A stretch of 64,000 bases of DNA from Burkholderiales bacterium (GCA_030684405.1 JAUXYA010000032.1:108992-172991), one strand, 5' to 3'. Shown: positions 1 through 64,000, counted from the first letter of the stretch. Numbers and translations are program-made. Notes: a model not told the origin generated them from the sequence alone.

Positions 1-42
1 TTAAACACGTAAAGAAAGCCCCTTGGGGCGGAGGATAAATAA

Positions 43-1023
43 TTGAATAAAATCAAATACTTATTTGCCTATGCCGTGATTGGCTGCGGCATCGCGGGCA
101 CAGCGTTTGCGCAAGGCGCAGCAAACTACCCGACCAAGCCGGTACGCTTCATAGCACCCTTCCCGCCCGGCGGCAGCACCGACCTGCTGGCACGGCTGGT
201 CGCGCAGAAATTGACCGAAAGCTGGGGCCAGCAGGTCATCGTCGAAAACCGCGGCGGTGCCGCCGGCACCATCGGCGTCGAAGCGGCAGCGCGGGCAGCG
301 CCCGACGGCTACACCATCGTCATGGGCCATGTCGGCACCTTCGGTGTCAATCCGACCCTGTATCCGAAACTGCCCTACGATGCGATCCGCGACTTCGCGC
401 CGATCACCGTACTCGCCACCGTGCCCAACGGCATGGCTGTCCACCCCTCGCTGCCGGTGAAAACCGCACGCGATTTCGTCGCGCTGGCGAAGGCGCGGCC
501 CGGCGAACTGCTCTACGCGTCGGGCGGCAGCGGCAGCGCTTCGCACCTTGCCGGGGAATACTTCAAGTTGCTCACCAAGATCAACATGGTGCACGTGCCC
601 TACAAGGGCACCGCCCCCGCGATGATCAGCATGATTTCCGGCGAGACCACGATGACCATCACCGGCATGGTCGCGCTGGGACCGCATGTCAAATCGAATC
701 GGCTCAAGCTGCTCGGTGTGGCCACAATGAAACGCCTCGCCATCGCACCCGAAGTGCCGACCCTCAACGAAAGCGGCGTACCCGGCTACGACGCCAACCA
801 GTGGTACGGCGTGCTGACCCAGGCAGCGGTGCCGCGCGACATCGTGAACAAGCTGCATGCCGACATCGTCAAGGTCATGGCGCGTGCCGACGTCAAGGAA
901 CGCCTCGCTGCCGACGGCGCGGAGGCTGTCGGCAACACACCTGAGCAATTCGCCGCGCACATCAAGGCCGAGATCGCACTCTGGGCGCCGGTGGTCAAGG
1001 CCTCGGGTACAAAACCGGGCTGA
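43..1023 (+). CDS. Bug-family (TctC-like) tripartite tricarboxylate transporter periplasmic substrate-binding protein
   Basis: 326-aa ORF with a TTG start at 43 and GGAGGA at 30-35. It has a signal peptide (GIAGTAFAQG) followed by the Bug hallmark YPTKPVRFIAPFPPGGSTDLLARL. Confidence 0.9.
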   Translation: MNKIKYLFAYAVIGCGIAGTAFAQGAANYPTKPVRFIAPFPPGGSTDLLARLVAQKLTESWGQQVIVENRGGAAGTIGVEAAARAAPDGYTIVMGHVGTFGVNPTLYPKLPYDAIRDFAPITVLATVPNGMAVHPSLPVKTARDFVALAKARPGELLYASGGSGSASHLAGEYFKLLTKINMVHVPYKGTAPAMISMISGETTMTITGMVALGPHVKSNRLKLLGVATMKRLAIAPEVPTLNESGVPGYDANQWYGVLTQAAVPRDIVNKLHADIVKVMARADVKERLAADGAEAVGNTPEQFAAHIKAEIALWAPVVKASGTKPG

Positions 1024-1075
1024 GCCGGCATCAATAACAAAAGTCTCATTGAGGCATAATTCCTCGCCTACTTTC

Positions 1076-1912
1076 ATGGAGATCATCATGCAGTCGATTG
1101 TCCGTCACACCGTTTTGACCGCGTTCTTCGTTGCCGCGGCTGCACTGAGCGTTCCCGCTCAAGCGCAGACCAGCGGCGAATTCAAGCCACAGGTCGGCCA
1201 GGCCGGCAAAGATGTGATCTGGGTACCCACACCCAAAAGCCTGGTCGAAAAAATGCTCAAGATGGCGGACGTCAAGCCCAGTGATGTGGTGTTCGATCTC
1301 GGCTCCGGCGACGGCGTCACCGTGATCACCGCCGCCAAGCAGTTCGGCGTGCGCGCCACCGGCATCGAATACAACCCTGACATGGTCGAGCTGTCGAAAC
1401 GCAATGCGCAGAAAGAAGGCGTGGCCGACAAGACGCAGTTCATCCGCGGCGACATTTTCGCCACCGATTTCAGCCATGCCACCGTGGTGACCATGTACCT
1501 GTTGCCGTACCTCAACCTCAAGCTGCGCCCGACGATCCTCAACATGAAACCCGGCACCCGCGTGGTGTCGCATGCCTTCACGATGGACGATTGGGCGCCG
1601 GACCAGACCGATTCCACCGAAGGCCGCACCGCTTACCTGTGGATCGTGCCCGCCAAAATCGAAGGCAACTGGAAACTCGATAACGGCACCATGGAGCTGA
1701 AACAGAAGTTCCAGGATTTCGACGGCGTGTTCCGCAACAGCGACGGCATGAGCTGGCGCGTCAGCAGCACCAACCTGCGCGGTGAACAGATCAGCTTCAG
1801 CATCGGCAGCGCAAGCTACAGCGGTCGTGTCAGCGGCTCGACGATGCAGGGCACGATGCGCGCACGTCCGGATGCAGCGCCCACACCCTGGAGCGCGACC
1901 CTGGCCCGATAG
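1076..1912 (+). CDS. class I SAM-dependent methyltransferase with N-terminal signal/anchor sequence and extra C-terminal beta-rich domain
   Basis: ATG at 1076 (alternative 1088) inside ORF 857..1912. The upstream part of that ORF overlaps the previous gene and is Arg/Ser-rich junk. Hydrophobic leader VLTAFFVAAAALSVPAQAQ. MTase motif I is VFDLGSGDGVTVI, followed by GIEYNP and LKPGTRVVSHAF. Confidence 0.8.
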   Translation: MEIIMQSIVRHTVLTAFFVAAAALSVPAQAQTSGEFKPQVGQAGKDVIWVPTPKSLVEKMLKMADVKPSDVVFDLGSGDGVTVITAAKQFGVRATGIEYNPDMVELSKRNAQKEGVADKTQFIRGDIFATDFSHATVVTMYLLPYLNLKLRPTILNMKPGTRVVSHAFTMDDWAPDQTDSTEGRTAYLWIVPAKIEGNWKLDNGTMELKQKFQDFDGVFRNSDGMSWRVSSTNLRGEQISFSIGSASYSGRVSGSTMQGTMRARPDAAPTPWSATLAR

Positions 1913-1947
1913 GCCACATCGAGACGGGGCACGCGCCCCGCCATCGC

Positions 1948-1986
1948 ACAAGCGCCGCGCCTGTTCATGACAGCCGCGGCGCTTGT
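1948..1986 (+). terminator. 12-bp perfect inverted repeat downstream of the methyltransferase gene (possible terminator)
   Basis: ACAAGCGCCGCG (1948-1959) pairs with CGCGGCGCTTGT (1975-1986) across a 15-nt spacer, followed by CTTCC. The U-tract is weak, so terminator function is uncertain. Confidence 0.35.
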
Positions 1987-2082
1987 CTTCCGGCGGCCGG
2001 CCCGGCTGCAGGATAACGGGCGATATAATCGAAGCATCTCGGCCCAAGCGGCTGCTACACAACAAATCCCCGAGGAAAATCC

Positions 2083-3012
2083 ATGTCCGGAAAAAACAGG
2101 CAAGCCGTAGTCATTGGCGGCGGCATCATGGGCGGCGATATCGCCACGGTGTTCGCGGCGCATGGCTGGACCGTGCATGTGATGAGCCCTTCGCCGAAAA
2201 CGCGTGAAGCTCTGCCGGCACGCATTGCCGCCGGCCTCTCCAAGCTCGGCGCGCCGGCCGGTCACGCCGCTGCAGTGCACTGCCACGCCGAACTTGAATC
2301 CATTTCCTGGCCCGGCATCGATATCATCGTCGAAGCCGCCACCGAAGACCTGCCGCTGAAGCAGAAACTTTTCGCGGAAATCGAGGCGCTGGCGAAACCG
2401 GATATCCCGCTGGTCAGCAACACCTCGAATTTTCCGATTGGCGAAATTGCGAAGGAGCTGAAGCATCCGCAGCGCGTCGCCGGCCTGCATTTCTTCATGC
2501 CCGCCCACCTGGTGCCGCTGGTGGAGGTCATCAGCTCGCCGCTGACCGACGCAGCGGTCGCGCAGTCGCTGGTGCAGTTGCTGAAAGACCTGAACAAGGC
2601 GCCGATCTGGGTAAAAAAGGATGTGCCCGGCTTCGTCGGCAACCGCCTGCAGCACGCGATGATGCGCGAAGCGCTGTACCTGATCGCTGACGGCGTCACC
2701 GATGCCGAGGGCATCGACACCGCGGTGCGCCAGGGTTTCGGTTTCCGCTTCATCGCCTGCGGCCCGATGATGCAGAAGGAAATGTCCGGCTGGGACACCA
2801 ATTATCTGGTCGGCGAGGCCCTGTATCCGCATCTGCATACCGAACAGGCACCGCCGCAGTTCCTGAAGGACATGGTGGCAAAGGGCCGCACCGGCATGAA
2901 AGCCAAGGCCGGCATGTGGGACTGGGACGACGAGAAGATCCGCAAAGAAAAGTCCCGCATCGAGAAAGCTCTGCAGGCCGGATTCGGCATCCTGCACGCC
3001 GACAAGGACTGA
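2083..3012 (+). CDS. 3-hydroxyacyl-CoA dehydrogenase family protein (NAD-binding)
   Basis: 309 aa. Rossmann motif AVVIGGGIMGGDIA, family strings HFFMPAHLVPLVEVI and PGFVGNRLQHA, and the C-terminal dimerisation-domain pattern. Confidence 0.85.
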   Translation: MSGKNRQAVVIGGGIMGGDIATVFAAHGWTVHVMSPSPKTREALPARIAAGLSKLGAPAGHAAAVHCHAELESISWPGIDIIVEAATEDLPLKQKLFAEIEALAKPDIPLVSNTSNFPIGEIAKELKHPQRVAGLHFFMPAHLVPLVEVISSPLTDAAVAQSLVQLLKDLNKAPIWVKKDVPGFVGNRLQHAMMREALYLIADGVTDAEGIDTAVRQGFGFRFIACGPMMQKEMSGWDTNYLVGEALYPHLHTEQAPPQFLKDMVAKGRTGMKAKAGMWDWDDEKIRKEKSRIEKALQAGFGILHADKD

Positions 3013-3027
3013 AGCGGCGGTGCGGCG

Positions 3028-6000
3028 ATGAGCGAGACTGCTCCCCGCTACGCCCGCCTGCGCACACTGCTGCTGTCGAAGCCGGCGCTGATTGCCGGCG
3101 CCTTGCTGCTGCTCTACACCCTGCTCGGGTTTTTTGCTGCGCCCTGGCTGGTCCGCCAGCAGCTGCCCGGCCTGGTCGAACAGCACCTCGGCGCACAGGG
3201 GTCAGTTGGAGACGTGCGCATCAACCCGTTCCTGCTGACCTTCGAAGCCCATGACCTTGCGGTCACCGAAAAAAAAGAAGGTGATCCCGTATTCAGTGTC
3301 GGTCGGCTGTTCGTCAATTTCGAAGCCAGCAGCCTGCTGCGCTGGGCATGGACCTTCCGCGAAATCCGCCTGGAAGATCCGGTGGTCAACGCGGAGCTTG
3401 ATGCCGGGGAAAGCCTGAACATCGCAAGGCTGTTCGCGCCCCGTGACGGGCAGGCCGCCGAAAAGCCGGCCGAACCCGGCAAGACCCCGCGCCTGCTGCT
3501 GCGCCATGTCGTCATCAGCGGCGGCGTTTTCCGTTTTACCGACCAGACGTTGCAACCTGCCGCCGTGGCGCGCTTCGACCCGGTCGATTTCGCAGTCCAG
3601 GACCTGGCGACACTGCCAGATCACGATGGCGGTCACCGTCTCAGTACGCGTCTGCCCGGCGGCGGCAGCCTGCAATGGCAGGGCCAGCTGTCGCTGGCGC
3701 CCTTCGATACTTCAGGTTCGATCGAACTGAAGGACGGCAAACTGGCCACGCTGTGGCGCTTCGTGCAGGACAAGCTGGCACTGTCCGAACCGGAGGGCGC
3801 CTTCGCGATCGGGCTGCGCTATCAGCTGGGTTACCGCGCAAGCGCCCTTGACTTGCGGATCGAAGACCTGGCATTCCGCCTCACGAATCTTGTCCTCGCA
3901 AAACCCGGGGGCGAACCACTCGCCAGGCTCGCCGCGCTGGCACTGGAGGACGGCAGTTTCGATCTGCAGAAACGCAGCGTGGCTTTCCGCCAGGTCCATG
4001 TCGGTGAAGGCACGGTCAGGCTGACGCTCGACCAGAACGGTGCGCCCGACTGGAGCAGTCTTGTGCATGCACCTGCAACAACCGGAAAATCGGCGGCGCC
4101 GGACACTACGAAACCCGCAACGGCACCCCGCCCCGCCTGGCAGCTGTCCCTACCCAAAGTCGCCATCGGTCCGCTGGCCCTGTCTATCGACGATCAGAGC
4201 CGTGTCTCGCCACTCCGGCTGCAGATTGCGCGCGCAGAGGCTGGTTTCGGTCTCGAAGCCCGCAGCGGTGAACAGCACCAGGTGACCGTGACAGAAGGCA
4301 ACATCGCCCTGCGCGAACTGCAGGCGCTCTCCGGCGACGCAAAGGAAGCGCCGGTGACGCTTGCTTCCGCCGAACTGGCGGGCGGCGGTTTCGATCTGCA
4401 GAAAAAGGCCATACGCGCGGAAAACCTCCGCCTCAGCGGCGGCCGCAGCCATGTCATGCGCGATGCAGAGGGCCAAATCTCCCTGCTGCGCATGTTTGCA
4501 CCGCTGAAAGACTCGCCAACGGAAAAGACCGGCTTCTCCACCGTGATTGACCGCATCGAACTGTCGGATTACGCGCTCGCGCTGAACGACGAGGGCTTCC
4601 AACCGCCGCTCGCCTACGATCTCGAAAAAATCAGCGTTGGTGCCGGGCCGCTGTCCATACTCGCCGATAAGCCGCTCGCGCTGGAATTGTCGCTTTTGGT
4701 GAAACAGGGCGGCACGCTGCGCGCGAAAGGCAGCGTCGACCTGAAGCAACAGACCGGCGACTTGAAGCTCGAACTGGCCGGGCTTGCACTGGCACCGCTG
4801 GAAACCGTGCTCCGGCAACAAACTACGCTGACCCTGGTCTCGGGTCTGGCCGGCAGCAGCGGGCAGCTGCGCTGGAGCAGCGCAAAGCAGCCGGCAGTGC
4901 GTTATGCCGGTGATGCGACCATCAACGACCTCGAACTCAAAATCGCGGCCAACAAGGAAAAGCTGCTCAGCTGGCAGCGTCTAACCGCCAGCGGCATCGA
5001 CTACAGCAGCGGTGACCACCGCCTCTCCGTCTCGCAGCTGAACCTGTCACGTCCCTACGCCAGGCTGGTCATCAACAAGGACCGCAGCACCAACCTCGGG
5101 ACCATCCGCCATCCGGCACCGGCCGCCGGCGCAGAGCCCGCCGCGGGAAAAGGGCTTGCCGTGAACATCGACCGCGTCAGCGTCGAGCGCGGTAATATGG
5201 ATTTCACGGACCTGAGCCTGGTGCTGCCGTTCTCGACCAACATCCAGTCACTGGGTGGTTCGATCAGCGGGCTGTCGTCCGCCCCTGAGTCGCGCGCCAG
5301 CCTCAAATTTGAGGGCCGCATCGAGGATTACGGCCTGGCCCGGGCCGAAGGCGCGATCCAACCCTTTGCACCAAAAAAGTTCACCGACATTGCGGTCGTT
5401 TTCCGCAATGTCGAATTGACACCGATGAGCCCGTACACCGCCACCTTTGCGGGGCGCAAGATTGCCTCCGGCAAGTTGTCACTCGATCTGCAGTACAAGC
5501 TCAACAACAGCAAACTGACCGGCGAAAACAAGATGCAGCTGGAACAGTTCACACTGGGCGAACGTGTCGAAAGCCCGACCGCAATCAACCTGCCGCTCGA
5601 CCTGGCCATCGCATTGCTCACCGACAGCAGCGGCAGGATCGACCTCGCGGTTCCGGTCAGCGGCGATGTCGACAATCCCGAATTCCGCTACGGACACATC
5701 GTCTGGCAGGCGATCCGCACGGTGATCACGCGCATCGTCACCGCGCCCTTCCGCGCACTGGGGGCGCTGTTCGGCGGCAATGCCGAGGGCCTCGGCGACA
5801 TCGTGTTCGATCCGGGCAGCGCGCGCATCCTGCCCACCGAGTATGAAAAACTGCGCCGCGTTGCCGAAGGCCTGCAGAAGCGGCCGCAGCTCAAGCTGGT
5901 GCTGCAGGGTCTTTACCACAAGGACAGCGACAGCCGCGCAATGCGCGCGCTGGCGGTGCGCGCCGACCTCGCCACGCGCGAAGGACTCAAGCTCGCTCCC

Positions 6001-6447
6001 GGCGAAGACCCGGGCCCTGTCGGCTTCGACAATGCCAAGACCCAGCGTGCGCTGGAAAACATGCTGGAAGCACGCGCCGGTGATTCCGCCGTAGCACAGT
6101 TCGCCGAGGCCTTCCGCAAATCGGCCGGCCGCGACGCCGCGCGCGTCAACCCGGTGCTGGCGATGATGGGTCGCGGCGGCGGCGACCGCGAGCTTTACAT
6201 TGCCATGCACCAGCGGCTGATCGAACTGCAGCCGCTGGCGGACACGGCATTGCCGGAGCTGGCGAAATCACGCGCAGACAGCATCCTCCGTGCCTTTACC
6301 ACCCGCCTCAAATTCGATGCGGCGCGGCTGGGCAGCAAGCCGGCGGCAGCCACTGATGAAACCGTCAACAACGGCGTGCCGCTGAAACTGTCCTTTGAAC
6401 CGATGCCGGCCGTTGCCGCCGTGGCACCGGCACCAGCAGCCCCGTAA
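3028..6447 (+). CDS. very large membrane-anchored DUF748/AsmA-like protein
   Basis: 1139-aa uninterrupted ORF with one N-terminal TM helix (ALIAGALLLLYTLLGFFAAPWLV). The long repetitive beta-rich body and the conserved tail DLAVPVSGDVDNPEFRYG are typical of DUF748 proteins as I remember them. The family call is not search-verified. Confidence 0.65.
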   Translation: MSETAPRYARLRTLLLSKPALIAGALLLLYTLLGFFAAPWLVRQQLPGLVEQHLGAQGSVGDVRINPFLLTFEAHDLAVTEKKEGDPVFSVGRLFVNFEASSLLRWAWTFREIRLEDPVVNAELDAGESLNIARLFAPRDGQAAEKPAEPGKTPRLLLRHVVISGGVFRFTDQTLQPAAVARFDPVDFAVQDLATLPDHDGGHRLSTRLPGGGSLQWQGQLSLAPFDTSGSIELKDGKLATLWRFVQDKLALSEPEGAFAIGLRYQLGYRASALDLRIEDLAFRLTNLVLAKPGGEPLARLAALALEDGSFDLQKRSVAFRQVHVGEGTVRLTLDQNGAPDWSSLVHAPATTGKSAAPDTTKPATAPRPAWQLSLPKVAIGPLALSIDDQSRVSPLRLQIARAEAGFGLEARSGEQHQVTVTEGNIALRELQALSGDAKEAPVTLASAELAGGGFDLQKKAIRAENLRLSGGRSHVMRDAEGQISLLRMFAPLKDSPTEKTGFSTVIDRIELSDYALALNDEGFQPPLAYDLEKISVGAGPLSILADKPLALELSLLVKQGGTLRAKGSVDLKQQTGDLKLELAGLALAPLETVLRQQTTLTLVSGLAGSSGQLRWSSAKQPAVRYAGDATINDLELKIAANKEKLLSWQRLTASGIDYSSGDHRLSVSQLNLSRPYARLVINKDRSTNLGTIRHPAPAAGAEPAAGKGLAVNIDRVSVERGNMDFTDLSLVLPFSTNIQSLGGSISGLSSAPESRASLKFEGRIEDYGLARAEGAIQPFAPKKFTDIAVVFRNVELTPMSPYTATFAGRKIASGKLSLDLQYKLNNSKLTGENKMQLEQFTLGERVESPTAINLPLDLAIALLTDSSGRIDLAVPVSGDVDNPEFRYGHIVWQAIRTVITRIVTAPFRALGALFGGNAEGLGDIVFDPGSARILPTEYEKLRRVAEGLQKRPQLKLVLQGLYHKDSDSRAMRALAVRADLATREGLKLAPGEDPGPVGFDNAKTQRALENMLEARAGDSAVAQFAEAFRKSAGRDAARVNPVLAMMGRGGGDRELYIAMHQRLIELQPLADTALPELAKSRADSILRAFTTRLKFDAARLGSKPAAATDETVNNGVPLKLSFEPMPAVAAVAPAPAAP

Positions 6448-6478
6448 CGACCGCAGCCCTACTTCGCGGTTTTTTCGG

Positions 6479-7681
6479 TCAGCCGGTCTCGATAAACGCG
6501 CTGCCAGCGCGCAGGAAACCCTCAATCTCGCTGGCGGTGTATCCGATCTCCGCCAACAACTCGCGGGTGTGTTGGCCTTTCATCGGCGAAGGCCGCTCTG
6601 CAGAAAAAAATTCGCCGTTGTAACGAATCGGTGAGCCCATTGCGCATGCGATGTCCGGCAAACCGGTGTCGAGCAGCGGCAGGCAGGCCGCCAGTGCCGG
6701 ATCCGCCAGCACATCGGCCACGGTGTTGATCGGGCCGCACAGAATGTCAGCGAGCCGCAGACGCTCCAGCCAGTAATCCGCGGGCTTCGATTTCAGTAGT
6801 GGCACGATGATGGCGTGCAGTTCCGCGCGGCTTTTGACGCGGCCGGCGTTGGTGCTGAATCTCCCGTCAGCCGAAAGGTCGTGCAGCTCCAGAGCCGCGC
6901 AAAACTTCTGCCAGTGCGAATCGCGCAGCACCGCGATGGTGATGAAACGACCGCCTGCCACTTCGAAAGCGCCGGCCGGCGCAAGCAGGCTGTTCTGGTT
7001 GCCCTGACGCGGTGGCAGGCGGCCCGAGGCCATGTATTCGGTAAAGCCGCCGCACACCAGCGCCGCGGCCGCAGCCATCAGGCTGACGTCGATGTGGGCG
7101 CCGCCCTGCCCGGTAAGACGGCCGTAGAGCGCCAGCAGCACCGACTGCACCGCTGAATTCGCCGCCGTCATGTCGATCAGCGGAAATCCGACGCGCAGCG
7201 GCGCGCCATCCGGCTCGCCCACCACGCTCATCACACCGCTGACCGCCTGCAGAATCGTGTCGCTGGCTGGCAATTGCGCATAGGCGCCGTCCTGTCCGAA
7301 GCCCGAGATCGTGCAGTAGATGATGTCGGGCTTGAGTACCTTGCAGCGTTCATAACCGAAGCCCAGCTTCGTCATCACACCGGCGCGGTAGTTCGAGATC
7401 ACCACATCGGCTTTCGACACCAGGCGCTCGACGATGCGGCGGCCATCGTCGTTGTTGAGGTCGATGCCGATGTCGCGCTTGTTGCGGTTGAGTGCGACGA
7501 ACTGCGGATTGCCATGAGGCCCCGGCTCGCCGCGCCCGGCACTGCGCTGCCAGTCACCTTCGCGGCGTTCGACCTTGATGACGTCTGCGCCCATATCGCC
7601 CAGCAGCGTGGCGGCGTAGGGGCCGGCCACGCCCTCGGTCATGTCGACCACCCTCACGTCAGAAAGTATTCTTTTGCTCAT
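6479..7681 (-). CDS. family III CoA-transferase (CaiB/BaiF family)
   Basis: 400 aa. The N-terminus LSDVRVVDMTEGVAGPYAATLLGDMGADVIKVE is the canonical family III signature. Confidence 0.9.
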   Translation of the reverse strand: MSKRILSDVRVVDMTEGVAGPYAATLLGDMGADVIKVERREGDWQRSAGRGEPGPHGNPQFVALNRNKRDIGIDLNNDDGRRIVERLVSKADVVISNYRAGVMTKLGFGYERCKVLKPDIIYCTISGFGQDGAYAQLPASDTILQAVSGVMSVVGEPDGAPLRVGFPLIDMTAANSAVQSVLLALYGRLTGQGGAHIDVSLMAAAAALVCGGFTEYMASGRLPPRQGNQNSLLAPAGAFEVAGGRFITIAVLRDSHWQKFCAALELHDLSADGRFSTNAGRVKSRAELHAIIVPLLKSKPADYWLERLRLADILCGPINTVADVLADPALAACLPLLDTGLPDIACAMGSPIRYNGEFFSAERPSPMKGQHTRELLAEIGYTASEIEGFLRAGSAFIETG

Positions 7682-7999
7682 GTAGAAGTATCGCTTTGCA
7701 GCAGTTGCTGGACTTGTTCAAACGAAGGATTTTGCATGGGCTGGGAGGTAATGAGATAGACGGGCGTCGAAACGGACTTCAGTGCTGTCCTGATTGCAAC
7801 AATAAATCATCTACAAAAACCGGGCGCAGACAGTAACTCTTTGAATATAAAAATATAATGGCTTGCCCAGCGCCTATGACAGCAAATGCTGCCATCGGAG
7901 CATCACGCTGGTGCATGTCTGATCTGCATCAAATTCCATCCTGTCTGCTTTTGCTAGTGTACTCAGCATAGTACCGCCCGATCCCCCAAGGAGGCTGCC

Positions 8000-8971
8000 A
8001 TGCTCAAGCGCTACCTGATTTCCGCCCTGATCACATTTTTTGCCGCCAGCACGGCTGGCGCTGGGCAGATTACGCTCTACACCTCGATGCCCAAGAACAA
8101 CGCCGAGCAACTGATCGACGCGTTTGAAAAGTCTACCCCGGGCGTCAAGGTCCAGCTCTTCCGGGCCGGCAGCGGGCAGATCCTCAACAAGCTGCAAGGG
8201 GAGTTTGCCGCGCGGCAGGTAAGAGCCGACGTGGTCATGCTTGCCGACGAAGTAAGCATGACCGATCTGAAACGCGACAACCGGCTTATGACCTACCGTG
8301 ACGCTCCGGTCAAGGATCTGCCGAAGGGCAGCTACGATCCCGGCTTCACCTACTTCGGCACGCGGATCATGACCGTGGGCATCATCTACAACACCCGGCG
8401 GGTGCAGCAGGCCCCCACGAGCTGGGCCGAACTCGTGGCCGGCAACAATGTGAAACAGACCGTAATGCCGAGTCCGCTGTACTCCGGTGCGCAACTCGCC
8501 AACCTGACCCTGCTTACCGAGATGCCGGGCATCGGCTGGCCATATTTCGAGAAAATGGCGAAGGAAGGCGTGCAGACCGTCGAAGGCAACGGCGAAGTCC
8601 GCAACGCGGTAGCCGAGGGTTCGAAGTCGTATGGGATGGTACTCGACTATATGGCCATCGAGGCGGCACAGAAGGGTTCACCCGTCGCCTGGGTTGCGCC
8701 CAAGGAAGGCGTGGTCGCTTTCTTCCAGCCCATCGCAATCCTGCAGGGCGCCGCCAATGTCGAGGACGCCAAGAAGTTCATCAATTTTCTGCTGTCCCGG
8801 CAGGGACAGGAGCTCGCCGTCAAACAGGGTTACCGTCCGCTCATCGCCAACATGGCGCCCCCAGCGGGGTTTCCGGCGATGGACAAGATGAAGGTCATCC
8901 CGGTGGATGCAGCAGCCATCGAGAAAGCGGGCCAGACCAAAAAGCGTTTCGACGCTTTATTCGGCGGCTGA
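8000..8971 (+). CDS. ABC transporter periplasmic substrate-binding protein (iron(III)/ExtP-type family)
   Basis: 323 aa. AAGGAGG RBS, signal peptide, and ITLYTSMPKNNAEQLIDAFEKSTPGVKVQLFRAGSG, typical of Fbp/AfuA-like binding proteins. Confidence 0.8.
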   Translation: MLKRYLISALITFFAASTAGAGQITLYTSMPKNNAEQLIDAFEKSTPGVKVQLFRAGSGQILNKLQGEFAARQVRADVVMLADEVSMTDLKRDNRLMTYRDAPVKDLPKGSYDPGFTYFGTRIMTVGIIYNTRRVQQAPTSWAELVAGNNVKQTVMPSPLYSGAQLANLTLLTEMPGIGWPYFEKMAKEGVQTVEGNGEVRNAVAEGSKSYGMVLDYMAIEAAQKGSPVAWVAPKEGVVAFFQPIAILQGAANVEDAKKFINFLLSRQGQELAVKQGYRPLIANMAPPAGFPAMDKMKVIPVDAAAIEKAGQTKKRFDALFGG

Positions 8972-8985
8972 CCGCTTAGAAGTCC

Positions 8986-10725
8986 ATGGCCGCGCCACCG
9001 GCCACGCTTGGGGGTGCCTCCTCGCTGACGGCATCCTTCCTCGCATCCTGGTCGAGCGAAAAGCTCGTCCTTGCGCTCGTCGTCATCTTCATCGGCTTTC
9101 TGTCGATTGTTCCCATCGGCCGGCTGCTGGTTGAAGCCTTCTTTATCGGCGGGGTTCCCAGCCTCAATGCGTTCGGCGAAGTGTTCGCGCAGCCCGCCAC
9201 CTGGCGCGCGCTCCGGCACACGCTGGAGACCAGTATCGGCGGCACCCTGGTTGCAGTGGTCATCGGCACGCTGATGGCATTGCTCGTGGCGCTCACCAAC
9301 GTGCGCGGGAAACTTCTGCTCGTCTTCTGCCTGATGCTGCCGATGATGATCCCGCCCCAGGTGATGGCGCTGTCCTGGATCGGCCTTACCGAACCGGGCG
9401 GATTCTTCATGCGCAGCACCGGCATCGGAACACTGTTCGATACGAATCCGCTGTACTCGGTGGGCGGCATCATCCTCGTGCTCGGAGTGCAAAGTGCCCC
9501 GGTCGTATTCCTGACGCTGCGTGCCGGGCTGCGCGCAATGCCCGCCGATCTCGTCGAGGCCGCGCAAGCCTCGAGTGCGGGACGCGCCCGCGTTATCCGC
9601 GACGTCGTGCTGCCGCTGATGACGCCGGCGCTGCTCTCGGGTGCGTCGCTGGCCTTCATCGCTGCCGTCGGCAACTTTGGCATACCGGCGCTGCTCGGCA
9701 TGCCCGTGCGCTACAACACCCTGCCGGTGCTGATCTACCGCAAGCTTTCGGGTTTCGGCCCGACGGTGCTGGGAGAGGTCGCCGTGTTATCAGTGCTGCT
9801 TGCGGTGATCGCCGTGGTATTCATCGGCCTGCAGGCCAAGCTGCTGTCCCGCCGCGATTTCCGCGCTACCGGCACTTCAGCCACGCTGCTTCCTTACGAC
9901 CTGGGACGCTGGCGTTTTCCGGCAGAGTGCTTCGGTTGGCTGCTGATCGTCGTTACACTGATCCTCCCGCTCTCGGCGCTGCTGGTGAATTCGCTGACAC
10001 CCGCTTACGGTATTGAACTCACCCCCGGGAACCTGACGCTCAATCACTACCGTTACGTGCTGTTCATCGACTCAGTCACCCGGAGTGCGTTCACCAACTC
10101 GTTCTTCCTCGCGGCGGGGGCGGCCACCGTACTGGTGCTGCTCGCCATTGTGTTCGGCTTTTTCCTGGTCTGGCGGCCACACTGGCTGCTGCGAACGCTC
10201 AATTCCCTGGCCGATCTGCCCTATGCCCTGCCCGGCACCGTGGTCTCGATCGCCTGCATTCTCGTTTTCATCCAGCCGATTCCCTTCACACAGATTTCGA
10301 TCTACAACACGATATGGATCATATTTGCAGCCTACTTGGTCCGGTTCATGACACGTGCGATCCGTCCGATCGTCAACGCTTATCATGCCATCGACCGCGC
10401 GCTCGACGAGGCCGGAGCCATGTGCGGTGCCAGCCTGCTTGAACGGATGCGTACCATTGTGCTGCCGCTGATTGCGCCTACAGCATTTGCTGCGGCGATG
10501 ATCGTATTTCTTGCCGCGTTCAATGAACTCACCATCTCCATCCTGCTGTGGTCGGCCGGTACCGAGACCGTCGGCGTTATGGTATTCAACCTCAAACAGG
10601 CGGGTGACGTGCTCGAAGCCTCTGCGATGTCCTGCCTCACCATACTGCTCACAGTGACGCTGATGGCCGCGCTTTCGGCTTTCGGGCGACACCTGCCTTC
10701 CGGAGTCATCCCGTGGCGCGCGTAA
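8986..10725 (+). CDS. ABC transporter permease, duplicated two-module (FbpB-like)
   Basis: 579 aa, highly hydrophobic, with two repeats of the binding-protein-dependent permease fold. It follows the binding-protein gene by 14 nt. Confidence 0.85.
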   Translation: MAAPPATLGGASSLTASFLASWSSEKLVLALVVIFIGFLSIVPIGRLLVEAFFIGGVPSLNAFGEVFAQPATWRALRHTLETSIGGTLVAVVIGTLMALLVALTNVRGKLLLVFCLMLPMMIPPQVMALSWIGLTEPGGFFMRSTGIGTLFDTNPLYSVGGIILVLGVQSAPVVFLTLRAGLRAMPADLVEAAQASSAGRARVIRDVVLPLMTPALLSGASLAFIAAVGNFGIPALLGMPVRYNTLPVLIYRKLSGFGPTVLGEVAVLSVLLAVIAVVFIGLQAKLLSRRDFRATGTSATLLPYDLGRWRFPAECFGWLLIVVTLILPLSALLVNSLTPAYGIELTPGNLTLNHYRYVLFIDSVTRSAFTNSFFLAAGAATVLVLLAIVFGFFLVWRPHWLLRTLNSLADLPYALPGTVVSIACILVFIQPIPFTQISIYNTIWIIFAAYLVRFMTRAIRPIVNAYHAIDRALDEAGAMCGASLLERMRTIVLPLIAPTAFAAAMIVFLAAFNELTISILLWSAGTETVGVMVFNLKQAGDVLEASAMSCLTILLTVTLMAALSAFGRHLPSGVIPWRA

Positions 10726-11765
10726 CGCTCGAGTCGGTAAACAAGCATTTCGGTACATCCGTTGCAGTCGAGGATTTCACGCTCGACATTCCCCACGGCA
10801 GCTTTCTCGCTGTACTCGGCCCCAGCGGCTGCGGTAAAAGCACTGTGCTCAGGCTCGTCGCCGGATTCGAGCGCGTAAGCTCGGGACAGGTGCTGATTGA
10901 CGGCAATGTCGTTTCGGGACCGTCTCTGCATGTGCCTGCCGAAAAGCGGCATGTCGGCATAGTCTTCCAGTCCTACGCACTGTGGCCGCACATGACAGTC
11001 GAGGGCAATGTCGGTTACCCGCTGCGGGTGGCAAAGGTGCGCGGCGAAGCGTACCGCAGCCGCGTGGCGGCAGCGCTGGACATGGTCGGGCTTTCCGGCT
11101 TTGACACAAGGCGCCCCTCGGAACTCTCGGGCGGCCAGCGCCAGCGGGTCGCACTGGCGCGTTGTCTGGTGATGGAGCCCTCACTGGTACTGCTCGACGA
11201 GCCGCTCGCCAACCTTGACGTGCACCTGCGCGCCTCCATGGAAGACGAGTTCCGCGCATTCCATGCCAAGACCGGCGCGACCATGATCTATGTTACCCAC
11301 GACCAGGCCGAAGCGATGGCACTGGCTGAGCGCATAGCGGTCATGGACAAAGGGCGCCTGGTGCAGGTGGCCGATCCGCATACGCTCTACAGCGAACCCG
11401 CAACGACGATGGTTGCAGGATTCATCGGCAAAGGCGCGCTCGCAGATGCCGAAGTGCTCGCACCTGCGGAGGACGGCCGTTGTCGTGCGCGCCTATTTGG
11501 CATGGATGTGATGCTGCGCTGCCAGGCCAATCAGCCCGCAGGCAAGGCGCGCGTCTGCCTGCGCCCCGAGGATGTTGCGCTCGCCAGCGAAGGCGTACCG
11601 GCAACGGTACGGCGCGCAACCTACAAGGGCGGGGTAACGGAGATCGAAGCGGTTCCGGAATCTGCGCCCGACGTCACGTTGCTACTCATTATTAGCGCGG
11701 CGCCCATGGTGGGCACCGCCGTGAAAGTGCGCATTGACGGTGGCTGGGTCATTCCGGCACCGTAG
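10713..11765 (+). CDS. ABC transporter ATP-binding protein
   Basis: 350 aa with a GTG start overlapping the permease stop. Walker A GPSGCGKST, signature LSGGQRQRVALAR, Walker B LVLLDEP. Confidence 0.9.
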   Translation: MARVTLESVNKHFGTSVAVEDFTLDIPHGSFLAVLGPSGCGKSTVLRLVAGFERVSSGQVLIDGNVVSGPSLHVPAEKRHVGIVFQSYALWPHMTVEGNVGYPLRVAKVRGEAYRSRVAAALDMVGLSGFDTRRPSELSGGQRQRVALARCLVMEPSLVLLDEPLANLDVHLRASMEDEFRAFHAKTGATMIYVTHDQAEAMALAERIAVMDKGRLVQVADPHTLYSEPATTMVAGFIGKGALADAEVLAPAEDGRCRARLFGMDVMLRCQANQPAGKARVCLRPEDVALASEGVPATVRRATYKGGVTEIEAVPESAPDVTLLLIISAAPMVGTAVKVRIDGGWVIPAP

Positions 11766-11964
11766 TTTCTGGGGCCGCGTCAGCCGCACATTATTGGGTG
11801 GGTTTCGCGGATTCAAGCCCTAAGCTGAACTCCTCCAACGGCCAATCGTTAGCGCGATGACCACCGGAAAGCGTGCTGAGCTTAGCGGCGACAACTGAGA
11901 ATATTTTCCAAATTCACCGATAACAGACCTGCCGGCAACCGTCACTGCATAATGAGTCCTGAAT

Positions 11965-12945
11965 TCAGTCTAGGCGCGCGCCCTTTACCACTTCTCCCCA
12001 ATATTTAATCTCGCTCAAGAAGAAGGATTGGGATCGCTCAGTATCATAGTCCAGCCGAGTCGCGCCTGCGGATTCAATACGTTCGGTCAGTTCCGGCGAA
12101 TTCAGCGCTTCTGAGATTATCGGCTGCAGCCGCCGAATGACATCCATCGGCGTCTTTGCTGAAACGAAGAATCCATGCCACTGAACTGCCTGAAATCCTG
12201 GTGCGCCAACTTCCTGCAGTGGCGGCACGTTCGGCAGCACCTTCAATCGCGTTGTTGATGAAATCCCGAGTGCGCGCAACTTCCCGTTATTCAACTGCGG
12301 GATAACCAATGGAGGCACTAGGAAAGATGCTTGAGTCTCCCCGGATACCAGCGCGGTAAGTGCTGGAGCAGCACCACGATACGGGATATGCCGTAAATCG
12401 ACCTGCGCCTTTAGCTTGAACGCTTCCATGGCAAAATGGTTCGCTGAGCCGACACCACCTGAACTGAATGTCAACTCACCTGCATGCTTCTTTGCAAGAG
12501 CTATGAGTGCCTTTGTGCTGGTCGCCGGCAGGGAGGGATGAACTGCCAGCACGAATGGGATTGACAAGGTGATGGTAACCGCCCGGAGGTCCTGTCCGGC
12601 GTCAAATCCGATGTTCTTGTTTACCCAGCCGTTGATGGCAAGCGTAGACGCGGCGTAAAGCAAAGTATTCCCATCAGCGGGCGCACGCACCACACTTGCT
12701 GTCCCTATATTTCCACTTGCTCCTGTCCTGTTCTCGACAACGATTCGCCCACCAGGTTCCGTGCGCATTTTCGCCGCAATCAATCGGGCAAATATGTCGT
12801 TTCCACCGCCAGCCGGATAAGGAACCACGATTGTGACGTTACTTCGAATCGATTCCTGCGCAATTGCGTATGGAGAAAACCACAAGACTCCACACGCGAC
12901 TGTCGCCATTGACTTCGTTGCAAGCAGTATTTTTGAACTATGCAT
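11965..12945 (-). CDS. Bug-family (TctC-like) periplasmic substrate-binding protein
   Basis: 326 aa. Signal peptide followed by VTIVVPYPAGGGNDIFARLIAAKM, and a C-terminal KYWGEVVKGARL. Confidence 0.9.
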   Translation of the reverse strand: MHSSKILLATKSMATVACGVLWFSPYAIAQESIRSNVTIVVPYPAGGGNDIFARLIAAKMRTEPGGRIVVENRTGASGNIGTASVVRAPADGNTLLYAASTLAINGWVNKNIGFDAGQDLRAVTITLSIPFVLAVHPSLPATSTKALIALAKKHAGELTFSSGGVGSANHFAMEAFKLKAQVDLRHIPYRGAAPALTALVSGETQASFLVPPLVIPQLNNGKLRALGISSTTRLKVLPNVPPLQEVGAPGFQAVQWHGFFVSAKTPMDVIRRLQPIISEALNSPELTERIESAGATRLDYDTERSQSFFLSEIKYWGEVVKGARLD

Positions 12946-12998
12946 GACAGATGCTCCAGCAAATATTCGTGTAATCCGAACGCGTAAATTCGTTCCCG

Positions 12999-14483
12999 TT
13001 ACGGCGCTGCGCCAAACGCGCCTATTGCTTTTCCATCCACACCGGGAGGCGGAGAGAAAGAGATATTGGGTGCTTTTGCCAGCTGATCCTTTCCTCCAAA
13101 TTTTTCACCCAGCCGTCTTTGATCGGCTTTTGCCCGCTGATCAATGCTCTCGGGATCGCAGATTTCCCGCAGGAGATTTTCCATTCTTGCGATGTTGCGG
13201 CCGCCATCGGCTGTCGATGAAAGGTCATTCATCTCATGAGGGTCGTTCGCCAGGTTGAACAGCTGCGGGGGCATTCCAACGTGATAGTGGAGTTTCATTG
13301 AGCCTTCCCTCAGCATGAAACTACCGCTCCGGGAAAAGTTTGCGTGGTATTCAGCGAAGCCCATTCGCTCGGTCTGCTGCCCGCGGATTGTTGGCCACAG
13401 TGAAACTCCCTTCAGCGCCTTGTCGGCATCCGAAGGTGGAACGGAAAACATGTCCAACAAGGTGGGATACAAATCGACATGAGACACAATCTGGTCAGAG
13501 CATTTTCCACCGGGAACCGACGGGTCTGAAATGATCAGAGGCACTGCAAGGGCATCCTCGTATAGCAGTCCTTTGCCGAGCAGGCCATGAGCTCCGCGCA
13601 TTTCACCATGATCACTGGAGTAAATAATCCGTGTGTTGTCCCCCAGACCACAGGCGGAGAGACAGTCCAACAGGATTCCAATCTGCTCATCCATATGAGT
13701 GATCAATCCATAGTATCCGGCGATCATCCTCTTCAATTGCGACAATTCGGTCGCGTCCGGGGCGCCGAACTTTTCCCGCTGATATTCCGCCGCCGGATGT
13801 TGTGACTTCCGGTCAGCCGAGATGTAAGGTGGAAGCGAGATTTTTTCTTCGGGATATAGATCAAGAAAGCGCTTGGGCACCTTGAAGGGAGGGTGGGGAC
13901 TTACATAAGAAACAAACAATGCCCAACCGCTGTTGGAACTGCCTCGTTTCCGCAGCCATTGCGCAGCATGTGCAGTGATATCCCTGTCGTACTCCTGGTA
14001 ATGCGTCTCCCCTTCTCCCGAATCATGCAGATACATCTGCCACCGTCCGGCTTGCTTTCCATCGAGCTCGGCATCATATCCACGCAGCAAGTTCCTGACG
14101 GCTCCGCGCCCCTCGACGATATGCATGGGTATTATTTCTTCAGAGAACCCATTGTCGTCATCCGCACTGCGGAAATGCAGCTTCCCGACCGCAACGGTCT
14201 CGATTCCCGCACCCCGTATGCGATGCATCCAGCTCGGAACACGACCATCGTAAACGATCGCATTGTCCCAATAGCCGGTTTGGTGGGGATACTGTCCGGT
14301 AGCGAGCGCAGCTCTTGCGGGACAGCACAGCGGGCTGGCCGAATAGGCGTTCGTGTAGCGCACACCTCTGGTGGCTATTCGATCAATATTGGGCGTCCGT
14401 ATAAGCGGATCACCGTAGCACCCGAGCAAATCCCGATTGTGATTGTCGGACAAGATGAAAAGCAGGTTCGGGGATTCAGCCAT
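12999..14483 (-). CDS. sulfatase (Cys-type formylglycine sulfatase, choline-sulfatase-like), no signal peptide
   Basis: 494 aa. The N-terminus NLLFILSDNHN and the sulfatase signature SPLCCPARAALATGQYP (C-x-P-x-R at 14313..14327). It starts directly with MAESPN, with no leader. Confidence 0.85.
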   Translation of the reverse strand: MAESPNLLFILSDNHNRDLLGCYGDPLIRTPNIDRIATRGVRYTNAYSASPLCCPARAALATGQYPHQTGYWDNAIVYDGRVPSWMHRIRGAGIETVAVGKLHFRSADDDNGFSEEIIPMHIVEGRGAVRNLLRGYDAELDGKQAGRWQMYLHDSGEGETHYQEYDRDITAHAAQWLRKRGSSNSGWALFVSYVSPHPPFKVPKRFLDLYPEEKISLPPYISADRKSQHPAAEYQREKFGAPDATELSQLKRMIAGYYGLITHMDEQIGILLDCLSACGLGDNTRIIYSSDHGEMRGAHGLLGKGLLYEDALAVPLIISDPSVPGGKCSDQIVSHVDLYPTLLDMFSVPPSDADKALKGVSLWPTIRGQQTERMGFAEYHANFSRSGSFMLREGSMKLHYHVGMPPQLFNLANDPHEMNDLSSTADGGRNIARMENLLREICDPESIDQRAKADQRRLGEKFGGKDQLAKAPNISFSPPPGVDGKAIGAFGAAP

Positions 14484-14712
14484 AGCGGTTATGTTCCTGG
14501 GCGGATCGACAGTCGATCAGTCTATTGAAGTCTAACTCGCGTACTTATGTCTATTTTCTTGTTTGGTATTACCAAAGCGCATAACTGTTGGACAAAGGCC
14601 ATGTTCAACTGGAATCGCGCAAGTCCAGATATGAACTGACAACGCTCGTTGAATTACATTCCTCCAGCCAAGCACGATGTGTGCCTATAAATTGCCTCAT
14701 GAAAGTGAGCCT

Positions 14713-15771
14713 ATGAAGCCTGCTTCTGTTAACCGAGTCCAGTTATTGAATGCCCCGACTGCCCTGGAGCCTCTGCCCAATCTGACGCGGCACCTCGGAG
14801 GCCCAAGGCTGTACATCAAGCGCGATGACTGTACTGGATTGGCCTTGGGCGGCAACAAGACGCGCAAGCTTGAGTATCTTCTTGCGGATGCACTAAAAAA
14901 GGGCGCGGACCACCTTATTACGCACGGAGCAGTGCAATCGAATCATGTCCGACAAACCGCCGCTGCTGCCGCCAAGGCCGGGATGCGATTTACCGGCGTA
15001 CTTGAACACCGGATCGCCGATCCAAGCCTGGAATACCTGGAAGGCGGCAATGCATTTCTGAGTCGTCTTCTCGGCGCCAACGTGGTTTGCCGACCCGCAG
15101 GCGATGACATGGAGCGCGCAATGCAGGAGGTTGCGGCGTCGCTGCAAAGTTCCGGTGAACATCCTTACATTATCCCCGGAGGTGGATCGAATCCTTTGGG
15201 AAGCCTGGGATATGCAAAATGCGCCGAAGAGCTCGTTCAACAGGGGGCTACTGCGCAGTTGCAGTTGGACTACATAGTTCACCCAACCGGCAGCGGAGGC
15301 ACTCAAGCCGGACTTATCGCGGGTCTACACTGCATCCAGTCAAACACTAGAGTGCTGGGTATAAGCGTCAAGGCCCCGCGTGAACAGCAGGAGAACCATG
15401 TGCATACACTGGCGCAGGCGACTGCAAGATTGATGGAATGTGCCCTGAATGTCGATAGAAAAGCGGTGGAAGTTGTCTCGGATTATGTGGGGCCGGGATA
15501 TGGGCGGGCCAATGCCGCCACAGTCGAAGCTGTAGAGTTGATGGCTCGCCTCGAAGGCATCGTCCTTGACCCCGTGTATACCGGAAAGGCGATGGCGGGG
15601 CTCATGGATCTGATTCAGCTCAAACGCTTTTCCCGTAAGGACGTTGTCGTTTTCTTACATACGGGCGGAGCGCCCGCGCTGTTCAGTTATCGCGAATTAT
15701 TCATGCGTCAGGGCTCAACGTCCGAAACCCCGCGGGAAATGTGGAATCAACCCTTAAAGAATGTTGTTTAG
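14713..15771 (+). CDS. D-cysteine desulfhydrase / ACC deaminase family PLP enzyme
   Basis: ATG at 14713 inside ORF 14677..15771. LYIKRDDCTGLALGGNKTRKLEYLLADALKKGADHLITHGAVQSNH carries the PLP-lysine motif of this family. Confidence 0.85.
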   Translation: MKPASVNRVQLLNAPTALEPLPNLTRHLGGPRLYIKRDDCTGLALGGNKTRKLEYLLADALKKGADHLITHGAVQSNHVRQTAAAAAKAGMRFTGVLEHRIADPSLEYLEGGNAFLSRLLGANVVCRPAGDDMERAMQEVAASLQSSGEHPYIIPGGGSNPLGSLGYAKCAEELVQQGATAQLQLDYIVHPTGSGGTQAGLIAGLHCIQSNTRVLGISVKAPREQQENHVHTLAQATARLMECALNVDRKAVEVVSDYVGPGYGRANAATVEAVELMARLEGIVLDPVYTGKAMAGLMDLIQLKRFSRKDVVVFLHTGGAPALFSYRELFMRQGSTSETPREMWNQPLKNVV

Positions 15772-16694
15772 CCTGTAAGTACTGTGTTTGAGGCCGGTTT
15801 TCTGGAAATAAAATCCCAGAGTTTCCTGGGCAGTGAACGTTGATTATCAACCGAATAGTAAATGCGAATATCGATTGGCTCGCACCATTCCTCGGACCCG
15901 GCAAGCGCAAGCCGCCCTTCGGCAAGCTCTTTCGACACGACAGCCTTAGGTAACCATGCAACACCTCGACCGGCCATGACCATTGCCTTGGCCGCCTCCA
16001 GCAGATCAGTCTCAAAACACCGGCGTAAATGGGCGGGCGTGGGTGCTCGGGGCAAAATGAGTTCGACTATTTGTCCCATGAACAGACTTTGCGGGTAAGC
16101 CACGAACGGAATTGGGCGCGTTTTGCTCCCAGGTAGCCGCATGCCCGCACTGACCTGACTATCCGCCGAAATGACGGGCACCACCATGTCACGCCTCAAG
16201 GTCAAATACGGATAACGATTTTCTGGCAGAACAATTGGAACTTGTGGATGATGATAAACGACGGCGAAATCACAGGTGTGACCTTCCACCAAGGAACGTA
16301 GCCCTTCATAGGTATTAGTGGCGGTTACCCTTGGCACTAACGGGCCATATTCCGCCGCAACCTCAAAAATCCAGTCCGACAGAAAATTCAGTACAAGCGC
16401 ATGTGGTGCCGAGATGTGAATCAATCCGTCCGATGCGGTTTCTCCCCGCATCAAGGTGCGGGTGGAATATGTCTTGGCAACCAGATCTTTGGCAAAGTCA
16501 CGAAACATTCTTCCCGCGGGTGTGAGAGAGATTGGGTATGAACTGCGATTGATCAGATCAACCCCCAGCCACTCCTCAAGGGAACGGATGCGTCGGCTCA
16601 ATGCAGGTTGCGTAACACAACGCGCCTCGGCTGTGCGCGAAAAGTTGAGGGTGTCCGCCAAACTCAGAAAGTCCTCAAGCCACTTGAGTTCCAT
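15768..16694 (-). CDS. LysR-family transcriptional regulator
   Basis: ATG at 16694 gives MELKWLEDFLSLADTLNFSRTAEARCVTQPALSRRIRSLEEWLG, a classic LTTR helix-turn-helix. It is divergent from the Bug/hydratase/CoA-transferase genes. Confidence 0.9.
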   Translation of the reverse strand: MELKWLEDFLSLADTLNFSRTAEARCVTQPALSRRIRSLEEWLGVDLINRSSYPISLTPAGRMFRDFAKDLVAKTYSTRTLMRGETASDGLIHISAPHALVLNFLSDWIFEVAAEYGPLVPRVTATNTYEGLRSLVEGHTCDFAVVYHHPQVPIVLPENRYPYLTLRRDMVVPVISADSQVSAGMRLPGSKTRPIPFVAYPQSLFMGQIVELILPRAPTPAHLRRCFETDLLEAAKAMVMAGRGVAWLPKAVVSKELAEGRLALAGSEEWCEPIDIRIYYSVDNQRSLPRKLWDFISRKPASNTVLTG

Positions 16695-16969
16695 GTACGC
16701 ATCCTCATTGGAGATTGAGCGCTCATACAGCCACTGAAGCGAGAACCATCCGCTGCTGAGTTTATGCCACGCCTGCGGAGCCCCCATCGGTTAGGTAACC
16801 AGGGGCGATTCAGTAAATGTAAATTAGCTTAGAATGAAAACCGCGTCGGACAAAATTTATTAAAAAAATGCCAATGCACCAATTGAAGCCAAAGCAGATC
16901 ATCACTGCATTTTCTGTTTATAGCTTTACTGGCGGTTACAAACAAACAAATAACTTGGAGGAGTCTGCC

Positions 16970-17950
16970 ATGAAGTGGTCTGGTCGTGCAGCAGCATTTT
17001 GGTTTCCTTTTCTCGCATTTTCGCCATCACTCGTGCTGGCACAAGCTGCGGGTGAGTATCCCGAGAAGTCCATTCGATTCATCGTGCCTTTCCCACCTGG
17101 CGCCGCAAATGACACGCTCGCACGAGCGGTAGGTCAGAGGCTCTCTGACCGCTGGCAACGTCCTGTGATAGTAGATAATCGCGGTGGAGCCGGTGGCGTT
17201 CTTGGTACTACCATTGCCGCAAGAGCACTTCCTGACGGTTACACCATCGTACTAGTTCCAGCTACGCATGCAATCAATGTATCTCTATACAGCAAGCCCC
17301 CTTTTGACGCAGTGAAGGACTTTGCACCAATCTCGCTCATTGCAACAGGGGCTTACATGTTGGTTGCCAATCCGTCCCTGCCAGCAAAATCTGTAAAAGA
17401 ATTAATTAGTCTCGCGAAAAGCAAGCCGGGACAGCTGACTTACGGATCTGCTGGAACGGGAAACGCGACACATCTGGTTGGTGAATTGATGAGTAGTATG
17501 GCCGGGATAAAGTTGAATCATGTTCCTTATAAAGGCGTTGGGCCTGCGCTTGCCGAAGTAATGGGGGGGCAAGTAAATATGATGTTTGGAAGTATTTCGG
17601 CAACCAATCCCCAAGTAAAAGCCGGGAGAGTTATGGCGCTCGCAGTAACCAGCATCAAGCGGTCCCTCGCCGCCCCCAATGTACCGACACTGGATGAGTC
17701 GGGCTTGACCGGCTTTGATGCAGTGGGGTGGTGGGGAGTGTTGGCGCCAGCAAAGACTTCGCCAGTGATTATTCGCAAGATAAATGCTGAAATTGAGGCT
17801 ATCACTCAAAATGCCGAAATGCGACAGTGGTTGCAGGGTCAGGGCTTTGAGCCCGCGAGTGGTAACCCACAACAGTTCGCAAGGTTTCTCAATGATGAAA
17901 TCAAAAAATGGGGCGGGGTGGTGAAGGCTTCGGGAGCGAAACTGGATTAA
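16970..17950 (+). CDS. Bug-family (TctC-like) periplasmic substrate-binding protein
   Basis: ATG at 16970 after GGAGGA. Signal peptide ending LAQA, then YPEKSIRFIVPFPPGAANDTLARAVGQRL. Confidence 0.9.
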   Translation: MKWSGRAAAFWFPFLAFSPSLVLAQAAGEYPEKSIRFIVPFPPGAANDTLARAVGQRLSDRWQRPVIVDNRGGAGGVLGTTIAARALPDGYTIVLVPATHAINVSLYSKPPFDAVKDFAPISLIATGAYMLVANPSLPAKSVKELISLAKSKPGQLTYGSAGTGNATHLVGELMSSMAGIKLNHVPYKGVGPALAEVMGGQVNMMFGSISATNPQVKAGRVMALAVTSIKRSLAAPNVPTLDESGLTGFDAVGWWGVLAPAKTSPVIIRKINAEIEAITQNAEMRQWLQGQGFEPASGNPQQFARFLNDEIKKWGGVVKASGAKLD

Positions 17951-18037
17951 TTGTGGTGTCGATGTGGTGCTTGCATATTTACGTCGATGCTTGGAACGGC
18001 CGAATTTTCAGAGAAATTTGAGTTTTTAGGAGAGGAA

Positions 18038-18811
18038 ATGTCAATAGATTGTGTTGTCAAGAATCACATCGCCCTGATCACCATTAATCGCACAGAGCGC
18101 TTAAATGCAATGGATGCGGAGCACTATAGGGCACTATCGGAAGCCTGGATTAGAGTAAGAGACGATAACGATATTCGCGTTGCAATTGTCACGGGCGCGG
18201 GGGAAAAGTCATTCAGCACAGGCGCGGATCTTAAAAGCTTCGCAAATAAGCCAGCGCCGCTTTCTGAGATGTGGCTTACGCAGCGCGATCAATTACTTAA
18301 CCGGGGATTGGAAGTCTGGAAGCCAGTTATCGCGGCTGTTAACGGGTACTGTCTTGGTGGCGGGATGACCTTGCTGCTGGGAACAGATATACGCCTTGCA
18401 GCCCCGCACGCAACATTCGGGCTGTCGGAAGTTAAGCGTGGATTTATTGCGGGTAATGGGGGGACGCAGCGGATATTAAAGCAACTACCTCATGCAATAG
18501 CGATGGAAATACTGCTGACAGGTGATGCGATGAACGCTGAGACTGCAGAGCGATGGGGGTTGATTAATCGCGTTGTGCCGTCAGAAAAATTGCTGGATGA
18601 AGCATTTGCTTTCGCAAAGCGTATTGCGGCCAATGGCCCGCTTGCTGTGCAGGCCGCCAAGGAACTGGCCATCCGAGGGGAAGACATGGATTTGGCAACT
18701 GGTTTGCGCGTGGAACAAATGTGGAATCGGATGCTGCGCTTTAGTGACGATGCTAAAGAGGGGCCGCTGGCGTTTGCGGAGAGGCGACCTGCTCGGTTTA
18801 AAGGGGAATAG
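18038..18811 (+). CDS. enoyl-CoA hydratase/isomerase (crotonase) family protein
   Basis: ATG at 18038 after AGGAGAGG. IALITINRTERLNAMD, VTGAGEKSFSTGADL and AAVNGYCLGGGMTLLLGTDIRLA are crotonase-fold motifs. Confidence 0.9.
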   Translation: MSIDCVVKNHIALITINRTERLNAMDAEHYRALSEAWIRVRDDNDIRVAIVTGAGEKSFSTGADLKSFANKPAPLSEMWLTQRDQLLNRGLEVWKPVIAAVNGYCLGGGMTLLLGTDIRLAAPHATFGLSEVKRGFIAGNGGTQRILKQLPHAIAMEILLTGDAMNAETAERWGLINRVVPSEKLLDEAFAFAKRIAANGPLAVQAAKELAIRGEDMDLATGLRVEQMWNRMLRFSDDAKEGPLAFAERRPARFKGE

Positions 18812-18813
18812 CG

Positions 18814-20034
18814 TTGAAGATAAGTTTGGCGCGGCAGCCTTTGCAGGGAGTAACTGTTCTTGATCTCGGTCAGATATACAACGGGCCCTATGCCACTTTT
18901 CTGATGGCGATGGCTGGCGCACGCATCATCAAGATTGAGCCCCTCGAGGGGGAGTCGTTGCGTCAACGAACTCTGATCGGTGGTGCGGCGTTGCCGTTTG
19001 CGATGCTTAACTCGAATAAGCAGGCGGTTACGTTGAATCTCAAGACCAAGCGCGGTCGTGAGCTTCTTTTTGACATGGCTCGCCGCGCAGATGTCTTGCT
19101 GGAGAACTTCCTGCCGGGGAAGCTGGAAAAACTAGGGATTAGTTATGAAGTATTACAGGAGCTAAACCCACGCTTAATTTTCGCGTCGAGTTCAGGCTTC
19201 GGTAGTACTGGCCCCTATAAAGAATACCCTGCAATGGACATTACCATTCAGGCGATGTCGGGCGCGATGAGTGTCACGGGATTCCCTGATGGCCCCCCTA
19301 CCAAAGTTGGCCCTGCACTTTGCGATTTCTCGTGTGGAGTGCATCTTTATGGGGCAGTCATGACAGCGCTTTATGAAAGAGAGAAAACCGGTCAAGGGCA
19401 AAAGGTAGAAGTGGCAATGCTTGATGCCATTTATTTCTCGCTTGCATCGAGTCTCGGCTTGTATTTCAGTTCAGGGAATTATGGTGGGCCTATCAACTTC
19501 CCGCAGCGAACAGGCAATAGCCATAGCGGAAAGGCTGCCGCCCCCTACAGTGTTTATGAGGCGAGCGATGGGCATATCACCATACTCTGCACCAACAACA
19601 AGCACTGGGTTTCCTTGGTTAAAGCGATGGGGCGGGAAGAATTGGCGACCGATCCACGATTTGATACGCCGAAGAAGCGTGCTACCAACAGTGCTCAAGT
19701 GGATGAGATTGTGGGGACGTTTGCCGCACGGTACAAGCGTGAAGAGTTATTCAAGTTGCTCCTTAAGCATCAAGTCCCCTGTGCTCCGGTAAGGGATTTG
19801 GCAGAAATAACCAACGATCCCCATTTGCATGAGCGAGGTATGCTGGAGTGGATGGATCATCCGAAGTATGGCCGTATCGCGGCAGCTCGTAGCCCGCTTC
19901 GGTTCGGAGACCAGGCGCTGAATAAGCTTGTCCCGAGTGCGGAATTAGGGGCGCAAAATCAAGAGATTTTCGGGGACTGGCTGGGGCTCCCTAAGGAGGA
20001 GCTGGAAAAATTGCAAAAAGAAGGCGTTATCTGA
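18814..20034 (+). CDS. family III CoA-transferase (CaiB/BaiF family)
   Basis: 406 aa with a TTG start 3 nt after the hydratase stop. LQGVTVLDLGQIYNGPYATFLMAMAGARIIKIEP. Confidence 0.9.
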   Translation: MKISLARQPLQGVTVLDLGQIYNGPYATFLMAMAGARIIKIEPLEGESLRQRTLIGGAALPFAMLNSNKQAVTLNLKTKRGRELLFDMARRADVLLENFLPGKLEKLGISYEVLQELNPRLIFASSSGFGSTGPYKEYPAMDITIQAMSGAMSVTGFPDGPPTKVGPALCDFSCGVHLYGAVMTALYEREKTGQGQKVEVAMLDAIYFSLASSLGLYFSSGNYGGPINFPQRTGNSHSGKAAAPYSVYEASDGHITILCTNNKHWVSLVKAMGREELATDPRFDTPKKRATNSAQVDEIVGTFAARYKREELFKLLLKHQVPCAPVRDLAEITNDPHLHERGMLEWMDHPKYGRIAAARSPLRFGDQALNKLVPSAELGAQNQEIFGDWLGLPKEELEKLQKEGVI

Positions 20035-20071
20035 GGCGTGAGAAAAGCGAAATGAAGAAATTATGATGTTA

Positions 20072-20947
20072 TTAAGAGGGGCGGCTTAATTCAATAATTT
20101 CGTGAGCAGTCTTCACCATCGCTTCATCCACCATATATCCTTTGTAAGTCACAGCAGCAATGCCTTGCTTACGCGCATCGTCCATCACCTGAATCAACCC
20201 CTCGTAGTAAGCAATCTCGTCGGCAGAAGGAGTGAAGACGCGATTCACGATGGGGACATGGGAGGGATGCATGACCGTTTGCCCTCTGAACCCCAACTGG
20301 CGATTCCAACGAGCGTCCCGCTCCAGCCCTTCAACATCTTTGATATTCCACCACGAGCTGATCGTCGGGTATTGGATGCCAGCCGCGCGGCATTCCAACA
20401 CTGTCCTCGACCTAATAAAAAGCGTCTCCATTCCTTCCTTTGACCACTGGTATCCAATCGCCCGCGCCGCGTCCCCACCAGGACCTGCCGCCAGACTTAC
20501 CCGTGTCACTCTTGGGCAAGACGTCGCAATATCGTAAACATTTCGCATCCCCTTCGCCGTCTCGCAGTTGAAAGGGGTTTCGATGGTGCCTGGCGTGATA
20601 CCCATGCGCATTTCGAGATGCGTAAGCAACACATCCAACTCGCGCATATCATCGACATTTTCGACCTTAGGGATCGTGACCGCGGTTAACTCGGGGCACA
20701 TGATGCCTTCGAGGTCATCGAGCGTGAGACCGGTAACGAAAGGGTTGATGCGAACCGTTACGGCCTGTCCACGCACCTTCAGTGCAGCAACAGCCGCCTT
20801 CACCAAGGGGCGGGCAGCGACCTTCTCCTGATCGGGCACTGAGTCTTCGAGGTCAAGAATGAGGCAGTCAGCGCCATAACCCGCCGCTTTCTCCATCCAA
20901 GCCGCACGGTTGCCGGGAACATACAACATTGAACGATAGGGTTTCAT
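20072..20947 (-). CDS. HpcH/HpaI aldolase / citrate-lyase beta-subunit-like (CitE-like) acyl-CoA lyase
   Basis: ATG at 20947 gives MKPYRSMLYVPGNRAAWMEKAAGYGADCLILDLEDSVP, the CitE/malyl-CoA lyase N-terminal signature. Confidence 0.85.
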   Translation of the reverse strand: MKPYRSMLYVPGNRAAWMEKAAGYGADCLILDLEDSVPDQEKVAARPLVKAAVAALKVRGQAVTVRINPFVTGLTLDDLEGIMCPELTAVTIPKVENVDDMRELDVLLTHLEMRMGITPGTIETPFNCETAKGMRNVYDIATSCPRVTRVSLAAGPGGDAARAIGYQWSKEGMETLFIRSRTVLECRAAGIQYPTISSWWNIKDVEGLERDARWNRQLGFRGQTVMHPSHVPIVNRVFTPSADEIAYYEGLIQVMDDARKQGIAAVTYKGYMVDEAMVKTAHEIIELSRPS

Positions 20948-21305
20948 AGAAGGACTTACCCTGAGTGACAAGCTTTTTCTGAACCAAAAATGACGAAACT
21001 ATCTTTTGATAGTAATGGCGGGAACTCTACTGAATGAATTTGGTAACCACCTGATCGATATTCAAGATGGGGTATATGCAGTTGCCCCGGGCTTTATACC
21101 GCGTTCTTTAAATTGTCCCACCTGCCGACGAAGAAAAGGTGTTGATGGTCCATGACTATTCCGGCAGCGCATGCTGGACTCCAGCAGCGACGCTCTCTCA
21201 TTTTGTGGAATGGCTTATAGGATAACGCAAAAATTGTGACGGCAAGCCGTGACCGGTGGCCTGTGGTCCGTAACGCAGCGCCGAGCGGCGCTCACCCGCC
21301 TATTG

Positions 21306-22277
21306 CTATTGCGGCTGAATTCCGATTTTTTTGAACAGTGGAATCCATTTGCCGCGCTCAGCCTTGATATAGGCTGTAAATTCCTCCGGCGTGCTGCCGA
21401 TGGGGTCGATGCCCAGCGCGGACAGGCGGTCTTTGACTTCGGCAATAAAAATCGCCTTTTTGGTTTCCTGTTGCAGCCGGTTGACCACCGGACGCGGCGT
21501 GCCGGCGCGCACGGCCAAGCCGTTCCACGAAGTGGCGTCATAACCGGCAACGCCGCCTTCGGCGATGGACGGCAGATCCGGCAGCAACGCAGAGCGTTTG
21601 GCGGTGGTGATGCCGAGCGCACGCAGCTTGCCGGATCTGACATGGCCGATAGAGGATGCGATCTGGTCGAAGGCAATCTGCACCTGGCCGCTCAACAGGT
21701 CGGTCATCATCTGACCACTGCCCTTGTACGGGACGTGCACGATGTCGATGCCGGCCAGCGCCTTGAACAATTCCGCAGTGACATGCGTGGCGCCGCCCAC
21801 GCCCGAGCTACCGAAGGAATATTTTCCCGGCTGCGCTTTGGCCAGCGTCACCAGTTCCCTGACTGACTTGGCGGGCAGCGATGCCGGAACAGTCAGGATC
21901 AGCGGCAGCGAACCGATCTGCGTCACCGGTGCAAGATCCTTTTCTGCACTGTAAGGCAGCTTCGCATAGAGGTAATGATTGAATGCCATTACGCCAGTTG
22001 ATGCCATTAACAGGGTGTAACCATCCGGATTGGATTTGGCGACGACGTCGGCGCCGATGTTGCCACCGGCACCACTGCGGTTATCAACAATCACCTGCTG
22101 ACCGAGGGCTGTCGTGAGTTTTTCGCCGACGATGCGCGCGGTCACATCGGTCGAGCCGCCGGGCGCGAAACCGACGACCAGGCGTAGCGGCCTGACCGGA
22201 TATTCCTGTGCGGCAAAAGCCGAGCCTATACAGGCTGCGCAAACACCGAGCGCCAGTGCGCGGATCATACTGTTCAT
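21306..22277 (-). CDS. Bug-family (TctC-like) periplasmic substrate-binding protein
   Basis: 323 aa. Signal peptide ending AFAAQ, then YPVRPLRLVVGFAPGGSTDVTARIVGEKL. RBS AGGAGG. Confidence 0.9.
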   Translation of the reverse strand: MNSMIRALALGVCAACIGSAFAAQEYPVRPLRLVVGFAPGGSTDVTARIVGEKLTTALGQQVIVDNRSGAGGNIGADVVAKSNPDGYTLLMASTGVMAFNHYLYAKLPYSAEKDLAPVTQIGSLPLILTVPASLPAKSVRELVTLAKAQPGKYSFGSSGVGGATHVTAELFKALAGIDIVHVPYKGSGQMMTDLLSGQVQIAFDQIASSIGHVRSGKLRALGITTAKRSALLPDLPSIAEGGVAGYDATSWNGLAVRAGTPRPVVNRLQQETKKAIFIAEVKDRLSALGIDPIGSTPEEFTAYIKAERGKWIPLFKKIGIQPQ

Positions 22278-22445
22278 GCTCTCTACCTCCTTGAAGTGCA
22301 GTCAGCATACCCCACTAAGTCGAAGGGTACTGCAAGTCGAACTCCGCCGGACGTATTGCGTATAGGAATTTGAAATCACTTTTTCCCACTCGGCGACTAT
22401 ATCGCCGGCCCGACAGATTCCGCAGGATAACTTGTGATGGGGTAA

Positions 22446-22521
<76 letters not shown>

Positions 22522-22636
22522 CCGTGCTGCGAGGCGCTACTGAAACTGCTGCGGAAGGGATTTTCACCCGCAAGTCAGGCTGGGCGAAAGGGCGCTATTT
22601 AAACCTCAAAAGCGTTTTGCGTCAAGGCAATAGCGC

Positions 22637-22939
22637 TCATCCGCAGACCAGCTGCTGCGCCAGGCAGATGGCGCGGCGGCCCTGAATCAGCAGCAGGCCG
22701 GCGAGTATCAGCAGGATGAAGGTGACGAAGGGCACATGCGCGTCGACAACGAAACGAGGCGTGATGAGGCGGGTGCCCTTGACCAGCGGCTCGGTGCCTT
22801 TCTTGAACAGCTGGTAGATGAAATTCTGTTCGCGGGCCGACCCGCCGAGGATGTACATCGCCCCGCGGCCGATCAGCAGATAAAGTGCCACCTGCACCAG
22901 CGCCAGCAGGATGGAAACGACGGTGTATTCGATGGGCAT
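22637..22939 (-). CDS. small integral membrane protein (possibly YggT-like)
   Basis: ATG at 22939 inside ORF 22637..23152 gives 100 aa with two hydrophobic helices. The central TEPLVKGTRLITPRFVVDAHVPF resembles the YggT motif. The family call is tentative. Confidence 0.5.
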   Translation of the reverse strand: MPIEYTVVSILLALVQVALYLLIGRGAMYILGGSAREQNFIYQLFKKGTEPLVKGTRLITPRFVVDAHVPFVTFILLILAGLLLIQGRRAICLAQQLVCG

Positions 22940-22985
22940 GTTCGCAGTGTCCGTACGGTCTGCCCCATTGTAAGCGCAGCCCCCC

Positions 22986-23017
22986 AAAAAAAAGAAACCC
23001 CGCCAAAGCGGGATTTC
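22986..23017 (-). terminator. strong rho-independent terminator (minus strand)
   Basis: The minus-strand RNA is GAAAUCCCGC-UUUG-GCGGGGUUUC, a 10-bp stem with one mismatch, followed by U8 (plus-strand A8 at 22986-22993). Confidence 0.8.
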
Positions 23018-23114
23018 TTGAACAACCGATGATCCAAGGGAGGGAGGGCACGGGAGGGAACCATCGATTCCCTCCTGTTCGTTCACCTTCCAGGTGGCTA
23101 TGTATTCGCGAAGC

Positions 23115-23148
23115 CTCAAATAAAGAAGCCCCGCTTTCGCGGGGCTTC
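23115..23148 (-). terminator. rho-independent terminator of groESL
   Basis: The minus-strand RNA is GAAGCCCCGC-GAAA-GCGGGGCUUC followed by UUUAUUU. The stem is at 23125-23148. Confidence 0.85.
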
Positions 23149-23233
23149 CCATCCTTGAGGAAGGAGGCGCGGGGGAAACCTGGGTTTCCCCTGCACGATA
23201 TCCTCCCGCAGGGAATGTAATTCGCGAAGCGGA

Positions 23234-25209
<1,976 letters not shown>

Positions 25210-25279
25210 GGGTAATACTCCTCAGATCAGTTAAGTGAAACGAATAAAAACCGGGTTCTACCGCGAGCGGTGCTGGCTG

Positions 25280-25306
25280 TTAGCACTCAGCTCTAGCGAG
25301 TGCTAA
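25280..25306. promoter_or_regulatory. CIRCE operator (HrcA binding site) of groESL
   Basis: TTAGCACTC-AGCTCTAGC-GAGTGCTAA is a perfect match to the consensus TTAGCACTC-N9-GAGTGCTAA. It lies 71-97 nt upstream of the groES start. Confidence 0.9.
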
Positions 25307-25334
25307 TAATAGGGATTTACCGGCCACAAAGCAA
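25306..25334 (-). promoter_or_regulatory. putative groESL promoter (sigma70-like; also loosely sigma32-like)
   Basis: The minus strand reads TTGCTT-N17-TATTAT (-35 at 25329-25334, -10 at 25306-25311) immediately upstream of CIRCE. CTTGCTT...CCCTATTA is also loosely sigma32-like. Confidence 0.5.
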
Positions 25335-25358
25335 GAGGGGCGGCAACGCCGCCCCTCT
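25334..25358 (-). terminator. GC-rich hairpin terminating the upstream hypothetical gene
   Basis: AGAGGGGCGGC-AAC-GCCGCCCCTCT, an 11-bp perfect stem, 62 nt after the stop at 25420. On the minus strand it is followed by UGCUUUGU. Confidence 0.55.
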
Positions 25359-25419
25359 GGGTGTGAGTACTGACTAACCTGCTGTTACTCAATAATATGT
25401 TTAAAAACAATGAGTTGCA

Positions 25420-26079
25420 TCACGTCTTTGACTGAGGCACCGGCAAGGCCCGATGGACAGGGAAACCAAAGCGGTAAACCGTCCTGCGTTTGCCACTGCA
25501 GGCCGGTGGAACCGGCAAATGCGGGCAGGGCGAAGGTCGGCGGCCCTCCTGGGTCAGCGTCGCATCGTCCGCCAACTCCTTCCAGATACCGCCGCAGACC
25601 GGTCGGAAAGACCACAGCAGGTAACCGCGGTTGGCGGCCAGTTCGACCAGATCATCAGTATCCGGCGCATCGGACACCGCCACCTGCGCGCCATTAACGC
25701 TGTGCGGATAGGCGCCGAAAGCCTGCAGGCATTCCAGCGCCTCGGTAGCGGCCGCGCCCGGACGCAGGCAGGCGGGTTGCTCCGAACGCGCTACATCCCA
25801 GGCGCCGAGTTCCCAGCCGGCGTCCATCGCCGCACGATCCACTGCTACCAGATCATGCCAGCGCTCGTTCAACTGTAACGTCGAACTCGGGATCGAGGTG
25901 TAGGCCACGGCCTCCGCCTCTTCCAGGTCAACGAGCTTCTGCTTGATGAAGCCATGCCAGTGCAGCGTCAGGATCACCGGCGTATCGGGACAGGGCACAG
26001 CGGCAAGTGTGATGCCAACCAGGGGCAGGCCGGTGGCGGTCATCTGGCTTTCGATGCGGTCGAGGATTTGCATGCGCAA
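25420..26079 (-). CDS. hypothetical protein
   Basis: 219-aa ORF in the expected coding frame between groESL and bioA. I recognise no motif. Coding status rests on length, codon pattern and the downstream hairpin. Confidence 0.5.
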   Translation of the reverse strand: MRMQILDRIESQMTATGLPLVGITLAAVPCPDTPVILTLHWHGFIKQKLVDLEEAEAVAYTSIPSSTLQLNERWHDLVAVDRAAMDAGWELGAWDVARSEQPACLRPGAAATEALECLQAFGAYPHSVNGAQVAVSDAPDTDDLVELAANRGYLLWSFRPVCGGIWKELADDATLTQEGRRPSPCPHLPVPPACSGKRRTVYRFGFPVHRALPVPQSKT

Positions 26080-26254
26080 ACATCTCCTTGTGTGCTGTTA
26101 AACTGCAACAATCACTACACAGAAACATCAGAGCAAATTCGGTGCCACTGCTGAGGCGCCGGCCCGACCCGCATCGCGCCGCGGCACACCAGGCATGACT
26201 GCCGGGGTGTTTGTGGGTCGAACGGCAAAAAGTATTCGACAAGGCCCACCCGAA

Positions 26255-27577
26255 ATGCAAACCAGCACTCGCAACACTGTGCTGCTAAAACGCAGCCGCA
26301 CCGCAGTGTGGCACCCCTGCACCCAGATGAAGCAGCACGAGACGCTGCCGATCATCCCGGTAGCGCGCGCGCAGGGCTGCTGGCTATACGACTGCGACGG
26401 CAAGCGCTACCTCGATGCCGTCAGTTCCTGGTGGGTCAACCTTTTCGGCCATGCCGAGCCGCGCATCAACGCCGCGCTGATCGACCAGCTGCAGACGCTC
26501 GAACACGCGATGCTCGCCGGCTTCACTCACGAACCGGTAGTCCGGCTCTCCGAGCGCCTTTCGGCGAAGACCGGTGGTGCTCTCGGCCACTGCTTCTACG
26601 GCAGCGACGGCGCCTCGGCCACCGAGATCGCGCTGAAAATGAGTTTCCATTACTGGCGCAATACCGGCCAGCCGGCGAAGACGGAATTCGTGAGTCTCGC
26701 CGGCAGCTATCACGGTGAAACCCTGGGCGCGCTGTCGGTGACCGATGTCGCGCTGTTCAAGGATACCTATGCGCCACTGCTGCGAGCGAGCACGCAGGTG
26801 CCCAGCCCCGACTGGCGGCAGGCCGCGTCCGGTGTGTCGCCGCGTGAGCATGCGATCGCCTGTGCGCAGGCACTGGAGCGCCACCTCGAACAGCATCACG
26901 CCGCCACTGCCGCACTGATCATTGAGCCGCTGGTGCAAGGCGCCACCGGCATGGCGATGTACGACGCCGAGTATCTGCGTCAGGCGCGCCTGCTCTGCGA
27001 CCGTTACGGGGTACACCTGATTGCCGACGAGATCATGACCGGCTTCGGCCGCACCGGCAGCTTCTTCGCATATGAACAGGCTGGCATTGTTCCGGATTTT
27101 CTCTGTCTGTCGAAAGGCATCACCGGCGGCTACCTGCCACTGTCGGCGGTGCTGGCCACGGACCGGGTATACGAGGCTTTCTACGACGACGAAGTCACCC
27201 GTGGCTTCCTGCACTCGCATTCGTACACCGGCAACGCGCTCGCCTGCCGCGCCGCACTGGCGACGCTGGACATCTTCGAGCAGGACCGCGTCATCGAAAC
27301 AAATCGCGACAAGGCAGCGCGCATGACCGCGCTGACCCGGGAGCTGTCCGCTCATCCACGGGTCCGTGACTTCCGCAACACCGGCATGATCTGGGCCTTC
27401 GAGGTCGAGGCTGCCGGCCCCGGCTTCGGCCGCCGTTTTTTCGAGGCGGCGCTCGAGCGCGAACTGCTGCTGCGACCGATCGGGAACACCGTTTATTTCA
27501 TGCCGCCGTACTCCATCAGTGACGACGAGATGGGTCTGCTTGCCGAGCGTACGCTGGACTTGGTCGAATCCCAATGA
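26255..27577 (+). CDS. bioA: adenosylmethionine-8-amino-7-oxononanoate aminotransferase
   Basis: ATG at 26255. VWHPCTQMKQHETLPIIPVARAQGCWLYDCDGKRYLDAVSSWWVNLFGH, followed by class III aminotransferase motifs (ADEIMTGFGRTG, LSKGITGGYLPLS). Confidence 0.93.
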   Translation: MQTSTRNTVLLKRSRTAVWHPCTQMKQHETLPIIPVARAQGCWLYDCDGKRYLDAVSSWWVNLFGHAEPRINAALIDQLQTLEHAMLAGFTHEPVVRLSERLSAKTGGALGHCFYGSDGASATEIALKMSFHYWRNTGQPAKTEFVSLAGSYHGETLGALSVTDVALFKDTYAPLLRASTQVPSPDWRQAASGVSPREHAIACAQALERHLEQHHAATAALIIEPLVQGATGMAMYDAEYLRQARLLCDRYGVHLIADEIMTGFGRTGSFFAYEQAGIVPDFLCLSKGITGGYLPLSAVLATDRVYEAFYDDEVTRGFLHSHSYTGNALACRAALATLDIFEQDRVIETNRDKAARMTALTRELSAHPRVRDFRNTGMIWAFEVEAAGPGFGRRFFEAALERELLLRPIGNTVYFMPPYSISDDEMGLLAERTLDLVESQ

Positions 27578-28053
27578 GCAGCCTGCGCATCATCTCCGGC
27601 GGCCAAACCGGCGTCGACCGCGCGGCACTGGATGCGGCGCTCGCGGCAGGCATCCCCTGCGGCGGCTGGTGTCCGGGCGGGCGCATGGCCGAAGACGGCC
27701 CGCTCGTCGCGCGTTATCCGCTCACCGAAATTCCCGGCAGCGGCTACATTGAGCGCACCCGCGCCAATGTCGCCGACAGCGACGGCACGGTGATCCTGCA
27801 CGGCGACAAGCTCGAAGGCGGCACGCTGCAGACCCGGCTGTTCTGCAGCGAGCTCGGCAAGCCCTGCCTGGTGATCGCCCGCGAAACGACTGACATCGCC
27901 GGCGCCGCCACCGCGATCGCCGAGTTCGTCGCGCTGCATGGCATCCGCTCGCTCAACATCGCCGGCCCGCGCGCGAGCAAGCAACCGCAGATCTACGACT
28001 GGGCCCATGCCGTCATCAGCCGGCTGCTCGAACGGAAAAAGGCCATCGCATGA
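27574..28053 (+). CDS. cpYpsA-type SLOG-superfamily protein (annotated in databases as putative molybdenum carrier protein)
   Basis: 159 aa. IISGGQTGVDRAALDAALAAGIPCGGWCPGGRMAEDG...RTRANVADSDGTVIL...LNIAGPRAS matches my memory of Pfam PF12694. Its ATG overlaps the bioA stop (ATGA). Confidence 0.75.
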   Translation: MSSLRIISGGQTGVDRAALDAALAAGIPCGGWCPGGRMAEDGPLVARYPLTEIPGSGYIERTRANVADSDGTVILHGDKLEGGTLQTRLFCSELGKPCLVIARETTDIAGAATAIAEFVALHGIRSLNIAGPRASKQPQIYDWAHAVISRLLERKKAIA

Positions 28054-29441
28054 AACTCACCTTCCTCGGCGCCGCCGGCGAAGTCACCGGCTCGAGCTTC
28101 CTCGTTGAAACCGACGAGGTCTGCTTCCTCGTCGACTGCGGCATGTTCCAGGGCGGGCGCGACGCCGATCCGAAAAACTATGCGCGCTTCGCCTTCGCGC
28201 CGGAAGCCCTGGATTTCGTGCTGGTGACCCACGCTCATATCGACCATTCGGGCTTGCTGCCGCGGCTGGTCGCGCAGGGCTTCCGCGGCCCGATCCACAC
28301 CACGGCAGCCACCGCCGACCTGCTGAGCATCATGCTCGCGGACTCCGCGCATATCCAGCAACGGGAACAGGAGTGGCGCGATAAGGCGCGTGCGCGCAGC
28401 GCAGGGCGGCCGCCCCTGTACACCCTGCCCGAGGTCAACCGCACGCTGCGCCAGCTAAGCCCGATTGAGTACGACAGCGAGCTGCTTCCGCACCCGGCCG
28501 TGCGCTGCGTTTTTCGCGACGCCGGCCACATCATCGGCTCCGCAATCATCGAATTGTGGGTGCGCGACGGCAACCACACCCGCAAGCTGGTGTTCTCCGG
28601 CGACCTCGGACAACCCTGCCGGCCACTGCTGCGCGATCCAGAGCGCATCGCCGAGGCCGACGTGCTGATCGTGGAATCGACCTACGGCAACCGGCTGCAC
28701 AGGAGCATGGAGGACACACTCGCCGAACTCACGCACGCGGTAACCGACACGCTGCAGCACAAGAAAGGCAATGTCATCATCCCCGCCTTCGCCGTCGGCC
28801 GCACCCAGGAAATCCTCTACCTGCTGGTCGACCTATACCGTCAGGGACGGCTGCCCGAGATGGACATCTACATCGATTCACCGATGGCGTTGAAGGCGAC
28901 TGATATCACTGCAAAACACTGGGCGCTGCTCGACAAGGAAGCGGCGGCGCTGCTGCAGTGGATGAAAGGCCGGCACGGCAGGCCGCGAGTCCATTTCGTA
29001 CAGGACGTACTGGAATCCACCAATCTTCAGCGCATCAAACAGGGTGCGGTGATCATATCGGCGGCCGGCATGTGCAACGCCGGCCGCATCAAGCACCACC
29101 TGCGCCACAACCTCGGGCGCCGCGAGTGCAGCGTGATCATCGCCGGTTTCCAGGCCGCGGGCACTCTGGGCCGGCGCATTGTCGACGGCGCGAAGACCGT
29201 GCGCCTGTTCGGCATTCCGGTGCCAGTGAAGGCCGACATCTACACCATCGGCGGACTGTCCGCCCATGCCGATCAGGCCGCCCTGCTCGAGTGGCTGAAG
29301 CATTTCAAGCGACCGCCAAAACGCACCTTCGTCGTCCATGGCGAACAGGACACCGCGGAAATTTTCGCGACTGCAATCCGCGACCAGCTCGGTTGGGGTG
29401 GCATCGACATCCCCGCCATGCACAGCGCCGTCATCCTCTAA
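28050..29441 (+). CDS. beta-CASP family MBL-fold metallo-hydrolase (RNA-specificity domain; CPSF73/RNase J-like)
   Basis: 463 aa. LGAAGEVTGSSFLVE, the HxHxDH motif VTHAHIDHSG, the beta-CASP region, and C-terminal GGLSAHADQAALLEWL. Its ATG overlaps the previous stop (ATGA). Confidence 0.88.
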   Translation: MKLTFLGAAGEVTGSSFLVETDEVCFLVDCGMFQGGRDADPKNYARFAFAPEALDFVLVTHAHIDHSGLLPRLVAQGFRGPIHTTAATADLLSIMLADSAHIQQREQEWRDKARARSAGRPPLYTLPEVNRTLRQLSPIEYDSELLPHPAVRCVFRDAGHIIGSAIIELWVRDGNHTRKLVFSGDLGQPCRPLLRDPERIAEADVLIVESTYGNRLHRSMEDTLAELTHAVTDTLQHKKGNVIIPAFAVGRTQEILYLLVDLYRQGRLPEMDIYIDSPMALKATDITAKHWALLDKEAAALLQWMKGRHGRPRVHFVQDVLESTNLQRIKQGAVIISAAGMCNAGRIKHHLRHNLGRRECSVIIAGFQAAGTLGRRIVDGAKTVRLFGIPVPVKADIYTIGGLSAHADQAALLEWLKHFKRPPKRTFVVHGEQDTAEIFATAIRDQLGWGGIDIPAMHSAVIL

Positions 29442-29458
29442 GTCACAGTCAGGTCATC

Positions 29459-30934
29459 ATGCGTATCCGCCAAGCTCTTGCCGCACTGCTCATTGCGTTG
29501 CTCGCCGCCGTCGCCGGTGCGCAGCCCTCCTCCGCGCTGCCGGAGCCGGTGGCCCAGGCGCTGGCGCGGGCCGGCATCCCCGAGGCTGCGGTCGGCGTCT
29601 ATGTGCACGAGATTGGCGGCGACGCGGTACTCTCTGTCGGAGCGGAGCGCTCGCTGAATCCCGCATCGAGCATGAAAATCGTCACCACCTATGCCGGACT
29701 GGAACTGCTGGGGCCGGCATACACCTGGAACACCGAGGCGCTGGCCGACGGCACGCTGACCCAGGACAGCCTTCTCGGTAACCTGCACCTGAAAGGCGCC
29801 GGCGATCCGAAGTTGACGCTGGAGCATTTCTGGCTGCTGCTGCGCAACCTGCGCGCACGCGGCCTGCGCGACATCCGCGGCGACCTCGTGCTGGACCGCC
29901 GGCTGTTTGCCGATGAACCCCACGACCCGGCGGGTTTCGACGATCAGCCGACCCGCCCTTACAACACGGCGCCGAATGCATTGCTGGTCAACTTCAAGGC
30001 GGTCACCCTGCAATTCATCCCGGACGCGGCAACACGCACGGTGCGCATCATCGCTGAACCGCCACTGCCGCAGGTGCAGATTGCCAACAATCTGAAAGTG
30101 ATCGAGGGCGCCTGCGGCGACTGGCTGGGCCGGATGAAAATCGACGCCCAGGGCAACGCCGACTCGGCACGCCTCGCCTTCTCCGGCAGTTATGTTCTTG
30201 ATTGTGGCGAACGCCAGCGCAGTTTCAGCGTGCTCGGCCACCGCCAGTACGTCGGTGCATTGTTCACGCTGCTGTGGCGCGAGCTGGGCGGCAGCTTCAG
30301 CGGCCAAATCCGCGATGGCACGACCCCGGCCACGGCGCGTGTGCTGTCCACAGTCAGGTCGCAGTCGCTGTCGGAGATCGTGCGCGACGTCAACAAGTAC
30401 TCCAACAACGTGATGTCGCGGCAGCTTTTTCTCGCGCTCGGATTCAACGACGCCGGCGCCAGCACCACCAGCGCGGGCAATGCGGTCAAACAATGGCTGG
30501 CGCTGAAAGGCCTGTCCTTCCCCGAACTGGTTCTCGAGAACGGCTCCGGGCTCTCGCGCATCGAACGCATCAGCGCGCGCAACCTCGGCACCGTGCTGCT
30601 CAGCGCCTGGAACAGCGCGGTGATGCCGGAACTGATGGCCTCACTGCCGGTGGCAGCCGTCGACGGCACGATGCGGCGTCGCCTGAAAAGCGCAGAGATC
30701 GCGGGCCAGGCGCATATCAAGACCGGCTCGCTGTCAGGCGTGCGTTCGATCGCCGGCTACGTGCTCGACGCCCAAGGCAACCGCTCGGTGGTGGTGTTCA
30801 TGGTCAACCATGCCAATGCGGCGAACGCCCAGGCGGCAATGGATGCCTTGCTGCAATGGGTGCACAACCGCGACAGCTGTTGCGGCCGCCAGGAGAGGCG
30901 GCGGCAGCAGGGCAGGAAGCCGGCCGCGGGCTAG
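29459..30934 (+). CDS. dacB: D-alanyl-D-alanine carboxypeptidase/endopeptidase (PBP4)
   Basis: ATG at 29459 inside ORF 28958..30934. Signal peptide ALLIALLAAVAGAQP, active-site SMK in NPASSMKIVTTYAGLELLGP, and later KTGSL. Confidence 0.9.
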   Translation: MRIRQALAALLIALLAAVAGAQPSSALPEPVAQALARAGIPEAAVGVYVHEIGGDAVLSVGAERSLNPASSMKIVTTYAGLELLGPAYTWNTEALADGTLTQDSLLGNLHLKGAGDPKLTLEHFWLLLRNLRARGLRDIRGDLVLDRRLFADEPHDPAGFDDQPTRPYNTAPNALLVNFKAVTLQFIPDAATRTVRIIAEPPLPQVQIANNLKVIEGACGDWLGRMKIDAQGNADSARLAFSGSYVLDCGERQRSFSVLGHRQYVGALFTLLWRELGGSFSGQIRDGTTPATARVLSTVRSQSLSEIVRDVNKYSNNVMSRQLFLALGFNDAGASTTSAGNAVKQWLALKGLSFPELVLENGSGLSRIERISARNLGTVLLSAWNSAVMPELMASLPVAAVDGTMRRRLKSAEIAGQAHIKTGSLSGVRSIAGYVLDAQGNRSVVVFMVNHANAANAQAAMDALLQWVHNRDSCCGRQERRRQQGRKPAAG

Positions 30935-30936
30935 GG

Positions 30937-31728
30937 CTAGGGCACGCGCCTCGCGATCGCGAGGCCGTGGCGACTCATCCACAGCCGCGACAGCAGTTGT
31001 ACCACCCCGGCAGCAGCCAGCGCCCACAGGAAAGCCATGCCTATGATGTTGTCCGTCAGCGCCCACGCCAGCACCGCACAGAAAGTGCTGAAGGAATAGA
31101 AGCCGAGCACCATGCCGCGCAGCAGTTGCACGGTCGCTGCCGCGCCGGCGCTGCGATGGGTGAACAACACCAGCACCGTACCCATCACCGGAAACATCGC
31201 GAGAATGCCGCTCAGCGACGGCCCCAGTTGTGCAGCGGAGTAGGTCACTGCCAGCACCAGCAGAGCGCCAAGCAACATGCGCAGCAGCATGTCCCGCGGC
31301 GGTTTCGCCACCAACGCAGCGGCCGCATTCAGACGGGGATAAAAACGCGGCGCAATCCACAGCCCGAGCAGCACGCCGGCCGCCGCCGTCGACAACGTGG
31401 CATTCCACCATTCCAGCAGCAGCACGGCGAAGGCATAGCCGATATAAGCCAGCGGCAAGCTCAGCGGCCAGGGGAAACGCGTCGCCGCCCAGGCATAGCT
31501 CAAACCAAATGCGAGCATGCCCAGCACAGCCGACAACGTGCCCACCGCCGCCTGCGCAGCGAAGGCCGCGCCCTGCTCCAGCGCGATGAACCAGAGTATC
31601 GGTCCTGCGACAATCGGAAATGCCGACAGCCATCCCGCCACCGCCGGTCCCCAGCGCCGGCCGGCGAGGGTAACGCCCGCGATCAGCGCGGGTACCAGGA
31701 CCAGCTTCAGCAACAGGACGGTGTTCAA
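30937..31728 (-). CDS. polytopic integral membrane protein of unknown function
   Basis: 263 aa, almost entirely hydrophobic with about 8 predicted helices. It is convergent with dacB. I recognise no family motif. Confidence 0.6.
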   Translation of the reverse strand: MNTVLLLKLVLVPALIAGVTLAGRRWGPAVAGWLSAFPIVAGPILWFIALEQGAAFAAQAAVGTLSAVLGMLAFGLSYAWAATRFPWPLSLPLAYIGYAFAVLLLEWWNATLSTAAAGVLLGLWIAPRFYPRLNAAAALVAKPPRDMLLRMLLGALLVLAVTYSAAQLGPSLSGILAMFPVMGTVLVLFTHRSAGAAATVQLLRGMVLGFYSFSTFCAVLAWALTDNIIGMAFLWALAAAGVVQLLSRLWMSRHGLAIARRVP

Positions 31729-31828
31729 GGCGGGCTTTCAGTATTCGGGGGAATCGGCGCCACAACCCGTTCCACTTACCAAAAAAATATCAATAAAAAC
31801 AAATATTTATAGCCATTCTACTGCTGTG

Positions 31829-33292
31829 CTACAACCCCAGCCTCGCCCACAGCACATCGACGCGTTTCTTCACCTCATCACTCATCGCGATCGGCGTGCC
31901 CCACTCGCGATTCGTTTCCGCCGGCCATTTGTTGGTCGCGTCGATGCCCATTTTCGAGCCGAGGCCGGCGACCGGGCTGGCGAAATCGAGATAGTCGATC
32001 GGTGTCGCGTCGGCGATCAGCGTGTCGCGTTTCGGATCGACACGCGTGGTCATCGCCCAGATCACTTCCTTCCAGTCGCGCACGTTGACATCATCGTCGG
32101 TGACGATGATGAACTTGGTGTACATGAACTGGCGCAGGAAACTCCAGATGCCGAACATCACGCGCTTGGCATGCCCCGGATACTGTTTCTTGATGCTGAC
32201 GCAGGCGACGCGGTAGGAGCAGCCTTCCGGCGGCAGATAGAAATCGACGATTTCCGGAAACTGCTTCACCAGCAGCGGCACAAAGACTTCGTTGAGCGCC
32301 TCACCCAGCACCGCCGGCTCATCCGGTGGTTTGCCAGTGTAGGTCGAGTGATAGATCGCATCGCGGCGCAGCGTAATGCGCTCAATGGTGAACACCGGAA
32401 ATTTTTCCTGCTCGTTGTAATAGCCGGTGTGGTCACCGAAAGGTCCTTCGAGCGCGATCTCGCCAGGATGAATATGGCCTTCGAGTACGATTTCGGCGCG
32501 CGCCGGCACCTGCAGGTCGTGGCTGAGGCATTGCGCAATTTCGGTTTTTTCACCGCGCAGCAGGCCGGCAAACTGGTACTCGGACAGCGAATCCGGCACC
32601 GGCGTCACTGCGCCGAGCATGGTCGCCGGGTCAGCGCCCAACGCCACCGCCACGGGAAAAGGATCGCGCGGATGCGCGAGGCAATGATCGCGGTAATCGA
32701 GCGCGCCGCCGCGATGGGCGAGCCAGCGCATGATGAGTTTGTTTCTGCCGATCACCTGCTGCCGGTAGATGCCGAGGTTCTGCCGCGTTTTGTTCGGGCC
32801 GCGCGTGACCGTCAGGCCCCAGGTGACCAGCGGACCCACGTCGCCGGGCCAGCAGGTCTGCACCGGCAGCCGCGCAAGATCGACGTCATCGCCCTCCCAC
32901 AGCTGTTCCTGGCAGACGGGAGTGCGCACCAGTTTCGGCGACATCGACAGCACCTGCCGCAGCAGCGGCAGCTTGTTCCAGGCGTCCTTCAACCCCTTTG
33001 GCGGTTCGGGTTCTTTCAGTTGCGCCAGCAGCTGGCCCAGCTCACGCAGCGCAGCGACCGAGTCGCGGCCCATGCCGCGGGCGACGCGCTGCGGCGTGCC
33101 AAAGAGGTTGCCGAGCACCGGCATCGTGTGACCCTTCGGTTTCTCGAACAGCAATGCCGGGCCGCCGGCCTTCAGCACGCGATCGCAGATCTCGGTCATT
33201 TCCAGCTTCGGATCGACCTCGACGCCAATACGCTTCAGATCGCCGTCACGCTCGAGGCCGGCGATAAAGTCGCGCAGGTCACGGTAGCTCAT
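31829..33292 (-). CDS. ubiD: 4-hydroxy-3-polyprenylbenzoate decarboxylase
   Basis: ATG at 33292 gives [54 protein letters not shown], the UbiD signature. It overlaps the ubiA stop (ATGA). Confidence 0.93.
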
Positions 33293-34173
33293 CGCAGCAC
33301 CCGCAGTTTCAACGCAAGGTCGGCGGCAAGTCCGATGAAAATCACGCAACCCACCCAGTTGTTGTGGAGGAAGGCCTTGAAGCAGCCTTCGCGCGTCCGC
33401 GTGCGGATTAGGCCGTACTGATAAATCACCAGTCCTGCGGCAATACCCAGCCCGCAGAAATAGAGGATGTCGCGCATCTGCCACCAGCCGATCCAGGCCA
33501 TCAGGCCGAGGAAGGCTGCATGGCAGGCCATCACCGCAACAACGTCGTAATGGCCGAACAAGATCGCCGAAGACTTGACGCCGATCCTGCGGTCGTCATC
33601 GCGGTCGACCATCGCGTAAGCGGTATCGTAGGCGATCGCCCAGAACATCGTCGCCAGCACCAGCCACCACGCCACCTTGGGCAGCGCGTTCCATTCCGCG
33701 GCATAGGCCATCGGGATGCCAAATCCGAAGGCGAGACCCAGCCAGGCCTGGGGCAGCGGAAACACGCGCTTGACGAAGGGATAGATCACGGCAAGCGCCG
33801 CCGCGGCAAAAGCAAGCTTGATGGTCAGCGGATTAAGCAGCAGCACCAGGCCGAAAGCCAGCAGCAGCAGCATGCCTGCCAGTGCCAGCGCCTCCTTCGG
33901 CGCAATCACGCCGGCAGCCAGCGGCCGGTTGCGGGTGCGCTCGACATGAGGATCGAAGTTGCGGTCGGCATAATCGTTGATCACACAGCCTGCGGAACGC
34001 ATCAACACCGTGCCGGTGATGAAAATCAGCAGGATGTCGGGTTGCGGCAGGCCACCGGCTGCAAACCACAGCCCCCACAGTGTCGGCCACAGCAGCAGCA
34101 GAATGCCGATGGGCTTGTCGAGCCGCATCAGCTGTTCGTAGGCGTTCAGTCGCTGCTTGAGCGTCAGGGTCAC
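33289..34173 (-). CDS. ubiA: 4-hydroxybenzoate polyprenyltransferase
   Basis: GTG at 34173 overlaps the ubiC stop (GTGA). [32 protein letters not shown] and [21 protein letters not shown] carry the UbiA Asp-rich motifs. Confidence 0.92.
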
Positions 34174-34703
34174 AGGTCGAGTACCGCGGGCAGGAACACT
34201 TCGCTGACCAGTATAGGCGATTTGCCTGCGGCAAAAATCGAGCGCCGGGCCCACAACGCAGCCGGCGGGCGCTTCAGATGTGCCGCGGCGCGGCGGTACA
34301 AGGAATGGGCAGCGCCAAGTTTTTTCTGGCGCAGCGGAAAACGCGCGATGCGCGGATCGGCGAACAGCGCCGCGCCCAGAGGGCGGTTGCCGAGTACGGC
34401 GACGCCGCGCCAGGCGCCGCGCAGCGCTGCGGGATCAAACACCGTGTGCGCGAACACCAGCGGCGTCGCGCCGCGCAGCAACAGCACCTCGCGCACCATC
34501 ACCCGTGCGCTGCGCGACGGAAACAGGAAGTCCTCGTCCGGGTTAGGGCGGCGCAAGCCCTGAAACAGCACCCTCACCGTGATCCTGCCGGCATGGCGTT
34601 CCAACTGTGCAGTCAGCGAACCGCGATCAGTCAGCCAGCGGCGCAGCGGGCCGGCGGCGACGGGCGCGGGACACCAGCAGTGATCTTGAGGAATGGTTTT
34701 CAC
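34170..34703 (-). CDS. ubiC: chorismate pyruvate-lyase
   Basis: 177 aa. LRRWLTDRGSLTAQLE...VMVREVLLL...PLVFAHTV...LGNRPLGAALF fits the UbiC family, and the gene sits directly upstream of ubiA. Confidence 0.8.
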   Translation of the reverse strand: MKTIPQDHCWCPAPVAAGPLRRWLTDRGSLTAQLERHAGRITVRVLFQGLRRPNPDEDFLFPSRSARVMVREVLLLRGATPLVFAHTVFDPAALRGAWRGVAVLGNRPLGAALFADPRIARFPLRQKKLGAAHSLYRRAAAHLKRPPAALWARRSIFAAGKSPILVSEVFLPAVLDL

Positions 34704-34856
34704 GACGGCTTTTTTCGGGGGATTATCGCATCACGCGGATTCTGCAACGAAGCCTGCAGCCCGCATGGAACGCAGTGCAATGCGGGGCATGAATGCCCCA
34801 CCCCGCAATACGCTGCGCTTCTTGCGGGCTACGGTTCTGCACTCGTGAACTGGGCT

Positions 34857-36959
34857 TCAAACCTTCAGATACTCGTTTCGCCCGCCGAGCCAGCGCGCGA
34901 GATGCGCCTTTGCCGCCTCCGGCTGTTCGCGCAACAATTGCTCGGCTGCATCACGCGCGGCATCGAGCAGGTCGAGATCGACCGCGAGATCGGCAAAGCG
35001 CAACATCGGAACACCGCTCTGCCGCGAGCCGAGCAGTTCGCCGGGACCGCGCAGGTTAAGGTCCTGGCGCGCGATCTCGAAACCGTCGGTCTGTCCGTAG
35101 ATCACCTTCAGCCGCTCCTTCGCCAGCGGCGATAGCGGCGCCTGATAGAGCAGCACGCAGGTACTCTCGGCGGCGCCGCGACCGACACGGCCGCGCAACT
35201 GGTGCAGCTGCGAGAGTCCCATGCGTTCGGCATGTTCGATGACCATCAGCGAGGCATTGGGCACATCGACGCCGACTTCGATCACCGTCGTCGCCACCAG
35301 CAACTGCACATCGCCAGCCTTGAACGCGGCCATCACATCCTGTTTTTCAGCGGCCTTCATGCGGCCGTGCACCAGACCGACACGCAGCTCGGGAAAGGTC
35401 TGCTGCAGATGGGCATGAGTGTCGAGCGCGGTTTGCAACTGTAATTTTTCAGATTCTTCGATAAGCGGGCAAACCCAATACGCCTGGCGCCCGGCGATGC
35501 AGGCGTCGCGCACGCGTTGAATCACCTCGTCGCGGCGTTCTTCGGCCACCAGCCGTGTCACCACCGGCGTGCGCCCCGGCGGCAGTTCATCGATCACCGA
35601 CACATCGAGGTCGGCGTAGTAACTCATCGCCAGCGTGCGCGGGATAGGCGTCGCACTCATCATCAGTTGATGCGGCTGCAGGCCTTTCGTCGACTGCGTG
35701 CCCTTCTGGCGCAACGCGAGCCGTTGATGGACACCAAAGCGGTGCTGCTCGTCAATGATTGCCAGTCCCAGTTTTTTGAACACCACAGCATCCTCGAACA
35801 AGGCATGGGTGCCGACGACAACTTGTGCGTTACCCCCGGACACATTCATAAGTTGTTGTTTTTTAATACTATTTTTTATTCCACCAGAGAGCCAAGCCAC
35901 ACCCACGCCGAGCGGCTCGAGCCAGTCGGCAAACTTGCGGTAATGCTGTTCGGCGAGAATTTCAGTAGGCGCCATCACCGCCGCCTGATAACCGTTTTCG
36001 ACGCATTGCAGCGCGGCGAGCGCAGCCACAACGGTCTTGCCGCTACCAACGTCGCCCTGCAGCAGGCGCTGCATCGGATGCGCCTGGCCAAGATCATTAC
36101 GGATCTGCGCGAGCACCGTGTTCTGCGCACGCGTCAGCCGGAACGACAGTCGCTTGAGCAGTGCGTCGACCAGTTGTCCGCGTGCGGCAAGCACCGGCGC
36201 GCCAGCGGCGCGGCGACGGCGGTAATGCACGCGCATCGATAGCTGCTGCGCCAGCAACTCGTCGAACTTCATGCGCCGCCACGCCGGGTGCACGCGGCCC
36301 TGCAGCGCGGCCTGGGCAACATCCGGCGGCGGGTTATGCAGCAGGCGCACCGCGGATTCAAAGGGTGGCAGGCCCAGCGCGTCGAGCAAGGGCTGCGGCA
36401 GCGTTTCGGCCAGGGACTCGTCGGCGAGCACACGCGCGATCATCCGCCGCAAGCTGTCCTGACCAAGCCCGGCTGTGGTCGGATACACCGGCGTCAGGGC
36501 TTCGGCCACCGGCGCTTCGGCATCGATCACGCGGTAGCGCGGGTGGATCATCTCGGGGCCGAAGTGGCCGAGGCGCAGGGCGCCATAAACACGCACATGA
36601 TTGCCGACCGCCAAGGTCTTCACCTGGCTGCCGTAGAAATTGAGGAAACGCAGCGTCAGCTCACCGCTGCCATCGCTGATGCGGCAGACCAGTTGGCGCT
36701 TCGGCCGGTACTTGATGTCGCAATCAACAACCTCACCCTGTGCCAGCGTTTCCGCGCCGGGCATGATTTCGCCCAGCGGACACAAGCGCGTTTCGTCGTC
36801 GTAACGCAGCGGCAAGTGCAGCACGAGATCGAAGCGGCGGTGAATACCCAGCTTCGTCAGTTTGTCGGCGGTGGCGACTCCGATGCCGGGCAGCGCCGGT
36901 TTTGCGGCGGTGGCCGGGCGGCGCGGACGTGCCGCGGGTTTGTGTCCCTCAGCCGCCAC
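34857..36959 (-). CDS. recG: ATP-dependent DNA helicase RecG
   Basis: 700 aa. Wedge domain, helicase motifs LLQGDVGSGKTVVA and DEQHRFGV, and the C-terminal GPGELLGSRQSG TRG motif. Confidence 0.97.
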   Translation of the reverse strand: MAAEGHKPAARPRRPATAAKPALPGIGVATADKLTKLGIHRRFDLVLHLPLRYDDETRLCPLGEIMPGAETLAQGEVVDCDIKYRPKRQLVCRISDGSGELTLRFLNFYGSQVKTLAVGNHVRVYGALRLGHFGPEMIHPRYRVIDAEAPVAEALTPVYPTTAGLGQDSLRRMIARVLADESLAETLPQPLLDALGLPPFESAVRLLHNPPPDVAQAALQGRVHPAWRRMKFDELLAQQLSMRVHYRRRRAAGAPVLAARGQLVDALLKRLSFRLTRAQNTVLAQIRNDLGQAHPMQRLLQGDVGSGKTVVAALAALQCVENGYQAAVMAPTEILAEQHYRKFADWLEPLGVGVAWLSGGIKNSIKKQQLMNVSGGNAQVVVGTHALFEDAVVFKKLGLAIIDEQHRFGVHQRLALRQKGTQSTKGLQPHQLMMSATPIPRTLAMSYYADLDVSVIDELPPGRTPVVTRLVAEERRDEVIQRVRDACIAGRQAYWVCPLIEESEKLQLQTALDTHAHLQQTFPELRVGLVHGRMKAAEKQDVMAAFKAGDVQLLVATTVIEVGVDVPNASLMVIEHAERMGLSQLHQLRGRVGRGAAESTCVLLYQAPLSPLAKERLKVIYGQTDGFEIARQDLNLRGPGELLGSRQSGVPMLRFADLAVDLDLLDAARDAAEQLLREQPEAAKAHLARWLGGRNEYLKV

Positions 36960-36971
36960 GCGGGCGCACCC

Positions 36972-37352
36972 TCAGCCGAGCTGCATCACGGCATCAACTT
37001 CGACCAGCGCATTGCGCGGCAGGCTGGCAACGCCGAGCGCGGCACGCGCCGGATAAGGCTCACGGAAGTACGTCGCCATTATTTCATTGACCTTGGCGAA
37101 ATGGCCGAGGTCGGTCAGGTAGACATTAACCTTGACGCAGTCATCAAGACTGCCGCCAGCCGCCGTGGCCACGGCCTTCAGATTGTCGAACACGCGGCGG
37201 ATCTGCGCGTCGATGCCCTCGACCATCTGCATGGACGCCGGATCGAGGCCGATCTGTCCCGACAGATAGACCGTGTCATCACAGCGCACGGCCTGGGAAT
37301 AGGTGCCGATCGCCTGCGGCGCGGCTGTCGTGTGTACCGGCTGTCTTGTCAT
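36972..37352 (-). CDS. ridA: RidA family reactive-intermediate deaminase (YjgF/L-PSP)
   Basis: 126 aa. [12 protein letters not shown]...[11 protein letters not shown]...[10 protein letters not shown]...[22 protein letters not shown]. Confidence 0.92.
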
Positions 37353-37430
37353 CCTGGCTCCAGCATTGTTGTTGCGGCAAATACGCTATCTTGAGGTGCA
37401 TCACCGCGAATTTCAATGCGGACCATCCGG

Positions 37431-38582
37431 TCAGGACGGCAGGTTCAGCACATACTTGGCGAGGATATTGCGCTGGATCTCGTTGGAGCCGCCGTAGATC
37501 GTGCCGGGACGTGAGTTATAGAATGGCGAGAGCACGTCGATCTCCTCGTCACCGATCGCCACTTCGCCCTCGACCGCCCCATATTCGCCAGCGGCCTCGA
37601 TCAGCAACTCGGACAGGCGCTGGTAGGTATCCATCGACCAGACCTTGAGCATGGACACATCGGGCCCCAGCGCTTCACCGCGGCGCACCTTGTCGACGAA
37701 ACGACGGTAGAGCGAACCGAGGTCGGCGAGGTCGAGCTGCAACTGGGTCAGGCGCTCGACGAAGGCCGGATCGGACAACAGGCCGCGCGCCTGTGCCAGC
37801 GTTTCGAGCTTCTCCATCGCCTGCAGCGGCCGCCGCGGGCTGCCTATGTTCAGGCGCTCGAAGCCGAGCAGGCCCTTGGCAATGGTCCAGCCCTTGTGCA
37901 GTTCGCCGACCAGATTGTGTTTCGGCGTGCGCACGTTGTCGAAGAACACCTGACAGAACTCTTCGTGCCCGGCGATGTTGCGGATGGTGCGCAGTGTGAT
38001 GCCCGGCGTCTTCATGTCGACCAGGAAGAAGCTGATGCCTTCCTGCTTCTTCTTCGCCTGCTTGTCGGTTCGCGCCAGCACGTAGATGTGCGTCGCGTCA
38101 TGCGCCATCGAGGTCCAGATCTTGCTGCCATTGATGACGTAGTCGTCGCCATCGGCCACCGCCTCGGTGCGCAGGCTGGCAAGATCGGAGCCGGCATTGG
38201 GTTCAGAATAGCCTTGGCACCAGATCGCCTCGCCGGCAATGATTTTTGGCAGGAAAAACGTGCGTTGCGCATCGTTGCCGAAGCGGATCAGCGTCGGTCC
38301 GACCATGGTCAGCCCCTGGTCCGGCATGCGGCCGACACCGGCGCGTTCGGTTTCTTCGTAATAGATCAGCAGCTTGGTCGGCGTGAGGCCCATGCCGCCG
38401 TGCTCGCGCGGCCAATTCGGCGCAATCCAGCCTTTCTTCGACAGCTTGCGGTACCAGTCCCGGCACTCGTGCCAGCGCATGCGTCGCGCCAGAAACTTGT
38501 ATTCCTCCGGAAATTCATTCTCGAAAAATGCGCGGACTTCCTTGCGGAAATCCTCGTCGCTCATCGTGTTCCAGTCGGTCAT
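37431..38582 (-). CDS. acyl-CoA dehydrogenase family protein
   Basis: ATG at 38582 overlaps the upstream ACAD stop (ATGA). WIAPNWPREHGGMGL, CQGYSEPNAGSDLASL and the C-terminal IYGGSNEIQRNILAK are ACAD motifs. Confidence 0.9.
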   Translation of the reverse strand: MTDWNTMSDEDFRKEVRAFFENEFPEEYKFLARRMRWHECRDWYRKLSKKGWIAPNWPREHGGMGLTPTKLLIYYEETERAGVGRMPDQGLTMVGPTLIRFGNDAQRTFFLPKIIAGEAIWCQGYSEPNAGSDLASLRTEAVADGDDYVINGSKIWTSMAHDATHIYVLARTDKQAKKKQEGISFFLVDMKTPGITLRTIRNIAGHEEFCQVFFDNVRTPKHNLVGELHKGWTIAKGLLGFERLNIGSPRRPLQAMEKLETLAQARGLLSDPAFVERLTQLQLDLADLGSLYRRFVDKVRRGEALGPDVSMLKVWSMDTYQRLSELLIEAAGEYGAVEGEVAIGDEEIDVLSPFYNSRPGTIYGGSNEIQRNILAKYVLNLPS

Positions 38583-39751
38583 GCCTGCCCCCCGCTGCTG
38601 TCTGTCCCCAGTGCCGCGTAGCGCACGCGGTGTGCGCGGCCGTTGCCCAGCCAGGCCGACACCGTCATTGCACGCTTGGCGTAGAGCCCGACATCGCAAT
38701 CTTCGGTGAAACCGATCGCGCCGTGAAACTGTATCGCCGCACGGGTGATCACCAGCGCAGCCTCGGCACAGCGCGACTTCGCACGGCTGGCCGCACGGGC
38801 ACGCACCCTTGCATCGGGAGCGGTGTCGAGTTCGGCCACCGTTTCGCGCAGGACCGCGTCGGCCAGTTCCTGTTGAATGTGCAGGTCCACCGCACGATGC
38901 TGCAGAACCTGAAAACTGCCGATGGGCTTGCCGAACTGCACCCGCGTTTTCATATAGTCGAGACTCATCTCGTGGGCGCGCTTCATGATGCCGACCAGCT
39001 CGGCAGATCCCACTGCGGCGGCATGATCGATGGCACGGTCAAGCGCAGCACGCGCAGCGTCTCCGGAAGCGAGGACCTGTTCGCGCGGCACGACGACGTC
39101 GCACAGGCTGACGCTGCCGTAGCTGCGGCCGTCGGCGAGCGGCTGCGCGGCGGTGCTGCAGCCGGCGGCATCGCGTGGAATCCACAGCAGCTGCAGTTCG
39201 CGGCCAGCCAGCGCGCTGACGACAAAACCGTCGGCCGCAGCAGCGCCGATCACGAAGCGCTTTTCGCCGCTGACGCGGAAGCCGCCCTCGAAGGGTAGCG
39301 CCGCAGTGGCAATCTGGCGTCCTCCAAAATCATCAGGCTGTTCCTGCCAGGCAACCACGGGCACGCGCGTGCCGGCGGCCAGCCCGGCCAGCAACTCCCC
39401 GCGCAGTGGCGTTTCCGCAGCACCCTCAAGCGTGCGTGCCGCAAGCACGGCAATCGCGGTGTACGGCTCGGGCGTCAGCGCACGACCCAGGCCTTCGGCA
39501 ACAATCGCCGCCTCGGCGAGGCCCAAACCCAATCCGCCGCAGGATTCCGGCACCAGCACGCCGAGCCAGCCCAGTTCGGCGAGCTGGCGCCACTGCGCGG
39601 CGTCGAACTCGGCGTGGGTCTGCGCCAAGGCGCGCACCCGCGGCAGGTCCGCTCCGTGCTGCACGAAATCGCCGACGCTTTGCGCCAGCATCGCACCATG
39701 GTCCATGCCGTGTTCATTCATCGCGCCTGTTTGCTCCAGAGTAGGGTTCAT
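38579..39751 (-). CDS. acyl-CoA dehydrogenase family protein (second, divergent subunit-like paralogue)
   Basis: 390 aa. ELGWLGVLVPESCGGLGLGLAEAAIV, and C-terminal QFHGAIGFTEDCDVGLYAKRA. It has the ACAD fold but is divergent from its neighbour. Confidence 0.85.
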   Translation of the reverse strand: MNPTLEQTGAMNEHGMDHGAMLAQSVGDFVQHGADLPRVRALAQTHAEFDAAQWRQLAELGWLGVLVPESCGGLGLGLAEAAIVAEGLGRALTPEPYTAIAVLAARTLEGAAETPLRGELLAGLAAGTRVPVVAWQEQPDDFGGRQIATAALPFEGGFRVSGEKRFVIGAAAADGFVVSALAGRELQLLWIPRDAAGCSTAAQPLADGRSYGSVSLCDVVVPREQVLASGDAARAALDRAIDHAAAVGSAELVGIMKRAHEMSLDYMKTRVQFGKPIGSFQVLQHRAVDLHIQQELADAVLRETVAELDTAPDARVRARAASRAKSRCAEAALVITRAAIQFHGAIGFTEDCDVGLYAKRAMTVSAWLGNGRAHRVRYAALGTDSSGGQA

Positions 39752-39913
39752 ATTTAACCTATTGATTTTATTGTATATTATTAAAGGCTCGCCATGCGCT
39801 GATAGCTTACCGAATCGCAGTTGCTACGGCTACGGTCTGCAACACCATGCGAAACCGCTACGCTGGCTCGCGAAGTACCGCACAATCCCGCTTTTTCTGC
39901 ACCCACACAAACC

Positions 39914-40747
39914 ATGACCTCCCACGCAGATTCCCCGAAAGGGCGTGCCAGACTGGCCGCCACCATCGAAGCTCCGCATGCGCAAAGCCTGATCATCACG
40001 CTGATCCTCGTCAACGCCGTGATCCTCGGCCTCGAAACCAGCCCGACCGTGATGGCGAACTGGGGCGGACTGCTGATGCGGCTCGACCAGGCTATCCTCG
40101 CCGTGTTCGTCATCGAGCTGGTGATACGCCTCATCGCCCACGGCTGGCGCTTTTTTCGGGATCCGTGGAGCGTGTTTGATTTCATCGTCATCACCATCGC
40201 TCTGCTGCCGGCGAGCGGGCCCTTCGCGGTGCTGCGCGCTTTGCGGGTACTGCGGGTGCTGCGCCTGCTGACCATGGTACCCAACATGCGCCGCGTGGTC
40301 GGCGGCCTGCTCGCGGCGATTCCGGGGCTGGCCTCGGTGTTCGGCATCATCTCCATCATCTTCTACGTCGCCGCAGTGATCGCCACCAAGCTCTTTGGCG
40401 GCCAGTTTCCCGATTGGTTCGGCACGCTCGGCAGCAGTGCCTACACGCTGTTTCAAGTGATGACGCTGGAGAGCTGGTCGATGGGCATCGTGCGTCCGGT
40501 GATGGAGGTGTTCCCGCAAGCCTGGATCTTCTTTGTTCTGTTCATCCTGATTTCGACCTTTACAATGCTCAACCTGTTCATCGCGGTGATTGTCAACGCC
40601 ATCCAGACCGAGCACGACATCGAGATCCGCGATAAGGAAGCCAGCGATCCCCCATCAGCGGAAGCGCAACTGCGCGATGAAGTCCGCGCGATGCGCGACG
40701 AGCTGCAGGATCTGCGCCGCCTAATGGAGCGGCAGGCCGCCCGTTAG
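39914..40747 (+). CDS. bacterial voltage-gated sodium channel homologue (BacNaV / ion transport protein)
   Basis: ATG at 39914, 277 aa, six TM segments. S4 carries Arg at every third position (LRALRVLRVLRLL). The pore filter FQVMTLESWSMGIVRPVM (TLESWSM at 40463..40483) matches the NavAb filter as I recall it. C-terminal coiled-coil. Confidence 0.88.
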   Translation: MTSHADSPKGRARLAATIEAPHAQSLIITLILVNAVILGLETSPTVMANWGGLLMRLDQAILAVFVIELVIRLIAHGWRFFRDPWSVFDFIVITIALLPASGPFAVLRALRVLRVLRLLTMVPNMRRVVGGLLAAIPGLASVFGIISIIFYVAAVIATKLFGGQFPDWFGTLGSSAYTLFQVMTLESWSMGIVRPVMEVFPQAWIFFVLFILISTFTMLNLFIAVIVNAIQTEHDIEIRDKEASDPPSAEAQLRDEVRAMRDELQDLRRLMERQAAR

Positions 40748-40765
40748 CTGCGCCCGACCCCGCCG

Positions 40766-41329
40766 ATGCCCCGCAACAGACGCCTGCAAAGGCTGCTGCC
40801 CACGCGCGAGAAACTCGAAGCCAATCGCTGGCTGCGCTGGCTCGCGCCCTGGCTGGGGCATCCGCGTTTGTGGCGGTGGTCGCGCCGCGGCGTCGCCCTC
40901 GGCGTCGCCCTCGGCATTTTTTTCGGGTTGCTGATCCCGCTGGCCCAGATTCCGCTGACTGCGGTTGCCGCGGTCATCCTGCGCGCCAACCTGCCGGCGG
41001 CAGCGGCGAGCACACTTGTCACCAACCCGGTCACCTTCGGCCCGGTCTACTTCGTCGCCTATAAACTCGGCAGTTGGATCACCGGCGACACTGCGCTGCC
41101 GCTGCCCCAAGGTTCGCTGCTTGCAGAGGAAAGCATCGAAGACAAAACCCTGCTCGAGCGCATCAAGGCACTCGGCAAACCGCTGCTCACCGGACTGGCG
41201 GTAATGGCCTTGTCGGTCGGCGTGCTCACCTATCTCATCATCGACTGGCTGTGGCGCTGGCGGACCGCGCGCCGCTGGCGCCGGCGCAGCACCCGGCAAG
41301 CGTCACGCTCACGGCAGAAATCACCATGA
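40766..41329 (+). CDS. DUF2062 domain-containing membrane protein
   Basis: 187 aa. RWLRWLAPWLGHPRLWRWSRRGVALGVALGIFFGLLIPLAQIPL...NPVTFGPVYFVAYKLG matches the DUF2062 pattern as I recall it. Confidence 0.7.
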   Translation: MPRNRRLQRLLPTREKLEANRWLRWLAPWLGHPRLWRWSRRGVALGVALGIFFGLLIPLAQIPLTAVAAVILRANLPAAAASTLVTNPVTFGPVYFVAYKLGSWITGDTALPLPQGSLLAEESIEDKTLLERIKALGKPLLTGLAVMALSVGVLTYLIIDWLWRWRTARRWRRRSTRQASRSRQKSP

Positions 41330-41477
41330 AAATGCCGAGTCACGATGCTGATACGTGGGAGGTTGTGCGGTCATCGCATTAAGGCGATACCCGCATCCCG
41401 TGGCGGCAAGCGCGCAGTCTCCCGGACTGCGCATATCGCACGCCGGGAACTCCTCACCAACCCTCGCTCCTCAAAAC

Positions 41478-41505
41478 AAAAATGCCGCCTCAAGGCGGCA
41501 TTTTT
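41478..41505. terminator. bidirectional rho-independent terminator
   Basis: AAAAATGCCGCC-TCAA-GGCGGCATTTTT has an A-tract on one side and a T-tract on the other. It lies between the DUF2062 gene (+) and tRNA-Ala (-). Confidence 0.85.
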
Positions 41506-41509
41506 GTTT

Positions 41510-41585
<76 letters not shown>

Positions 41586-41693
41586 TAAAAGAGGGGCGGA
41601 TTTTACCCGCTTGCCCGGCAGGCGGCAAATGGACCTCGGCGTAGAAGGCCCGCGGATATAATCCGGTCGCATTCCCGCACAAAATCGCACACC

Positions 41694-42461
41694 ATGGACA
41701 TTAAACCGCCTTACGGCTATCAGGAAATCGTTCCGCTGGCCAAAACCCACCGGGTGCTGCTGCCCGGCGAAAGAAAGCTCCCGGTACTGTTCCGCAATCT
41801 CACCGCGCTGCCGCTGTCCTTCACCGAGTTTGCTGCAGCCCTGCGCGACTATCCGATCACCTTCGTCTCCGGCGACGGCGGCGCGAGCTTCGTCGCGATG
41901 GCCATTCTCGGCGTCGAGTCGCAGCAGAACCTGTTCGCCACCGCCAACGATACCTGGGACACGCAGGCTTATCTGCCGGCGTATGTGCGGCGTTACCCCT
42001 TCTGCATGACCCGCGTGATGGTCGACGGCCAGGAGCGTTCCGAGCGCGTGGCCTGCGTCGAGAAACGAGCGCTGCAGGCAAAGGGCGAGGCGCTGTACGA
42101 CGAGAAAGGCGAAGCCCTGCCGGTGTGGCAGCGCCTGAGCAAACTGCTGTTTGAGTTCGAGGCCGATCTCGCGCGCACCGAGGAAATGTGCCGCACGCTG
42201 AAGGATCTCCAGTTGCTGGAGCCGTTTTCGGCGCAGGCGGTGCCGGCCGGGGAATCGCCGATCACGCTGACCGGCATGCACCGCATCTCGGAGGCAAAGC
42301 TGCAGGCCCTGCCGGGTGAGCGGCTGCAGCAACTGGCGCAGAACGGCATGCTGTCGCGCATATATGCCCACCTGCTGTCGCTGGAAAATTTTCAGCGCCT
42401 GCTCGACCGTCGCGCGGCGCGGCGCGTGAAACCCGCAGTCGATCCGAAAACCCTGAACTAG
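41694..42461 (+). CDS. SapC family protein
   Basis: 255 aa. The N-terminal half (LPLSFTEFAAALRDYPITFV...AYLPAYVRRYPF) fits the SapC (PF07277) pattern from memory. Confidence 0.7.
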   Translation: MDIKPPYGYQEIVPLAKTHRVLLPGERKLPVLFRNLTALPLSFTEFAAALRDYPITFVSGDGGASFVAMAILGVESQQNLFATANDTWDTQAYLPAYVRRYPFCMTRVMVDGQERSERVACVEKRALQAKGEALYDEKGEALPVWQRLSKLLFEFEADLARTEEMCRTLKDLQLLEPFSAQAVPAGESPITLTGMHRISEAKLQALPGERLQQLAQNGMLSRIYAHLLSLENFQRLLDRRAARRVKPAVDPKTLN

Positions 42462-42471
42462 GCTACGGCGC

Positions 42472-43263
42472 TCAGACGTCGCGGCGCTCGCCCTTTAGCG
42501 ACCAGGCGAGCAGCGCAATGCCGGCAAGGATCATGGGCGCCGACAGCCACTGACCCATGGTCAGGCCGAGGGCAAGGAATCCGAGGAAACTGTCGGGTTC
42601 GCGGGTGTATTCGACACCGAAACGGAACACGCCATAACCGATGAGGAACAGCGCCGAGGCTGCACCGCGCGGGCGCGGCTTCAGCGTGAACCACCACAGG
42701 ATCACGAACAAGACCACGCCTTCCAGCGCGAATTCGTAGAGCTGGGAGGGATGCCGCGCGATGCGGTCGACGTTCGGAAACACCATCGCCCAGGGCACTT
42801 CGGCCGGACGCCCCCACAGCTCAGCGTTGATGAAATTGCCCATGCGCCCGGCGGCAAGTCCCAACGGCACCAGCGGCGCAATGAAGTCGGTGATCTGCAG
42901 CCAGTCGCGGCGGCGGCTGCGCGCGAACAGGACCATCGCGATGACCACGCCGAGGAAGCCGCCGTGGAAAGACATGCCGCCCTCCCAGACGTAGAACACC
43001 TTCCACGGCGCCGTGAGGTATTCGCCGAACTTGTAGAAAAGCACATAGCCCAGCCGGCCGCCGAGGATGGTGCCGACAATGCCGTAGAACAGCACATCAT
43101 CCAGATCGTTACGCACCCAGCCGCCGCCTGGATTGCGGTCGATGCGGTAACGGCCGAACAACCAGATCAGCGCGAAGCCGAGCAGGTACATCAGGCCGTA
43201 CCAGCGCAGGGCCACGGGCCCGAGCTGCAGGGCAATCGGATCGAACTGGGGATGCACAAACAT
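42472..43263 (-). CDS. lgt: prolipoprotein diacylglyceryl transferase
   Basis: 263 aa. [48 protein letters not shown]. Confidence 0.96.
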
Positions 43264-43362
43264 GAGGAGGGAAGGTGATGCGATAAAATGACGCCCTTAT
43301 TATACGTGCCCCGCCGCAGCGCCCCTCCTGCGACGGTTTCGACGCCCAACCGGAGGATCTTC

Positions 43363-45036
43363 ATGCCACTCAACAAACGCAGCCAGCTGATCACCGCCGG
43401 CGTCGCCCGCTCGCCCAACCGCGCAATGCTGCGCGCCGTCGGTTTCGGCGACGGAGACTTCGACAAACCCATCGTCGGCGTTGCCAACGGCCATTCAACG
43501 ATGAACCCCTGCAACGCCGGTATCCAGCCCCTGGTCGACCGCGCCATCGCGGAACTTAAATCCGTCGGCGCAATGCCCCAGGTCTTCGGCGTGCCGACCA
43601 TCACCGACGGCATCGGCATGGGCACCGAAGCGATGAAATACTCGCTGGTGTCACGCGAGGTCATCGCCGACTGCATCGAGACCGCGGTCAATGGCCAGGC
43701 CATGGACGGCGTGCTGGTCTGCGGCGGCTGCGACAAGAACATGCCCGGCGGCATGATCGCGATTCTGCGCATGAACGTACCCGGCATCTACGTCTACGCT
43801 GGCACCATCAAGCCCGGCCGGTGGAAAGGCCAGGACCTGACCATCGTCAGCGCCTTCGAGGCAGTCGGTTCCTACGCCGCCGGCAAGATGAGTGACGAGG
43901 ATTTCATCGGCATCGAGAAAAACGCCTGCCCCTCCGTCGGAGCCTGCGGCGGCATGTTTACGGCAAACACGATGTCCTCGTCCTTCGAGGCGCTGGGCAT
44001 GAGCGTGCTGGGTTCCTCGCAGATGGCTTCGCCCGATCCCGAAAAGGCCGACTCCGCCGCGGAATCTGCGCGGGTGCTGGTCAACGCGATCAAACACGAC
44101 ATCAAGCCGCGTGACATCGTTACCCGAAAGTCGATCGAAAACGCGGTGGCGCTGATCATGGCCACCGGCGGTTCCACCAACGCGGTACTGCACTACCTCG
44201 CGATCGCCCATGCGGCGCAGGTGAAGTGGACCATCGACGACTTCGAGCGCGTGCGCAAGAAGGTGCCGGTGCTGTGCGACCTGAAACCCTCGGGTCGCTA
44301 CGTCGCCGTCGATTTCCACCGCGCTGGCGGCGTGCCGCAGGTGTTGAAAATGCTGCTGAAACAGGGCCTGATCCACGGCGACTGCATCACCATCACTGGC
44401 AAAACGCTGGCGCAGGAGTTGAAGAGCGTGCCCGACGCGCCCCGCGCCGACCAGGACGTGATCCGTCCCTGGTCGAACCCGATGTACAAGCAGGGCCACC
44501 TCGCGATTCTCAAAGGTAACCTTTCGCCGGAAGGCTGCGTCGCCAAGATCACCGGCCTCAAGTCGCCGAAGATCACCGGGCCCGCACGCGTGTTCGACTC
44601 CGAGGTTGCCTGCATGAAGGCGATCATGGCGAGAAAAATCAAGGCCGGTGACGTCATCGTCATCCGCTACGAAGGGCCCAAAGGCGGCCCCGGCATGCAG
44701 GAAATGCTGGCACCCACCGGCGCGCTGATTGGCCAGGGGCTCGGCGAGTCCGTCGGCCTGATCACCGACGGCCGCTTCTCCGGTGGCACCTGGGGCATGG
44801 TCGTCGGCCACGTTGCACCGGAGGCCTTCGAGGGCGGTCCAATCGCGCTGGTGAAAGAAGGCGATTCGATCACCATTGACGCCATCAAGCGGCTGATCCA
44901 GCTCAACATTCCGGCGAAGGAACTCACCGCACGCAAAAAGAAATGGAAACAGCCAAAACCGCGTTACACCCGCGGCGCGCTGGCCAAATTTGCGCGGCTG
45001 GTCTCGACCGCCAGCAAGGGCGCCGTGACCGACTGA
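43363..45036 (+). CDS. ilvD: dihydroxy-acid dehydratase
   Basis: ATG at 43363 after [36 protein letters not shown], and the C-terminal TDGRFSGGT. Confidence 0.97.
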
Positions 45037-45080
45037 TTGCGCACGGTACAGGCGCGGAGCGCAAGACCGTGACCGACACC

Positions 45081-45713
45081 ATGGTGTACGTCCATCACTC
45101 GATCAACTGTGCTCCACGAACCTTTGCCACGGTGGCCGATGATTTCGGCCACCTCGACTGGGCCAGGTGGGGTGGTGCGCTGTTCGGCGTCTGGCGGTCG
45201 CAAATCGGATGCCCTCGCGACGAACTGAACGTGATCACTGTCTGGCCCTCGGCAAGGGACGCTGACCTTGCCGAAGAGCTGCTGCGCGGCGTGGCGCATG
45301 TAAGGCAGATCCGCAGCCGACCGATGCGAGCGACGCTGCGCCCCGAAGCGCCTAAGCCGCCACTACGGCAAGGTAACTATGCCTTCCGCTGGTTTGAACT
45401 GCCGGATGAACACTGGGCAGAGTTCCTGTCACTTTGCGCCGAAGCCTGGCCGGGATTCGAGGCCGCCTACGATTCGCAGGTCATCGGCCTGTGGCGCTGC
45501 ATCGACGACCCGCCCGGGCGTGCCAGTGTACTGCTGATGACCCGCCGGCCCGACCTGGCGATGTGGGAGCGCTCCAAGATACCCGCGGGCGAAGCAGAGC
45601 GCGAAGTGCGCCGCCAACTGAGCCACCGCTACGACCTCTGCGACGCCACCTGGGTCTACACCACCACGCTGCTCACCGCCGAAGATCGCGTCGACTCAGT
45701 GCGCTGGACCTGA
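45081..45713 (+). CDS. hypothetical protein (possibly NIPSNAP-like tandem alpha+beta barrel)
   Basis: ATG at 45081 gives 210 aa. There are two loosely repeated segments (GALFGVWRSQIG...ELNVITVWPS and VIGLWRCIDDPPG...SVLLMTRRPD). The family guess is weak. Confidence 0.45.
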   Translation: MVYVHHSINCAPRTFATVADDFGHLDWARWGGALFGVWRSQIGCPRDELNVITVWPSARDADLAEELLRGVAHVRQIRSRPMRATLRPEAPKPPLRQGNYAFRWFELPDEHWAEFLSLCAEAWPGFEAAYDSQVIGLWRCIDDPPGRASVLLMTRRPDLAMWERSKIPAGEAEREVRRQLSHRYDLCDATWVYTTTLLTAEDRVDSVRWT

Positions 45714-45715
45714 GA

Positions 45716-46038
45716 TCACAGCGCGCAGCACCCGTCACGCCGCGGCGACAGCTGGCGACGCGTTATGCCTCCTGGATGGCAGACCAGCGATTTCGTATCG
45801 CCGATGTTGACCAGTCGCGTCAGCAGTTTCAGCGCGTCGATGAAATGCGCGCCTCCGGCGCCGCCTGACTTGATGCCGGAGCCGAGGATGCCTGAGGCGC
45901 GGTGACGAATTTAGCAAGGTTCGCATCGAGCGCCAGCAAAGGCGCGGTGATCGACCAGGCGCATGAGGCTGCACCGCGAGACCAATGCAGGTAAACTGGG
46001 ATCAGGGACCATGCCGGGGCAGGTAAGCGATTACCCAC
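45716..46038 (-). pseudogene. relic of a MetY/MetZ-family PLP sulfhydrylase (C-terminal fragment, truncated and frameshifted)
   Basis: Minus-strand translation of 45716..45910 gives IRHRASGILGSGIKSGGAGGAHFIDALKLLTRLVNIGDTKSLVCHPGGITRRQLSP, colinear with the intact metY. Region 45772..45902 aligns gap-free with 47619..47749, with 115 of 131 nt identical by hand count. There is an in-frame TAA at 45911-45913. Weaker similarity continues in another frame up to about 46038. Confidence 0.7.
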
Positions 46039-46142
46039 TCCGGCTGAGCGGCGACCTCTATCAAAAACAGAATCACATAAAAATTGTTCCGTCGCCCGGG
46101 GGTAATGTTTGATTTTGTGCCCAACTCACAAGGAGCTGCCCC

Positions 46143-46520
46143 ATGAACCGTTTTAACCGTGCCATCGCCCGCCTGCTTGTTATTTGTACTTTTGCGCTCG
46201 GATTGCCGCTGCCTGCCGCGGCGGATATCGTCACCACCGACCAGATTTACGCAAGTTCCGAACGCGAACGTGTCCGCAGTTTCCTGGAACGGGAAGACGT
46301 GCGCTCACAAATTCAGTCTTTCGGTGTCGATGCCGATGCGGCAAAGGCACGCGTTAACGCGTTGTCGGACCAGGAAATCGGAGAGCTCGCTGGCCGCATT
46401 GACGAGCTGCCTGCCGGTGCCGGCATTGTCGGCGTCCTGTTCACGGTGTTCATCGTTCTGCTGGTCACCGACATTCTCGGTCTGACCAAGGTCTTCCCCT
46501 TCACACGATCTGTTCGCTAA
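46143..46520 (+). CDS. exported single-pass membrane protein (PA2779-family-like), putative substrate of the adjacent peptidase
   Basis: 125 aa with an AAGGAG RBS. Signal peptide ending LPLPAAA, a charged helical ectodomain, LSDQEIGELAG at 46362..46394, the TM helix IVGVLFTVFIVLLVTDILGL, and a basic tail. Confidence 0.75.
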   Translation: MNRFNRAIARLLVICTFALGLPLPAAADIVTTDQIYASSERERVRSFLEREDVRSQIQSFGVDADAAKARVNALSDQEIGELAGRIDELPAGAGIVGVLFTVFIVLLVTDILGLTKVFPFTRSVR

Positions 46521-46523
46521 TCC

Positions 46524-47468
46524 GTGTTGTGCAGCATCAGGACGCCCGCAGTCGCTGGCGTCCTGTTCTTTTTGAGCCTGCTTGCAGGCTGTGCGAGCCC
46601 CCAGGTCCGGACCCTGCTCGAACAACCGCCGGCCGCCCTGCCTCCGCAGGCTGAACTCGCCGCTGTGCCGTTTTTCCCGCAACAGGACTATCAATGCGGC
46701 CCGGCCGCACTGGCCATGGCATTGACGCATGCAGGCATCCCGGTATTGCCCGAAGCCCTGGTGTCGCAGGTCTACCTGCCAGCACGCGAAGGCTCCCTGC
46801 AGGCTGAAATGCTCGCCGCAGCCCGGCGCCATGGCCTGATGGCATATCCGCTGGCGCCCCAGCTGCAGGATCTGCTGCTTGAAGTCGCTGCCGGCAATCC
46901 GGTGATTGTCCTGCAGAATCTCTCGCTGGCATTTGCGCCGATCTGGCATTACGCCGTCGTCGTCGGCTACAACCGGGAGCGCGAGGAGATCATCCTGCGT
47001 TCAGGCACCACACGCAGGCTGACCATGACTCTGTCGACTTTTGAGCGGACCTGGGCACGCAGCAAACACTGGGCCATGGTCGTGCTGCAGCCCGACCAGC
47101 TGGCGGCAACAGCGGCCGAAGCGGGCCATGTCGCCGCTGCTGCCGCACTGGAGCGCAGCTCTCCCGCAGCCGCGCAACGCGCATATACCAGCGCACTTGC
47201 GCGCTGGCCGGCAAACCTTATCGCACGCCTGGGACTCGGCAATGTCGCCTATAGCCAGGGCAAACTCGTCGAAGCGAAAGCGGCCTACCACGAGGCCACC
47301 CTTGAACATCCTCAGTCCGGGGATGCCTGGAACAATCTGGCACAAGTCCGGTTTGAGCTGGGCCGCAGGAGCGAGGCATTGGCCGCCGCACAGAAGGCCG
47401 TGGAGCTGGGTGGACCGCGCGCTGCGCTCTACCGAAAAACCCTGGACCGCATCAGCGGCATGAAGTGA
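46524..47468 (+). CDS. lipoprotein with C39-like (papain-fold) cysteine peptidase domain and C-terminal TPR repeats (PA2778-family-like)
   Basis: GTG start 3 nt after the previous stop. Lipobox LLAGC (Cys23). QQDYQCGPAALAMAL (Cys58) and WHYAVVVGY (His142). The TPR-like helices include GDAWNNLAQVRFELGRRSEALAAAQKAVEL. Confidence 0.78.
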   Translation: MLCSIRTPAVAGVLFFLSLLAGCASPQVRTLLEQPPAALPPQAELAAVPFFPQQDYQCGPAALAMALTHAGIPVLPEALVSQVYLPAREGSLQAEMLAAARRHGLMAYPLAPQLQDLLLEVAAGNPVIVLQNLSLAFAPIWHYAVVVGYNREREEIILRSGTTRRLTMTLSTFERTWARSKHWAMVVLQPDQLAATAAEAGHVAAAAALERSSPAAAQRAYTSALARWPANLIARLGLGNVAYSQGKLVEAKAAYHEATLEHPQSGDAWNNLAQVRFELGRRSEALAAAQKAVELGGPRAALYRKTLDRISGMK

Positions 47469-47478
47469 AACCTGAGCG

Positions 47479-48750
47479 TCAGGCTGCCTGCAGCGCCTGC
47501 TCCAGGTCCGCGATGATGTCGTCGATGTGCTCGATGCCGATCGACAGGCGCACCATGTCCTCGCTGACACCGGCACTCGCAAGCTCCTTGGGCGACAACT
47601 GGCGGTGGGTAGTGCTCGCCGGATGGCAGGCCAGCGATTTCGCATCGCCGATATTGACCAGCCGCGTCACCAGTTTCAGCGCGTCGATGAACCGCGCGCC
47701 GCCGGCGCTGCCGGACTTGATGCCAAAGCTGAGGATGCCCGAAGCGCGGCCGCCCATGTACTTTTCGACCAACAGCTTGTCAGGATGGTCGGGCAGGCCG
47801 GCATAACGCACCCAGCCCACTTTCGCGTGGCCCTGCAGATGGCGCGCTGCAGCCAGCGCGTTGTCGCAGATCCGGTCCATGCGCACCGCCAGCGTCTCGA
47901 TGCCCTGCAGGATCAGGAAGGCGTTGAACGGCGACAGCGCGGCACCCATGTTGCGCAGGGGCACGACGCGGGCACGACCGATATAAGCCGCGGCGCCCAG
48001 CGCCTCGGTATAGATCACACCGTGGTAGGACACATCGGGCTCGTTGAGTCTGCGAAACTTCTGCTTGTGCTCGGTCCAGGGGAAATTACCGGAATCGACG
48101 ATCGCGCCGCCGATGGAGTTGCCGTGGCCGCCAAGATACTTGGTCAGCGAATGCACGACGATGTCGGCACCGTGTTCGAAGGGGCGGCACAGATACGGCG
48201 TCGGCACGGTGTTGTCGACGATCACCGGCACGCCGCGCTCATGGGCGATTTTCGCGAGCTCGCCGAAGTCGACGACATTCCCCAGCGGATTGCCGACCGA
48301 TTCACAGAACACTGCCTTGGTCTTGGCGTCGATCAGCTTCTGCCAGGCCTTGGGCTCACGGTAGTCGGCGAAGCGCACCTCGATGCCGTACTGGGGCAAG
48401 GTGTGTGCGAACAGGTTGTAGGTGCCGCCATAGAGCGCGCTCGAGGTGACGATATTGTCGCCGGCTTCAGCGATGGTCATGATCGCGTAGGTGATCGCGG
48501 CCATACCCGAAGCCAGGCCCAGCCCGGCAATGCCCCCCTCCATTTCGGCGACGCGCTTTTCCAGCACGTCGGTGGTCGGGTTCATGATACGGGTGTAAAT
48601 GTTGCCCTGGACCTTGAGGTCGAAGAGGTCCGCGCCGTGCTGTGTGCTGTCGAAGGCGTAGGACGTGGTCTGGTACACGGGTACGGCGACGGCCTTGGTA
48701 ACGGGATCGGGTTTGTAGCCGCCGTGTACGGCAATGGTGTCTATTTTCAT
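47479..48750 (-). CDS. metY: O-acetylhomoserine aminocarboxypropyltransferase (sulfhydrylase)
   Basis: 423 aa. TIAVHGGYKPDPVTKAVAVPVYQTTSYAF, the PLP-lysine context VVHSLTKYLGGHG, and the C-terminal NIGDAKSLACHPASTTH. Confidence 0.93.
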   Translation of the reverse strand: MKIDTIAVHGGYKPDPVTKAVAVPVYQTTSYAFDSTQHGADLFDLKVQGNIYTRIMNPTTDVLEKRVAEMEGGIAGLGLASGMAAITYAIMTIAEAGDNIVTSSALYGGTYNLFAHTLPQYGIEVRFADYREPKAWQKLIDAKTKAVFCESVGNPLGNVVDFGELAKIAHERGVPVIVDNTVPTPYLCRPFEHGADIVVHSLTKYLGGHGNSIGGAIVDSGNFPWTEHKQKFRRLNEPDVSYHGVIYTEALGAAAYIGRARVVPLRNMGAALSPFNAFLILQGIETLAVRMDRICDNALAAARHLQGHAKVGWVRYAGLPDHPDKLLVEKYMGGRASGILSFGIKSGSAGGARFIDALKLVTRLVNIGDAKSLACHPASTTHRQLSPKELASAGVSEDMVRLSIGIEHIDDIIADLEQALQAA

Positions 48751-48973
48751 CAGTCCTCCATGGTGGGCAATGATTCAAGGTAATGATGGAAGTATAAGCA
48801 GATCCTTAGCAAACGATCTGGCAAATTCACAAAATATGCAATAAAAACAATGGTATGTATTATTTTCCGAAGATCGACGCCGACACCTCTGCGGGAACGG
48901 TTTGTTTTCTGCGCGGACATGCTTCAGCTACAATCTGCGCTCATTTTCCAGAGCTGACTGCCAAGGAGTTTTC

Positions 48974-49282
48974 ATGAAACTGGTTTATGCCGCATTCGTC
49001 ATTACGGGTGTCCTGTCCGCTGGCACTGCTGCTGCCACGGAAAAACTTGCACTGTCCAGTGGCTGCATGACCTGTCATACGATGGATCGCAAGGCCATCG
49101 GCCCTGGCTACAAGGAAATTGCCGCCAAGTATCGCAACGAAAAAGGCGCGGAAGCGAAAATGATCCAGAAGGTTAAGTCCGGCGGATCCGGTGTCTGGGG
49201 ACCGGCGCCGATGCCACCCAATCCGCATGTGAAGGACGATGACATCAAGGCCATCGTGCAGTGGATCCTCTCGCTGAAATAG
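48974..49282 (+). CDS. class I c-type cytochrome (c551/c552 family)
   Basis: ATG at 48974 after AAGGAG. Signal peptide, heme motif CMTCH, then GPGYKEIAAKY...GGSGVWGPAPMPPN. Confidence 0.9.
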   Translation: MKLVYAAFVITGVLSAGTAAATEKLALSSGCMTCHTMDRKAIGPGYKEIAAKYRNEKGAEAKMIQKVKSGGSGVWGPAPMPPNPHVKDDDIKAIVQWILSLK

Positions 49283-49301
49283 CGGGATTTCGTTCATTCG
49301 C

Positions 49302-49331
49302 AAAAAAAGCCGGCACCTGCCGGCTTTTTTT
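49302..49331. terminator. bidirectional rho-independent terminator
   Basis: AAAAAAAGCCGGCA-CC-TGCCGGCTTTTTTT, located after the cytochrome c gene. Confidence 0.85.
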
Positions 49332-49482
49332 GCGCGCTTCCCTGAACTTAAATTGACAGCCCCTTGCACGCTCCGGATAATCGGGAAATCCCTTTCAGTA
49401 ACAATGGGTTAAATACTGAACCTGCGATCTTCCGCACACTGCGGAGCGATTGCCCCGACAGACCTTCGGACTGGAGCCCTCC

Positions 49483-50706
49483 ATGCAGATGCACAAGACA
49501 CGCCACACCGTTGTAGCCCTCATTGCCGCAGTCCTGCTCACCGCCTGTGGCAAGGAGGATCCGCCCGCACCGAAAGTAGAAGCGCCCAAGCCACCGGAAG
49601 TGCTTACGGTGAAAATCGGCTCGGCCTCGCCGCTGACCGGACCGCAGGCGCATATCGGCATCGACATCCGCAACGGCGTGCAACTGGCTATCGAGGATCT
49701 CAATGCGCAGGGCGTGGAAATCGGCGGCAAAAAAGTGAAGTTCGAAATGGTCGCCGAGGATGACGAAGCCAATCCGACCAAGGCCACCACGGTGGCGCAG
49801 AAGCTCGTGGATGCGAAAGTCGCGGCCGTGGTGGGGCACTTCAACTCTGGTGCGTCGATTCCCGCCTCCAAGGTCTATGCCGATGCCGGCATACCGCAGA
49901 TTTCGCCTTCTTCGACCAACCCCGACTACACGCTGAAGGGTTTCAAGACCACCTTCCGGGTCGTTGCCCATGACGGCCAGCAGGGCCCGACGCTGGCGCG
50001 CTTCGCGATGAACAAGCTCAAGGCGAAGAACATCGCGGTAATCGACGACAGCACGGCGTACGGCCAGGGCCTTGCCGACAACTTCGAGGCAACGGTGAAA
50101 GCCGCAGGCGGCAAAATCGTCGCCCGCGAGCACACTACCGACAAGGACACCGACTTCAAGGCAATCCTGACCAAGATCAAGGGCCGCAAGCCCGACCTGA
50201 TCATGTTCGGCGGCATCGATCCGCAGGCCGGACCTATGGCCAAGCAGATGAAGGATCTCGGCATCAAGGCCGCGTTCATCGGCGGCGACGGCATGCAGAC
50301 CCCCAACTTCATCAAGCTCGCGGGCAACGCAGCCGAAGGCGCGATGGCTTCGATCCCGGGACTGCCCAAGGACCAGATGCCGGGCGGCCAGGCCTTCCTC
50401 GACAAATACAAGGCGAAGTTCAACCAGGAGGTGGAACTGTTCGCGCCGATGGGCTATGACGCGGTGTTCGTGCTGGTCGAGGCCATGAAACGCGCCGGCA
50501 GCGCCGAGCCGGAAAAATTCCTTCCCGAGATCGGCAAGACCGATCATCAGGGCATCATCGGCCCGATTGCCTTCGACGAGAAAGGCGACCTCAGGAACGG
50601 CCCGATCACCATTTACGTGGTCAAGGGCGGAAAGTGGGAGCCGCTGGAAGTGGTGAAGCCCGAAGCTGCCGCCGGAGCGCCGGCATCCGCATCCGAGATC
50701 AAATAA
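49483..50706 (+). CDS. LIV-type (HAAT family) ABC transporter substrate-binding lipoprotein
   Basis: ATG at 49483 after GGAG. Lipobox LLTACG. IGSASPLTGPQAHIGIDIRNGVQLAIEDLN is typical of Leu/Ile/Val-binding-protein-like receptors. Confidence 0.88.
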   Translation: MQMHKTRHTVVALIAAVLLTACGKEDPPAPKVEAPKPPEVLTVKIGSASPLTGPQAHIGIDIRNGVQLAIEDLNAQGVEIGGKKVKFEMVAEDDEANPTKATTVAQKLVDAKVAAVVGHFNSGASIPASKVYADAGIPQISPSSTNPDYTLKGFKTTFRVVAHDGQQGPTLARFAMNKLKAKNIAVIDDSTAYGQGLADNFEATVKAAGGKIVAREHTTDKDTDFKAILTKIKGRKPDLIMFGGIDPQAGPMAKQMKDLGIKAAFIGGDGMQTPNFIKLAGNAAEGAMASIPGLPKDQMPGGQAFLDKYKAKFNQEVELFAPMGYDAVFVLVEAMKRAGSAEPEKFLPEIGKTDHQGIIGPIAFDEKGDLRNGPITIYVVKGGKWEPLEVVKPEAAAGAPASASEIK

Positions 50707-50723
50707 ACCGCGACTACGGACAC

Positions 50724-50747
50724 AACGGCACCCTCCAGGGTGCCGTT
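50724..50747 (+). promoter_or_regulatory. intercistronic stem-loop between binding-protein and permease genes
   Basis: AACGGCACCC-TCCA-GGGTGCCGTT is a perfect 10-bp stem with no U-tract. It probably acts as an mRNA stabiliser or partial attenuator giving an excess of binding protein. Confidence 0.5.
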
Positions 50748-50760
50748 GGCGTCTCTGCAG

Positions 50761-51678
50761 ATGGAAATTTTCGCCCAACAAATCGTCAACGGCTTGGTGC
50801 TGGGCAGCATCTATGCACTGGTTGCGCTCGGCTACACGATGGTCTACGGCATTCTCGGCCTGATCAATTTCGCTCACGGCGACATCACTATGATCGGCGC
50901 ACTGGTGTCCCTGACCCTGCTGCAGCTGCTCGCCGCCGCAGGGCTGCCGGTGCCCCTGGTGCTGGGTTTGGCCGCCTGCGGCGCGATGCTGGTCTGCGCC
51001 GTGCTTGGCCTGTCGATTGAGCGCGCCGCCTACCGCCCGCTGCGCCGCGCGCCGCGGCTGGCGCCCTTGATCACGGCGATCGGGGTATCGATACTGCTGC
51101 AGTATTCGGCAGCGCTGGTCTGGGGCAAGCAGTACATCTCCCTGCCCCCGATCATCGAGCCCCTGCGGTTCACGCTGTTCGGGGCGCAGATGACCTCGCT
51201 GCAGGCGACGATCTTCCTGCTCGCCTGCACGATCATGGGCGGGCTGCTGTGGTTCATCAAGGCAAGCCGCATGGGGCGCGCGATGCGCGCGACCGAGCAG
51301 AATCCCGACGTCGCCGGCCTGATGGGAGTCAACACCAACACGGTGATCGCCTTCACCTTTCTGCTCGGCTCGGCAATCGGCGCCATCGCCGGCCTGATGG
51401 TCGTGCTCTATTACGGCATTGGCCACTACTTCATGGGCTTCATGCTCGGCCTCAAGGCCTTCACTGCGGCGGTGCTCGGCGGCATCGGCAACGTCGGCGG
51501 CGCCGTGCTCGGCGGGCTGCTGCTCGGCGTCATCGAGAGCCTCGCTTCCGGCTACATCGGCGACCTCACCGGCGGCCTGCTGGGCAGCAACTACCGCGAC
51601 ATTTTCGCCTTTCTGGTGCTGGTGCTGGTGCTAAAGCCCTCGGGCCTGATGGGCCGATCCGGCGGGGACCGCGCATGA
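50761..51678 (+). CDS. livH: branched-chain amino acid ABC transporter permease (LivH-like)
   Basis: ATG at 50761. MEIFAQQIVNGLVLGSIYALVALGYTMVYGILGLINFAHGD is the LivH N-terminal signature. Confidence 0.9.
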   Translation: MEIFAQQIVNGLVLGSIYALVALGYTMVYGILGLINFAHGDITMIGALVSLTLLQLLAAAGLPVPLVLGLAACGAMLVCAVLGLSIERAAYRPLRRAPRLAPLITAIGVSILLQYSAALVWGKQYISLPPIIEPLRFTLFGAQMTSLQATIFLLACTIMGGLLWFIKASRMGRAMRATEQNPDVAGLMGVNTNTVIAFTFLLGSAIGAIAGLMVVLYYGIGHYFMGFMLGLKAFTAAVLGGIGNVGGAVLGGLLLGVIESLASGYIGDLTGGLLGSNYRDIFAFLVLVLVLKPSGLMGRSGGDRA

Positions 51679-52769
51679 CTGCCGACCATCCCGCACTGCG
51701 CTGGACGGCCTGGCTCGCGCTCGCGCTGCTGCTGCTCGCGGCACCCTTCCTGATTGAGGCCCTGCTCGGCCGCGCCTGGGTGCGTATCGCAGACGTCGCG
51801 TTGCTGTTCATCATGCTCGCCCTCGGTCTCAACATCGTCGTCGGCTTCGCCGGCCTGCTCGACCTCGGCTACATCGCCTTCTTCGCGGTCGGCGCCTACA
51901 GCTACGCGCTGCTCGCCTCGCCGCAGCTCGCGGTGCACTGGCCCTTTTACGTGGTACTGCCGATAGGCGCGGCAGTGGCGGCGGTGTTCGGCATCCTGCT
52001 CGGTGCACCGACGCTGCGGCTGCGCGGCGACTACCTCGCCATTGTCACGCTCGGCTTCGGCGAAATCATCCGCGTGTTCCTCAACAACCTTAACCGCCCG
52101 TTCAATATCACCAACGGGCCGCAGGGCATCACGCTGATCGACCCCTTGCAGATCGGCAGCTTTTCGCTGGCGCAGACGCACACCATTGCCGGCCTCACGT
52201 TCACGCCAGTGCACAACTATTATTTTGTTTTCCTGGTCGGTGCACTGTTGTCGATCGCGATCTCCCTGCGCCTGGAGAACTCCCGCACCGGCCGCGCCTG
52301 GGTGGCAATCCGCGACGATGAGCTCGCGGCGTCGGCGATGGGCATCAACACCCGTAACATGAAACTGCTGGCCTTCGCCATGGGTGCGACATTCGGCGGC
52401 GTCGCCGGTGGCCTGTTTGCCTCCTTCCAGGGCTTCATCAGTCCGGAAAGCTTCCACCTGATCGATTCCATCATGGTGCTGTGCATGGTCGTCCTCGGCG
52501 GCATGGGCAACGTTTACGGCGTCGTGCTCGGCGCTGTGCTGCTGACCGCGCTGCCGGAAGCCCTGCGTTATGTCGGACCCCTGCAGCAGCGCTGGTTTGG
52601 GGAGGTGTTCGTTGATCCCTCGGACCTGCGCATGCTGCTGTTCGGCCTCGCACTGGTGCTGATGATGCTGTTCCGCCCGTCGGGCATCCTGCCGGCGCGG
52701 CGCAGCAACCCGGTTCGCAGTCCGGCCTTGTCTGCCGCCGCAGGAGGTAAAACACATGGCGCCGGCTGA
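51675..52769 (+). CDS. livM: branched-chain amino acid ABC transporter permease (LivM-like)
   Basis: The ATG at 51675 overlaps the livH stop (ATGA). LALGLNIVVGFAGLLDLGYIAFFAVGAY. Confidence 0.9.
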   Translation: MTADHPALRWTAWLALALLLLAAPFLIEALLGRAWVRIADVALLFIMLALGLNIVVGFAGLLDLGYIAFFAVGAYSYALLASPQLAVHWPFYVVLPIGAAVAAVFGILLGAPTLRLRGDYLAIVTLGFGEIIRVFLNNLNRPFNITNGPQGITLIDPLQIGSFSLAQTHTIAGLTFTPVHNYYFVFLVGALLSIAISLRLENSRTGRAWVAIRDDELAASAMGINTRNMKLLAFAMGATFGGVAGGLFASFQGFISPESFHLIDSIMVLCMVVLGGMGNVYGVVLGAVLLTALPEALRYVGPLQQRWFGEVFVDPSDLRMLLFGLALVLMMLFRPSGILPARRSNPVRSPALSAAAGGKTHGAG

Positions 52770-53535
52770 CGCGCCGCTGCTCTGTGCCCGCGGCATCTGC
52801 AAGCGTTTCGGCGGACTGCGTGCGCTGAACGCGGTCTCGATCAGCGTCTTTCGTGGCGAGATTTTCGGGCTGATCGGTCCCAACGGTGCGGGCAAAACCA
52901 CTCTGTTCAACGTTATCACCGGCCTTTACGCGGCCGACTCCGGCACGGTGACCTTCGATGGCGAAGCGGTTGGCGGACTCAAGCCCCATCGCATCGCGCA
53001 GCATGGGATTGCCCGCACTTTCCAGAACATCCGTTTGTTCGGTAGCATGAATGCGCTGGAGAATGTGATGGTCGGGCGCCACCTGCGCACGCGCGCAGGG
53101 GTGCTTGGCGCCGTGCTGCGAACAAAGGCGACGCGCGAGGAAGAAATCGCGATTACGCAGCGCGCTCTGGAACTGCTGGATTACTGCGGGCTTTCGGTGC
53201 GCGCCGGCGTGCTCGCACGCGACCTGCCCTATGGCGACCAGCGACGGCTTGAAATCGCCCGCGCGCTGGCCACCGAACCGAAGCTGCTCGCGCTCGACGA
53301 GCCCGCCGCCGGCATGAACGCCACCGAAACCGCCGGCCTGCGCGGACTTCTCGAGCGCATCGTCGCCGATGGCGTGACCCTGCTGCTGATCGAACACGAC
53401 ATGAAGCTGGTGATGGGACTGTCGCACCGTGTTGCCGTGCTTGATTACGGCGAGAAAATCGCCGAAGGCGAGCCGGCCGAAGTGCAGCGCGATCCCAAGG
53501 TCATCGAAGCCTACCTGGGTGGCGCCATTGCCTGA
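52756..53535 (+). CDS. livG: branched-chain amino acid ABC transporter ATP-binding protein (LivG-like)
   Basis: 259 aa. Walker A GPNGAGKTT, the LivG-specific insertion, LPYGDQRRLEIARAL, and Walker B LLALDEP. Confidence 0.92.
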   Translation: MAPADAPLLCARGICKRFGGLRALNAVSISVFRGEIFGLIGPNGAGKTTLFNVITGLYAADSGTVTFDGEAVGGLKPHRIAQHGIARTFQNIRLFGSMNALENVMVGRHLRTRAGVLGAVLRTKATREEEIAITQRALELLDYCGLSVRAGVLARDLPYGDQRRLEIARALATEPKLLALDEPAAGMNATETAGLRGLLERIVADGVTLLLIEHDMKLVMGLSHRVAVLDYGEKIAEGEPAEVQRDPKVIEAYLGGAIA

Positions 53536-54244
53536 GGCCCTGCTCAGCGTGCGCGGCCTGGAAGTTGCCTACGGCGGCATCCGCGCGGTCAAGGGCATCG
53601 ACCTTGAGGTGCGCGGCGGCGAACTGGTGGCGCTGATCGGCGCCAATGGTGCCGGCAAGACCAGCACCCTGAAGGCGCTCTCCGGCCTGCTGCGGCCCGC
53701 AGCCGGCCGTATCGACTATGACGGCGCCGAAGTCACGGGCAAACCGGCGTATCATCTGGTGCGGCGCGGTCTGGCGATGGTGCCCGAGGGACGCGGCGTG
53801 TTTCCAAGGCTGACGGTGGCAGAAAACCTCGCAATGGGTGCCTATATCCGCAAAGACAAGACTGCAATCGCCCGCGACCTGCAGCGCGCCTACGCGCTGT
53901 TTCCGCGGCTCGCAGAGCGCAGGAACCAGCTTGCGGGCACGCTGTCCGGGGGGGAGCAGCAGATGCTGGCGATGGCGCGGGCGCTGATGTGCAAGCCGCG
54001 GTTGCTGCTGCTCGACGAGCCGAGCATGGGACTGGCGCCGCTGATGGTGCAGAGGATTTTCGAGACAGTGCGGACCGTGGCCGCCGAAGGGGTGACAATG
54101 CTCCTGGTCGAACAGAATGCGAAGCTGGCTCTCGAAACCTGCCATCGTGGCTATGTCATGGAAAGTGGCAACGTCGTGCTAGCCGACGACGCGGGAAATC
54201 TTCTGCGCAACCCACAAGTGAGGCAAGCGTACCTTGGAGAATGA
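53519..54244 (+). CDS. livF: branched-chain amino acid ABC transporter ATP-binding protein (LivF-like)
   Basis: GTG at 53519 (alternative TTG at 53528) overlaps the livG end. LLSVRGLEVAYGGIRAVKGIDLEV, GANGAGKTS, LSGGEQQMLAMARAL. Confidence 0.9.
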   Translation: MAPLPEALLSVRGLEVAYGGIRAVKGIDLEVRGGELVALIGANGAGKTSTLKALSGLLRPAAGRIDYDGAEVTGKPAYHLVRRGLAMVPEGRGVFPRLTVAENLAMGAYIRKDKTAIARDLQRAYALFPRLAERRNQLAGTLSGGEQQMLAMARALMCKPRLLLLDEPSMGLAPLMVQRIFETVRTVAAEGVTMLLVEQNAKLALETCHRGYVMESGNVVLADDAGNLLRNPQVRQAYLGE

Positions 54245-56072
54245 GTTCAACACGCCCCGGTGGCAGCGTCTGCTACCGCCGCGCAGGGCACGCCTGCCGC
54301 TGATGGCATTGGTGGCCGTCGGACTGGTCGCGCTGCTCGGCTTTCTCTACCTCAAGAGCCAGGGCGTCGATTACCAACGCCAGGGTGAAATCCTCGGCTA
54401 TCTTCGCGAGCTGCGCGAGATCGATGCACGCTGGGACTTCGAGGTTCTGCGCGCACGCACCGAGGGCAAGCCTGGCAAGACCCAGCCCGGCGATGACCGC
54501 GGAGCGCGGGCCTCGGAAATACTCAAAAGACTGCAACAGGCCGCAGGAGAGGCTCAGGGCGAAGCGCTGATGCGGGAGTTACCGGCACTGCAGCTGGCCT
54601 TCGGCCAGAAGGCGGAACTGCTCGGGCGCTATCGCGCGGCCCAGCAGACCATGGCCGAGGCGCTGGCAAGGCTGGTGGAATTCGATGGCGAAATGGCGGG
54701 GCTCGTACGCGGCGCATGGGCCGCATATCCGCAGCGCGACCGGCTGGTCGCGGTGGAAAGCACCTCGGCGCTGCTGTTCGCGCATGTCATGCGCTACACA
54801 GCGGACCCGTCCGAGGCGCAGCGCAAGAATGTCGAGACCTTCGCCGCCGATCTGCGCAAGTCGGCAGACGACATGCCGCCAGCGCTGCGCGACGGCCTCG
54901 CGCGCATGGACACTTCCGTGCAACAGATCCTTGAGGCCAAGCCGGTGGAGGACGGGTTGTTCCTCAAAATCTCGATTTCCTCCGCCGGGCCGCGCATCAA
55001 CAGCCTGACCGACACCTTCAGCCGGGAAGCGGCGGACATCGAGTCCGACAGTGCGCGCTACCGCATATACCTGATTGCCTACGCCGGCGCGCTGCTGATC
55101 CTGATCGGCTGGCTGCTGTCAAAGCTTGCCGTCAGCTACCGGCTGCTCAACGAAGCCAACCGCGTGCTCGAGTCGCGGGTGGAGGAGCGCACGCGAGAAC
55201 TGTCTGACGCACTGCATCAGCTCAAGGAGTCCGAAGCGCAGCTGATCCAGACGGAGAAGATGTCGTCGCTCGGACAGATGGTTGCCGGCATCGCCCATGA
55301 GATCAATACGCCGCTGGCCTACGTCAAGAACAGTCTCGGCTCGGTCGTTGGCAAGCTGCCGGAAGTGAAAGAACTGGTGGTCGAGACCAACAAGCTGCTG
55401 CGGCTGATGGAAGACCCCAGTCCGAGCCCGGAGCGCCTGCAGGCCAAGTACGCTGCAGTGCGCGGGCTCGTCAACCATTTCGCCGAGCAGCAGGCGCTCG
55501 CCGAGCTCGGGCAGCTGGCCAAGGACGGACTGTACGGGATCGACCAGATTTCGGAGATCGTTCTCAACCTGAAGAATTTCAGCCGGCTGGATCGCAGCAA
55601 GATCTCAAGTTTCAACATCAACGAAGGCGTGGAAAGCGCGCTAATCCTCGCCAAGCACGAACTCAAACACCTGAAGGTCACAAAAACCCTCGGTGACATT
55701 CCGCCCATCACCTGCTCGCCGTCACAGCTGAACCAAGTCTTCCTGAACCTGATCAACAACGCGGCACAGGCAATCGAGTCGAGCAGCGGCGAAATCACGG
55801 TTAATACACGGACCGAGGGCGCCGACCACGTAGCGGTGGAAATCTCTGACAACGGCAAGGGTATCCCGCCGGAGATCATGTCGAAGATCTTCGACCCGTT
55901 TTTCACGACCAAGGCGGTCGGAAAAGGAACCGGGCTCGGCCTGTCGATCTCCTACAAAATTATCGAGCAGCACGGTGGCAGGATCAGCGTTGATTCCATC
56001 GTGGGCCAGGGCACCCGATTCACCATCGTGCTGCCGCTGACGCCGCCGGCCACGCTGGACGATCTTTCATGA
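54234..56072 (+). CDS. membrane sensor histidine kinase with large helical periplasmic domain
   Basis: TTG at 54234 overlaps the livF stop; an alternative ATG is at 54303. Two TM helices flank a periplasmic region of about 250 aa. HisKA H-box is [14 protein letters not shown]. HATPase motifs are [16 protein letters not shown] and [12 protein letters not shown]. Confidence 0.9.
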
Positions 56073-57982
56073 CCGTCAATTACCCCAGGAAAATCGGCAA
56101 GTACGAGGTGCAGGGCATCCTCGGCCGTGGGGGTATGGGCGTGGTCTACAAGGCCTTCGACCCTGCAATCCACCGCCAGGTCGCCATCAAGACCATCACC
56201 AAGTCGACGCTGGATCCCTCCGAGATCCAGTATGCCGTGGCGCGCTTCCGTCACGAGGCGCAGGCCGTCGGCCGCCTGACGCATCCGCGTATCGCCGCCA
56301 TCTTCGATTACGGCGAGGACGAGGACCTCGCCTACATCGTCATGGAGCTGGTCAACGGTAAATCGTTGTACGAACACCTGCAGAACAAGGCGAAATTTGA
56401 TCTCGCGGAAATCGGTGAAATCATCCGCCAGCTGCTCGACGGCCTGGGTTATGCGCATGCTCAGGGGGTCGTCCACCGCGACATCAAGCCGTCAAACATC
56501 CTGATCAACGACGACGGCCGCATCAAGATCAGCGATTTCGGCATCGCCCATCTGGACTCCTCGTCGCTGACCCAGGTCGGCGAGATCATGGGCTCGCCGG
56601 GCTACATGTCGCCGGAGCAGTTCACCGGAGAGGAGCCCGATGCGCGCACCGACATCTACTCGGCCGGCGTCATCGCCTACGAGCTGCTGACCGGGCGCAA
56701 GCCCTTCACCGGCAGCAACGTGGAAATCATGCGTCAGGTGATCGGGGAGCAGCCCGACAATCCCTCGAAATTCAATCCGCGCATATCGGTGCAGCTCGAC
56801 TGGGCGACGCACAAGGCGCTGGCCAAGAAGCGCGAAGACCGCTTCCAGACCGCGCGCGAGTTCGCGCTCGGTTTCGTCCAGGGCATCGCGGCAAGCCTGC
56901 GCACCGCGAAATCTGCTGCTGAAGAGGAGTCCCGCGAGGTGCCAACCCAGCGCCTCGACCCGAAGCTGGTCTCAGCTGCAAGGGTCATTTCCGGGATGCA
57001 GGCCTCGCAGGCATCTGCTTCCGCTGCCACGGCAGTACCTGCGGTAGCGCCGACTTTCGATACCGGCGGCAAAAAGGCCAAGCTGCTGTTCGTCGACGAC
57101 GAGGAGCGCATCCTCAATGCGCTGCGCTCGGTTTTCCGCAACCAGTACAACGTGTTCACCGCCAGCAGCGGCCCGGAAGCCATGGAATTCATGAAGCGCT
57201 TCCATCCGCATGTGGTCATCAGCGACCAGCGCATGCCGGAGATGACGGGTGTCGAATTCCTGCGCCAGGTGCGGGATTTCGCGCCGCACACGGTGCGGAT
57301 ACTGCTCACCGGCTATTCCGACCTCGCCTCCATCGTCGGCTCGATCAACGACGGCGAGGTTTTCCGTTTTATCAGCAAGCCGTGGAACAACACCGAAATC
57401 CAGAAAACGATAGACGAGGCGGCGGCCATTGCGATCGAGCTGACCGACATGGCAACCTCCCCGGCAATCGTGCCAGACAAGGTCAGCAGCGGCATCCTCG
57501 TGCTCAATCCCGACCAGAGCGTGTTCAGGGCCGTCAACGAACTGATGGGCAGCGTCTGTCCGGTGATCGATGCCCCTGACATGGACCGCGCGCTGGCGAT
57601 TCTCGCCGACCGCGAAATCGCGGTCATCATCGCCGACATCCGCAGCAGCGACCAGAAGGCACTGGCGGCTTTCAAGCTGCTGAAGCAGGATCATCCCGAG
57701 ATACTCGCCATCCTTACCACCGACGCTTCGGACTCGGAAGTGGTCATCGACCTGATCAACCAGGCGCAGGTATTCCGTTTCCTCAGCAAGCCGCTTAACC
57801 TGAAGCTGCTGCAGCAGCATGTACACGCAGCGCTGGCGCGTTATCAGGCCTTCCGCAAGACGCCGAAGCTGCTGAAGCAGCATCGCGTCGCGGCAGCCCG
57901 CGAACCGGAGGGCGGATCCTCGATGCTCGACCAGCTGCGCGAACGCATCCGCTCGGTCAAATCCTGGTTTGGCGTCGGCTGA
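56069..57982 (+). CDS. Hanks-type Ser/Thr protein kinase fused to two C-terminal receiver (REC) domains
   Basis: The ATG overlaps the HK stop (ATGA). Kinase motifs: GRGGMGVVYKA, VAIK, HRDIKPSN, DFGIA, SPGYMSPE. REC1 is at about 57077..57433 (FVDDEE, VISDQRMP, LLTGYSD, ISKPW). REC2 is at about 57491..57844 (LVLNPDQ, IIADIRS, ILTTDAS, LSKPL). Confidence 0.9.
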   Translation: MTVNYPRKIGKYEVQGILGRGGMGVVYKAFDPAIHRQVAIKTITKSTLDPSEIQYAVARFRHEAQAVGRLTHPRIAAIFDYGEDEDLAYIVMELVNGKSLYEHLQNKAKFDLAEIGEIIRQLLDGLGYAHAQGVVHRDIKPSNILINDDGRIKISDFGIAHLDSSSLTQVGEIMGSPGYMSPEQFTGEEPDARTDIYSAGVIAYELLTGRKPFTGSNVEIMRQVIGEQPDNPSKFNPRISVQLDWATHKALAKKREDRFQTAREFALGFVQGIAASLRTAKSAAEEESREVPTQRLDPKLVSAARVISGMQASQASASAATAVPAVAPTFDTGGKKAKLLFVDDEERILNALRSVFRNQYNVFTASSGPEAMEFMKRFHPHVVISDQRMPEMTGVEFLRQVRDFAPHTVRILLTGYSDLASIVGSINDGEVFRFISKPWNNTEIQKTIDEAAAIAIELTDMATSPAIVPDKVSSGILVLNPDQSVFRAVNELMGSVCPVIDAPDMDRALAILADREIAVIIADIRSSDQKALAAFKLLKQDHPEILAILTTDASDSEVVIDLINQAQVFRFLSKPLNLKLLQQHVHAALARYQAFRKTPKLLKQHRVAAAREPEGGSSMLDQLRERIRSVKSWFGVG

Positions 57983-58001
57983 AGCCGCAGCCCCCCGCAG
58001 T

Positions 58002-58898
58002 TCAAACCCAGTCCTTCTCCACCAGAAAATCGCTATAGAGCTGCGCTTCGGGCGTACCGGGCTGCGGCGCCCAATCGTAGCGCCAGTGCACGACCGGGGG
58101 CAGTGACATCAGGATCGATTCGGTGCGCCCGCCCGACTGCAGGCCGAACAGAGTACCGCGATCGTAGACCAGGTTGAATTCGACATAGCGGCCGCGGCGG
58201 TAAGCCTGGAAATCGCGTTCACGCTCGCCGTAGGCCAGGTTGCGGCGACGCTCGACGATCGGGACATAGGCCGGCAGGAAATGGTCGCCGACGCTGCGCG
58301 TCAGTGCGAAGCAACTGTCGAAATCCGGGGTTCCGAGGTCGTCGAAGAATATGCCACCCACGCCACGCGGCTCCTTGCGGTGCTTCAGGAAAAAATAGCG
58401 GTCACACCAGGCTTTGAACTGCGAATGGTATTCCGCGCCGAAGGGTGTCAGCGCGTCGCGGCAGCTGCGGTGGAAGTGCACGGCGTCATCCTCAAAGCCG
58501 TAGTACGGCGTAAGGTCCATGCCACCGCCGAACCACCACACCGGCGCCGCACCGGTCTTTTCCGCAACGAAACAGCGCACGTTCATATGCACTGTGGGCA
58601 CGTAGGGATTACGCGGATGCAGCACCAGCGACACACCCATCGCCTGGAAGGAGCGGCCGGCGAGTTCCGGCCGGGCCGCGGATGCCGAGGGCGGCAGGTT
58701 GTCGCCGAACACATGTGAGAAACCAACGCCACCGCGCTCGAACAACGCGCCGTTCTCGATCAGCCGGGTGATGCCGCCGCCGCCCTGCGGTCGCTGCCAC
58801 TCATCGCGGATAAAGCTGCCGCCGTCGAGCGCGGCGAGGCCGTCAACGATCGACGACTGCAGGCCGGTGAGGTAAGTCTTGACTGCGGCGATGTCCAT
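58002..58898 (-). CDS. hemF: oxygen-dependent coproporphyrinogen III oxidase
   Basis: 298 aa. [46 protein letters not shown]. Confidence 0.96.
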
Positions 58899-58930
58899 CG
58901 GAAATTCCGGCTGCTGTGGCGCCGCAGACG

Positions 58931-60208
58931 CTACTTACGCCCGGCGGCGACCGCGCGATGACCGATGTCGCGGCGGCACTGCATGCCGTCGAAGCGGACC
59001 TGGTCGACGATCTCGTAGGCGCGCTTCTGCGCGGTGCGCGTGTTGTGGCCGAGCGCCGTGACGCAGAGCACACGGCCGCCGCTGGTCACCACGTCCCGGC
59101 CCAACAGCGCGGTGCCGGCATGGAATACGTGGAAGTCCTCGCCTGACGGCGGCAGGCCGCGTATGACGTCACCCTTGCGCGGATCTTCGGGATAATTCGC
59201 CGCCGCCAGCACCACGCCCAGCGCGACACGCGGATCCCATTCCGCTTCGGCAGTATCGAGTTTGCCGTCGACCGCCGCTTCGAGCAGTCCGACAAGGTCG
59301 CTTTTCAGGCGCATCATGATCGGCTGGGTTTCAGGGTCCCCCATGCGGCAGTTGAACTCGAGCACCTTGAGCGTGCCGCCGGCACCGATCATCAGGCCTG
59401 CGTAAAGAAAACCGGTGTAGGGAATGCCGTCGGCGGCCATGCCTGCAATCACCGGCTGGATCACTTCGCGCATCACCCGCGCATGGACTTCCGGTGTCAC
59501 CACCGGTGCCGGTGAGTAGGCGCCCATGCCGCCGGTGTTCGGACCCTGATCGCCGTCCTTCAGGCGCTTGTGGTCCTGGCTGCTGGCCAGTGCCAGCGCG
59601 TTGCGGCCGTCGGCAAGCACGATGAAACTCGCCTCCTCGCCTTCGAGGAACTCTTCGATCACCACCCGCGCGCCGGCGCTGCCCATGCGATTGCCAACCA
59701 GCATCATGTCAACCGCGGCATGCGCCTCATCGAGGCTCATCGCCACCACCACACCCTTGCCGGCCGCGAGGCCGTCGGCCTTGATCACGATCGGCGCGCC
59801 TTCGCGGTCAATGTACGCATGCGCCGCGGCGGCATCGGTGAAGGTCGAATGTTTCGCTGTCGGAAGCCCGTGGCGCACCATGAACCGCTTGGCGAAATCC
59901 TTGGAGCTTTCGAGCTGCGCCGCTTTCTGCGTCGGCCCGAAGATGCGGTGCCCGGCAGCGCGCACGGCATCGACGACGCCCGCAGCAAGCGGTGCCTCGG
60001 GGCCGACCACTGTCAGTGCAATATCATTTTTATCAATAAAATCAATAACTTGCTGATTTTCACCAAGCATGACGTTCTGCAGACCGTCTTCGCCCGCAGT
60101 GCCGGCATTGCCGGGAGCCACATACACCATCTGCACCCGCGGTGACTGCGCCAGCTTCCAGGCCAGCGCATGTTCGCGGCCGCCGCCGCCGATGACCAGG
60201 ATTTTCAT
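58931..60208 (-). CDS. purD: phosphoribosylamine-glycine ligase
   Basis: 425 aa. [22 protein letters not shown], followed by ATP-grasp motifs. Its start overlaps the purH stop by 1 nt (TGATG). Confidence 0.97.
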
Positions 60209-61770
60209 CAGTGCCGGAAATGCCGGAAGCCGGTGAACACCATCGCGATGCCGTGTTCGTCGGCGGCGGCGATGACTTCTTCGTCACGCAGGCTGCCGCC
60301 GGGCTGGATGATCGCGGTGGCGCCGGCTGCCGCCACCACGTCCACGCCGTCGCGGAACGGGAAAAAGGCGTCCGAAGCCACCACCGAGCCGGCGAGTTTC
60401 AGACCGGCGTTTTCCGCCTTGATCGAAGCGATGCGCGCCGAATCGACACGGCTCATCTGGCCGGCACCGACGCCCAACGTCGTTCCATTGCCGCAAAACA
60501 CGATCGCATTCGACTTGACGAACTTGGCGACGCGCCACGCAAAAAGCAGATCCGCGAGCTGCGCATCCGTCGGCGGTTTGCGACTGACCACCTTCAGGCC
60601 GGCCACTGCGACATTCAGTGCATCGGGCGTCTGCACCAGGACACCGCCACCGACGCGCTTGACGTCGAAGCGGTTTGCGCCCGCAGTGAGCGGCACTTCC
60701 AGCACGCGGATGTTGGCCTTCTGCGCAAACACCGCCAGTGCTTCAGGCGCGATTTTTGGCGCGATGATCACTTCGACGAACTGTTTTGAGATCGCCTGCG
60801 CGGCTACGGCATCCAGCGCGCGGTTCACCGCAATGATGCCGCCGAAGGCGGAAGTTGGATCGGTGGCAAAGGCCTTGTCATAGGCGGCCGCCACATCCGC
60901 ACCGACAGCCACACCACAGGGATTGGCATGCTTGACGATCACGCAGGCCGGCGCATCAAAAGTCTTCACGCATTCCCAGGCGGCGTCAGCGTCGGAAATG
61001 TTGTTGTATGACAGCTCCTTGCCCTGCAGCTGGCAATAGCCGGCGAGGCTGCCCTGCGCTGGCACCAAATCGCGGAAAAACGCAGCCTGCTGATGTGGAT
61101 TCTCCCCATAGCGCAGGGCCTGCATCTGTTCGAAATGCAAATTGAGCCGCTGCGGAAACGCGGCAAGCCGGCCATCAGCTTGCAGCGCAGTCAGGTAATT
61201 ACTGATCGCACCGTCATAGGCGGCGGTATGCGAGAAGGCCTTGCAGGCAAGGCGAAATCGCGTTTCAGCGCCGACGGCGCCGCTGGCGCTGGACATTTCT
61301 TTCAGTATGCCCGGGTAGTCTGCGGGGTCAGTGACCACGGCGACATGCTGGTGGTTCTTAGCGGCGCTGCGCACCATCGCGGGTCCGCCGATATCGATGT
61401 TTTCGATGGCCTCGGCCAGGGTGCACCCGTCCTTCGCGATGGTCTGCGTGAAGGGATAGAGGTTGATCACCGCCATGTCGATGCCGCTGATACCCGCCTT
61501 CTGCATCGCGGCGACGTGTTCCGGCAGGTCGCGCCGGCCAAGCAGTCCGCCATGGATCTTCGGGTGCAAAGTCTTGACCCGGCCATCAAGCATCTCCGGA
61601 AACCCCGTGTAATCCGCAACTTCGGTGACTTCGAGGCCGGCTTCACGCAGCAGCTTTGCGGTGCCCCCGGTCGACAGCAGGGCAACGCCGAAGCCGGCCA
61701 ACCCGCGCGCGAATTCGACGAGCCCCGCCTTTTCCGAAACGCTGATCAATGCCTGTTTGATGTTAGCCAT
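60208..61770 (-). CDS. purH: bifunctional AICAR formyltransferase / IMP cyclohydrolase
   Basis: 520 aa. [18 protein letters not shown]...[11 protein letters not shown]...[13 protein letters not shown], and the C-terminal FTGFRHFRH. Confidence 0.97.
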
Positions 61771-61820
61771 GGCTGCGACTGAAAGAATGCCGGGAAATGC
61801 GGAGTGAACCCGGGCCCGGG

Positions 61821-62060
61821 TCAGAACTTGATGTTGTAGCTCTTTATTTTCTTGCGCAGCGTATTGCGGTTGATGCCGAGCATCGCCGCTGCATGCGACT
61901 GGTTGCCGCGCACCTTGTGCAGTACTGATTCGAGCAACGGCTTTTCCACGCTGCCAATGACCATATCGTAGACACCGCTGGCCTTCTCGCCGTCGAGATC
62001 CTTGAAATAACCGTCGATCGCGCGGCGCACGACACGGGCCATTTCGGTTTCATTCATCAT
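61821..62060 (-). CDS. fis: Fis-family DNA-binding protein
   Basis: 79 aa. The C-terminal HTH is [26 protein letters not shown]. It lies directly downstream of dusB and overlaps it by 4 nt, as in the conserved dusB-fis operon. Confidence 0.9.
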
Positions 62061-63127
62061 GCTGCAAGTTCCTCCACATAGGTCAGGCGCTCACCCAGAC
62101 CCGAAAGTTCAGCAAAAAACCTGTTCACGGCGTCGATCTGCTCAGCGCAGGTCTGCAGCTGGTTCATGCCGTGACGGAAAGCTGCGGATCCGGCCAGTCC
62201 CTTGGTGTACCAGGAGATGTGCTTGCGGGCGACACGGACGCCAGTGTGTTCACCGTAAAAGCCGTACAGGTCGTGCAGATGCGCTACGAGCACGCGATGG
62301 ATTTCTTCCACTGCCGGCGGCGGCAGATGCCGGCCGGTTTCGAGGAAATGGGTAATCTCGCGGAACATCCACGGACGGCCCTGAGCCGCGCGGCCGATCA
62401 TCACCGCGTCCGCGCCGGTGTACTCCAGCACGTATTTCGCGCGTTCCGGGCTGGTGATGTCGCCGTTGGCGATGACCGGAATGCGGATCTCCGCCTTGAC
62501 CGCGGCAATGGTGTCGTACTCGGCCTCACCGCTGTAACCGCAGGCGCGGGTGCGGCCGTGGATCGCCAGCGCCTGGATACCGGCGCTTTCGGCAATACGC
62601 GCAACCATGCGCGCATTGCGGTGATCGCGGTCCCAGCCGGTGCGTATCTTCAGTGTCACCGGCACATCGACCGCACCGACCACAGCATCAAGAATGCGTG
62701 CGACCAGCGGCTCGTCTTTCAGCAGGGCCGAGCCAGCCATCACGTTGCAGACTTTTTTTGCCGGGCAGCCCATGTTGATGTCGATGATCTGCGCACCCTG
62801 GTCGACGTTGTAGCGTGCGGCATCCGCGAGCATCTGCGGATCGGCGCCGGCAATCTGCACCGAGATCGGATCGACTTCACCATCGTGATTGGCGCGGCGT
62901 CGGGTTTTTTCGGAACCCCAAAGCAGGGAATTGCTGGCGACCATCTCCGACACGGCCATGCCGGCGCCCATCGTCTTGCACAACTGGCGGAACGGACGGT
63001 CGGTCACGCCCGCCATCGGTGCCACGATGAGGTTGTTCTTCAGCTGAAGGGAACCGATGCGCACCGGTGTTGTTCTTTTGCAGGTGTCGGGAGAAAGGGC
63101 GCCATTGTAATCACACCGGCGCGGCAT
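62057..63127 (-). CDS. dusB: tRNA-dihydrouridine synthase B
   Basis: IGSLQLKNNLIVAPMAGVTDRPFRQLC, and DINMGCPAKKV with the catalytic Cys. The true start may be the GTG at 63064 (VRIGSLQL) rather than the ATG at 63127. Confidence 0.92.
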   Translation of the reverse strand: MPRRCDYNGALSPDTCKRTTPVRIGSLQLKNNLIVAPMAGVTDRPFRQLCKTMGAGMAVSEMVASNSLLWGSEKTRRRANHDGEVDPISVQIAGADPQMLADAARYNVDQGAQIIDINMGCPAKKVCNVMAGSALLKDEPLVARILDAVVGAVDVPVTLKIRTGWDRDHRNARMVARIAESAGIQALAIHGRTRACGYSGEAEYDTIAAVKAEIRIPVIANGDITSPERAKYVLEYTGADAVMIGRAAQGRPWMFREITHFLETGRHLPPPAVEEIHRVLVAHLHDLYGFYGEHTGVRVARKHISWYTKGLAGSAAFRHGMNQLQTCAEQIDAVNRFFAELSGLGERLTYVEELAA

Positions 63128-63293
63128 GCAAAGTAAAATGTGCCTCTTTTTTGGGCAGCCGTGTCGTTTACACCACGCACAATCGTATCCAGCGCCGATC
63201 GCTGCAGAAAATCTTCTTTGCGATGAACACCTTTAGTGCGGATTGCTCGAAAGCCACCTGCAGATTGCCGGACAGGCCACCGGTTCGCGCCGT

Positions 63294-64000
63294 TCAGCCG
63301 CGCGCGCCGAACGTCATGCGTCTTGCGAGAAAATTTTTCAGCGGCGGCACACTGCCGAGCAATGCAAGCCCCATGCCACGCGCGAGGCGCAATGGCGGAA
63401 ACTCGTTGGAAAACAGCCTGACCAGTCCGTGCGTGAATCCGATGCCACCGCCGCGATCGATGCTGCGGCGGCGCCGGTAAGCCTGCAGCCAGGCGTCGGA
63501 GCCCAGCGGATCAGTTCCGTCGTGGATGATCTGCTCAGCAAGCTCCCATGCATCGCGCAATCCGAGATTGAATCCCTGTCCTGCAACCGGATGCAGTGTC
63601 TGCGCGGCATTTCCGATGAACACGACGTGGCCGGCATCGGCAGAAGCGCGCCGCCGGCGCAAAGCATGACTGACACGCGCCGACACCGCAGTGAAGCGGC
63701 CGGCACGACCACCAAATTCGTTTTGCAGTTGAGCCAGGAAATCCGGCGCGTCCGCCGCACACAGATCCAGTGCACGCTCCGGCGTAGTCGTCCATACCAG
63801 AGCCCACCCCTCAGCATCAGGCAGCAGCGCCAGCGGCCCCTGGGGGGTGAAGCGCTCGTAAGCCGTGTTGTTATGCGGGCGCTCACTTACGACATGTGCC
63901 GTCACTGCGCATTGCCGATAATCTTCGGATCCGGCATCGGACACAGCGCCGCCGTCAGCGATGACCGCGAGCGCGGTATGCAACTCTTTCGTTTCTCCGT
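63294..64000 (-). CDS. UbiH/UbiF/VisC/COQ6-family FAD-dependent hydroxylase (partial, N-terminus beyond window)
   Basis: The frame stays open to the window edge. AVIADGG...VVFIGNAAQTLHPVAGQGFNLGLRDAWELAEQI is the family fingerprint. Confidence 0.85.
   Translation of the reverse strand, partial: GETKELHTALAVIADGGAVSDAGSEDYRQCAVTAHVVSERPHNNTAYERFTPQGPLALLPDAEGWALVWTTTPERALDLCAADAPDFLAQLQNEFGGRAGRFTAVSARVSHALRRRRASADAGHVVFIGNAAQTLHPVAGQGFNLGLRDAWELAEQIIHDGTDPLGSDAWLQAYRRRRSIDRGGGIGFTHGLVRLFSNEFPPLRLARGMGLALLGSVPPLKNFLARRMTFGARG

Follow-up and report, generated by a model that had tools for sequence, protein, structure and literature searches.

The window analysed here, a 64,000-nt stretch of DNA from an uncultured betaproteobacterium of the order Burkholderiales, contains an amino-acid uptake operon that is continuous with a pair of kinase genes (Table 1). 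Seven + strand genes fill positions 49483-57982, bounded by a strong terminator and a near-consensus promoter on one side and by a convergent hemF on the other, with junction spacings in gene order of +54, -4, -14, -8, -11 and -4 nt. These junctions, read directly in the sequence, bear out an earlier description of the locus (the sequence-only reading) as a seven-gene, same-strand array at minimal or negative spacing, with an ATGA between livH and livM, overlaps at livM/livG and livG/livF, the livF stop within the first codons of the kinase gene (54234..54244, an 11-nt overlap) and a second ATGA between the two kinase genes at 56069-56072. The terminator that had been placed ahead of the array (49302..49331) is present as the hairpin at 49299-49334, which folds with -27.6 kcal/mol and z = -6.2 (0 of 200 shuffles were equally stable). 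Apart from a weak 9/12 match within livM, the putative promoter is the sole such site in 48800-58400. We also agree that no DNA-binding response regulator is encoded nearby, the sole HTH gene being a fis-like one downstream. In this lineage the seven genes very probably form one transcription unit.

Table 1. Features of the locus, with positions counted from the first letter of the window.
Feature	Position	Strand	Remarks
Intrinsic terminator	49299-49334	(.)	Bidirectional shape: A-run, GCCGGC stem, T-run; closes upstream cytochrome c gene
Putative sigma-70-like promoter TTGACA-17-GATAAT	49353-49381	+	About 100 nt 5' of binding-protein gene; consensus match only, 11/12 positions
LIV/HAAT-family substrate-binding lipoprotein	49483-50706	+	Pfam PF13458 (Peripla_BP_6), E = 1e-66
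Intercistronic hairpin AACGGCACC-CUCCAG-GGUGCCGUU	50724-50747	+	11 bp stem, z = -4.3, no U tract
livH-type permease	50761-51678	+	PF02653, E = 4e-46; ATG 50761 likeliest start, GTG 50740 alternative
livM-type permease	51675-52769	+	PF02653, E = 1e-46; ATGA overlap with livH
livG-type ATPase	52756-53535	+	PF00005 and PF12399; 14-nt overlap with livM, GGAGG ahead
livF-type ATPase	53528 (TTG) or 53519 (GTG) to 54244	+	PF00005; overlap with livG 8 or 17 nt
Sensor histidine kinase (HK), 612 aa	54234-56072	+	TTG start; Pfam DAHL, HisKA, HATPase_c
HK TM1	54294-54353	+	Part of HK gene
HK periplasmic DAHL domain	54366-55064	+	Part of HK gene
HK TM2	55059-55127	+	Part of HK gene
HK H-box His355	55296-55298	+	Part of HK gene
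HK ATPase domain	55719-56042	+	Part of HK gene
Response regulator with Hanks Ser/Thr kinase output (STK), 637 aa	56069-57982	+	Pfam Pkinase, E = 1e-55; Response_reg, two stretches
STK Hanks kinase domain	56069-56920	+	Part of STK gene
STK disordered linker	56921-57070	+	About 50 residues, flexible
STK REC1	57080-57445	+	D343, D344, D386, T414, K437
STK REC2	57491-57859	+	N479-P480 replace acidic pair; D523, K574 kept
hemF	58002-58898	Convergent with array	Directly downstream of STK gene

All five importer genes give strong Pfam matches and follow the order livJ/K-HMGF, with a Peripla_BP_6 protein, two BPD_transp_2 permeases and two ABC ATPases (LivG type, BCA_ABC_TP_C tail) in one operon. Together they encode a complete amino-acid ABC importer of the LIV/HAAT family, comprising a lipoprotein binding protein, two permeases and two ATPases. 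Although the E. coli Liv models of NCBIfam were the best matches, none of their equivalog cut-offs was reached (bits/cut-off 250/477 for LivJ/K, 254/379 for LivH, 307/366 for LivM, 280/362 for LivG and 267/441 for LivF), and the family membership indicated by sequence does not extend to equivalog specificity. The binding protein begins with a lipobox, LLTAC (Cys22), that is conserved in its orthologues, followed by a Pro/Lys-rich linker and the Peripla_BP_6 domain. Among solved structures Atu2422 (3IP5, E = 3e-62) comes closest, followed by LivK and LivJ, and in an alignment to these three proteins the binding protein retains the GHFNSG motif of Atu2422 and the equivalents of T145, Y193 and D269, so that the Ser/Thr, Tyr and Asp positions predicted to contact an alpha-amino acid are kept. 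Known ligands of Atu2422 are Ala, Val, Pro and GABA (PMC3656012), and small or aliphatic amino acids are the probable substrates of the protein encoded here. For livH we prefer the ATG at 50761 because the GTG at 50740 lies inside a hairpin and the gene call on a near-identical contig (L001) uses the ATG.

The sixth gene encodes a sensor histidine kinase with Pfam matches to DAHL (E = 1e-21), HATPase_c (E = 2e-30) and HisKA (E = 7e-06), in which the H, N, G1, F and G2 boxes could all be located, including AGIAH(355) and GTGLGLS. Its TTG start has a GAGG 10 nt upstream; an alternative ATG at 54303 was rejected, as it has no Shine-Dalgarno sequence and would drop the positively charged stretch before TM1. 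The seventh gene encodes a Hanks-type kinase with a Gly-rich loop (GRGGMGVV, 19-26), the VAIK lysine (K41), an HRD motif with its Asn (HRDIKPSN, 136-143), DFG (156-158) and an APE-like SPE (181-183), joined to two receiver domains; the kinase stands where a conventional regulator would have its DNA-binding domain. Across 16 family members of 36-88% identity, D343, D344, D386, T414 and K437 of REC1 are invariant or nearly so, and motif location supports the earlier assignment of D386 as the phospho-acceptor position. K41, HRD and DFG are retained in most of the 16, HRD and DFG being degenerate in two distant members. REC2 is probably an adaptor or pseudo-receiver because it lacks the acidic pair, though D523 and K574 are kept. 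The family is abundant: at 90% identity, over 120 clusters lie within 78% identity of the STK protein, and at 50% identity the full architecture is common to about a dozen clusters; we found no experimental work on it in the literature.

Among about 60 relatives, a gene containing REC-REC directly follows that of the HK core in essentially every locus for which sequence is available. The HK core is immediately 5' of STK-REC-REC in all of the full-length loci (at least 15); in about 40 others, drawn from Beta- and Gammaproteobacteria and Chlorobiales, it lies 5' of a stand-alone REC-REC, this kinase-less protein being the older form of the receiver. Since the two genes adjoin in relatives and the older receiver form is a stand-alone REC-REC, we take HK and the STK-receiver protein to be a cognate pair. 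The pair is a conserved, apparently unstudied signalling module, and the identity of its parts, together with a wiring from HK through REC1 to the Ser/Thr kinase by phosphotransfer to D386, is highly likely from sequence. Both the REC-REC module of this protein and its stand-alone relatives are best matched by the REC-REC-HD-GYP model NF053512 (211-223 bits in two stretches, short of the 400-bit cut-off). They resemble PleD-type REC-REC' and REC-REC'-HD-GYP proteins (the 'NosR family' of NCBIfam), in which a canonical receiver and a degenerate adaptor receiver drive an enzyme output. Unlike those proteins, the output here is an N-terminal Hanks kinase on a disordered linker rather than a C-terminal GGDEF or HD-GYP domain.

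The sequence-only reading had noted a large helical periplasmic domain in the histidine kinase and drawn an analogy to TorS, and the AlphaFold2 model of the DAHL domain (pLDDT 91) indeed folds like the TorS sensor domain. The ten best PDB fold matches to the model are exclusively McpS ligand-binding domains or TorS sensor domains, TorS-TorT complexes included. For the TorS sensor domain, alone or in complex with TorT, the match has a probability of 1.00 and a target-normalised TM of up to 0.57, and McpS (2YFA, 2YFB), which binds its ligands directly, is the closest match, at least equal to TorS in model-based match quality; the McpS structures matched carry bound organic acids. On this modelling, DAHL is a bimodular four-helix-bundle periplasmic sensor. 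As in TorT-TorS, which senses TMAO in E. coli and Vibrio, the sensor kinase would have a periplasmic part of two stacked four-helix bundles and a periplasmic binding-protein gene near its own. However, TorT is a dedicated Peripla_BP_1-type signaller without a transporter, whereas the binding protein here is part of an ABC importer; TorS is a hybrid kinase acting on the DNA-binding TorR rather than a plain kinase acting on a receiver-Hanks-kinase protein; and sequence identity between DAHL and TorS is 11-14%, with the binding-protein contact putative in the present case. McpS and CtpL, the HBM chemoreceptors of Pseudomonas, likewise share the fold but signal to CheA and are not histidine kinases. 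CtpL has an HBM-type domain that is driven by PstS, the binding protein of an ABC transporter, and bimodular four-helix-bundle sensors that take binding proteins have precedent (PMC8050422).

We propose that DAHL receives a periplasmic signal, upon which HK would autophosphorylate on His355 and pass the phosphoryl group to D386 of REC1. By analogy with PleD, the REC1-REC2 module may then rearrange or dimerise, activating the Hanks kinase, which would phosphorylate cytoplasmic targets on Ser/Thr. The likeliest signal, in our view, is amino-acid availability, which would be reported by the liganded binding protein docking on DAHL as TorT does on TorS or as PstS acts on CtpL. Docking of this kind, suggested by analogy with those systems, is a tentative proposal that we would not put at an even chance. 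The explanation as a whole, a LIV importer operon continuous with a self-contained pair of DAHL-HK and receiver-Hanks-kinase and signalling amino acids through the binding protein, comes close to an even chance but falls just below it. More doubtful is a three-tier relay within one operon, from transport receptor through His-Asp to Hanks kinase, combined with a kinase-independent role of DAHL alongside the LIV importer; such a role would explain why DAHL is kept where the kinase core and STK have been deleted (see below).

The conservation of the seven-gene order bears out the sequence-only reading in part: the order is kept in one Burkholderiales subclade, whereas elsewhere the pair is free of LIV genes and most LIV operons have no sensor. 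A LIV-adjacent HK occurs in the window clade (L001, L084-L086, L093, L095) and in L004, L007, L012-L015, L087 and L089, always at the same site (cytochrome c ... hemF-purD-purH). In trees, LIV-linked members fall in most branches of the STK-fused family, and linkage is therefore probably ancestral to it. HK and STK stand alone as a gene pair throughout one clade (L005, L006, L008-L011) and in L018, where the upstream gene is on the opposite strand and the neighbours are unrelated, and no LIV genes adjoin the older DAHL-HK/REC-REC pair in any locus sampled. Conversely, sampling through the binding protein gave about 23 orthologous LIV operons whose downstream sequence reached far enough, and just two of these, the nearest relatives, have any sensor gene, in both cases a DAHL gene; in L108 livF directly abuts hemF, and the lipoprotein tether of the binding protein is also present in LIV-only orthologues. 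The tie to the transporter is thus seen in some lineages only. In a further clade of four loci (L088, L090-L092) the kinase core and STK have been lost, but the LIV operon still closes with an intact TM-DAHL-TM gene, whose 11-nt overlap with livF persists in two of these loci; the C-terminal tail is common to all four members. This set was found with a DAHL query and carries that ascertainment bias. Its best pair, L088 and L092, gives a dN/dS of 0.31, comparable with 0.23-0.38 for the DAHL part of intact kinases; the DAHL-only protein is under purifying selection in these two, which hints at a real tie between DAHL and LIV. L090 and L091 (43% identity, dN/dS ~0.5) evolve fast, so constraint on the DAHL-only genes is not uniform.

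Ancestral linkage, overlapping junctions and the retained DAHL-only protein argue for a link, and the free HK-STK clade, the LIV-free older pair, the sensor-free LIV operons, the shared synteny and a fold suited to direct binding argue against an obligate one. On balance, we slightly favour some functional tie of the DAHL module to the LIV system. It would be absent if HK-STK had been inserted once between livF and hemF and inherited passively, with a later collapse of the spacing and the DAHL-only genes as deletion remnants. Because every LIV-linked locus keeps hemF-purD-purH, and often cytochrome c, the adjacency may indeed be inherited synteny from a single insertion; the LIV operon and HK-STK are each autonomous elsewhere, an opposite-strand DedA/YqaA-like gene splits livF from the kinase gene in L012 and L013, and the fast evolution of the DAHL-only genes in L090 and L091 would suit remnants. 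Such passive inheritance is unlikely, however, given that the livF-HK junction overlaps or nearly abuts in at least four diverged lineages (-11, -11, -4 and -4 nt) with no terminator found at this junction in others, that L007 and L014 have gained 4-5.5 kb of other DNA between STK and hemF and nothing between livF and HK, and that selection on the DAHL-only gene in L088 and L092 and the tail common to the four members speak for a maintained protein.

The binding protein need not be a signaller: DAHL may bind a small periplasmic ligand itself, the LIV genes merely sharing a promoter with the kinase pair, so that proteins for uptake and for signalling are produced together. The closeness of the DAHL model to McpS domains holding organic acids points this way, as does the HBM domain of McpS, which binds malate or succinate without a binding protein; many genomes also have HK-STK or the older HK/REC-REC pair without a binding-protein gene alongside, and K126, E153, E239 and R254 of DAHL are at least 90% conserved in LIV-linked and unlinked members alike. 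TorS nevertheless matches DAHL nearly as well as McpS does, and the persistence under purifying selection of a kinase-less DAHL protein, encoded last in the LIV operon, is hard to square with a role confined to the kinase, leaving direct sensing with mere co-expression somewhat unlikely. The wiring could also run in reverse, with STK phosphorylating LivG, LivF or another transport component and so tuning uptake. The genes do share an operon, and control of an ABC transporter by a Ser/Thr kinase has a precedent in mycobacterial Rv1747 (PMC6213207), but Pfam detects no FHA or other phospho-recognition domain in LivG or LivF, HK-STK occurs in many genomes without LIV genes, and the DAHL-only variant, which has no kinase, still stays with the LIV operon; we consider this reading very improbable.

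Returning to the proposed signalling through the binding protein, a parallel in logic is GlnH-GlnX-PknG of Mycobacterium and Corynebacterium, in which an amino-acid binding protein acts through a membrane protein with periplasmic four-helix bundles on a soluble Hanks kinase. A review names this system as the one characterised case of binding-protein stimulation of a Ser/Thr kinase (PMC8050422). The DAHL-only proteins resemble GlnX in architecture. Homology was rejected, as all three component families differ in Pfam (SBP_bac_3 against Peripla_BP_6, 4HB_MCP_1 against DAHL, and PknG with TPR and rubredoxin against STK-REC-REC), and whereas GlnX signals by protein contact, a His-Asp phosphotransfer step is proposed to intervene here. 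No FHA substrate like GarA was found in the 64-kb window, which is a weak test.

The usual picture of bacterial Hanks kinases and two-component systems is of parallel pathways in which cross-talk passes from Ser/Thr kinase to response regulator. With a receiver built into the Hanks kinase and always paired with one HK, the signal would run from the histidine kinase to the Ser/Thr kinase. In the yeast Sln1-Ypd1-Ssk1 relay to the Ssk2/22 MAPKKK, a Ser/Thr kinase is controlled by a receiver whose phosphorylation depends on a histidine kinase; unlike here, where both lie in one polypeptide, receiver and kinase are separate there and an HPt step intervenes. The description of this wiring as unusual is fair for the receiver-to-Hanks-kinase output, of which two broad reviews make no mention; on the input side, binding-protein-dependent sensor kinases (of the TorT-TorS and LuxP-LuxQ type) and GlnH-GlnX-PknG were already known. 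Were the binding protein the input, nutrient uptake would be tied directly to post-translational metabolic control, as with PknG in actinobacteria, and docking on DAHL would make the system a bacterial counterpart of the GlnH-GlnX-PknG and eukaryotic Sln1-Ssk1-MAPKKK logic. It would then also offer a tractable model with natural variants, namely the full system, the relocated pair, DAHL-only and LIV-only.

The stem-loop between the binding-protein gene and livH, previously noted as U-less, is real and has no U tract in the window clade, but is better described as a local derivative of a conserved hairpin. The stem CGGCACC/GGTGCCG is present a single time in each of 32 loci, at this same junction, and in most relatives the hairpin is followed by a T-run.

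The layout that a sequence-only reading had given for 49299-58000, with a terminator, a seven-gene array and closely set junctions, was all seen in the sequence. The array comprises seven forward-strand genes 3' of a sigma-70-like site, encoding a LIV-type importer, a sensor histidine kinase (HK) with a periplasmic DAHL domain and a Hanks Ser/Thr kinase fused to two receivers (STK-REC-REC), and the locus is real and tidy. All junction spacings were taken directly from the window sequence. The TTG start of the HK gene has GAGG 10 nt upstream and the alternative ATG at 54303 lacks a Shine-Dalgarno sequence; weak consensus scans of the livF/HK junction in the window and in three relatives' loci (L007, L013 and L014) identified no internal promoter or terminator. 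An independently mobile seven-gene block was rejected because the flanking hemF, purD, purH and cytochrome c genes travel with it.

Features of the window locus and of relatives' loci (L numbers are locus handles)
Feature	Position	Detail
Strong hairpin terminator	49299-49334	-27.6 kcal/mol, z = -6.2
Near-consensus sigma-70-like site, TTGACA-17-GATAAT	49353-49381	consensus match
Binding-protein gene/livH junction		+54 nt; holds 50724-50747 hairpin
livH/livM junction		ATGA overlap
livM/livG junction		14-nt overlap; GGAGG precedes
livG/livF junction		overlap 8 or 17 nt
livF/HK junction		11-nt overlap; HK start TTG
HK/STK junction		ATGA overlap
hemF, convergent	start 58002	3' flank of seven-gene array
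Conserved hairpin, window	50724-50747	
Conserved hairpin, L004	4550-4568	
Conserved hairpin, L007	4394-4413	
Conserved hairpin, L014	3761-3780	
Conserved hairpin, L088	1897-1914	
Conserved hairpin, L109	11440-11457	
Conserved hairpin, L144	11425-11442	
TM-DAHL-TM gene, L088	5549-6562	last in LIV operon
TM-DAHL-TM gene, L090	8001-9020	last in LIV operon
TM-DAHL-TM gene, L091	8001-8936	last in LIV operon
TM-DAHL-TM gene, L092	5905-6897	last in LIV operon

Pfam and NCBIfam models identify the HK as a histidine kinase whose periplasmic domain is of the DAHL type and its partner as a Pkinase domain followed by two receivers. Every catalytic box is present in the HK, as is His355; the Hanks domain carries a full set of catalytic motifs, and REC1 is canonical with acceptor D386, while REC2 lacks the acidic pair. 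Assignment to named families was rejected since the HK (best match T2SS_HK) and the receivers (best match a REC-REC-HD-GYP 'NosR family' model) all scored below cut-off. Two distant STK-REC-REC proteins in our alignment A1 (P0131 and P0168) have degenerate HRD (HAD, HGA) and DFG (GFG) motifs with REC1 still canonical, and may represent pseudokinase forms of this regulator.

An identical STK protein is present in GCA_030680675.1, and more than 120 clusters (90% identity) at least 78% identical to the window protein were found, all from Burkholderiales/Betaproteobacteria MAGs; when clustering is at 50% identity, roughly a dozen clusters have the full architecture. A scan of one genome per species, followed by tblastn with the window proteins, placed an HK core directly 5' of STK-REC-REC in every full-length locus, and the two appear to be an old, obligate unit. 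In ~40 further loci (Solimonas, Nevskia, Alkalilimnicola, Rhodocyclaceae, Ramlibacter, Chlorobiales and others) the HK core lies 5' of a REC-REC protein that stands alone (312-326 aa), and in the cases checked these kinases have DAHL domains too. Because HK core and DAHL domain adjoin these stand-alone proteins as well, we infer that the ancestral pair was DAHL-HK plus REC-REC and that the Hanks kinase is an output gained at the N-terminus within a betaproteobacterial subfamily. The top score of the REC-REC part against the REC-REC-HD-GYP regulator model, though under its cut-off, would fit a reusable two-receiver input module. In two MAGs (L012 1260-8967; L013 4197-11920) the whole pair is tandemly duplicated as HK-STK-HK-STK downstream of the LIV operon, and in L089 (8001-9761) the HK gene is broken into two ORFs, one of 453 aa with DAHL/HisKA and one of 110 aa with HATPase, reflecting either a frameshift or an assembly error.

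Pairing, motifs and conservation make it very likely that the phosphoryl group of His355 would pass to D386 of REC1 and thereby govern the Hanks kinase, which could be activated by REC1-REC2 rearrangement or dimerisation, by analogy with PleD. In a model of the full STK protein the kinase, REC1 and REC2 are confidently predicted, and inter-domain packing was set aside as unusable given a disordered linker (residues 285-334) and a pTM of 0.49. A weak tblastn test with approximate GarA and PstP queries gave no hit in the window that would point to an FHA or PP2C partner. Neither DAHL-domain kinases nor receiver-to-Hanks-kinase regulators were the subject of any paper in our literature search, which also found no histidine kinase feeding a Hanks-kinase-fused receiver; receiver domains go unmentioned in a broad review of bacterial Hanks kinases (PMC6213207), and a 2025 two-component review covers only the opposite direction, from STK to response regulator (PMC12471899). 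The STK-REC-REC architecture is frequent in sequence databases and, as far as we found, uncharacterised in the literature, and the pair represents a variant of two-component signalling that is conserved and unstudied.

The importer was annotated with the same profile databases (Pfam, NCBIfam) as a Peripla_BP_6 binding protein, two BPD_transp_2 permeases and LivG-like and LivF-like ATPases. All five proteins score below the NCBIfam cut-offs for the E. coli equivalogs, so the importer is placed by sequence in the LIV/HAAT family, with its specificity left unassigned. The solved structures nearest to the binding protein are Atu2422, then LivK and LivJ, and the GHFNSG motif of Atu2422 and the amino-acid contact positions are retained; the ligands of Atu2422 are GABA and short-chain amino acids (PMC3656012). 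An alanine dehydrogenase/PNT-family gene lies directly 3' of the STK gene in L008 (12399-13538), a locus without adjacent LIV genes, which, given the predicted small-amino-acid specificity, could be meaningful or a coincidence. The binding protein is a lipoprotein with an LLTAC lipobox and a Pro/Lys-rich linker, both kept in orthologues. We rejected this tether as a signalling-specific trait because 32 of 76 orthologues, LIV-only loci among them, have a lipobox. The transporter is ordinary.

The entire neighbourhood is common to close relatives (78-86% identity), which says little about a LIV link. Among more distant STK-bearing loci, LIV genes are directly 5' of the pair in L004, L007, L012-L015 and L089, and absent beside it in L005, L006, L008-L011 and L018, where a two-gene pair follows an opposite-strand gene. 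L014, from the cultivable relative Betaproteobacteria bacterium GR16-43 (CP019169), has the complete cluster. Neighbours of the unlinked pairs are unrelated (rpe, MltA, alanine dehydrogenase, TonB, HAD, Fpg), and no other binding protein was found beside HK-STK in this clade, the L009 lipoprotein being MltA. In rough neighbour-joining trees LIV-linked members occupy most STK-fused branches, including L089 inside the otherwise unlinked clade, suggesting that linkage is probably ancestral to the STK-fused family. Every LIV-linked locus has hemF-purD-purH downstream and many have a cytochrome c gene upstream; LIV adjacency is therefore confounded with synteny inherited at a single site on the chromosome.

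Sampling from the transporter side, by a metagenome scan with a binding-protein alignment followed by tblastn and a DAHL HMM, found a DAHL gene in 2 of the ~23 LIV operons that are orthologous and whose contigs extend far enough downstream, those of the two nearest relatives. In L108 hemF directly abuts livF, in L098 and L129 unrelated opposite-strand genes lie 3' of livF, and in L012 and L013 an opposite-strand DedA/YqaA-like gene (L013 3611-4048) separates livF from the first HK gene. Since unlinked pairs, LIV operons lacking DAHL genes and this intervening gene all occur, the LIV operon and the HK-STK pair appear to be autonomous units, with the fused operon a lineage-specific state; shared synteny and transporter-side sampling together weaken an obligate link. 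L087 (5251-9404) has a DDE transposase in place of LIV genes upstream of livF with the livF-HK junction intact, and both L087 and L089 show signs of erosion.

A search with the DAHL part, followed by look-up of the encoding contigs, located loci (L088, L090, L091 and L092) ordered cytochrome c, binding protein, livHMGF, TM-DAHL-TM gene and hemF, with no kinase core or STK. Their 311-339-aa DAHL-only proteins form one clade, sister to L004 within the LIV-linked group, and all four have in common a C-terminal tail that stems from the first part of the kinase signalling helix; in 2 of 4 loci the gene overlaps livF by 11 nt. The L088-L092 comparison gives a dN/dS of 0.31, matching the 0.23-0.38 obtained for the DAHL region where the kinase is intact and divergence is comparable, which indicates that, in at least part of the clade, a kinase-less DAHL membrane protein has apparently been kept beside LIV under purifying selection. 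L090 and L091 evolve faster (43% identity, dN/dS about 0.5). Of the results here, this clade argues most strongly for a real DAHL-importer tie, but it is suggestive and not decisive because a DAHL query found it and complete deletions are common.

Binding proteins are established partners of sensor kinases and chemoreceptors (TorT-TorS, LuxP-LuxQ, PstS-CtpL, BctC-BctE, and BasB, a Peripla_BP_6 protein, with BasT), and in GlnH-GlnX-PknG one stimulates a Ser/Thr kinase (PMC8050422); the TM-DAHL-TM proteins resemble GlnX in architecture. A PDB sequence search with the DAHL part returned no match, and its fold was assessed by a predicted model and fold search. The AlphaFold2 model of HK residues 1-310 (pLDDT 91.3) is all-helical, with six periplasmic helices between two transmembrane helices, and its ten best PDB matches are only the ligand-binding domain of McpS, a direct binder of malate or succinate, and the TorS sensor domain, whose structures include complexes with TorT. 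The TorT-TorS analogy of the sequence-only reading thus gains TorS-type matches, but the McpS matches support direct sensing equally, and the predicted fold backs both readings alike.

Of the readings weighed for the signal input, the one in which the liganded binding protein would dock on the DAHL domain ranks first, and we hold it tentatively. That the DAHL domain would itself bind ligand, LIV being merely co-expressed, as the McpS matches would allow, is rather doubtful. The absence of any functional link, with adjacency simply inherited, accords with the single-site synteny but not with a kinase-less DAHL gene kept under purifying selection, and is unlikely; reverse control, in which the STK regulates the transporter, is highly improbable. 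Functional coupling of pair and transporter is plausible as a lineage-restricted trait.

The stem CGGCACC/GGTGCCG, of which none is expected in the window by chance, occurs once per locus in 32 loci, always between the binding-protein gene and livH. Binding proteins of these loci are 54-100% identical; the loops differ and the stem is usually flanked by AA...TT, suggesting conservation of sequence beyond pairing alone. A T-run follows most copies, which look like a partial terminator or attenuator, and is lost in the window clade. A dispersed REP element was rejected on the single copy and constant junction, and a known RNA family on the lack of an Rfam match.

Elsewhere in the window, ~12000-22400 has a G+C content of 51-55% compared with about 63%, and abuts tRNA-Phe (22446-22521, reverse strand). 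The block encodes three TctC/Bug-type binding proteins, a sulfatase, a PLP enzyme, a LysR regulator, an enoyl-CoA hydratase, a family III CoA-transferase and an HpcH/citrate-lyase-like aldolase, and may be an acquired catabolic island for an itaconate-like dicarboxylate.
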